Shown here piece by piece: positions 1-25,578 of a stretch of 25,578 bases of DNA. The DNA lies in the IMG/VR virus record IMGVR_UViG_3300040758_000113. One strand, written 5' to 3'. A program made the translations under genes and the position numbers. This DNA comes from a virus. The notes beneath the pieces were generated by a model. That model was not told where the DNA came from and searched no databases. It saw only the letters and a program-made list of their open reading frames with translations. The first letter of the stretch is position 1. Every line of letters begins with the position of its first letter.

Positions 1-1643
1 GTACCGCCATCACCCATCCGGTAGCTCGGGAAGCAGCGGACTACATCGCTGCTGTGGACCCGCAGGTGGATGCGTGGATGAAGAAGCAGAGCCTTAGTGA
101 CCCAGTGATACTGGGTCAACAGCTTCACACCAGTAATGACCACTGGATAGATGGTCATATACTGACCGGCACCCCGCTCACCCCAGAGGAGATGGAGTAT
201 CTTAAAATCCAGTGGCCTTCGGTGGGAATCCCCAAGCTTAAGAGGTATGCAGACAAGTTCTATCCGAGGCAGCGGTGGGAGTTGTTCGAGTATGTTCTGC
301 TTAAGAACCTTGGCAAGTACATTGGAACGGCTGTAGAATATGTCAATGACCATATCCGTGGTCGCTGGCCTGCCATTGAACCCACCCTCCTGCGCCGGGC
401 GGCGATAGACAACGACAACGCCACACGGGCACTGAATTATGCTGCCACGGTCATCAAAGGACGTTGGACAGCGTTGGAGCACAAGTTCTGGACTACCGCT
501 GGCAATGAGACCATGGGTAAACTGGCTGTTCAGTATGCCTTGAAGATTATCAAAAAGCCGTGGCGGGAAATATCCACGCAACGGTCTTTCGAGTTCGGCG
601 GTATGCCCCGGCCTGAAATGCTCATGTGCAAGTATGCTCCCAAGGAAGCCATGGAGTATGCCAAGGCGTTTCACATTGAATCGTGGGACGAGTTGGGAGA
701 AATTCTGCTTGCTGACCACAACTATACCACCTACTTTGACTATTTGAATAACATGAAAGGGGGAGCGAGAGACCCCCGGTTGGAAGCCATGCTCACCCAA
801 CCCAAGTTAGTTTTCTACAATGTTCAAGAGCCTATGGATAAGCGGGACCGGAGGCAGTGGATGCGTGATAATCCCGGAAATCCTGTGGTCCCCGCCACGA
901 AATCGACCACGAAATATGTCAATAAAGATGCCGTGAGGGCCGACTACGCTGAGCAGATTATCAAGGGTCGCTGGCCTGAGTTGGAGGAGCGATACCTCAA
1001 CGAGATGAGGGATAAAAAGAATGAACTCATCCCGGATGATTTTGAGCGTCTGGAGCGTAACTCATACCACGATGACAAGTTCCCCGGTGCCATGGGGGGA
1101 TATATCAAAGATGTCATCAAGGGCCGCTGGCCTGAGTTGGAGGCGGTTCTTCTTCAAAGATACAAGGATTATCCCGACATGTGGCAGAGCAACCAAGCTT
1201 TGGTTGCCGGGTATCTCAATCTGCTTAAGCCCGAAAAGCACACCTATGAGGTTCCCAACTGGAATAAGCCCATGGAGCCGGTTGTGGGGGTATGGCCGGA
1301 TGGTGAAGACATCCTGAAACAGCGTAGCCAACCTTATGAGGATAAGCTGGAACGGATTGCCGAGGCTGAGTATCGACAGGAGACCACTTACCCCGAACCT
1401 GACCGGGATGACCCCTTGTGGTATCCGGCGCACGAGATTGCCGAGTATGTACGCTGGCTTCGTCAAAATGGTGAGGACTGGCCCGAAGGCGTTATCCTGT
1501 TGAATAAATTGGAAGATTTCCGTGATGCCAAGCGCCGGGAGGCGAAGGCACAAGGGAAGTACTACACCTCCCTGACCAATCGAGTGGCCTCCAACGACTT
1601 GCTCAACCCCAAGAGAATCCTACCGCTTGAAAAAAATCCCTAA
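1..1643 (+). CDS. 5'-truncated protein with four internal repeats centred on (I/V)(I/K)GRWP(E/A)LE; function unknown
   Basis: The ORF track starts at GTG 54, but the same frame is open back to nt 3 with no stop (…TAITHPVAREAADYIAAVDPQVD…), so the gene probably begins upstream of the window. Four repeat units: HIRGRWPAIEPTLL, VIKGRWTALEHKFW, IIKGRWPELEERYL, VIKGRWPELEAVLL. Long uninterrupted frame with coding-like composition. Confidence 0.7.
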   Translation, partial: TAITHPVAREAADYIAAVDPQVDAWMKKQSLSDPVILGQQLHTSNDHWIDGHILTGTPLTPEEMEYLKIQWPSVGIPKLKRYADKFYPRQRWELFEYVLLKNLGKYIGTAVEYVNDHIRGRWPAIEPTLLRRAAIDNDNATRALNYAATVIKGRWTALEHKFWTTAGNETMGKLAVQYALKIIKKPWREISTQRSFEFGGMPRPEMLMCKYAPKEAMEYAKAFHIESWDELGEILLADHNYTTYFDYLNNMKGGARDPRLEAMLTQPKLVFYNVQEPMDKRDRRQWMRDNPGNPVVPATKSTTKYVNKDAVRADYAEQIIKGRWPELEERYLNEMRDKKNELIPDDFERLERNSYHDDKFPGAMGGYIKDVIKGRWPELEAVLLQRYKDYPDMWQSNQALVAGYLNLLKPEKHTYEVPNWNKPMEPVVGVWPDGEDILKQRSQPYEDKLERIAEAEYRQETTYPEPDRDDPLWYPAHEIAEYVRWLRQNGEDWPEGVILLNKLEDFRDAKRREAKAQGKYYTSLTNRVASNDLLNPKRILPLEKNP

Positions 1644-1654
1644 ATTCCTCTCTT

Positions 1655-1682
1655 CTCGTGGTATACTATAATTGAGGAGAAC
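1655..1682 (+). promoter_or_regulatory. Promoter-like box copy 1: cTCGTGGTATACT (extended -10, TGnTATACT) plus TGAGGAGA Shine-Dalgarno, upstream of the 1683 CDS
   Basis: 13-mer ctcgtggtatact at 1655-1667, hexamer TATACT at 1662-1667 and GAGGAG at 1674-1679. Near-identical copies at 5080-5092 and 11743-11755, each immediately 5' of an ATG. No convincing -35 at 17 bp spacing. Confidence 0.5.
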
Positions 1683-2162
1683 ATGTCTATGGCTTTTACC
1701 AAAGCGCAGGCTGTATCGCCTATCACATTGGAAGACCTAAAGCTGGAACCTTCCAGCAAACCCCTCGCCCTAATTTTTTCAGGAAAGTTCAACTACAAGG
1801 GCTACGGCAGACAAATCGCTGCCTGTCATCTGGACGCCTATGTAGGCCCCGACCGCAAAGTCTTTATCGCCACGGAGATTGACACCAACCCCGGTTGTTC
1901 CATCACCAATGGAATTGAAATGGTCGCTGATGCCGTCGAAGAGCAGTTTAGCCTTGGGCACGTATTCGGCCCCACGTCCGACCGCACCAACATCCTTGTG
2001 GAACACTATGATAACCGGAGCTATTCCAGCCATCCCGACCGGGATGACTACTCCATCATGGAATTCAAAGGCGAAAAAGGCAGTTACAAGTACTACAGCG
2101 ACCCCGGCTGGTGGGGCGTTGAGAAATCCGAAATTGAGCGCCTGATTGGAGGGCGATTATAA
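1683..2162 (+). CDS. hypothetical protein (159 aa)
   Basis: ATG preceded by GAGGAG and the conserved promoter box. Clean ORF with no recognisable motif. Confidence 0.6.
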   Translation: MSMAFTKAQAVSPITLEDLKLEPSSKPLALIFSGKFNYKGYGRQIAACHLDAYVGPDRKVFIATEIDTNPGCSITNGIEMVADAVEEQFSLGHVFGPTSDRTNILVEHYDNRSYSSHPDRDDYSIMEFKGEKGSYKYYSDPGWWGVEKSEIERLIGGRL

Positions 2163-2238
2163 ATTTATAAAAAGTTCCACCCATCTAAGGGGTAGCTAGT
2201 CCAATTTCCAACTATGTATATCCTTTATAGGAGGTTAT

Positions 2239-2946
2239 ATGAAAAGAGTTGGAGATTTGACAAACAGGAGGTTGGGGCATTTAGTTGCATTAAGAAGAGA
2301 TGAATTTATACCCCGAAAGTGGGTATGCAAATGTGATTGCGGCAAAGAATGCTGCGTTGAGGGAAGAAAGCTAAACTCCGGGGTCAGGAGTAGCTGTGGT
2401 TGTAGGGGGTTTGAAAACATTGTCGGTAAACGATTCGGATACCTTACCGTCCTTGGATTAAAGGAGATACACAATCAAAAAACTTTCTTTGAATGTCTTT
2501 GTGATTGTGGAAAAATAACCGTTGTCGGTAGATGCAAGTTGTTGGACAGTCACACAAGGAGTTGCGGGTGCTTGTACACGCAAACCCGAGAGAGCGAGCG
2601 TAAAGCCTTTGGTGCATCCGCTGCCAGAAAAACTGTAAGACAGTATGAACGTAACGCCGTGGCGAGAAACCTTGTTTTTGGTCTTACTAATGAGGAAGCG
2701 ATTGATATCCTTAAAAAAGACTGTTGGTACTGTGGGTCTCCACCACAGCGGGAAGTGCGGCTCGCAACGGGATACGGATACTTTATGTGCAATGGAATCG
2801 ACCGCTTAAACAACGACCTCGGATATTTAAAAGATAATATCGTTCCCGCTTGTAAGAAATGTAATGAGAGGAAGAAAGCGGATTCCGTTGATGAGTTTCT
2901 GCATTGGGTGGAGCGCATAGCGAAATACAGATTGGGGTTAAAATAA
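2239..2946 (+). CDS. HNH-type (His-Me finger) homing-endonuclease-like protein with two N-terminal W-x-C-x-C-D-C-G…S-C-G-C zinc-binding repeats; Asp-Arg at the canonical Asp-His position
   Basis: C-terminus is CWYCG…GYGY…NGIDRLNNDLGYLKDNIVPACKKCNERK, i.e. a C-x-x-C … C-x-x-C-N-x-x-K zinc site framing a ββα-metal core. Two N-terminal repeats: WVCKCDCGKE…SSCGCRG and FFECLCDCGK…SCGCLY. AGGAGG ribosome-binding site. Gene is visibly AT-richer than the flanks. Confidence 0.8.
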   Translation: MKRVGDLTNRRLGHLVALRRDEFIPRKWVCKCDCGKECCVEGRKLNSGVRSSCGCRGFENIVGKRFGYLTVLGLKEIHNQKTFFECLCDCGKITVVGRCKLLDSHTRSCGCLYTQTRESERKAFGASAARKTVRQYERNAVARNLVFGLTNEEAIDILKKDCWYCGSPPQREVRLATGYGYFMCNGIDRLNNDLGYLKDNIVPACKKCNERKKADSVDEFLHWVERIAKYRLGLK

Positions 2947-3425
2947 TGAATATCCTATACTATCCCACAGAGATTTTACTCCAAAGGTCTGAGACGGTTA
3001 CGGAATTTGGCGAATTTTTAGTAAAACTGTGCAATGAAATGATAGAAATAATGTTATCTTACAACGGTTTGGGTTTAGCTGCTCCCCAAGTGGGTGTTAG
3101 TCGAAGAGTCTTTATCATGAAACTTGCGGACGGTAAAAAAATAATTGCTGTCAACCCAAAAATTACGCCTAAAGGTGAGTATAAGATTATTGAGGAGGGT
3201 TGCTTGTCCTTCCCAAATTTTTACGGACCTGTTTCTCGACGGGATGAATGTACAATTATCTATCAAGAGCCAATGAGCGGGAAAGAAACGACTTTGGAAC
3301 TCACGGGTTTAGACGCTCATTGCGCTCAACACGAAGAGGACCACATCAACGGAATTCTTTTTATTCAGAGGATGCCGAAGCATTATCGCAAAAAGCTTTT
3401 GAAGGAATGGAGCAAAAAGCATTAA
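2946..3425 (+). CDS. def: peptide deformylase
   Basis: All three PDF motifs are present: GLGLAAPQVG (G-Φ-G-Φ-AA-x-Q), EEGCLSFP (EGCLS) and AQHEEDHINGILF (HExxH metal site). The start ATG overlaps the upstream TAA by 1 nt (TAATG), which suggests translational coupling to the HNH gene. AT-rich like its upstream neighbour. Confidence 0.9.
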   Translation: MNILYYPTEILLQRSETVTEFGEFLVKLCNEMIEIMLSYNGLGLAAPQVGVSRRVFIMKLADGKKIIAVNPKITPKGEYKIIEEGCLSFPNFYGPVSRRDECTIIYQEPMSGKETTLELTGLDAHCAQHEEDHINGILFIQRMPKHYRKKLLKEWSKKH

Positions 3426-3429
3426 GTTG

Positions 3430-3449
3430 CCCGGCCCCTGCCGGTTTGT
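3430..3449 (+). terminator. Candidate intrinsic terminator: stem CCGGC/GCCGG, loop CCCT, then TTTGT
   Basis: The hairpin 3431-3444 lies directly after the def stop and is followed by a short T-tract at 3445-3449. The stem is only 5 bp, so this is weak. Confidence 0.3.
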
Positions 3450-3496
3450 AGGACTCGCATCGCCACGGGTCTGACGTTACGGTGGGGAAACAGGGA

Positions 3497-3562
3497 CGGC
3501 TCTTTTAGGAAAGCCAGAAGCCTCATAACCTTCCGGCATCCGTTCGACTCGGATGGAGCCGC
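3497..3562 (+). tRNA. tRNA-like element with anticodon CAU (Met/Ile2-type) and a non-canonical shortened D-arm; possibly a degenerate or pseudo-tRNA
   Basis: Hand fold. Acceptor stem CGGCTCT (3497-3503) pairs with GGAGCCG (3555-3561), 7 bp including one G·U. Anticodon arm GAAGC-CTCATAA-CCTTC (3517-3533) has U33, anticodon CAT and A37. Variable loop CGGC. T-arm ATCCG-TTCGACT-CGGAT (3538-3554) is perfect and its loop matches TΨCRANY. Discriminator C3562. Only 10 nt sit where a 15-17 nt D-arm is expected (total 66 nt), so tRNAscan might score it as a pseudogene or miss it. Confidence 0.35.
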
Positions 3563-3795
3563 CGACCATGGGCGCAGAGTTTTCGGCGGGTAGCTCAGTT
3601 GGAGTTCTTAGACTGGAGGGCGATAGGCCATCGTTGCCAGTCTGAGACTTATTCGAGGCCGGGGAGGCTAGTGACCATAGCCTTTTCGGAATCGGGTAGA
3701 GAGCACCCTCATTCACATGAGGGCGGAGTGAGATTTCCAATCTCCGTATCAAAGGGCTGGTAACCCTAAGCCCGCCCAAATTTCAAGGAGGCTGT

Positions 3796-4083
3796 ATGGC
3801 ATCGAAGCGTAATCCCCATCTATCAAGGTTGAGCACCGAGGAGTTGGAAGCCGAACTTGAAGCTCGGGAAGCGGAGGGAAATGCGCCTCCCCCGCTGCTT
3901 GAGAAACCCGACTGGAACAATCTGAAAGCTTTCGTGGTGAGCCAGATTGAGGAAATCTCCAAGCCAGACGGCTATGCCAAGGACTTCGAGCACTATGTGT
4001 TCGAGCAAGTCATGAGTACCCTTTATGGCAAGGGATTTTGGGCTTGGTACAATGAAGGACCCTGCGAGCGTGCCGGTGGTTAA
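3796..4083 (+). CDS. hypothetical protein (95 aa)
   Basis: Strong ribosome-binding site AAGGAGG 6 nt before the ATG. Coding-like ORF that follows the long structured spacer. Confidence 0.6.
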   Translation: MASKRNPHLSRLSTEELEAELEAREAEGNAPPPLLEKPDWNNLKAFVVSQIEEISKPDGYAKDFEHYVFEQVMSTLYGKGFWAWYNEGPCERAGG

Positions 4084-4091
4084 GGACAACC

Positions 4092-4514
4092 ATGACCCCG
4101 TTTGGAAAGGTGTTCCAAATCCGTTGGAAGGAGGCACTCGGCAGACCCGAGTGCCCCTACCTTTATCGGTGGACGCTTATCATCTTCGGGTTCTCCATCC
4201 GGCTCCATCACTGGCTCCGGTCAGATGACCGGCGTTTTTTCCACGACCATGCCAGCAATTTCGTATCTATTATTCTCAAAGGTCATTACAAGAATGTGAC
4301 CCCGGATGGGACCTTCGAGGTTAAGGCCGGGTCTATCTGGAAATCGGACGCCTTGCGCCGTCACTACTTGGACATTCCCAAAGGCGGGGCTTGGACTTTG
4401 CTCTTCTGTGGTCGGCCCTACCATAAGTGGGGATTCTACGTGAAGGGGCACAAGTGGCGTCCTTTACGCTATTTCAGCAAGTTTGGAATCATTCAAGACG
4501 AGAATTACCAGTAG
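4092..4514 (+). CDS. conserved phage-type hypothetical protein with HHW…D…HDH motif (140 aa)
   Basis: AAGGA ribosome-binding site 5 nt upstream. Contains RLHHWLRSDDRRFFHDHASNFVSIILKGHY, a His-cluster pattern I recall in small phage proteins of unknown function. No family is assigned with certainty. Confidence 0.6.
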   Translation: MTPFGKVFQIRWKEALGRPECPYLYRWTLIIFGFSIRLHHWLRSDDRRFFHDHASNFVSIILKGHYKNVTPDGTFEVKAGSIWKSDALRRHYLDIPKGGAWTLLFCGRPYHKWGFYVKGHKWRPLRYFSKFGIIQDENYQ

Positions 4515-4521
4515 GAGACGT

Positions 4522-4809
4522 ATGGGAAAGAAAATTCAGATGTTAAGCCCGGTGGTCTGCTTGCATTGCGGAGCGGTCTACGACCTGTGTGCCACGGAAC
4601 CAATCGCCCGCCACGCCGACTGTGACGTATTCAAAACACCATGCTGCCATCGGACCGCCGACACCCACAAGTGGAAGGGTCTGCCAGATTACCAGGACCT
4701 GCGGCAGGATGATTTCATGCCCATGGATATCATGGGGAACATGCGTCATATGCGCATCATCGACCCGGAGGAAACTCGGGCGGCTATCAGGGCCAAGGAG
4801 GTTGTATGA
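4522..4809 (+). CDS. small Cys-rich (zinc-ribbon-like) protein
   Basis: GGAG 5 nt before ATG 4522, which is internal to track ORF 4483-4809 but avoids overlap with the previous gene. Sequence CLHCG…(17)…CDVFKTPCCH. Confidence 0.5.
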   Translation: MGKKIQMLSPVVCLHCGAVYDLCATEPIARHADCDVFKTPCCHRTADTHKWKGLPDYQDLRQDDFMPMDIMGNMRHMRIIDPEETRAAIRAKEVV

Positions 4810-5078
4810 GCACTGGAACACTGACTTGCACCGTGGGATGTAACAGCGTCCAAATCAACAAACGGGGCGATGACTGCTTTGGAGCGCCCAACACCATTTA
4901 CGCCCGAGTCATCAGCCGGGACGGCAACAATGTCTACCTTGAAGAGGCGGATGTTGCTAAGATTCTTGAACTTATGGGGGTTTTGAAGGACGTTATCTCC
5001 CATGGCCTGACCAGCACCCCCAAGGACAAAAAGGCGTGGGCAAAGAAACGCAGCACATTTTCCTCCACTGCCGCCTGA
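4806..5078 (+). CDS. hypothetical protein (90 aa)
   Basis: ATGA overlap with the upstream stop. AAGGAGG ribosome-binding site. Confidence 0.55.
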   Translation: MSTGTLTCTVGCNSVQINKRGDDCFGAPNTIYARVISRDGNNVYLEEADVAKILELMGVLKDVISHGLTSTPKDKKAWAKKRSTFSSTAA

Positions 5079-5079
5079 C

Positions 5080-5108
5080 TTCGTGGTATACTGTTACTGA
5101 GGAGACCT
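5080..5108 (+). promoter_or_regulatory. Promoter-like box copy 2: TTCGTGGTATACT plus TGAGGAGAC Shine-Dalgarno, upstream of pnk
   Basis: ttcgtggtatact at 5080-5092 and GAGGAG at 5099-5104. The TGAGGAGA box is identical to copy 1. It sits at the head of the Pnk–HNH–HNH–Rnl operon. Confidence 0.5.
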
Positions 5109-6197
5109 ATGGAACTCGAAAAGACATCGCACAGTGAACAGTACATGGATTACTCCGGGGGTAAGGAAAATGCCCCCACGCTGACCGTTATGGTCGGCCC
5201 GGCTGGCTCAGGAAAGTCCACCCATGCCCGCAGTCTTGTCAACTGGGCAGCGGGAGCGACCGTCCGGGTAAACCGGGACACCATCCGTGCCATGCTCTAC
5301 TGTGATTCCCCGTGGAACCACTCGAAGGAAGATGTGGTCCGCAAGTATGAGGAAGAGGGCATCCGTATGTTCCTCGCCATGGGACTCAACGTCATCGTGG
5401 ATGACACCAACTGCGTGTCCCGCACCCGGCAAAAGCTGGAAGAGATTGCCCGTGGCGCTCGGGTAAAGTTCTGCCTGCATGTCATGAACGTGGACAAGGA
5501 AGAGTGTAAGCGGCGGAACGCCCTACGCACCGGCAAAGAATGCGTGCCCGAGGAAGCCATCGACCAACAGTTCAAGCGGCTGCGGGAAACAACCGTCCGC
5601 CCGGCTGGCTACGGTCTGGATGAAACCAACCGGGCGGTAGACGACTGGAACGAGCTTAACGCCGTCATCGCCGGGGGCAGGGACTTTCACGAGCGCCTGC
5701 CGGGCGCACCGTGGGTGTTCTGCGACGTGGACGGCAGCCTTGCCGAGAACGAGGGCGAGCGGAACCAGTTCGACGAGACGAAGGTCCTGCTGGACTCCTG
5801 CCGGGAGGGCGTGGCGAAGTGGGTCCGGGGACTGTACAGCACCCACAATATCGGAATTCTCAGTGGAAGACACGACTCCTGCTCGACAGACACTTGTTCT
5901 TGGCTGAGTTGTTATCGGGTGCCATTCGACCTCCTCTTGATGCGCCCGGCTACCAACTTTGACCACGATTATATCGTCAAGCGACGGATTATGGAGACGA
6001 TACTCCGGGTCATTCCGAAGGAACGAATAGCTTTTTTGATTGATGACAGATGGCAAGTAATCCGTATGTGGAAGGACATGGGGTTCAAGGTTTACCCTGT
6101 GGGCGGAACCACGGACCACTCTGCTACTTGCCAGTTCAAGCCGGAAAAGAAAGGTTGGAGGCATTGCCCCCGATGCGGAGCCTACGAAGATTTTTGA
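5109..6197 (+). CDS. pseT: polynucleotide 5'-kinase / 3'-phosphatase (T4 Pnk-like, bifunctional)
   Basis: N-terminal kinase domain: Walker A VGPAGSGKST, then VNRDTIR and IVDDTN. C-terminal HAD phosphatase domain: FCDVDGSL (DxDGT motif) and FLIDDRWQVIRMWKDMGF. Both domains are collinear with T4 Pnk (GCPGSGKST … DVDGTL … IDDRTQVVEMW). Confidence 0.9.
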   Translation: MELEKTSHSEQYMDYSGGKENAPTLTVMVGPAGSGKSTHARSLVNWAAGATVRVNRDTIRAMLYCDSPWNHSKEDVVRKYEEEGIRMFLAMGLNVIVDDTNCVSRTRQKLEEIARGARVKFCLHVMNVDKEECKRRNALRTGKECVPEEAIDQQFKRLRETTVRPAGYGLDETNRAVDDWNELNAVIAGGRDFHERLPGAPWVFCDVDGSLAENEGERNQFDETKVLLDSCREGVAKWVRGLYSTHNIGILSGRHDSCSTDTCSWLSCYRVPFDLLLMRPATNFDHDYIVKRRIMETILRVIPKERIAFLIDDRWQVIRMWKDMGFKVYPVGGTTDHSATCQFKPEKKGWRHCPRCGAYEDF

Positions 6198-6254
6198 CGA
6201 CTGAACTATTGGATGCCTATATTGGGGGGTGCTCCAATAGAGCATTCATAGACT

Positions 6255-7028
6255 ATGTGGAAACTGAACTGCCCACGCTGTGGGAAGGAAAGGGAATACA
6301 AGCGGTATAGCTCCTATTGGCAAGCGATTAAAGACGGCTCAATATGCCAAACTTGTTCAGGAATCAAGAGCCGTGCTTTGACGCCAGAACAAGAAGAACA
6401 AGCAGTAAGCCTCAACAAAGACGGGGTGTCTAATCGTAAGATTGCTCTGCAATTTGGCGTATCGAGAAACACGGTCAGAGAAACACTGAGTAAGCACGGA
6501 CTAAGGTCAAGCTCCCGTATCAGGCATAGGCTGGATATCATAGATGCCGAACGGGCGAGATGTTGGAAGTGTAAAGAAGTGAAGCCTGTCGGTGATTTCA
6601 AGTTGGTTGCTCGACCGGGAAATGACCCATACAGGGAGTCGGTGTGCCGTGGATGCCGAGAAAAAGAAAGCACTCTCAGAATGGCCTCTGATTTTCGTAA
6701 ATACCTGAAAGCAAGATGGGGCAGGCTTAGAAAAAGTTCTGAGAAAAACAAGGTGCTTTTCAGCATCAACCCAGAGGACCTATATCGACAGTATGAAGAA
6801 CAGGATGGTAGGTGTTTCTATACCGACTATCCACTCAGTTTGGAGCCTAATGCAGCTTTAACCCTTTCGGTTGACAGGGTAGTCCCGGAAGGGGGGTATG
6901 TCAAAGGAAATGTCGTGCTCTGTGGTAAACGGGTGAACACCATAAAAAATGATGTAACCTTGGAGGAAATGATGACTTGGATGCCCGATTGGTATGCTCG
7001 GGCGGAAAAGTTCAAGAGGGTCTTATGA
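6255..7028 (+). CDS. HTH + zinc-ribbon protein with a C-terminal degenerate HNH-like domain; domesticated homing-endonuclease-like or DNA-binding regulator; paralog of the 8996 gene
   Basis: CPRC…CQTC ribbon, then helix-turn-helix GVSNRKIALQFGVSRNTVRETL, then a CWKC…CRGC ribbon. C-terminus CFYTD…LSVDRVVPEGGYVKGNVVLCGKRVNTIKND aligns with the HNH core of the 2239 gene, but only 2 of the 4 Zn-ligand Cys remain and the catalytic position is D-R. Confidence 0.75.
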   Translation: MWKLNCPRCGKEREYKRYSSYWQAIKDGSICQTCSGIKSRALTPEQEEQAVSLNKDGVSNRKIALQFGVSRNTVRETLSKHGLRSSSRIRHRLDIIDAERARCWKCKEVKPVGDFKLVARPGNDPYRESVCRGCREKESTLRMASDFRKYLKARWGRLRKSSEKNKVLFSINPEDLYRQYEEQDGRCFYTDYPLSLEPNAALTLSVDRVVPEGGYVKGNVVLCGKRVNTIKNDVTLEEMMTWMPDWYARAEKFKRVL

Positions 7029-7684
7029 GCATCTGTGGCAAGCCAATGCCGAAAGCGAGGAATGGAGCCGACCGGGGAATCTGCACTAGACCACATAATC
7101 ATGGTCCCAAAGGTGGTTGTCACGGCAACGGCACTTGTTTCGGATGCGGTATTAAACTGACATCTTTAACATCTAGTTTTTCTGTTGCTAACCGTGGACA
7201 AGGAGAGTGTAAAGTTTGTAAAAAAGAACGGTGCAGGAAGGACCGTGGTAGCCAACCACTTAATGTCCAGAATCCCGGAGAATTTCACGCTTTTCCGTGT
7301 GGGTGCAGTGGAGTTCTCCCTGTAGAAGGTTCAAACAAGTTTTCTATGGCAGGAACTCATCGAGGGAAAAGACAATATGTTTGTCGTGTGTCTTTCATTA
7401 TCAAGGGTTCTAATGACAGAGCAAAAAAGGGGAGATACCAACCCATTTTTCAAGATACCCCTCATACGGTAATTCGTAAATTGATGGAGGAGCCTAACTG
7501 CGAATGTTGTGGAGAAACACTGTCATGGAAAGTGTTAGCACGTGGAAAAACTCCCCACCTTCATCATGACCATAAAACAGGCGAAATCTATGGATTCGCC
7601 CACCCAAAATGTAACCCTTTAGCAATGGAGAAAGAAATAGAACGACTGAAAGCCTTGCTTAAAGCACAAGAGATGGATTTATGA
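7025..7684 (+). CDS. HNH homing endonuclease (canonical HH-DH) with Cys-rich N-terminus
   Basis: CECCGETLSWKV…HLHHDHKTGEIYGFAHPKCN is the classic HNH motif. The start is taken at ATG 7025 (ATGA overlap with the 6255 stop, AGAGGG ribosome-binding site) rather than the track start 6977. The stop overlaps the rnl start (ATGA). Confidence 0.8.
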   Translation: MSICGKPMPKARNGADRGICTRPHNHGPKGGCHGNGTCFGCGIKLTSLTSSFSVANRGQGECKVCKKERCRKDRGSQPLNVQNPGEFHAFPCGCSGVLPVEGSNKFSMAGTHRGKRQYVCRVSFIIKGSNDRAKKGRYQPIFQDTPHTVIRKLMEEPNCECCGETLSWKVLARGKTPHLHHDHKTGEIYGFAHPKCNPLAMEKEIERLKALLKAQEMDL

Positions 7685-8934
7685 AGCTTGAAAATCTGCT
7701 AAACATTGACGAACTGAACAAGCAAATCAGGGAGGGTTTTATCAATGAGCGCCGTCACCCCGCACTGCCCCTGCGAATCCTGAATTACTCGAATCGTTGT
7801 ACTTTCGAGAATCACTGGTCTCTTGAAGCTTGTATCTGCCGTGGTCTGATTGTGGATGACGCCGGGGTGATTGTATCCAGACCCCCATCAAAATTTTTCA
7901 ACCTCAACCAAAGAGGACCCCACATTTTCCGCAACAATCAGGGGGAGTTGGAAGTTCAAGACGAGACGTTCACCCCAGAGTTCCTCCTCGGGCAGGCGAA
8001 GATGTGGAGGTCTCCTATAACCATCACCCGCAAGCTGGATGGGTGGGCGGGAATCTCGTGGCACTACGAGGGCATCTACGGGGTCGCCAGCCGGGGTTCC
8101 TTTGACTCGCCGGGGGCGCAGTATGCCACGGAGAAGGTGCAGAAGTTCGTCAAGTATAGGGCGTTCGCTGATTTCCTTCCCGAGGATACCACTCTGTTCT
8201 TTGAGATTATCTCCAAGATTACCAAGGTGGTTGTCCCCTACAACTTCGAGGGGCTGGTGCTTATTGCTGCCATTGCCAACGAGACCGGGGAGGAATTGGA
8301 ATACCCCGAGCTTGAGGCTTTCCACAAGCAGCTAAACAGCTATGCCAAGGACCGGGACTGGTGCCGGTTGGTGCCGAAGTTCGACATGTCGGTGGAAGAG
8401 TGCATGGCGGACAAGGACATGACGGAGGAGGGCTATGTTGCTGCCGTCTACCGGCCTCACTTCCCGCCTGTCCGGGCGAAGGTGAAGCTCGCCGAGTACT
8501 GTAGAATCCACAGGATTGTCACGGGAGTCACACCCCAGAAAATCTGGCAAGAAATGCACAATCCCATGTCTCCCTGGCTTGACCATAACAGCAAGCTGAA
8601 CCATAATACAGGTGAAGTCCTCTACGATTTGTCTGTTCCAAGGGACTTTGCCAAATGGGTCAAAGGTTGGCAGATGGGATTGTACAAGGCGTTCCACGAT
8701 AAGCTTTTGCAAGCCCTGAAAGCACAGAAGGCTTACAACGAGTTAGAGCGTGGCATCTACCCTGAGCACCGAAACAGGCTGCACTACTTGCATGGGTGTT
8801 TTCCCGTTGATATTGTCAATGCTGCCATCAAGCTAGAGAACGGCAACATTGTTGGAGCCTATGAGATTTTATGGAAGATGGTTCGTCCCTATGGTCGGGA
8901 GGAAACATACTATTTCGATGGCAAGGGAGAATGA
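7681..8934 (+). CDS. rnlA: RNA ligase, Rnl1 family (T4 RnlA-like)
   Basis: Collinear with T4 Rnl1: LEACICRGLIV matches T4 ALECRGIMF, RPPSKFFNLNQ matches RPMEKFFNLNE, and the nucleotidyltransferase motif I is ITRKLDGWAGIS (K-x-D-G lysine adenylation site), matching T4 LTKEDGSLVS. Confidence 0.88.
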   Translation: MKLENLLNIDELNKQIREGFINERRHPALPLRILNYSNRCTFENHWSLEACICRGLIVDDAGVIVSRPPSKFFNLNQRGPHIFRNNQGELEVQDETFTPEFLLGQAKMWRSPITITRKLDGWAGISWHYEGIYGVASRGSFDSPGAQYATEKVQKFVKYRAFADFLPEDTTLFFEIISKITKVVVPYNFEGLVLIAAIANETGEELEYPELEAFHKQLNSYAKDRDWCRLVPKFDMSVEECMADKDMTEEGYVAAVYRPHFPPVRAKVKLAEYCRIHRIVTGVTPQKIWQEMHNPMSPWLDHNSKLNHNTGEVLYDLSVPRDFAKWVKGWQMGLYKAFHDKLLQALKAQKAYNELERGIYPEHRNRLHYLHGCFPVDIVNAAIKLENGNIVGAYEILWKMVRPYGREETYYFDGKGE

Positions 8935-8995
8935 ATATCAAAAAATGAACTACCCAGTGCTTAGATAAATGCAAATTCACTAGGTGGGTTCATAA

Positions 8996-9844
8996 ATGCC
9001 GACTAAGACTAATGATAGTATAATCGCACAAATCCTGAGTCTGCACCAGCAAGGGCTGAAGGACAAGGAGATTGCCGATAAGCTCGGAACGAGCAAGACC
9101 AACGTCCAGCATTATCTGGAGGGCAGGAGGGTCGTCCATAGGCGCAAGAAGGGTGACAAAACCCCCATAACCGATGATATACGGAGACAGATTATCCAGT
9201 TGCATGCTGGGGGCCTGAATGATTGGGAGATTGCCAGCGAACTTGATATAGGAAAGAGCACAGTCTCCTCATTTTTGCTTGGGAAGCGGGTCATCAACCA
9301 TAAGCCAAGAAGGCAATACACGGGGGATGGTCACATCATCTGTTCTATATGCAAGCACTCCAAGTCCTCTGATGAGTTCGGCTCTCCAAGGTCAAACGGA
9401 AGGACGATATCCGAGTCATCGTTCTGCAAGGAGTGCCAGAGAGATAAGACCTTCAAGCGGCTATCCGACCCGTTAACCTATCTCCGCAAGCGGGTGAACG
9501 ACTTGGCGGCAAGGTCCCGGAAACTCGGGGTCATTTTCAGACTGACGGTAGAAGACGCTTGGAGGATATATACTGAACAAAGGGGTAAGTGCTTTTACAC
9601 AGGCGAACAGATGGCGCTTGCCCCCCGTTCAAAGGTGGCGGGCTTAAGAACATCATTGTCCTTTGACAAGGTAGTTCCAGAGCGGGGGTATGAGGAGAGC
9701 AATGTAGTCCTGTGTACCTACAAGGCAAACGCCGTCAAGCAGGACTTGACCTTGGACGAGATACGTGATTGGCTTCCGGGATGGTATCAAAAGTTGAAGG
9801 CATGTAGCCGTCTCGGCATAGGAAACATAATGTGCGCTCTTTGA
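8996..9844 (+). CDS. tandem-HTH + zinc-ribbon protein with a degenerate HNH-like C-terminal domain (paralog of 6255)
   Basis: Two HTH units: LKDKEIADKLGTSKTNVQHYL and LNDWEIASELDIGKSTVSSFL. Ribbon CSIC…CKEC. C-terminus CFYTGEQ…LSFDKVVPERGYEESNVVLCTYKANAVKQD, which is HNH-like with D-K at the catalytic position and only 2 of the 4 Zn Cys. AGGTGG ribosome-binding site. Base composition is closer to the backbone than the intact endonuclease genes. Confidence 0.75.
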   Translation: MPTKTNDSIIAQILSLHQQGLKDKEIADKLGTSKTNVQHYLEGRRVVHRRKKGDKTPITDDIRRQIIQLHAGGLNDWEIASELDIGKSTVSSFLLGKRVINHKPRRQYTGDGHIICSICKHSKSSDEFGSPRSNGRTISESSFCKECQRDKTFKRLSDPLTYLRKRVNDLAARSRKLGVIFRLTVEDAWRIYTEQRGKCFYTGEQMALAPRSKVAGLRTSLSFDKVVPERGYEESNVVLCTYKANAVKQDLTLDEIRDWLPGWYQKLKACSRLGIGNIMCAL

Positions 9845-9933
9845 CCTCAGACAGCGGCGGCGGTCGCCGCCAGCACGGCAATAGGGATGACTTGGTGGAG
9901 ATATTGGCGCTACCGAGCCTTTCAGACTTGGAG

Positions 9934-10155
9934 ATGGGTATGTTCAAGGTGGGAGACAAAGCGGAAACCACAACCGGTCTCTCCGGGACGCTGACTGATT
10001 ACGATGTGATATTTGGGAGATTTTTTCTCAGGTGTCCCGATGGATTCGGGTTGTGGGTACACCCCGAGAACCTCAAGTTACCGCTCGGGAACAAATGCCC
10101 TGTAAACGAGACAAATGAGACAGATGTTCCCGTTCGGGAACGGAGCAACATATGA
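9934..10155 (+). CDS. small hypothetical protein (73 aa)
   Basis: In-frame ATG 9934 preceded by CTTGGAG. The track ORF 9832-10155 would overlap the upstream stop region, so the start is uncertain. Confidence 0.4.
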   Translation: MGMFKVGDKAETTTGLSGTLTDYDVIFGRFFLRCPDGFGLWVHPENLKLPLGNKCPVNETNETDVPVRERSNI

Positions 10156-10691
10156 AACAGAGCCGATTCTATATCCACTATATTCTGACTGACAAGGGGG
10201 AGGAATCCATCGAGTTTTCCGACAAGCTTTGTAAGCTACTCCGGGAGCGCTTTCCTGCGGACACGTTCTTCCAGAAATTCACCCCGGAAGTCATGAATCC
10301 CAACCTCCCCGGTACGCCCGGTATGGACCGCACTACCCTGACGTGGAAGCCGGTGGAGAATTCTAAGGTTCTGCTCATTGGCATTGGTGTCGGCGGCTTG
10401 TTCGGTTACCGATTGCAGCTTGAGAAAGAGTTTGAAGGTGTATCCCTCATCGCCGTCTGTCCGCCGCCCGGCCTCAGCCTTGCCCCCGCAGGAGGTCCAA
10501 GAGCGGTGCTGTACGGCTCCAAGGAAGGCGTGTACTCCCTTCCCATTGAGAAGTACCATGTGCCGCACACGCAGACCTTTGGCATCCCGTCCCTCCAGCA
10601 TGGTCCCCAACTGGCGTTCTATGCCATCGCCTACTTGGTGGACAAGTACATGCAAGAAGAGGACTTACTGCCGGAAATGAGAAAGTTATGA
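10152..10691 (+). CDS. hypothetical protein (179 aa)
   Basis: ATGA overlap with the upstream stop. GGAGC ribosome-binding site. No motif recognised. Confidence 0.6.
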   Translation: MKQSRFYIHYILTDKGEESIEFSDKLCKLLRERFPADTFFQKFTPEVMNPNLPGTPGMDRTTLTWKPVENSKVLLIGIGVGGLFGYRLQLEKEFEGVSLIAVCPPPGLSLAPAGGPRAVLYGSKEGVYSLPIEKYHVPHTQTFGIPSLQHGPQLAFYAIAYLVDKYMQEEDLLPEMRKL

Positions 10692-10921
10692 TACAGGGAC
10701 CACCGCCGACAAAACGGGAACCTGAGTGGCGTCCAATACCGGATTACGGGGACGTATACACCATTGAGGATTTTTATCGCAACATTGCCCCCGTGGTGGG
10801 AAGCGACGGTATAGGATACTACGCCCGGCCTCCCTTGATGTCAGACGAGCGCATCAACCCCTGCGTGTGGGACCACAACTTTGACGAGCTTTACACCCAC
10901 ATAATCTGGTTTAATTGTTAA
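10688..10921 (+). CDS. small hypothetical protein (77 aa)
   Basis: ATGA overlap, so coupled translation is likely. Confidence 0.5.
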   Translation: MIQGPPPTKREPEWRPIPDYGDVYTIEDFYRNIAPVVGSDGIGYYARPPLMSDERINPCVWDHNFDELYTHIIWFNC

Positions 10922-10957
10922 AAACAACTTCCTAATACTATTATGGGGGAGGTTGTT

Positions 10958-11692
10958 ATGTTCATTTATCTAATCGTCAATAGTATAACAGGAAAATACT
11001 ATGTTGGGCAGCACAAGGGAAATAACTTAACAAAGTATCTACAGCAAAAATTCAATCATGCCCAGACGGGAATCTCCACCCGTTCCCACCTCTATAATTC
11101 AATGAGAGCACACCCTGACCCTAAAGTCTGGTCTATTCATGCTCTCCGGTCGGATATCCAGACAAGAAAAGAACTTAATGAAATTGAACAAGATTTTATT
11201 AAGTTTCTAAAGTCTCAAGACTCAGAGTATGGCTATAACATCTGCCGAGAAGGGGAAGGATTTACGGGGCCTGTATCTCAAGAAAGTCGCCAAAGAATGT
11301 CCCAAGCTCAGAAAAAAAGATGGTCTGACAATAAACTTCGTGCCGAGAAAAGTGAAACCAGTAGAGAGGTGTGGGCTAAAAATCCAACCCTTCGTGCTAA
11401 AGTCACTAAAGCCGTAATTAAAACATGGGCTAACTCGGAACTTCGTACCCTTCGTTCAGAAATTAGCAAAAAACTGTGGGATAATTCCGACTTTAGAAAA
11501 ATGGTTAAAGAAAGCAGAAAGAGGGGTAAAAAATGGAAGTTAACTCCTCAAGGACTTGAAAAAATAAAAAGGTATCATATGGGTATAAAGCTAACCGATG
11601 AATCACGAAAGAAAATAAGTGGGGGAATAAGAAGAGCTTGGATAGATGGTAAGTATAACAAGAGAGTAACTAAACACATAACAAAAACGTAG
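10958..11692 (+). CDS. GIY-YIG homing endonuclease (I-TevI-like) with NUMOD3-type repeats
   Basis: MFIYLIVNSITGKYYVGQ…YGYNI is the GIY-YIG core. The downstream basic region has repeated S-x-E-x-R-x-K-x-S motifs. Start set at ATG 10958, preceded by GGGGGAGG, rather than track ATG 10943. Strongly AT-rich island. Confidence 0.85.
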   Translation: MFIYLIVNSITGKYYVGQHKGNNLTKYLQQKFNHAQTGISTRSHLYNSMRAHPDPKVWSIHALRSDIQTRKELNEIEQDFIKFLKSQDSEYGYNICREGEGFTGPVSQESRQRMSQAQKKRWSDNKLRAEKSETSREVWAKNPTLRAKVTKAVIKTWANSELRTLRSEISKKLWDNSDFRKMVKESRKRGKKWKLTPQGLEKIKRYHMGIKLTDESRKKISGGIRRAWIDGKYNKRVTKHITKT

Positions 11693-11742
11693 AACATTAA
11701 GGATAACTGTAGATTTTTGGTTTTTCACTAAAATGATGGAGT

Positions 11743-11761
11743 TTCGTGGTATACTGTAGGT
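11743..11761 (+). promoter_or_regulatory. Promoter-like box copy 3: TTCGTGGTATACT directly abutting the start codon, implying a leaderless or very short-leader mRNA
   Basis: ttcgtggtatact at 11743-11755. The TATACT hexamer ends 6 nt before ATG 11762. The conserved GGAGAC of copies 1 and 2 here overlaps codons 2-3 (ATG GAG ACT). Confidence 0.45.
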
Positions 11762-12289
11762 ATGGAGACTATTCCACAGGTTATCGCTTCCGAGCTTTCC
11801 TACCGCCGCCAGTACTATGACGCCGGGCCGACTTCCGGGATGAAGTGTCGATTCTGTTCTCAACCCATCCAATTTGTCTTTCTGCTTAAGGACCCGTGGG
11901 GCGGAACCCTGCCCATCGGCGAATGTTGTTTCCTCAAGCTCAAAGAGGTCAATCCTGCGGTCTACACCGGTCTGGTAGCCAGCTTGATTATGTTGCAGGG
12001 AGCGGCTAAGGACCAGCAATCAGACATCGACCAACAGGCTGAGGCAGGACTGGTCATTACTCACCGGGACGCCTACAAGATGCTCCTCCGAAGCGGACGT
12101 GCCCGCATCACAGCATACCGGGTAGCCTCCGGGGAGAAGGAGTGGTTGCCAAAGTCTCTTTTTGAGTTGCGGAAAGAGATGCGAATAGCCCCCACCACCA
12201 ATGCCCGCAAGACTAATAAGTCCCTTATCCGCTGGTATCAACGCCGGATTGGCGTCCTGCAAGAAAAGCTCTCCCAACCCCAACAGTAA
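11762..12289 (+). CDS. hypothetical protein (175 aa)
   Basis: Clean ORF immediately after promoter box 3. Contains a CRFC…ECC Cys cluster. Confidence 0.6.
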   Translation: METIPQVIASELSYRRQYYDAGPTSGMKCRFCSQPIQFVFLLKDPWGGTLPIGECCFLKLKEVNPAVYTGLVASLIMLQGAAKDQQSDIDQQAEAGLVITHRDAYKMLLRSGRARITAYRVASGEKEWLPKSLFELRKEMRIAPTTNARKTNKSLIRWYQRRIGVLQEKLSQPQQ

Positions 12290-12334
12290 AGTTTGCCCTA
12301 TCAGTATCTTTTATAGACGGACTGGAGGCGGCAA

Positions 12335-12613
12335 GTGGTAAACAAGCTCTATCTCAGGGCAAACGGCATTGACATATCTAAGGCCCGAGTGCGGAACAAA
12401 CTGGTCAATGGCTCCCCCTTTGGCGGCAGTGAAGTGGTTATCGAAGTACCTCCCATGGAGCATATGCCCGGCTTGGGGGAGATAACTTTGGAAGATGCTA
12501 GAATTCCCGGACTTCCTGATTTTAAGTTAGAGGTAAAGCAAGGGAACGGCGATTGGAGAACCGTAAGTATTCCTGAACTTAAAGCGATTTTGGCTGGAAA
12601 ACCAAATGGCTAA
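12335..12613 (+). CDS. hypothetical protein (92 aa)
   Basis: GTG start, with GGAGG 6 nt upstream. Confidence 0.5.
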   Translation: MVNKLYLRANGIDISKARVRNKLVNGSPFGGSEVVIEVPPMEHMPGLGEITLEDARIPGLPDFKLEVKQGNGDWRTVSIPELKAILAGKPNG

Positions 12614-12866
12614 GAAGAAGAGACAACCCGAGCTAGACGAGCTTCTTTTCCAAGACGAAACCCCTCCCGAGGAGGAGAGGGACGACCTTCTCTTTGACGA
12701 CCCGGAGGAGGAATCCCAAGAGTCTGACGAAGAGGAAGAGGAAGAACTTATCCCCGAGCTTGAAATTGGAGAAAACGGACACATCCGTCCGCACCACAAG
12801 CGGGGTCGCCGGGAAGATGACGAAGAAGAGGACTCGCCGGTAGTACTGGACTGGGATGAACTGTAA
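12606..12866 (+). CDS. extremely acidic small protein (Asp/Glu-rich, poly-E tract); candidate DNA mimic or disordered acidic chaperone-like protein
   Basis: ATGGCTAA start/stop overlap with the upstream gene. Asp/Glu make up well over a third of the 86 residues, including DEEEEEELIPELE. Basic N-terminus (MAKKKRQ). Sits immediately upstream of the SNF2 helicase. Confidence 0.55.
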   Translation: MAKKKRQPELDELLFQDETPPEEERDDLLFDDPEEESQESDEEEEEELIPELEIGENGHIRPHHKRGRREDDEEEDSPVVLDWDEL

Positions 12867-12899
12867 TTAAAAGTAAGCAAACCACAGTATTAACCGTTA

Positions 12900-14816
12900 A
12901 TGAGCGAATCCATTTGTCCTCTTATAACCCAATACACTAACGAATTGGGAATAGACCCGCAAGTGCTTGAAAGACTGTATCTTATCCGAAAGTGGGACAT
13001 TGACCCCAACCACCCAGAAATCACTCCCATACCATTCAAATGGCCGTCTCTTCTAAGGACCAAAGTACTCAACTTTGATACCGGGCAAGAGGAGGAGCCC
13101 CTTAATATCAGGGAATATCAGAAGGTTCAAATTCATCATCTATCACGGATGAACCGCTTTATAAATGGAGATAATGTCGGACTTGGAAAGACCATTGATG
13201 CCATCGCTGCCTGTTGTTGGCTAAAGGATAGATTACCAGACATAAAGACCGTAGTAATTACGACTAGGAGTACTACCCACCAGTGGTTCGATGAATTATC
13301 TCGATTCAGCAACCTACGTCCTTTTGTGATGCGGGATATTTATCGAGGGAAGAAATCCTCCGAATCCAGGTATCAGCAACTTCGTGATTTCTTGATGGGA
13401 AATAAGAAGGATGTACTTATATGCAAATACTCTTCTATGATAGGGGTAAGGAAGAGAGTAGAGGGACGGTTTGATGAAGATGGAAATCCCGTAAATAATG
13501 GAAAAGAGAGGATTTCGCAAGAGATAAAGACATTTTCAGAGATTCTCAAAGAGTACAAAGACAAGACTATTCTGATATTTGACGAATGCCATAGATTCAA
13601 AAGTCGGGGCACCCAGACCCGTGCCTTAGTTATGGCTTTAGCCAAGCAGGGGCGGTGGGTGTGGGGGCTTACCGGAACTGTTATGAAGAACTCTCTCGAT
13701 GAGTTTTATAATGTGGCTTCAGCAATCGGAATCAAGCCATTTGGGAGCTTATGGGACTTTGATGAGGAATTTTGTCTATTCCGAAAGCAGTATATTGGAA
13801 GAGGCCGTCATATCCGGGTTCTTGCTGGGTATAAGAATGTAGAGAAATTTAAGCAGGGTATTCGTCCCTTTTACTTAGGTAGGAGTCAGAGGCAAGTCAA
13901 GGAGCCGCTTCCACGTCTAGTCACCATCTACCATCCGGTGGAACTGGACGAAAGACAGAAAAAGCTTTTGCTGGAGGATATACCTTCAGGTAAATTCCAA
14001 CTTCCTCCATCCTTGGTTAAAGTAGCGGGGGAAGTCTATGAGCAGGAGAGGGACCCTGATAACCAAATGACTCAGCTTTCAGTTCAGCAATTGGTTGCAA
14101 ATCATTGGGCATTGCTTGACCCGTCAAATGAGAAGGACTTTCATATAAAAACATTAAGCCCCAAAGAAGAGTCGTTGCTTGACCTTCTGGATGGTGATTT
14201 GTTGGGGGAAAAAGTTATTGTTTTCACTAAATACCGAACCTTTATAGACCGGCTTGACTGGCTGACGAAAAATGGGCACTTTACTAGCCGCAAGTTTCTC
14301 AGAATTACAGGACGGGAAAATGAGAAGCAAAGAAATGAAAGTAAGCGGTTGTTTCAATCTCCTGATTCCGGCTACGACCTAATCGTTATAAACTCCGCTG
14401 GATTCGAGGGTATTAACCTTCAGCAAGCTCCCAATATGGTATGTCTTGATGTCCCCTGGTCGTTTGGAGACATGCTCCAACTAGTTGGTAGGATGGTAAG
14501 GATGGCGTCTCCACACACAGTGTGTACTCTACACATTCTTCCGGCAAGGGGAACAGTGGATGAATATGCCATAGATACGCTTAAGAACAAGAGGGGGGTC
14601 TTTGCAAAGATTCTGGGGGGGTCTTATACAACAGGCTTGTTAGATAATGAGGAGTGCCTTGATTTAGATGCTGGTAGTATAGAGTCCGCCGCCTCCGATA
14701 ATGAGTTTCGTTCTCTACTCAAGGCGCATTGCAAAAAACTTAGTCTGGGGAAGTTCTTAAAGGGGGAGTTTCTGGGAATTTCTAGCAAAGAAGACGAAAG
14801 AGTAATGGATGATTAA
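12900..14816 (+). CDS. SNF2/Rad54-family helicase (DEAH-box superfamily 2 ATPase)
   Basis: Motif I GDNVGLGKTIDAIAA, motif II ILIFDECHRFKS, motif III GLTGTVMKNSLDEFYNV, motif V LIVINSAGFEGINLQ, motif VI QLVGRMVRMAS. Confidence 0.9.
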   Translation: MSESICPLITQYTNELGIDPQVLERLYLIRKWDIDPNHPEITPIPFKWPSLLRTKVLNFDTGQEEEPLNIREYQKVQIHHLSRMNRFINGDNVGLGKTIDAIAACCWLKDRLPDIKTVVITTRSTTHQWFDELSRFSNLRPFVMRDIYRGKKSSESRYQQLRDFLMGNKKDVLICKYSSMIGVRKRVEGRFDEDGNPVNNGKERISQEIKTFSEILKEYKDKTILIFDECHRFKSRGTQTRALVMALAKQGRWVWGLTGTVMKNSLDEFYNVASAIGIKPFGSLWDFDEEFCLFRKQYIGRGRHIRVLAGYKNVEKFKQGIRPFYLGRSQRQVKEPLPRLVTIYHPVELDERQKKLLLEDIPSGKFQLPPSLVKVAGEVYEQERDPDNQMTQLSVQQLVANHWALLDPSNEKDFHIKTLSPKEESLLDLLDGDLLGEKVIVFTKYRTFIDRLDWLTKNGHFTSRKFLRITGRENEKQRNESKRLFQSPDSGYDLIVINSAGFEGINLQQAPNMVCLDVPWSFGDMLQLVGRMVRMASPHTVCTLHILPARGTVDEYAIDTLKNKRGVFAKILGGSYTTGLLDNEECLDLDAGSIESAASDNEFRSLLKAHCKKLSLGKFLKGEFLGISSKEDERVMDD

Positions 14817-15348
14817 TCCATCCATGGCAATAAATAAGAAAAAACGGGGGCATAACACTGAGTACGCCTTCTTGTGTAGAGGTTGCGGTCGGGAAATTTG
14901 GAGACGAGGTTGCTATCTTTCTAAAAACGACTCTCCTGGGTACTGTCACACGTGCGGAAATAGAAAAATTTGGAGTTGCAAACTTCAACCATTTGAGCAC
15001 ATCTTAACCTATCTGAAAAGACAAAATCACCCCGTTTTCTTATCCTACGAAGAATTGTTGGAATTCACACATATAGAAACCTGTGAATATTGTGGCTCAT
15101 TGGTCTCATGGGAGTCAAGAAAATCATTTAAGCGTTGTACCCATGCAACAAACCTAGATAGAAAAAACAATAGCCTTGGATATTCTAAAGATAACTGTGT
15201 TGTTTGTTGTTGGGAATGTAACCGGGTAAGGGGGAATGTATATTCATATTATGAAATGAAGAAAATTGGAAAGTTGCTAAAAATCTTGAAAAATTCAAAG
15301 AAATCCAGTAATAATAAAGGGGAATGCAATGAGCAATATGGTGGTTAG
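14809..15348 (+). CDS. HNH-like endonuclease (Asp-Arg variant), AT-rich
   Basis: CEYCGSLVSWE…NLDRKNNSLGYSKDNCVVCCWECNRVRG has the same architecture as the 2239 C-terminus, with all four Zn Cys present and D-R at the catalytic position. Overlaps the SNF2 stop by 8 nt. AT-rich. Confidence 0.75.
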   Translation: MINPSMAINKKKRGHNTEYAFLCRGCGREIWRRGCYLSKNDSPGYCHTCGNRKIWSCKLQPFEHILTYLKRQNHPVFLSYEELLEFTHIETCEYCGSLVSWESRKSFKRCTHATNLDRKNNSLGYSKDNCVVCCWECNRVRGNVYSYYEMKKIGKLLKILKNSKKSSNNKGECNEQYGG

Positions 15349-15691
15349 GTCGGTGACTATCTCCTTGGAGCTTGCCGACAAGGAGTTTGGCAACGGCATG
15401 AGCCGGTTCTTCAATATCAAGGGGGCTTACCAAGAGGGCGACACTCCCTTGGAAGAGGTCGCTGATGTGGTCGATGACAGCCTGACCATGTTTATGGCCG
15501 CTTGGAAATCTTTGCTCGGAAGTAAGTGTGCGCAGGGCAAGATTGACGGCAAAACCATGCAGGATGAAGTACGGAAGGTTATCAAGCGGACAACGAAGGT
15601 TCAAGCCTATCTCAGGAAAGAAGATGGGAGTGAACCAATCACAAACGGACCCCCGGCAGGAACAGAGGGTCAATCAGAGGGAACTTCATGA
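15329..15691 (+). CDS. hypothetical protein (120 aa)
   Basis: AAAGGGGAA ribosome-binding site. Coding-like composition. Confidence 0.5.
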   Translation: MSNMVVRSVTISLELADKEFGNGMSRFFNIKGAYQEGDTPLEEVADVVDDSLTMFMAAWKSLLGSKCAQGKIDGKTMQDEVRKVIKRTTKVQAYLRKEDGSEPITNGPPAGTEGQSEGTS

Positions 15692-16530
15692 CGGGACTTA
15701 TCAATGTCAAAGCGGCTATAGACTCCTTCCAAGCGGAACGGCTATTGGTCGGAGCTTACATCTTGGAGCATATCGAAGGGGTGGTCACCAAAATTGCCTA
15801 CCAGTCCAACGGGGACGCCATTTCCTACGAGGACATGTATTCCGACCTCGCTGCCGAGGTTGACAAGCTGCCTAAGCTCAAATTGGAATTGTCGGTCCCT
15901 CCGGGCGGTGAGTCCCAATACAGCATCCAGCTTACCATGGCGATGGAGACGGTCGCCGACGACTGCGACCGGGTATCCCATAAGGTGAGCAAGTTCGAGA
16001 GCAAGATTCGAGAAGCACAGGGCAAGCTCAAGCGGCTGCATGGGGAGTTTGGGGCATGGTACTCTCTTGCCGCCAGCAAGCTCATGGAAGAAGAAGCATA
16101 CATCCGCCTGAATGCCGCACAGGTCAAACAGCTTGCCGACGCTGAGTTTTCCCGTTTGACTAACGACCTTGATGTCACCATGGAGAGCCTCATCAACACC
16201 GTGAAGTCTCTCCGGGGGGAAATCAAAGAGCATAAGCGCACGCAGGCCGACAAGTACAACATGGGGAAAGACCAAGTGAATGCCAGTTGGACTTCCCACA
16301 TGCCACTATTCAACGGCAGCGGCGAAATCACGACGGACACCCCCGGCAAGCTGTTGGGCGAACACAACCCCCAGCTTGAAGAGGCACTAGCCCCGGAGGA
16401 TTTTGTTCCCGAGGAACCGCCGCCTGAAAAAGAGTGGGCATTTAAGAAGACCGGAGACGCCCGTCCCATACACCTGATTACCGATGACGAGCGGCTCCCA
16501 CCTTCGGATGAGGAGGATGAACGAGTATGA
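15688..16530 (+). CDS. coiled-coil hypothetical protein (280 aa) with acidic C-terminal tail
   Basis: ATGA overlap with the upstream stop. Long heptad-like stretches (KFESKIREAQGKLKRLHGEF…). C-terminus PSDEEDERV. Confidence 0.6.
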   Translation: MTGLINVKAAIDSFQAERLLVGAYILEHIEGVVTKIAYQSNGDAISYEDMYSDLAAEVDKLPKLKLELSVPPGGESQYSIQLTMAMETVADDCDRVSHKVSKFESKIREAQGKLKRLHGEFGAWYSLAASKLMEEEAYIRLNAAQVKQLADAEFSRLTNDLDVTMESLINTVKSLRGEIKEHKRTQADKYNMGKDQVNASWTSHMPLFNGSGEITTDTPGKLLGEHNPQLEEALAPEDFVPEEPPPEKEWAFKKTGDARPIHLITDDERLPPSDEEDERV

Positions 16531-16730
16531 AGCCGGGCTGGTGCCGATTCTTTCTTGTGCTTCTCACCCCGCTATGGATAGGGGGAGGGGTGGGGATGTT
16601 TCTTATCTACCACCTCCCACTGAGGTGGTTTTGGGTTGCTCCCATCGTCGTGTTCATTGGGTTTCTTATCTCGTGGCTAATCTTGGTCTACGAAAAGTGG
16701 AAGAGGATAAATGGTAACACTGGAAGTTGA
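16527..16730 (+). CDS. small membrane protein (two predicted TM helices)
   Basis: FFLVLLTPLWIGGGVGMFLIY and WFWVAPIVVFIGFLISWLILVY. ATGA overlap. GGAGGA ribosome-binding site. Confidence 0.45.
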   Translation: MKPGWCRFFLVLLTPLWIGGGVGMFLIYHLPLRWFWVAPIVVFIGFLISWLILVYEKWKRINGNTGS

Positions 16731-17169
16731 CCCCCAATTTCATGGACCCACGATTGCCGAGATAGCCTCTACATTAGCCGACATCAAGGAAGACCCAGTG
16801 CGGGTTCGGTGGGGAGGCACCAAGACGGAAATCAAACTTCTGGAGAGCAGTGACCGGGCTTTCATTGTGGTCGTTCCCAGTCTCGTGGAGATGAGCACGG
16901 TTGCCTTTATCTTTGGAACCCCCCTTCAACTGGGAGATAAGATTCTTGCCGAAGGCAAGGACGCTCTTATCAATAAGAAAACCTATAATTGGAAAAGGTT
17001 TACCGGGGATAATGGTCCCACGGTCACTAAAAGCATAGTAGTCAAACTGGCGGCAAACGCCGTCCGGCAGGGGCTTCGTCCCAAGCTGGCGAGAGTTGCC
17101 TCCGATGCTCTGCTTGGAAAAGTAAATGCTACCGATGCTGACATTCTGATACGCACTGCCTATGCCTAA
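16711..17169 (+). CDS. hypothetical protein (152 aa)
   Basis: GAGGATAA precedes the ATG. Clean ORF. Confidence 0.55.
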   Translation: MVTLEVDPQFHGPTIAEIASTLADIKEDPVRVRWGGTKTEIKLLESSDRAFIVVVPSLVEMSTVAFIFGTPLQLGDKILAEGKDALINKKTYNWKRFTGDNGPTVTKSIVVKLAANAVRQGLRPKLARVASDALLGKVNATDADILIRTAYA

Positions 17170-17932
17170 AATACCCCCAATTCCCGCTGTTCGTTGGTCT
17201 GAGCAAGACATTGTCGCCGCCCTTCTTAAGCGGCATCCAGCCCCGGAGTGGGCCTTCTTCCCGCAGTTAAGGAATGGCACCGGGTTCGCTCAGTTGCCCC
17301 TCACCGCCGCCGCCGTAGCGATGAACTGCTACCCCAGCCGGGGGTTGGAAGTGCATGGCTTCGAGGTTAAGACCAGCCGCAACGATTTTCTCAATGAACT
17401 CAAGAACCCTGACAAGGCTGAGTCTATTGCCAAGTACTGTGACCGCTGGTGGTTGGTATTGTCCGACCCCACCATAGTCAAGACCGGGGAGCTTCCATCG
17501 ACATGGGGGCAACTCTCCATGCATGGTGGGGTTCTGCGTGTTGACGCCCCGGCATTGCCTCTAACCCCCGTTCCCCTTGACCGGCTGTTTGTAGCCTCAC
17601 TCCTCCGTAACCAAGCCTACTGCCCGGATGAAGAAGCCAAGAAACAGTACGCAGAGGGGGTGGAGTATGGGAAGAAGTGCGTGGGCGGCGATTACAAGCG
17701 TCTCAGGGGGGAAGTAGACAAGTTCGAGGCTGTCTCGGGGGTCAAGATTGCTGACCGCTGGAGCCTTGGTAATGTAGCGTTGGCGGTCAAAGCACTGACA
17801 GAGATGGAGTACGAGGTCAAACACATTGCCCCCGCCGCCAAATATGCACGGGAGATAGCCGATGCTCTTGACCTGATGCTCAAGAACGCCGGACTGACCG
17901 CTTTAGCCACGGAGCTAAAAGAAAAGAGTTAA
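17162..17932 (+). CDS. PD-(D/E)xK nuclease-like protein (MmcB/DUF1052-like pattern)
   Basis: EWAFFPQL…AAAVAMN…GLEVHGFEVKTSRNDFLNEL…YCDRWWLVL fits a D…E-x-K restriction-endonuclease-like core. The family assignment is from memory only. Confidence 0.5.
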   Translation: MPKIPPIPAVRWSEQDIVAALLKRHPAPEWAFFPQLRNGTGFAQLPLTAAAVAMNCYPSRGLEVHGFEVKTSRNDFLNELKNPDKAESIAKYCDRWWLVLSDPTIVKTGELPSTWGQLSMHGGVLRVDAPALPLTPVPLDRLFVASLLRNQAYCPDEEAKKQYAEGVEYGKKCVGGDYKRLRGEVDKFEAVSGVKIADRWSLGNVALAVKALTEMEYEVKHIAPAAKYAREIADALDLMLKNAGLTALATELKEKS

Positions 17933-17960
17933 AGTTCAGTAATATTCTTAGGGGGCTAAT

Positions 17961-18302
17961 ATGGCAGTTACCAAGCTTGATGTTTACAAAGAAGAGAAGC
18001 AGGTTGCGGAACCCGAGGTTCTAGCGGGTCAGCAAAACACCCATCTGGCGTTTCCCAAGGCCGGTCCCGACATGGAGTCGGAGGTTCGTGACCGCATACT
18101 GACCGCCATCCGGGCAGCAAATTTTCTGGTGTTGGCACAGCGGGTTCGAGCAGACCAAGACATCATCTATTCCGGCATTGCTGGTATAGCCGATGGAGCG
18201 GCGGCGGGAATCATCCGCATATTCAACTTTGAGCCGGGGTTCGTTAACCTGCGCAAGCCCCCCGTCAGCGATAATCTGCCGGGCAGAATCATCAACATCT
18301 AA
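17961..18302 (+). CDS. hypothetical protein (113 aa)
   Basis: GGGGGCTAAT precedes the ATG. Confidence 0.5.
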   Translation: MAVTKLDVYKEEKQVAEPEVLAGQQNTHLAFPKAGPDMESEVRDRILTAIRAANFLVLAQRVRADQDIIYSGIAGIADGAAAGIIRIFNFEPGFVNLRKPPVSDNLPGRIINI

Positions 18303-18868
18303 TGGGTAAACTGGCAGAATTCGGAAACATCCTGTACTCCCCGCTGCGGTTTATGTTTGGCACCGTGCCGGACTACATTCTCAGCCGCCGTGTTCAGAAT
18401 TGGCATACCTCCATGAAGGGCTGGAAGGGGGATGAAGTCCGGGTTATCGTAATGTGCGAATCCCGCCTCTGGCATTGGGCATTTGCCGACTGGCTGTGGG
18501 GTTGGCAACAGTGGCTCTGTCATTGGCTCGGTGAGGTTCCCCTACCCAAGTTTATCACCAACATTCAAGGAAGTTATGATGAGGACGACAAAGAGCACCC
18601 CTGCACCTTCGGAGAGTGGTTCGGAGATGATGTGGGGAGCCTCTGGCATCTGTACATCTGTGAGCCGGTCTTTCAGGCGATATGGAAACACTTCGTCGGT
18701 GAGCGGGTGGTAGATTTAGAGCTTACGCTAGAAGAAGCTCGCCAGAAGTTTGCTCATGACCCCAGTCAATATGAGTGGGTGGAAAAAGAGATTGCACGGC
18801 ATGAGAAGTGGGATGCGGAAGAGCTTAGTCGGACCACTGACCCGGCGTCAGTGCAACCGCAGCAGTAG
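18302..18868 (+). CDS. Trp-rich hypothetical protein (188 aa)
   Basis: TAATG overlap with the upstream stop. Unusual W-rich segment WHWAFADWLWGWQQWLCHWLG. Confidence 0.55.
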   Translation: MGKLAEFGNILYSPLRFMFGTVPDYILSRRVQNWHTSMKGWKGDEVRVIVMCESRLWHWAFADWLWGWQQWLCHWLGEVPLPKFITNIQGSYDEDDKEHPCTFGEWFGDDVGSLWHLYICEPVFQAIWKHFVGERVVDLELTLEEARQKFAHDPSQYEWVEKEIARHEKWDAEELSRTTDPASVQPQQ

Positions 18869-18927
18869 AGCAGGGCGAGGGTGCCCCCGGAGGGCGTCGG
18901 CTTGTATCTCAACAGGAGGGTACCATC

Positions 18928-19404
18928 GTGTCTGAAATCACTTTAGTAAGTAAGAATGACCAAATCAGTTTCGAGTATTTGAAGGGCATGACTGACCGTA
19001 TGGAAATGGCGTTTTATTCCTACGGGGATTACAAGAACAACTACCGGGGACGTTACAGCCGGGCATTCCTTAAAGACCTGAATGATACCATCGGGGCCTT
19101 GATGGGGCGGTGGAAAGACGATAAGGGCACTACAGCGAACGCCAACGCCATCCTCTCAGGATTCAAACGCCTGCTTCTTTATACAGCAGGGGGAGAAACC
19201 CGTGGAGGAATCGTCAAACCGGGAAACCGGGAGTATGTGTTGGATTACGGTAACTTCGTCGGTATCGAGTATGCTTTCCCCCAAGTTCCCAAAGCATGGT
19301 TTGAGGCGGGGGACTCTTCTACTTCCCCCGGCTTACATGGAGAGGGAGAGGGGGAAGTAAGCGTAGCCGCCGATGCCCTGTACCGTGGAAAAAGTGGTGA
19401 CTGA
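18928..19404 (+). CDS. hypothetical protein (158 aa)
   Basis: GTG start, with GGAGGG 8 nt upstream. Confidence 0.55.
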   Translation: MSEITLVSKNDQISFEYLKGMTDRMEMAFYSYGDYKNNYRGRYSRAFLKDLNDTIGALMGRWKDDKGTTANANAILSGFKRLLLYTAGGETRGGIVKPGNREYVLDYGNFVGIEYAFPQVPKAWFEAGDSSTSPGLHGEGEGEVSVAADALYRGKSGD

Positions 19405-19427
19405 CGGATTGGACAGAGGTTGATAGG

Positions 19428-19619
19428 GTGCAGGTCCCGAAGGAATATGGAGAGTTCTTCGGGCTTGCAACCTTACGCAGATACAACTACCTGCTGATTA
19501 TCGCCCGGTTTGCCAAATGTGATGTGGTGGTGGGGCAACAGTACTTAGACGCTTGGAAAGACGTTGACGCCATCGAATACGCTATTGCTCACGCCAAACC
19601 GGAAAATTCTTCAGAATAG
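19428..19619 (+). CDS. small hypothetical protein (63 aa)
   Basis: Short ORF with a GTG start and a weak ribosome-binding site. Confidence 0.3.
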   Translation: MQVPKEYGEFFGLATLRRYNYLLIIARFAKCDVVVGQQYLDAWKDVDAIEYAIAHAKPENSSE

Positions 19620-19669
19620 AGTAATAACCCTTATGATTACCGTATCGGTCGATATCAGAGAAGCGGTGA

Positions 19670-20368
19670 TTAGGTGCTTGAATAAAGGAGACATTTTCTA
19701 CGATGTCCCCCATAGGAAGAACGAGTCACTCCCGTAAATATCCGGCTACAATGGTCACAGGTAAAGTTATATGTTTTGGTAGCTAAGGTATGAGACATCT
19801 TGTTCCTTTGTTTTTCACCCCACCTATGCCCAAAGTTAGGATTGTTTTCTCCTTTAATGGTTTGGCTTAGGCTTATAGCTTGTCGTTTGTGGGCTTCTGG
19901 GGAGAGGGAATCCTTGCCCTTTTTTGCTTTAGATATATTTTGTCTATGCTCATAAGTTTTAGGTATACCCCTTAGACGCAAAGATTGTGCTAATTTTTCT
20001 TTTTCCGTGTATGGACGGTGTTTTTTACTTTTCATCTTAGCTATTGTTTCGGGGGTGTGGTGCCAACCTCGCCTTACATTCCCGGTTCCTTTTTCGCTCA
20101 AATTGTAGTTGAACATCCATGTCGCCTGAATCCAATAGGTTTCTCGTTCCCTCATCCCTTGTTCTGGACATGGTTCGATTACCTCAAAAGAAAAGGCTTG
20201 TTCTCCATGCTTATTCCAAGAGTTTTGTAATTTTTGGTTTCCATGTGTATTATGTCTCAGTTGTTTAAGGTGAGTTCTCCATCGACAGGGGATGTTTTTA
20301 GAACTTCCAATGTAAAACACCCCCGTGACAGTATTAACTATACGATAGATTCCACAACGAGTTGTCAT
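19670..20368 (-). CDS. GIY-YIG homing endonuclease with NUMOD3-like repeats and C-terminal Cys/His cluster
   Basis: GIYRIVNTVTGVFYIGSS…R…H…ETYWIQ is the GIY-YIG core. Downstream basic repeats (SPEAHKRQAISLS…ENNPNFGHRWGEK). AT-rich. Minus strand, divergent from the + strand 20371 gene. Confidence 0.85.
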   Translation of the reverse strand: MTTRCGIYRIVNTVTGVFYIGSSKNIPCRWRTHLKQLRHNTHGNQKLQNSWNKHGEQAFSFEVIEPCPEQGMRERETYWIQATWMFNYNLSEKGTGNVRRGWHHTPETIAKMKSKKHRPYTEKEKLAQSLRLRGIPKTYEHRQNISKAKKGKDSLSPEAHKRQAISLSQTIKGENNPNFGHRWGEKQRNKMSHTLATKTYNFTCDHCSRIFTGVTRSSYGGHRRKCLLYSST

Positions 20369-20370
20369 AT

Positions 20371-21375
20371 ATGAGAATCGAAAAGTCGGAATATGTGAAA
20401 ATCAATTTTGTTTGGTCAACAGATTGGCATCTTAGCGCCATTCCGCCCGGACAACGTGGCGATGACTATGAATCGGTCATTTTGGAGAAGCTTGATTTCA
20501 TCCGGGACTTGACCGAAAAGGTTAAGGGTTTCGCACTCTGTGGTGGGGATGTATTCCACGTGAAAAAGGCCCACCACCCTGCTAACAGTCTGTCTCTCCT
20601 TGTGCGGACGCTGCGGACATTGCGGAAGTTCCCCATGGGCCGGGTGTATGGGGCGGTGGGCAATCACGACTTGGCATGGGGCGAGCGGATGGATTCGCTC
20701 TCGGGTCAGCCCCTCGGCCTTCTTATCGCTTCCGGGGCCTATGCGGACCTGACCGAAGAGTGCCTGATGGTGAGTTCGCAGTTTGCTTCCTTGAAGGTAC
20801 AGGTACAGTCCTTTCCCTATGACCACGGTCAGGAGACGCTGCATAGGATAAAGGCTTCCCACAGACATGGGGATGCCAACTACTTTGTGGGCATCGTTCA
20901 TGCCTATGGTCAGCCGGGCGGACCCAGCGATTACTTTGGTGAACGGGTCATCGGCTACGACGAACTTGCTGGCTCAGACTTTGATTTTTTGCTTTGGGGT
21001 CATGACCACGGGCGGCAGGAAACCAAGAAGGTGGGTAACACCACCCATGTGCATTTGGGGAGTCTCGCACGAGCGGCATTAGACAGCGACCAAGCGGAGC
21101 GCCCCGTGTCTGTAGCCGTGCTGTCATTCTCCGAGCAGGGACCGAAGTACAAGGAAATCGCCCTGCCCGTAAAGCCATTGGCGGAGGCGTTCGTTACTGC
21201 CGACCGGGAAGTCCGTCATATCGACAAGTCGGAGGAAGTCAAACAGTTCTTGACGCAGATGGAAGTAGCCGTGGGTGGTGTGGAAACATCCGACCCCGGC
21301 GAGGTTCTCAGGGAGCTTTGCCCCAAGGAAGATATCCGGTTGCTAATGCTGGTAAAGGAGCTATGCGGCCTATGA
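20371..21375 (+). CDS. Mre11/SbcD-like calcineurin-type phosphoesterase (nuclease)
   Basis: Metallophosphoesterase motifs in order: STDWHL, GGDVFHV, VGNHDL, VHAYG, WGHDHG. Start set at ATG 20371. The track start at 20362 is a TTG that would overlap the start codon of the minus-strand GIY-YIG gene. Confidence 0.78.
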   Translation: MRIEKSEYVKINFVWSTDWHLSAIPPGQRGDDYESVILEKLDFIRDLTEKVKGFALCGGDVFHVKKAHHPANSLSLLVRTLRTLRKFPMGRVYGAVGNHDLAWGERMDSLSGQPLGLLIASGAYADLTEECLMVSSQFASLKVQVQSFPYDHGQETLHRIKASHRHGDANYFVGIVHAYGQPGGPSDYFGERVIGYDELAGSDFDFLLWGHDHGRQETKKVGNTTHVHLGSLARAALDSDQAERPVSVAVLSFSEQGPKYKEIALPVKPLAEAFVTADREVRHIDKSEEVKQFLTQMEVAVGGVETSDPGEVLRELCPKEDIRLLMLVKELCGL

Positions 21376-21572
21376 AAATCAGCATCTACTCGTGGTTCGG
21401 TGAAGAAGACTTGGTGCTTCCCTACAAGCATAACGAGGTCATTGAAGTAGCCGAGGAACAACTGTGGAATATCGTCAAGGGTTTTTACATGAAGGGACTC
21501 TCGGTGATGGTCCGCAGCCTCAACAAGCTCACGCTGGTAGCGGTATCACGGGATACTTTCGGGCAAAGGTAG
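21363..21572 (+). CDS. small hypothetical protein (69 aa)
   Basis: AAGGAG 5 nt before ATG 21363. Overlaps the SbcD-like stop. Short and uncertain. Confidence 0.3.
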   Translation: MRPMKISIYSWFGEEDLVLPYKHNEVIEVAEEQLWNIVKGFYMKGLSVMVRSLNKLTLVAVSRDTFGQR

Positions 21573-21583
21573 AAGGAGACTAT

Positions 21584-22072
21584 TTGATAAACATCTATCT
21601 ATCGGGCGGCATTAAGGGGTTAACTGACGAGCAAGCTTACGGCTGGCGAAAGGCCGTCATTAAGCACTATCAACTTGCCACAGGGGGCTTTGGGCACAGC
21701 GGTATGGCCCCGGAGGAGCTTCAAGCCTCCAGCAAATGCCTTCACTACGGAGTGAATATCATTGTCCCCAGCCGTATGCAATATCGAGATGATGTTGACC
21801 TCAAGTCCGCTTCTCTTTGGGTAATCAAACGGGATAAGATTTCCATTACTCAGTCGGATATCGTCCTCACTTACTGTCCTGTGCCAAGCTGGGGCACGGC
21901 AATGGAAATCATGTACGCTCACGAATTGGACAAGTGGATTGTTGTCATCTGCGATGATGACAATCCAAGTCCTTGGCTGGTCGCTCACGCTGATGTCATC
22001 GTGCCCGGCCTTGACCTTGCTTATGACGAAATAGATAAGATAGCAAAGGATATGAGGAGCCAAATGCCATGA
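21584..22072 (+). CDS. nucleoside 2-deoxyribosyltransferase-like protein (NDT/Rcl-DNPH1/DUF4406 superfamily), probable TTG start
   Basis: INIYLSGGI…IIVPS…ITQSDIVLTYCPVPSWGTAMEIMYAHELDKWIVVI fits the NDT-fold pattern: N-terminal hydrophobic-YLAG, then a late D…VL..Y.P…G…E core. AAGGAG at 21573-21578 sits 5 nt before an in-frame TTG at 21584, and the domain begins right there. The track ATG 21464 start gives an N-terminal extension that overlaps another frame. Confidence 0.6.
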   Translation: MINIYLSGGIKGLTDEQAYGWRKAVIKHYQLATGGFGHSGMAPEELQASSKCLHYGVNIIVPSRMQYRDDVDLKSASLWVIKRDKISITQSDIVLTYCPVPSWGTAMEIMYAHELDKWIVVICDDDNPSPWLVAHADVIVPGLDLAYDEIDKIAKDMRSQMP

Positions 22073-22392
22073 ACAGCGAAAAAATCATGAAGGTAGTCTC
22101 CGCTGTCTTGATAATTCTCACTCTCTTGCTTGTCATGGTGACGTACCAATACAGCGAGTACGCCGGGCAGTGCGAGCAGGCGGCTGAACACGCCGAGCTT
22201 ATCTACCTCCGGGCGTGGAAGAATGCTCATCCTGATACCATTAAGGTGGAGACACAGGGCGAGTGCATACAGGATGCGTTTAAGATGCTGCGTCCATTCC
22301 TGATGCCGCCTTTTGGCAATGCGATGCCGCAGCTTCCCACTATCCCACCGCCCGAGGATGCGAGACCGAAGAAAGGTACGAACATAGCGTGA
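22069..22392 (+). CDS. small membrane-anchored protein (N-terminal TM helix)
   Basis: ATGA overlap. GAGGAG ribosome-binding site. VVSAVLIILTLLLVMV. Confidence 0.5.
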   Translation: MNSEKIMKVVSAVLIILTLLLVMVTYQYSEYAGQCEQAAEHAELIYLRAWKNAHPDTIKVETQGECIQDAFKMLRPFLMPPFGNAMPQLPTIPPPEDARPKKGTNIA

Positions 22393-23006
22393 TAATCCTT
22401 AACGGACAACCGAATCTATGGGTCACCGCCGACTGGCACTTGGGATACCGGTACTTTATCACCACCAAGAAGCGGCCCTTCTCCAGCGTGGAGGAAATGA
22501 ACGAGGCGTACATCGCCAACCACAACGCTGTAGTTAAGAAGGGGGACCTTGTCTACGTTCTCGGGGACCTCTACCTCCAGATGAAACTGGAGCAGTGCGT
22601 GGAAATCCAGAAACGACTCAACGGCAACTTCTACGTCATACAGGGAAACCACGACGGTATTGCTGTTCAGATGATGAAGAAACACAACTCTTTTGTCTGG
22701 ATACGCCAGCTTGAGGAAATCAAAATTGGTCAGCCATGGTTTGATGACAAGAGCAAGAAGATGGTTACGCTCTGCCACTATGCCATGCGCACGTGGAGAA
22801 ATTCTTGCTATAACAGCTATCATCTTTATGGGCATTCTCATGGAATGCTCCCTGATGAGCCGCACCTTCTCTCTATGGATGTAGGAGTTGATTGCAATAA
22901 CTTCTACCCTGTTTCTATCGAACAAGTTATACAGAGAATGGAGTCCAAGATGCCTACTAGGTTGGAATACTTAGAGAGTTTAAAGAGTTCTGGACGGGTG
23001 GAATAG
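22389..23006 (+). CDS. metallophosphoesterase (calcineurin-like, small single-domain)
   Basis: GTG start overlapping the upstream stop (GTGA). Motifs TADWHLGY, LGDLY, QGNHDG, GHSHG. Confidence 0.72.
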   Translation: MIILNGQPNLWVTADWHLGYRYFITTKKRPFSSVEEMNEAYIANHNAVVKKGDLVYVLGDLYLQMKLEQCVEIQKRLNGNFYVIQGNHDGIAVQMMKKHNSFVWIRQLEEIKIGQPWFDDKSKKMVTLCHYAMRTWRNSCYNSYHLYGHSHGMLPDEPHLLSMDVGVDCNNFYPVSIEQVIQRMESKMPTRLEYLESLKSSGRVE

Positions 23007-23670
23007 GCTTACCCGATTTCAACCGCCTCATTAGTTTAGGACGTGTTATGTTAAGGTCCTTGGCTGCAAGAGAAATAGACCCATAATTCTTTCCGTTTAT
23101 CGTTATCGGTATTGACCTTGGGTGAAGGAATCCAGACTTGAATGAGGTAACGGTTGGTTTTCCGTACAGATGGTGGTTTTTGCCACGGGCATACTTTCGG
23201 TTACCAATTTTCTTACAAGTTTCTTCAGTGTGGTGTTTCCCGTAGAACGGGTTGTTTTTGCCTGTTATACAAGGCCGTGGTCCACACAGGTGAGCACGAT
23301 GCTCAAGAGATTTAGGAATTCCCTTGAGAACCTCGCTCATATGCTTACGGCGCTCAGCACTGAACGGTGCCCGTGATGTGGGACCACCATCACCACCGGG
23401 TGTTATGTTGTATCCATTTCCCCGTGTGTGGTTTTCAGCTATCAATGAGATTTCCAGCTCAATGGCTTCAGATTTGTCGGGGGTACGTACAATAGGCTCA
23501 ATCCTAAAGGCATCTTTGCCATGTTTCCTTATGGCATTAGCCAGTTTGGTGGTTGCCCCACGGTTTGTATACTTTATATGATTCCACCATCGTTCCTTCA
23601 AGGAAAGTTTTGTGTAGCCGATGTACAATTTTCCATTCTCAAGGCAAGTGATTTTGTAAACGGTGAACAT
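22957..23670 (-). CDS. GIY-YIG homing endonuclease with NUMOD3-like repeats
   Basis: FTVYKITCLENGKLYIGYT…R..NH…E…ISL is the GIY-YIG core. Repeated G-K-x-H-S/T-x-E-x-R-x-K-x-S units. Minus strand. The 3' end overlaps the 3' end of the 22389 gene convergently by about 50 nt. Confidence 0.85.
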   Translation of the reverse strand: MFTVYKITCLENGKLYIGYTKLSLKERWWNHIKYTNRGATTKLANAIRKHGKDAFRIEPIVRTPDKSEAIELEISLIAENHTRGNGYNITPGGDGGPTSRAPFSAERRKHMSEVLKGIPKSLEHRAHLCGPRPCITGKNNPFYGKHHTEETCKKIGNRKYARGKNHHLYGKPTVTSFKSGFLHPRSIPITINGKNYGSISLAAKDLNITRPKLMRRLKSGKPIPPVQNSLNSLSIPT

Positions 23671-23773
23671 AGCTCCCCCTACATAAGAAATAGAAAGTTA
23701 AGTTATTCGGTCATTGTCATTTGTTACTCTAGAAAGCTCAAAAATTTGAGTAATAAGAGGATGAGGAGGGCAG

Positions 23774-24454
23774 ATGAGCAAAGGGTACCGCACGTTCTTT
23801 TGTCAAGACAACTACACTCAGTATTTCATCGAAGCGCCGGGAGAGCCGGAGGCGTGGGAAGCGTTTAGCCAGTCTATTACGCCGGATTGGGAAGTCATCC
23901 CCATCATCAATGAGCATGGTGGAATGATAGAGGTGGGACCGGGGAGAAAATATGAGACCATCTCCAATATCCCTCAAGGCGACCGGAATATTCGTTCACA
24001 CCTTAGATACCAGCCGCCGACTTATGTTCGATATCAGGAGGGTGGTGACCTTCATGGCAAGAACGTAGTTACTCTCCCTGAAAAACTGGACCCCACGCTC
24101 GCCGAACCCATGCCCACCGCCCCACCCAATGAAGAAGACGTGGGCCGGTATGTACAGCGGGTGATGACTGAGATGCACCTCAAGCGGGTCGCCGAGGACC
24201 ATGAGGCTCGTATCGTGTGGGGGGAGAAAAAATACGGTCAGCGGCTTCGTCCCCATAACGGCAGGGATTGCCTCAAAGACCTTTATCAGGAAGCTCTGGA
24301 CGGCTGCTCATATGGCGGGCAGGCCGTTCTGGAAGGTAGGGACGGAGGTTATTTCCTACGTCAGTTCGCCCGCCTCGCCGACGAAATCCGGGATGCCATC
24401 TACAAGTATCCCATGAAGGGTCAACATGGCGACAATCACCCTTGCGCAAGCTGA
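23774..24454 (+). CDS. hypothetical protein (226 aa)
   Basis: GAGGAGGG ribosome-binding site. Clean ORF. Confidence 0.6.
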   Translation: MSKGYRTFFCQDNYTQYFIEAPGEPEAWEAFSQSITPDWEVIPIINEHGGMIEVGPGRKYETISNIPQGDRNIRSHLRYQPPTYVRYQEGGDLHGKNVVTLPEKLDPTLAEPMPTAPPNEEDVGRYVQRVMTEMHLKRVAEDHEARIVWGEKKYGQRLRPHNGRDCLKDLYQEALDGCSYGGQAVLEGRDGGYFLRQFARLADEIRDAIYKYPMKGQHGDNHPCAS

Positions 24455-24617
24455 GTTCATTCTCGGAGACTTGGGTCCCGCCAAGCGGCACCTTGTCCGG
24501 CTATTGCAGGACCCCAAGGATTGGGCTAATCCCAGCACCTATCGGGAAATCCAGCAATCTATCCAGCGTATGGAGGCTAGTCTGTTGAAACACGTTCTGG
24601 AGATAAAAGATGAGTAA
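24426..24617 (+). CDS. small hypothetical protein (63 aa)
   Basis: Short ORF overlapping both neighbours, with a weak ribosome-binding site. Confidence 0.3.
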   Translation: MATITLAQAEFILGDLGPAKRHLVRLLQDPKDWANPSTYREIQQSIQRMEASLLKHVLEIKDE

Positions 24618-25074
24618 CAGTGCCCAGCAGATGTTCATCGACAAGATTATGGAGATAGACAGGACCGGACGTGTCCTCACAACAAAGGAAAATACAGACC
24701 TCTTCTTCGAGATGGTCAAGTTGGCTTGCAATCCGGGGTGCCTGGTTATTCACGGGCATGAGTTCTGCATCAGAGAGAAGAGCAACGCCACGCAAGAGGA
24801 TTGGCGCAAGGAAGAAGACGAGATGAACGCTCGTGAATCTTTGGAGTCCATCGTGGATGAGAAAGACCATCCGTTCATGAAAGAAGCCAAGTTGGACACA
24901 TGGCAGAAACGATTGATGTATTTCCTCAAGCCCGTCGCCCGGCATTTCAAGGTTGACGACGAATCCCTTCTACAAAGATACATGCGTCATAATCTCCCCA
25001 CTCATGCCATGGAAGCGGGATTGAGTCCCCTTCCGTTCATTCAGATGGGGGAAGGAAAGGATAAAAATGGGTAA
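24610..25074 (+). CDS. hypothetical protein (154 aa)
   Basis: Clean ORF that overlaps both neighbours. Confidence 0.55.
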   Translation: MSNSAQQMFIDKIMEIDRTGRVLTTKENTDLFFEMVKLACNPGCLVIHGHEFCIREKSNATQEDWRKEEDEMNARESLESIVDEKDHPFMKEAKLDTWQKRLMYFLKPVARHFKVDDESLLQRYMRHNLPTHAMEAGLSPLPFIQMGEGKDKNG

Positions 25075-25578
25075 CCAAGACGATTCCCTGCAAGTTTACG
25101 AGAACAGCAAACATTTGGGGTTTACCGACCAGTGCCCCGATTGTAAAGGGGAGGGGGAAGTCCCTCTCACCGATGAGGAGCGCTGCGGTTGTGAGCAGCC
25201 TTGCTCCTGCTACAATTACAAGACCTGTGAGTGCTGCGGCGGGGATGGGAAGGTTGAAGCCACTCTCCCCGGTAGAGCGGGACAAGCCGCTGCCCGGCAA
25301 GCGGAGCTTTTAGACCGCCCTCCTCAGATGTTAGTTGGTACTGACGGGAGAGGTAAGGAACCATTCATCGTAAATGGCCGCTTATCCGAAATTCAGAGCG
25401 TTGTTTACAAAAACGTAATTGGAACTTCCATACCGGTCATTATCCGCCCGGCACCGCCCATTTCCCGCTGGCTACAACGGAGGGAGAAGTTCTTCAAGGC
25501 TCTGGATTGGTTGAAGCTCAAGTGGTTCAACTTCAAGCTGTGTTTCCACCCGCAATGGGTTGATGACCCTCTCTATGA
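25067..25578 (+). CDS. 3'-truncated protein with DnaJ-type CxxCxGxG zinc-finger repeats
   Basis: ATGGGTAA overlap with the upstream stop. The frame runs open to the window end with no stop. Contains CPDCKGEG … CGCEQPCSC … CECCGGDG. Not listed in the ORF track because it has no stop inside the window. Confidence 0.5.
   Translation, partial: MGNQDDSLQVYENSKHLGFTDQCPDCKGEGEVPLTDEERCGCEQPCSCYNYKTCECCGGDGKVEATLPGRAGQAAARQAELLDRPPQMLVGTDGRGKEPFIVNGRLSEIQSVVYKNVIGTSIPVIIRPAPPISRWLQRREKFFKALDWLKLKWFNFKLCFHPQWVDDPLY

Follow-up and report, generated by a model that had tools for sequence, protein, structure and literature searches.

We analyzed the interval downstream of the peptide deformylase gene def in a viral DNA of 25,578 nucleotides (IMG/VR record IMGVR_UViG_3300040758_000113; the whole stretch is referred to below as the window). 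Judged from comparisons with related phages, the gap after def contains two or three elements that derive from tRNA genes and have since been remodelled, and one copy is a deletion chimera. We think it probable, with moderate confidence, that this remodelled phage tRNA cluster has been kept by selection as RNA structure, and that its elements act as tRNA-shaped processing or mimic modules and not as ordinary decoding tRNAs.

Results

The interval downstream of def is non-coding and structured on the + strand

We found that positions 3426-3795 of the window are non-coding. They are bounded upstream by def (Pfam Pep_deformylase, E 1e-42), whose last position is 3425, and downstream by an ORF of 95 amino acids that starts at 3796. 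Its Shine-Dalgarno sequence AAGGAGG (3786-3792) and ATG (3796) mark the end of the RNA region on the + strand (3786-3798). The G+C content of the interval is 0.57, compared to 0.39-0.44 just upstream. The + strand of 3426-3795 had a fold z-score of -3.87, and none of 100 shuffles folded as well (0/100). In contrast, the z-score of the - strand was -1.72, no better than shuffles. The segment 3580-3785 taken alone gave a z-score of -5.3 on the + strand. Like the fold z-scores, the G.U pairs across the interval favor the + strand. The interval had been described in a first-pass annotation as GC-rich, structured and non-coding, and these measurements bear that out.

Potential reading frames in the gap do not appear to be genes. 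A minus-strand ORF of 100 amino acids (3477-3779), previously considered spurious, was not conserved and was broken by 1-nt and 85-nt indels in relatives that are 96% identical over the interval. The small + strand ORFs are also interrupted by indels. Because indels break them, we rejected all of these as genes. We found no promoter-like or terminator-like sites within the gap. The GC hairpin followed by TTTGT that had been noticed just after def does exist, but it is not a conserved terminator. It was absent from the terminator scan, its bases belong to the conserved helices P0 and HP0 (below), and the corresponding sequence is def coding sequence in L016 (related loci are designated L followed by a number).

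Standard detectors do not recognize the elements in the window

ARAGORN in default mode found 0 genes in the window, and Rfam at gathering thresholds gave 0 matches. Rfam in permissive mode yielded noise with no tRNA match in the window, and the relatives likewise had no family. When ARAGORN was allowed introns or lowered thresholds it reported 'introns', which we rejected as artefacts because their placement was inconsistent. The gap had no blastn match among GenBank phages. Scans of IMG/VR, JGI metagenomes and GTDB genomes with exact and degenerate DNA patterns recovered only two already-known jumbo contigs, and a looser pattern gave chance matches in coding DNA (e.g., a methylase motif).

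Several other identities were rejected. No tmRNA was found by ARAGORN or Rfam in the window or in close relatives. The tmRNA tools do work, as they detected a true tmRNA in L095, a distant relative. The 30 window ORFs scanned contained no TROVE domain and there was no Rfam match to a bacterial Y RNA (YrlA/Yrn1). Group I introns are ~200 nt or more, contain the group I core and usually lie in the anticodon loop. The insertions described below are 88-150 nt, are in the D-loop in the clade of the window, and had no Rfam intron match even in permissive mode. A riboswitch was also rejected.

A perfect T-arm followed by a 7/7 acceptor strand occurred in 19% of dinucleotide-shuffled windows. Therefore, the tRNA-like pattern of a single sequence is not significant alone. 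The case that the tRNA-like fold is real rests on conservation and covariation in relatives, described below.

The first domain contains a tRNA-like module with a CAU loop

We found that 3428-3574 is one closed fold on the + strand, consisting of helix P0, hairpin HP0 and the tRNA-like module TLS1. P0 closes the domain by pairing UGCCC (3428-3432) with GGGCG (3570-3574). In five sequences, 100% of P0 cells were paired and variation was one-sided only (U.G to U-A, G-C to G.U). HP0 (3436-3487), as folded by RNAfold, is a long irregular hairpin with outer, middle and inner helices of 8, 3 and 7 bp. Across lineages, 88-95% of its cells were paired and both sides had changed at 3 pairs. Its 5' part overlaps the end of def in L016.

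TLS1 occupies 3497-3562 (3493-3566 with its leader/trailer extension), where a 66-nt tRNA-like fold with a CAU anticodon had been proposed. The acceptor stem CGGCUCU/GGAGCCG (3497-3503/3555-3561; 7 bp, one G.U), the loop CUCAUAA of the anticodon-like arm (3517-3533; CAU at 3524-3526), the 4-nt variable loop (3534-3537) and the T-arm AUCCG-UUCGACU-CGGAU (3538-3554; 5-bp stem and canonical T-loop UUCGACU) are all as described. As in a canonical tRNA, the 7-bp acceptor adjoins the 5-bp T-stem with its TΨC-type 7-nt loop, and both stems covary. TLS1 has no canonical D-arm (a 3-4-bp stem and a loop with G18 G19). The D region, noted earlier as too short for a canonical tRNA, is 13 nt and includes a mini D-arm (3506-3516) with a stem of 3 positions (U-A, A.C, G-C) and the 5-nt loop GAAAG. 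The earlier description of the arms needs two corrections, one for this mini D-arm and one for the anticodon stem, which consists of only 4 pairs and a C.C mismatch next to the loop. The loop has U33 and a purine at 37 in the window, C33 in L083, and U37 in L016. Leader-trailer pairing lengthens the acceptor helix by 4 bp in 4/5 lineages, and the discriminator varies (C or U).

Across P0, HP0 and TLS1, 92% of cells were paired and both sides had changed in 8/43 pairs, versus 0-2 in slid controls; these counts come from three deep lineages and the control ignores relatedness. There was at least one compensatory pair in each of the four TLS1 helices, including the mini D-stem (U-A to C-G). Identity of the TLS1 core between deep lineages was 73-82%, compared to 54-68% for def, 61-70% for Pnk and 74-83% for the cupin gene.

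A model of TLS1 (R1) scored 92.6 bits for the window on the + strand, and 92-104 bits for + strand matches versus 23-25 bits for weak - strand matches in relatives. R1 also detects a true tRNA-Gly in L144. ARAGORN in default mode calls the L083 homologue of TLS1 a tRNA-Met(CAU), although its best Rfam tRNA-clan score was 18 bits, and in mitochondrial mode ARAGORN calls elements of the 3497-3562 type mtRNA-Met(cat). A blastn comparison of TLS1 to E. coli tRNAs found no similarity.

TLS2 is a tRNA-Val derivative with a structured D-loop insertion

We found that 3584-3723 is the 5' two-thirds of TLS2, a gene derived from tRNA-Val. Its 5' end (3584-3605, + strand) is invariant in all lineages and contains the acceptor 5' strand CGGCGGG (3584-3590), U8 A9, the D-stem 5' strand GCUC (3593-3596) and the D-loop AGUUGG with G18 G19. 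The canonical-looking tRNA segment GGGTAGCTCAGTTGG, noticed previously at 3588-3602, is present and is part of this 5' end. No cloverleaf could be closed around it because an insertion of ~95 nt splits the D-arm and because the T-arm and 3' acceptor strand have been deleted. The same acceptor also starts an uninterrupted tRNA in L093/L107 and L111. In L011, there is a C in place of U8.

The insertion lies in the D-loop, between G19 and the GAGC strand, and forms two hairpins. The first, HP1 (3606-3647; previously given as 3607-3646), has the apical loop AGGCC and is kept despite sequence divergence: 6 pairs in its helices had changed on both sides and the loop contains GGCC in every lineage. 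In the second, HP2 (3649-3699), 94.8% of cells were paired and 3 pairs had changed on both sides. HP2 is a fourth large hairpin that had been overlooked. The GGCC loops of HP1 and HP2 could form a kissing interaction in L083 and L016, but those of L001 and L005 could not. The insertion is followed (3701-3723, + strand) by the invariant D-stem 3' strand GAGC (3701-3704), A26, and HP3. HP3 (3706-3723; CCCUC-AUUCACAU-GAGGG), the counterpart of the anticodon arm, can be drawn with an 8-nt loop or as 7 bp plus a tetraloop, and has 2 compensatory pairs. The anticodon loop is 8 nt in every lineage (UCAC/UUAC; AUUCACAU in the window), and the D-arm is not continuous.

For full-length TLS2, 95% of cells were paired and both sides had changed in 13/58 pairs, versus 2-5 in controls; overall, the covariation comes from three to four independent lineages and the shuffle control ignores relatedness. 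In L001, L005, L016 and L083 the full element ends in A73-CCA and the tRNA body is intact. After removal of the insertion in silico, ARAGORN in default mode recognized TLS2 in all four as a tRNA whose anticodon loop has 6 or 8 nt. It accepts the TLS2 body only without the insertion, and then gives a 2- or 4-base 'anticodon'. The best match of the insertion-free core in E. coli was tRNA-Val (83-84% over 58 nt, all 5426 genomes). In the window, TLS2 lacks the T-arm, 3' acceptor strand and discriminator and is an incomplete cloverleaf.

A deletion fused TLS2 to a third element in the window

Alignment with L001/L005 indicated that an 85-nt deletion removed the T-arm and 3' acceptor of TLS2 from the window. 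The junction is at 3723/3724 and the sequence beyond it (3724-3777, + strand) is the 3' half of a third element, TLS3, fused to TLS2. The TLS3 part contains a hairpin similar to a Gly-UCC anticodon arm (GAGA-UUUCCAA-UCUC, 3730-3744), an arm of 4 bp whose loop has 7 nt (3753-3767), and a closing strand (3770-3776) that pairs with 3585-3591. All three hairpins reported previously in this part of the gap (HP1, HP3 and 3730-3744) are thus present. TLS3 of L001 folds as a four-arm structure (z -2.5). The chimera in the window (3585-3776) still folds closed (z -5.3), but has no T-arm bearing a TΨC-type loop and no CCA, and it may be inert here. The abundance of the chimera in metagenomes indicates that full-length TLS2 is dispensable.

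Related tRNA genes occupy the same locus in other phages

The synteny of Pnk/Rnl1 with the interval was kept in L005, L013, L016 and L083. Among 76 other jumbo-phage loci, at least 15 had a tRNA-Val, or an xAC tRNA with an odd loop, that precedes the same cupin gene by no more than ~200 nt. A tRNA-Val(tac/aac) is at the position equivalent to TLS2 in other phages, and in more distant jumbo phages an ordinary tRNA-Val precedes the same cupin gene, together with a tRNA-Met in one contig. In L104 the order is tRNA-Met(cat), tRNA-Val(tac), cupin. The start codon that follows is 1-7 nt from the 3' end of the tRNA or of TLS2 in L104, L112, L115, L095 and L083. For the cupin, structure prediction returned only generic matches to metal cupins and nothing that connects it to RNA.

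The tRNA-Val-like genes of many jumbo phages have abnormal anticodon loops (6- or 8-nt, G33, U37). Insertions span 88-150 nt and are in the D-loop in the clade of the window and in the anticodon loop in L095, L102 and L103, where the closing stem is kept. L101 retains just a 7-bp acceptor hairpin and ACCA. The TLS RNAs were absent from L007 and L008, more distant relatives of the 95-aa ORF, and from the def homologues L019, L081 and L082. In L019 (def 58% identical) the next gene directly follows def, and there was no RNA in the 74 nt available.

Discussion

The notion that the gap is connected to tRNA has held up, based on covariation and on ARAGORN calls in relatives; the suggested connection to Pnk/Rnl1 is one of synteny only. 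Of the four readings offered initially, simple decay is disfavored because lineages whose def genes share only 54-68% identity have retained the folds through compensatory changes. A role as an integration signal has no support. A non-canonical tRNA, a processing signal and a non-coding RNA are inseparable by sequence alone.

A model for the function of the RNAs

In the model that we favor, the modules would be co-transcribed with def and the downstream genes, given their shared strand and a gap in which we found neither a promoter-like nor a terminator-like site. The modules would fold into tRNA-like shapes seen by tRNA-processing enzymes, with RNase P acting at the 5' end, 3' processing, and CCA maintenance. 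Such recognition would cut the polycistronic transcript into separate mRNAs and set free stable tRNA-mimic RNAs. The released RNAs might also be charged or occupy host factors that bind tRNA.

Several features argue against ordinary decoding: the 8-nt loop of TLS2 and, in TLS1, C33/U37, the variable discriminator, the mismatches in the anticodon stem and the leader-trailer helix. The plasticity of the family retains the closing stem, as in the insertions of L102, L103 and L095, the hairpin of L101, and the chimera of the window, re-closed by 3770-3776. On the other hand, the CAU kept in TLS1 and the xAC and A73 kept in TLS2 hint at recognition by synthetases or the ribosome, for which a role purely in processing has no need, and a leader-trailer helix that is extended and paired is less than ideal as a substrate of RNase P.

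Alternative functions

TLS1 might function as a tRNA(CAU) of reduced D-arm (elongator Met, Ile2 or initiator-like) that is charged and used in translation, and its place after peptide deformylase would then reflect a translation-start module. We consider this unlikely. CAU is invariant in all lineages, the acceptor stem, variable loop and T-loop are those of a tRNA, all four arms have compensatory changes, the L083 copy is a tRNA-Met to default ARAGORN, and R1 picks up a true tRNA-Gly. However, with only three deep lineages, retention of three loop bases is not statistically meaningful. A D-arm that has a 5-nt loop and a stem of just 3 positions, the middle one A.C, C33 or U37 in some lineages, an anticodon stem mismatched by C.C or A.C, the conserved leader-trailer pairing, the enclosure of the whole module by P0, the lack of blastn similarity to any E. 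coli tRNA and an Rfam tRNA-clan score of only 18 bits are difficult to reconcile with decoding. The discriminator of TLS1 is C or U, whereas the E. coli Met, fMet and Ile2 tRNAs have A73. In addition, the canonical cloverleaf is common to all known bacterial tRNAs (PMC11551756). Somewhat doubtful as well is the idea that the RNAs are decoys or resistant substitutes that titrate or occupy the anticodon nucleases of the host and other tRNA-targeting defense proteins, or are partners of phage Pnk/Rnl1 repair, and we regard it as improbable. It would account for the Pnk and Rnl1 synteny in every lineage with enough sequence, for the systematically abnormal anticodon loops of many jumbo-phage tRNA-Val-like genes, and for the intact body with CCA of full-length TLS2. 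The abnormal loops also fit the published idea that phage tRNAs evade nucleases by anticodon-loop changes (PMC10264068, PMC11555353). This support is purely circumstantial: no defense or anti-defense gene was identified adjoining the region, the TLS2 body has been lost from the phage of the window, and the expansions of the D-loop and anticodon loop are left unexplained.

The elements might instead be decaying, now functionless tRNA pseudogenes, with structure inherited from ancestral tRNAs and from inserted palindromic DNA. The truncation of TLS2 in the window, the reduction of L101 to an acceptor hairpin, the variation in insertion site and size between clades, the C at the U8 position in L011, and the frequency with which a single sequence looks tRNA-like by chance all point in that direction. 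We think it quite unlikely, given the double compensatory changes in helices (inserted HP1 and HP2 included), sequence identity equal to or above that of neighboring protein genes, acceptor stem, GAGC strand and T-loop that are invariant across lineages, and G.U pairs that favor the + strand. Least probable of all, and very unlikely in our estimate, is that the structured 90-150-nt insertions found in the tRNA-Val-like genes, in the D-loop (clade of the window) or anticodon loop (L095, L102, L103), are a new type of intervening sequence that a protein endonuclease excises and the phage Pnk/Rnl1 re-seals, giving a tRNA-Val with an unusual anticodon loop. If true, a bacterial virus would possess an enzymatic pathway of tRNA splicing.

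Relation to known systems

The closest known systems are phage tRNA clusters, including those with altered anticodon loops (PMC10264068; PMC11555353). As in these clusters, tRNA-derived genes lie between small ORFs of a large phage near Pnk and Rnl1, ordinary tRNA-Met and tRNA-Val genes are at the equivalent place in relatives, and anticodon loops are non-canonical. Unlike them, the elements in the window are not called by default ARAGORN or Rfam, TLS1 has no normal D-arm, and TLS2, which is truncated in this phage, combines an anticodon loop of 8 nt with a structured D-loop expansion of ~95 nt. TLS1 also resembles the D-arm-reduced tRNAs of animal mitochondria, e.g., tRNA-Ser(AGY) (PMC9427863, PMC4013460). 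Its acceptor, anticodon arm and T-arm are full and the D-arm replacement is short, and the mitochondrial mode of ARAGORN accepts it. However, TLS1 is from a bacterial virus and not an organelle, translation factors adapted to it are not known, and a larger fold encloses it, with its leader and trailer paired.

Bacterial Y RNAs (YrlA, and Yrn1 of D. radiodurans) are also tRNA-mimicking non-coding RNAs (PMC4201824). RNAs of this type are possible substrates of RNase P and the CCA-adding enzyme and occur in phages too, and the 'anticodon' loop of Yrn1 has 6 nt and its D-arm is incomplete (PMC4201824). In contrast to YrlA, whose ends emerge at the anticodon position, the ends of the RNAs in the window are at the acceptor stem. 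No Ro60/TROVE gene was found among the 30 window ORFs scanned, and a weak vWA_Ro60-like neighbor was seen only in the distant relative L095.

Polycistronic transcripts can be punctuated by tRNAs, and bacterial RNase P has minihelix substrates. A 7-bp hairpin with ACCA, as left in L101, is the minimal RNase P substrate. The likeness to punctuation lies in tRNA-shaped modules directly between ORFs, with 3' ends 1-7 nt from the next AUG in relatives. It differs in that a normal Shine-Dalgarno sequence follows the RNA region in the window, and processing here is only predicted. Finally, species 1 and 2 of phage T4 (rnaC, rnaD) are small stable RNAs of unknown function within the T4 tRNA cluster. 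They are likewise encoded among tRNA genes of a phage that has Pnk and Rnl1.

Implications

The tRNAs of bacteria and phages are held to be canonical without exception. In contrast, the jumbo phages of this peat and soil clade appear to keep two non-canonical forms under structural selection, both missed by standard annotation: a tRNA(CAU)-like RNA with a mini D-arm, and a tRNA-Val derivative that has a large structured expansion and whose anticodon loop is 8 nt long. In many jumbo phages a tRNA-Val-type gene, often with an odd loop or large insertion, stands a few nt ahead of a very conserved cupin gene, and this pattern points to a module of tRNA plus gene that can be reused. Processing of the RNAs would make the family a testable example of phage transcripts punctuated in the manner of tRNAs, and charging or the binding of host factors would make it an example of tRNA mimicry. 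The family is also a natural series on the extent to which a tRNA body can be remodelled.

A structured interval in a tightly packed jumbo phage locus

The window derives from a jumbo phage whose + strand genes are tightly packed and include peptide deformylase (def; 2904-3425), a 140-aa protein with a predicted cupin fold (4092-4514), Pnk (5109-6197) and an Rnl1-type RNA ligase (7681-8934). An SNF2 helicase and a GIY-YIG endonuclease are also encoded. A GIY-YIG/NUMOD3 homing-endonuclease-like gene (19670-20368, - strand) lies opposite to the otherwise + gene array. The interval between def and a 95-aa ORF (3426-3795) has a G+C content of 0.57, compared to 0.39-0.44 upstream. Its + strand folds far above shuffled sequence (z -3.87); the - strand showed no such excess over shuffles (z -1.72).

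Standard detectors did not recognise the tRNA-like elements that the first-pass annotation had described here. ARAGORN with bacterial defaults called 0 tRNA and 0 tmRNA in the window, Rfam gave no match at gathering thresholds and noise only in permissive mode, and no similar DNA was found among GenBank phages. The window has a single perfect T-arm running directly into a 7/7 acceptor stem (3497-3562), a combination that 19% of dinucleotide shuffles also contain. The pattern is not significant from this one sequence alone, and the case therefore depends on comparison with relatives.

Two jumbo contigs of IMG/VR, 317 kb and 238 kb long and mutually identical in this region, were the only relatives that DNA pattern scans recovered. 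A separate pattern match (L020, 2046-2078, and L059, a Lactobacillus nasalidis contig) lies in a conserved non-coding stretch that a Lactobacillus genome shares with a viral contig, and is unrelated to the finding. Further relatives were gathered via contigs encoding homologues of the flanking proteins. The order def, RNA region, small ORFs, cupin, Pnk, Rnl1 is common to the window type (L012) and four more variants: L001/L013 (with L011 as a variant), L005, L016-L018 and L083-L092 (L-numbers denote contigs, from here on those of related jumbo phages).

TLS1 is a covarying tRNA(CAU)-like module

The first domain (3428-3574) is closed by helix P0 (3428-3432 with 3570-3574), which encloses a hairpin, HP0 (3436-3487), and a tRNA-like module, TLS1 (3497-3562). 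In a five-sequence alignment, 92% of cells were paired and 8/43 pairs had changed on both sides, vs 0-2 in slid controls. Every TLS1 helix had a compensatory pair: U-A to C-G in the acceptor stem and mini D-stem, and A-U to G-C in the anticodon stem and T-stem. Neither CAU nor the T-loop sequence UUCGACU varied. This covariation supports the 66-nt CAU tRNA-like fold proposed earlier from the window. The bases of the small hairpin plus TTTGT after def, noted earlier, are part of P0/HP0 and correspond to def coding sequence in L016. The terminator scan does not list this hairpin.

ARAGORN called the TLS1 homologue of L083 tRNA-Met(cat) by default, that of L016 at 90% stringency, and the window type only in mitochondrial mode. 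With a covariance model of TLS1, each related locus showed a single copy (92-104 bits on the + strand vs 23-25 on the - strand); in the 63 other cupin loci searched, the top match was a genuine tRNA-Gly (L144), with one weaker match (L167). TLS1 differs from an ordinary decoding tRNA in several respects that speak against such a role. Its D-arm consists of a 5-nt loop on a 3-position stem whose central pair is A.C; L083 has C at position 33, L016 has U at position 37, and either C or U serves as discriminator. Leader-trailer pairing over four bases produces an 11-bp helix in 4/5 lineages, and blastn detected no similarity to E. coli tRNAs.

TLS2 is derived from tRNA-Val

The second element, TLS2, runs from 3584, and the motif GGGTAGCTCAGTTGG belongs to its 5' end. 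Its architecture is common to L001, L005, L016 and L083: a CGGCGGG/CCCGCUG acceptor with A and CCA at its 3' end, and a D-stem in which GCUC pairs with an invariant GAGC ~105 nt downstream (three lineages have an alternative local GAGU partner). Two long hairpins, HP1 and HP2, lie between the D-stem strands, and a third, HP3, is at the anticodon position. The variable loop is AGGUC (5 nt), and the T-loop is UUCGAGU or UUCGAUU. In a six-sequence alignment, 95% of cells were paired and 13/58 pairs had changed on both sides (2-5 in slid controls), in HP1, HP2, HP3 and the T-stem. Conservation and covariation of helices in related phages, the comparison suggested by the first-pass annotation, were found in both the TLS1 domain and TLS2. 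The HP1 apical loop (3625-3629 and its equivalents in the four relatives) always contains self-complementary GGCC, as AGGCC, GGGCC, GGCC or GAAGGCCAA.

When the HP1-HP2 insertion was removed in silico, ARAGORN called a tRNA by default in 4/4 lineages (L001, L005, L016, L083), with an anticodon loop of 6 or 8 nt. The E. coli gene nearest to the insertion-free core is tRNA-Val (83-84% identity). Three lineages have the anticodon loop A-U-[UUAC]-A-U, L005 has AGUCACAU and the window has AUUCACAU; in all cases the loop is one base too long. TLS2 retains A35, C36 and, in relatives, A73, which are ValRS identity elements.

The window itself lacks 85 nt present in L001 and L005. The loss starts just after HP3 and takes in the TLS2 variable loop, T-arm, 3' acceptor strand and CCA together with the 5' half of TLS3, a third element with a four-arm fold in L001 (5067-5168; z -2.5). 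The deletion, flanked by two CAUGNGG repeats, left a fusion of the TLS2 5' part with the TLS3 3' part. This product (3585-3776) keeps a closed fold (z -5.3) because GGCGGGU pairs with GCCCGCC (3770-3776); position 3773 is C in the window vs U in L001, changing a G.U pair to G-C. The tRNA-like segment noticed earlier from 3588 is indeed a tRNA 5' part, and its cloverleaf could not be closed because the window TLS2 is this chimera. The hairpins reported with it are HP1 (3606-3647), HP3 (3706-3723) and a TLS3 anticodon-like hairpin (3730-3744); HP2 (3649-3699) had been missed.

Conservation and small ORFs

Between deep lineages, DNA identity is 54-68% for def and 61-70% for Pnk. The TLS1 core (73-82%) and TLS2 (68-78%) are conserved comparably to the very conserved cupin gene (74-83%). 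The window def is only 63% identical to that of L001, in contrast to 96% for the adjoining RNA region and cupin gene, which suggests a recombination mosaic with a breakpoint inside or just 3' of def.

The TLS1-TLS2 spacer is empty in the window and L005; L001 has a 64-aa ORF there, L016 a hydrophobic ORF of 32 aa and L083 three small ORFs. Such interspersion of tRNA-type genes with small ORFs resembles phage tRNA clusters. In L011, U to C at position 40 (U8 of TLS2) also abolishes the stop of the 64-aa ORF, which in L001 ends inside GGGTAGCTC, and lengthens the ORF by 10 codons. This small ORF is possibly spurious.

tRNAs upstream of the cupin gene in other jumbo phages

At least 671 homologues of the 140-aa protein exist, the top 120 of them at 59-91% identity, and it belongs to no Pfam family; its structural model (pLDDT 88, confident) matches small metal-binding cupins. 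Among 76 IMG/VR loci encoding this cupin, at least 15 had a relevant tRNA within ~200 nt upstream, most ending <100 nt from the cupin start. It was either a tRNA-Val (tac or aac) or a tRNA whose abnormal anticodon loop gave the calls ta, taac, ac, ca or aaac. A tRNA-Val-type gene is directly upstream in L104, L112, L115, L164, L165, L152, L118 and others. The tRNA 3' end is often 1-4 nt before the cupin ATG, which then has no Shine-Dalgarno sequence; this arrangement suggests that tRNA 3' processing could yield a leaderless mRNA.

The order in L104, tRNA-Met(cat), tRNA-Val(tac), cupin, is a canonical counterpart of TLS1, TLS2, cupin in the window. The TLS2 acceptor also heads other elements, which are uninterrupted in L093/L107 and L111, carry anticodon-loop insertions just 5' of xAC-AU in L095 (~88 nt) and L103 (~150 nt), and have small insertions in both loops in L102; in L101 the acceptor hairpin and ACCA are the only remnant. 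Therefore, the acceptor stem and 3' end persist and the remainder is remodelled.

Other features of these loci were also observed. The unrelated-looking L095 insertion has one hairpin that also carries an AGGCC loop. This distant relative encodes, in succession, a protein weakly similar to vWA_Ro60 (2987-3880), the TLS2-like RNA with its insertion (3891-4045), the cupin and a phage tmRNA with the tag AAPVKMAA (5302-5648). CUA-anticodon tRNAs (amber-suppressor type, labelled 'tRNA-Pyl' by ARAGORN) are beside the cupin in L112, L115/L116, L136, L152, L157 and L162, and TAG may be reassigned in those phages. L093, a 213-kb phage contig, has a 94-nt tRNA-Lys(UUU) (2215-2308) with a long extra arm, unusual for tRNA-Lys, near an HGTP_anticodon-domain protein.

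Possible functions of the tRNA-like elements

The folds of the 3426-3795 region are real and tRNA-derived. Simple decay of tRNA genes is at odds with the compensatory changes and the level of conservation. Ordinary decoding is at odds with the loop sizes, mini D-arm, variable discriminator, leader-trailer pairing, and tolerated large insertions and deletions. The elements also fall outside canonical tRNAs as detectors define them, tmRNAs, Y RNAs and group I introns, lacking defining features of each.

We infer from sequence comparison that the modules are putative tRNA-shaped units on the transcript, a reading that accommodates all observations. tRNA-processing enzymes would recognise the modules, processing there would separate neighbouring cistrons, and stable tRNA-mimic RNAs would be left. 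The tRNA 3' ends that abut start codons in relatives support processing at tRNA-shaped units. It is also possible that the tRNA-like RNAs are charged, act as decoys against tRNA-targeting defences (PMC10264068, PMC11555353), or cooperate with Pnk/Rnl1. The elements descend from phage tRNA genes, and in their putative working they come closest to processing modules of tRNA-like shape or to tRNA mimics.

Follow-up and report, generated by a model that had tools for sequence, protein, structure and literature searches.

A T4-type RNA repair gene pair separated by predicted homing endonuclease genes in an uncultured jumbo phage

Introduction

T4 offsets the anticodon nuclease PrrC with Pnk and Rnl1 (PMC1484252), and jumbo phages commonly have an RNA ligase together with a PNK-HAD protein (PMC7824862). 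The locus described here carries such a pair, pnk and rnl, with endonuclease-like genes between and beside the two. What the pair is likely to do, and how it came to be interspersed with these genes, are the questions addressed here. The window, that is, the whole stretch of DNA analysed, is 25.6 kb long and appears to come from an uncultured jumbo phage of ~338 kb known from environmental metagenomes. Our main comparison was with L001/L003 (below, L001), a 317-kb relative from IMG/VR with a 96% identical backbone, of which ~21 kb was compared. All features lie on the + strand, and pnk, HEG1, HEG2, and rnl have the positions given in the initial annotation:

5081 to 5092, + strand: conserved 12-mer TCGTGGTATACT, an extended -10-like box (repeat copies and conservation in L001)
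5109 to 6197, + strand: pnk, predicted bifunctional polynucleotide 5'-kinase/3'-phosphatase of T4 architecture (Pfam, PHROG, PDB matches, catalytic motifs)
5657 to 6197, + strand: divergent 3' part of pnk, from the inter-domain linker to the stop codon, presumably co-converted, on the upstream side of the endonuclease genes (identity to L001)
6206 to 6251, + strand: hairpin in the pnk/HEG1 spacer, 8-bp core at 6220-6239 (RNA fold)
6255 to 7028, + strand: HEG1, free-standing endonuclease-like gene (phrog_1035, HTH_7, PacI profile match)
7025 to 7684, + strand: HEG2, predicted free-standing HNH endonuclease gene (HNH core, weak Pfam Endonuclease_7 match, 59 homologues)
7681 to 8934, + strand: rnl, predicted ATP-dependent RNA ligase of the Rnl1 family, made up of an adenylyltransferase domain and a C-terminal domain that is all-helical (Pfam, PHROG, residues, fold)
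7681 to 8010, + strand: divergent 5' third of rnl, beside HEG2 (aa 1-110, 59% identical to L001)
8461 to 8934, + strand: divergent 3' third of rnl, beside HEG3 (aa 261-417, 52.9% identical to L001)
8996 to 9844, + strand: HEG3, a HEG1 paralogue with two HTH motifs and a PacI-type HNH (BLASTP, phrog_1035)

Pnk and Rnl retain the catalytic residues of the T4 enzymes

The pnk product (362 aa) comprises a kinase domain (~aa 25-160), a HAD phosphatase domain (~aa 203-331), and a clade-specific Cys/His tail (aa 335-362). Both domains scored over the curated Pfam cut-offs (AAA_33, 1.1e-23; HAD_PNKP, 1.4e-23), and the protein matched phrog_505, 'polynucleotide kinase' (1.6e-64). Its two-domain layout, an N-terminal P-loop kinase followed by a C-terminal DxDxT HAD phosphatase, is that of T4 PseT (Pnkp), and the T4 catalytic residues have aligned counterparts in the P-loop GPAGSGKST, D57, R60, R140, DVDGS, SGR, and DDR. 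This agrees with the initial reading of the gene as a bifunctional polynucleotide kinase-phosphatase, an activity predicted here from these motifs. Identity to the T4 protein is ~31%, and Pnk differs from it by an extension at the N-terminus, a longer linker, and the Cys/His tail. Among solved structures, the nearest to Pnk is bacterial Pnkp1 (4xrp, 8.6e-26, residues 20-322) rather than T4 Pnkp (1ltq, 1.5e-11). The Pnkp1-Rnl-Hen1 complex of Capnocytophaga likewise has a separate ligase partner; in contrast, the ligase here matches T4 Rnl1 and not the bacterial partner, and no Hen1 methyltransferase, which that complex has, was found among the ORFs scanned.

Assignment of the rnl product (417 aa) to the Rnl1 family, with a KxDG site, was equally borne out. 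It matched Pfam RNA_lig_T4_1 (PF09511) at 1.1e-10 (42.3 bits versus a cut-off of 28.3) and phrog_562 at 2.9e-46. Identity to T4 RnlA is ~21%; all the essential residues are kept, with R54, K71, F72, K118-x-D-G, E175, E250-G251, K267, and K269 invariant between the two. An AF2 model (pLDDT 89.7) returned T4 Rnl1 as its best PDB fold match, at full length (1.3e-16). The C-terminal domain is only distantly T4-like: its sequence identity is low, and the overall TM is 0.48-0.53. The NCBIfam equivalog for T4 RnlA gave 31.7 bits, far under its 242-bit cut-off.

By homology, Pnk would convert RNA ends with a 2',3'-cyclic phosphate and a 5'-OH into 3'-OH and 5'-phosphate ends, which the Rnl1-type ligase would then reseal. 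On this reading, the locus would be a 'heal and seal' module for RNA in the style of T4. Host anticodon nucleases that cleave tRNA would most likely supply its substrate, and RNA repair against such nucleases is the role that we propose for the pair.

The pair is linked in relatives, and the slot between is variable

In seven of seven related jumbo-phage genomes, pnk lies upstream of rnl, linked and on the same strand, as would be expected of the partnership first suggested. T4 also has rnlA and pseT on one strand with unrelated genes between them, at a gap of 1433 bp compared with 1483 bp here. The order is reversed, however, with rnlA first in T4, and the intervening T4 genes are alc and pseT.1-3 rather than endonuclease genes.

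Five different contents fill the pnk-rnl slot in the seven genomes, three without an endonuclease gene. The endonuclease-free slots of this clade hold either a 130-aa ORF, as in L001, or 4-5 small ORFs; GIY-YIG and PacI-like genes occupy the slot in another clade. The endonuclease genes had been described as inserted precisely between two partners. This did not hold up: endonuclease-free relatives have other ORFs between pnk and rnl, and the flanks are replaced here. Since the slot also varies among relatives without endonuclease genes (L001, L011, L013, and L015), recombination there does not need these nucleases. The start of rnl is directly abutted by whatever gene precedes it in every genome compared. 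In the L010 relative, Pnk has lost its phosphatase domain altogether, so the module is not uniformly constrained.

ATGA overlaps had been noted for both intervening genes. They are present at HEG1/HEG2 (7025-7028) and HEG2/rnl (7681-7684), but pnk and HEG1 are separated by a 57-nt spacer, whose hairpin folds at -22.1 kcal/mol (z = -2.4 against shuffles). Ahead of pnk, the box at 5081 precedes a Shine-Dalgarno GAGGAG (5099-5104) and the start codon. The conserved box reported initially does recur as a sequence. The window has three exact copies of the 12-mer (1656, 5081, and 11744), on the + strand every time and 15-25 nt ahead of a start codon, and the box is conserved at the three orthologous places in L001. 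Its 9-mer core, allowing at most one mismatch, gave 13 hits versus 3.1 expected. The box may be a promoter, and gene arrangement and homology suggest an operon whose genes are predicted to be co-transcribed. The window has no tRNA genes, and no group I intron was detected.

The accompanying genes belong to two endonuclease types

HEG1 (257 aa) has an N-terminal CxxC...CxxC, an HTH at aa 40-79 (HTH_7), and, at aa ~128-244, an HNH that the initial annotation had called degenerate. Our comparisons place it instead with the histidine-less PacI type. A profile of HEG1 paralogues matched the restriction endonuclease PacI (3ldy; His-Me finger group 20) at 1.9e-8 with D-R ... G-Y ... N ... N-x-x-K aligned, and HEG1 D207, Y215, and N228 correspond to PacI D92, Y100, and N113. 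As in PacI (PMC5714182, PMC4081073), the domain has no catalytic His but retains the omega-loop Tyr and the Asp/Asn metal ligands; the Asp/Tyr/Asn catalytic set is intact. HEG3, a third endonuclease-like gene that had been missed beside the two correctly located between pnk and rnl, is 32% identical to HEG1 (BLASTP E 5e-34); the two matched phrog_1035 at 1.1e-16 and 7.6e-23, respectively. Both differ from PacI in being larger, with extra HTH and zinc-ribbon modules, and in having lost two of the four cysteines in the CxxC pairs around the catalytic motif; the low-confidence structure model of HEG1 gave only generic HNH matches and no fold confirmation. PacI-like genes occur in Skunavirus as rare presumptive homing endonucleases (PMC12724721). 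HEG3 lies directly downstream of rnl, beyond the interval first annotated (5080-8934), where L001, L013, and L015 have a membrane-protein gene instead; L010 has an orthologue at the same position (87% aa identity).

HEG2 (219 aa, counted from an ATG backed by homologues) combines a Cys-rich N-terminal part with an HNH core, C159-x2-C162 ... P-H-L-H-H-D-H ... C196-N197, that is invariant among 59 homologues. This C-terminal CxxC ... H-D-H ... C-N core resembles that of F-CphI and other DHHRN (Endo VII-motif) homing endonucleases. The earlier description of a canonical HHDH HNH gene is therefore right about the core but not about the consensus, which the whole family misses at two positions (D40 = His, R54 = Tyr). 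One zinc ligand is also His, and the Pfam Endonuclease_7 match is weak (1.2e-3, under the cut-off); PF02945 was reached by two family members. Nuclease activity and targets are predictions for all three genes.

The genes between pnk and rnl behave like mobile free-standing endonuclease genes, as first suspected. L001/L003 spans the places of seven of the window's endonuclease genes, HEG1 and HEG2 among them, and lacks all seven. GC is 0.37-0.51 in the endonuclease genes (0.47 in HEG1, 0.445 in HEG2) compared with 0.51-0.59 in the backbone, and the L010 phage has a HEG2 homologue (52%) at another locus, ~140 kb from pnk/rnl.

pnk and rnl are mosaic beside the endonuclease genes

Pnk is 100% identical to L001 over aa 1-183 and 64.8% over aa 184-362, a region that is 80.4% identical to L011. 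At the nucleotide level, identity to L001 drops from 99% to 46% over 5620-6197. In Rnl, the middle (aa 111-260) is 96.7% identical to L001 between its two divergent ends; aa 261-417 are 81.5% identical to L010. Across the ~21 kb, identity to L001 is 54%, 75%, 78%, 80%, and 96% with rising distance from the nearest endonuclease gene, and a divergent flank adjoins five of the six insertion sites. The 3' tract of pnk and the end tracts of rnl look like co-conversion tracts beside endonuclease genes.

Such a pattern would follow from intronless homing with co-conversion (PMC2988022). HEG1 and HEG3 (PacI-type HNH plus HTH) and HEG2 (Endo VII-related HNH) would all be free-standing homing endonuclease genes, each nuclease cutting an allele that lacks its gene. 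Repair off the donor would bring in the endonuclease gene and flanking donor sequence, leaving Pnk with a native kinase and a foreign phosphatase domain, and Rnl with a native core and foreign ends.

Discussion

Passive carriage of the endonuclease genes could also yield a mosaic, if the pnk-rnl interval were a hyperplastic region whose cassettes are swapped between conserved flanks by ordinary recombination, either homologous or illegitimate. We consider this unlikely. The many slot contents fit it, and the constant abutment at rnl suggests a fixed recombination boundary there; yet divergence graded by endonuclease-gene distance over the whole 21 kb, divergent flanks at most insertion sites, and L010 as nearest relative of both the rnl 3' tract and HEG3 all speak against it. 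Domestication of the nuclease/HTH genes appears highly improbable, whether they were to regulate the repair genes or, alongside the ligase, to attack co-infecting phage or host DNA: the genes are dispensable in the 96%-identical relative and in most others, and the same families adjoin unrelated window genes (deformylase and SNF2 helicase). The ATGA translational coupling of HEG1, HEG2, and rnl would suit this proposal, as would the HTH domains, the public annotation of HEG1 and HEG3 as transcriptional regulators, the HNH-Rnl2 fusions of jumbo phages for which Iyer et al. proposed a role alongside the ligase (PMC7824862), and SegB, which illustrates how anti-defence loci can profit from a homing endonuclease (PMC13096335).

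Another purpose for Pnk and Rnl, such as mRNA/rRNA repair after other RNase defences, DNA 3'-phosphatase activity, or T4 gp63-like tail-fibre attachment, is a rather doubtful alternative, if one to be taken seriously. T4 rnlA is annotated as both ligase and tail-fibre attachment gene, phrog_562 carries the same dual name, the Rnl C-terminal domain is distant from that of T4, and several non-redundant ligases occur per jumbo phage (PMC7824862). Of 80 IMG/VR Rnl1 loci, on the other hand, 29 have pnk within 8 kb, on the same strand in every case, which argues for a joint RNA-end pathway, and Rnl keeps every ligase catalytic residue.

Taken together, the locus is probably a T4-style heal-and-seal pair among free-standing homing endonuclease genes that spread by intronless homing and left pnk and rnl chimeric. 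It clearly exemplifies known biology rather than a new system, and it is not special within the window, where eight endonuclease-like genes make up 22% of the bases. This density is much higher than in T4, which has 15 homing endonuclease genes in 169 kb. Like the free-standing seg/mob genes of T-even phages, the genes here are intergenic, present or absent among close relatives, and bordered by divergent, apparently co-converted flanks in conserved neighbours (PMC2988022, PMC2790892); they differ in predicted nuclease type, being PacI-type His-less HNH plus HTH and HH-type HNH related to Endo VII. The window phage and its 96%-identical relative offer homing studies a good natural donor/recipient pair.

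Gene organization of the pnk-rnl region

The layout described here for 5080-9850 comprises five genes on the + strand: pnk, encoding a predicted polynucleotide 5'-kinase/3'-phosphatase; rnl, encoding an Rnl1-family RNA ligase; and three free-standing endonuclease-like genes, of which HEG1 and HEG2 occupy the interval between pnk and rnl (the slot) and HEG3 lies downstream of rnl.

Gene calls in 5080-9850
5109-6197, + strand, pnk
6255-7028, + strand, HEG1
7025-7684, + strand, HEG2
7681-8934, + strand, rnl
8996-9844, + strand, HEG3

As read from the sequence, a 57-nt spacer separates pnk from HEG1, the HEG1/HEG2 and HEG2/rnl junctions are both ATGA overlaps, and a 61-nt gap precedes HEG3. The coordinates and description of this gene cluster in the initial annotation were correct, except that pnk and HEG1 are spaced apart with no overlap and that HEG3 had been omitted.

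The 12-mer TCGTGGTATACT is found at 5081-5092, with the pnk start codon 16 nt on. Its exact copies (1656-1667, 5081-5092 and 11744-11755) are all on the + strand, 15-25 nt before three gene starts, and are followed by a GGAGA Shine-Dalgarno sequence. All three are retained at the orthologous sites of L001, a 317-kb relative, and the GGTATACTA core is also present upstream of pnk in the related jumbo phages L013 and L015, making the box a candidate promoter or leader element of the phage. With four genes on one strand, ATGA couplings and a conserved box upstream, the arrangement suggests that pnk-HEG1-HEG2-rnl may be co-transcribed from this box and that rnl translation may be coupled to whatever gene lies upstream. 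The + strand of 5109-8934 gave no terminator-like site in an intrinsic terminator scan that is itself at chance level, and a sigma-70-like match in the pnk/HEG1 spacer (6194-6223) is likewise at chance level for its scan. The same spacer contains a stable hairpin at 6206-6251 (-22 kcal/mol, z -2.4), which might act by attenuating transcription or by controlling translation of HEG1. No tRNA genes were found in the window.

Pnk and Rnl belong to the T4-type families

Pnk matched Pfam AAA_33 (1.1e-23) and HAD_PNKP (1.4e-23) as well as PHROG 505 'polynucleotide kinase' (1.6e-64). Among solved structures it is closest to Pnkp1 from the bacterial Pnkp1-Rnl-Hen1 complex (4xrp, 8.6e-26), followed by T4 Pnkp (1ltq, 1.5e-11). 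In the alignment with T4 PseT, the N-terminal kinase P-loop GxxGxGK[ST] is represented by GPAGSGKST, and D57, R60 and R140 correspond to the acceptor-site residues D35 and R38 and to R126 of T4; all are invariant. The C-terminal HAD phosphatase motifs, DxDxT (motif I) followed by S-G-R, K and DD, appear as DVDGS, SGR, IVK and DDR in alignment with T4, motif I carrying a Thr to Ser change in this phage only. Pnk is a T4-type Pnkp family member with intact catalytic motifs, and the family matches and aligned T4 residues agree with the initial reading of the 5109 gene as a bifunctional kinase-phosphatase. Unlike T4 Pnkp, it is extended at the N terminus, has a longer linker between its two domains and ends in a Cys/His-rich tail, features common to all full-length Pnk proteins of the clade. 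The tail (residues 335-362, 6111-6194; H-x3-C ... H-C-P-x-C-G ... EDF), absent from T4 Pnkp, may be a zinc knuckle.

Rnl passed the Pfam RNA_lig_T4_1 cut-off (PF09511, 42.3 vs 28.3 bits) and matched PHROG 562 (2.9e-46), but fell far under the threshold of the NCBIfam equivalog TIGR02308 for T4 RnlA (31.7 vs 242 bits). Therefore, Rnl is a member of the Rnl1 family and not an orthologue-grade match to T4 RnlA. Motifs I, III, IV and V are present as K118-L-D-G, E175, E250-G251 and K267/K269, invariant in alignments of 10 sequences (T4 included) and of 50 sequences, and the Rnl1-specific N-terminal residues of T4 (R54, K75 and F77) align with invariant R54, K71 and F72; we take all of these to be the counterparts of the essential residues of T4 Rnl1. 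These matches and residues uphold the proposal that the 7681 gene encodes an Rnl1-family ligase with a KxDG site.

The AlphaFold (AF2) model of Rnl (pLDDT 89.7) predicts an all-helical C-terminal domain, with helices in residues 271-400. A Foldseek search against the PDB placed T4 Rnl1 at the top over the full length (1.3e-16, 424 aligned columns), followed by fungal Trl1 ligase domains and then by the Rnl3, Rnl5 and Rnl2 families. TM values reach no more than 0.48-0.53, which points to a difference in domain orientation or in detail. A related Rnl1 gene on contig L020 (340-2502, protein P0042) holds an intein bearing a LAGLIDADG endonuclease domain directly after the adenylylation motif (motif I; ...TRKMDGQ / CFLG...VHN / CGILW...), and a PacI-like gene fragment lies directly upstream of that gene.

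Endonuclease-like genes in the window

Eight homing-endonuclease-like genes make up 22% of the bases in the 25.6-kb window: four PacI-type HNH, one HH-type HNH and three GIY-YIG. Besides HEG1, HEG2 and HEG3, they are as follows.

Further endonuclease-like genes
2239-2946, + strand
10943-11692, + strand
14809-15348, + strand
19670-20368, - strand
22957-23670, - strand

They are GC-poor (0.37-0.51 vs 0.51-0.59 in the backbone) and fall on the window's GC troughs. HEG1, HEG2 and HEG3 are separate intergenic ORFs, located in neither an intron nor an intein, and no Rfam family or intron in the window matched at gathering thresholds. One GIY-YIG gene is adjoined by a calcineurin-like metallophosphoesterase gene at 20362-21375 (Pfam 4.8e-7), near which lies a weak nucleoside 2-deoxyribosyltransferase-like ORF (21464-22072).

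HEG1 and HEG3 are paralogues (5e-34) with HTH motifs and a C-terminal domain labelled endonuclease VII/HNH by PHROGs. Pfam and NCBIfam miss this nuclease domain, and public sources list both proteins as 'lambda repressor-like / predicted transcriptional regulator'. A profile of six HEG1/HEG3-type proteins matched the restriction endonuclease PacI (1.9e-8), the motif [S/G/N]-x-D-[R/K] ... G-Y ... N ... N-x-x-K aligning with PacI D92-R93, Y100, N104 and N113. PacI is the reference HNH enzyme without a catalytic histidine, in which an omega-loop Tyr substitutes and the metal ligands are Asp and Asn (PMC5714182, PMC4081073); we deduced the catalytic Tyr to be Y100, the sole Tyr between D92 and N113. 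In HEG1-type proteins the catalytic His is replaced by Arg or Lys, while HEG1 D207, Y215 and N228, aligned with PacI D92, Y100 and N113, are invariant in the six paralogues and homologues. Since the catalytic set of the PacI subtype is complete, 'degenerate', the term previously applied to the HEG1 HNH domain, is wrong. The Cys4 zinc site (CxxC ... CxxC flanking beta-beta-alpha) has lost two of its four cysteines in HEG1 (CFYTD ... LCGKRVN) and HEG3 (CFYTG ... LCTYKAN), one remaining per pair; both CxxC pairs are intact in the two paralogues at 2239 and 14809. A low-confidence HEG1 model (pLDDT 69; four window paralogues as input) recovered only generic HNH folds in Foldseek (Gme HNH, probability 0.98, E 0.027; Cas9 HNH), with PacI outside the top 50.

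The family that includes HEG2 numbers at least 59 metagenomic proteins and has the invariant core C-x2-C ... P-H-L-H-H-x-H ... C-N; the Pfam score of HEG2 is under the cut-off (19.1 vs 23.6 bits), and searching PDB sequences with HEG2 by itself returned nothing meaningful. Compared with the DHHRN consensus of the Endo VII motif (F-CphI D40, H41, H43, R54 and N62 with CX2-4C and CX2C; PMC6083498), equivalents of H41, H43 and N62 are present and invariant, and the family as a whole deviates at D40 (His), R54 (Tyr) and CX2C (HxxC). HEG2 is an HNH protein related to the Endo VII motif and is not a DHHRN member. IMG/VR scans found no close relatives of HEG1 or HEG2. A HEG2 homologue, P0147, is encoded on a 227-kb contig that NCBI assigns to a 'Candidatus Acidiferrales bacterium' MAG. 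This contig probably comes from a phage and was binned wrongly, and its label is only a weak hint that the hosts may be Acidobacteriota.

The slot varies between related genomes

Megablast of 4000-10500 against INPHARED phages gave no match; no close relative of this phage is in culture, and its best protein-level matches are to actinophages at 25-34% identity. Within IMG/VR, L001 and L002, which represent the same phage (contigs of 317 and 238 kb), share a backbone ~96% identical to the window, and an identical ligase is present on a 338-kb contig. Five contigs with the identical ligase (L005-L009), compared in search of population variants with or without the endonuclease genes, all match the window at 99.96% identity or more; their apparent differences, a split HEG2 and an odd upstream gene, proved to be gene-calling artefacts.

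All seven related genomes carry, on one strand, peptide deformylase ... pnk - [slot] - rnl ... SNF2 helicase, with slot content different in each lineage.

Slot content by lineage
window: HEG1 + HEG2
L001: one 130-aa ORF with no assigned family, ATGA-coupled at both ends
L011: five small ORFs
L013, L015: four or five small ORFs, four common to both
L010: deletion; phosphatase domain gone, last 35 codons of an L011-type ORF left
L027 (7122-8001): GIY-YIG gene alone
L017/L026: GIY-YIG + PacI-like gene

The prior expectation that pnk and rnl belong together held in that the genes are linked on one strand in 7/7 related genomes, but they are not adjacent where endonuclease genes are absent (L001, L011, L013 and L015); pnk-rnl adjacency without intervening genes is not ancestral in this clade. 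Among IMG/VR Rnl1 loci, 29 of 80 have pnk within 8 kb, always on the same strand (29/29) and separated by 6-2776 nt. The T4 pair is spaced by 1433 bp and has the opposite order to pnk -> rnl here. Linkage of pnk and rnl is therefore general and already familiar.

In the 339-kb relative L010 (5419-6001), Pnk is cut down to its kinase domain (152 aa), and the 36-aa ORF that follows is a C-terminal remnant of an L011-type slot ORF (91% identical). It follows that the phosphatase domain was deleted along with the slot genes, probably crippling RNA healing in L010. In a second clade, comparison of L027 with L017/L026 suggests stepwise stacking of endonuclease genes at one site. Across clades, the ligase gene has been struck repeatedly by different mobile elements, both GIY-YIG genes and a LAGLIDADG intein.

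Pnk and Rnl are mosaics relative to L001

None of the seven endonuclease-like genes over the shared 21 kb is present in L001 or L003, and L010, L011, L013, L015 and L017 have other slot content, revealing a presence/absence polymorphism. Relative to L001, Pnk residues 1-183 are 100% identical and residues 184-362 are 64.8% identical, the break falling in the inter-domain linker; the divergent part is nearer to L011 (80.4%). Rnl is 59% identical over residues 1-110, 96.7% over 111-260 and 52.9% over 261-417, and L010 is the nearest relative of both its last third and HEG3 (81.5% and 87% aa). Besides these sharp breakpoints inside pnk and rnl, divergence peaks at the endonuclease genes and declines away from them.

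Identity to L001 by distance from the nearest endonuclease gene (unaligned bases scored as mismatches)
up to 250 nt: 54%
251-500 nt: 75%
501-1000 nt: 78%
1-2 kb: 80%
more than 2 kb: 96%

Two further genes, both GC-poor and strongly diverged from L001, each abut a PacI-type endonuclease gene: peptide deformylase (2946-3425; GC 0.40, 80% identical to L001) and a SNF2-family helicase (12900-14816; GC 0.44, 65-80% where alignable). Their flank replacement is the same pattern as in pnk and rnl.

Discussion

Intronless homing with co-conversion of flanks predicts the pattern found here (PMC2988022, PMC2790892). The mosaic and the identity gradient are consistent with such homing, as a pattern and not as an observed event. 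Ordinary modular recombination could have produced a mosaic slot, and it stays a live alternative because slot content changes even among lineages that lack endonuclease genes.

From T4 biology (PMC1484252) and a jumbo-phage survey (PMC7824862), Pnk would heal and Rnl would seal RNA broken by ribonucleases of the host, of which tRNA anticodon nucleases are the most likely. It is possible that the two enzymes act on other RNA substrates, or that Rnl has a tail-fibre role like that of T4 gp63; the nuclease genes may, for their part, have been domesticated.

We consider it unlikely that homing endonucleases drive domain-level allele exchange in counter-defence genes and that the pnk-rnl slot is a selected diversification hotspot retuning RNA repair. 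Cuts near pnk and rnl would pull donor flanks along, giving a Pnk chimera of native kinase and foreign phosphatase and an Rnl1 chimera of a native adenylyltransferase core with foreign N- and C-terminal substrate-facing parts. If this were true, the slot would retune RNA repair against different host nucleases, like the benefit of SegB to anti-defence loci.

All components are of known kinds and reveal no new mechanism: T4-type Pnkp and Rnl1 are known in phages, jumbo phages included (PMC7824862), as are free-standing homing endonucleases with co-conversion (PMC2988022), and PacI-like HNH genes have already been noted as presumptive homing endonucleases (PMC12724721). Specific to this case are an unusually clear mosaic inside two well-understood enzymes, a very high density of endonuclease genes, a near-identical sibling genome (L001) without them and the recurrent invasion of the ligase gene by different mobile elements across clades. 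The PacI-type His-less HNH proteins, HEG1 and HEG3 among them under their public annotation as 'transcriptional regulators', can be tested as homing endonucleases. These findings extend the T4 heal-and-seal paradigm to an uncultured jumbo-phage clade of 200-435 kb. Their main value is as a natural experiment: two genomes with ~96% identical backbones are set apart by seven or more endonuclease genes within 21 kb, and recombination breakpoints inside two enzymes of known structure can be placed to the residue, material suited to measuring co-conversion tract lengths and to asking if chimeric repair enzymes stay functional.
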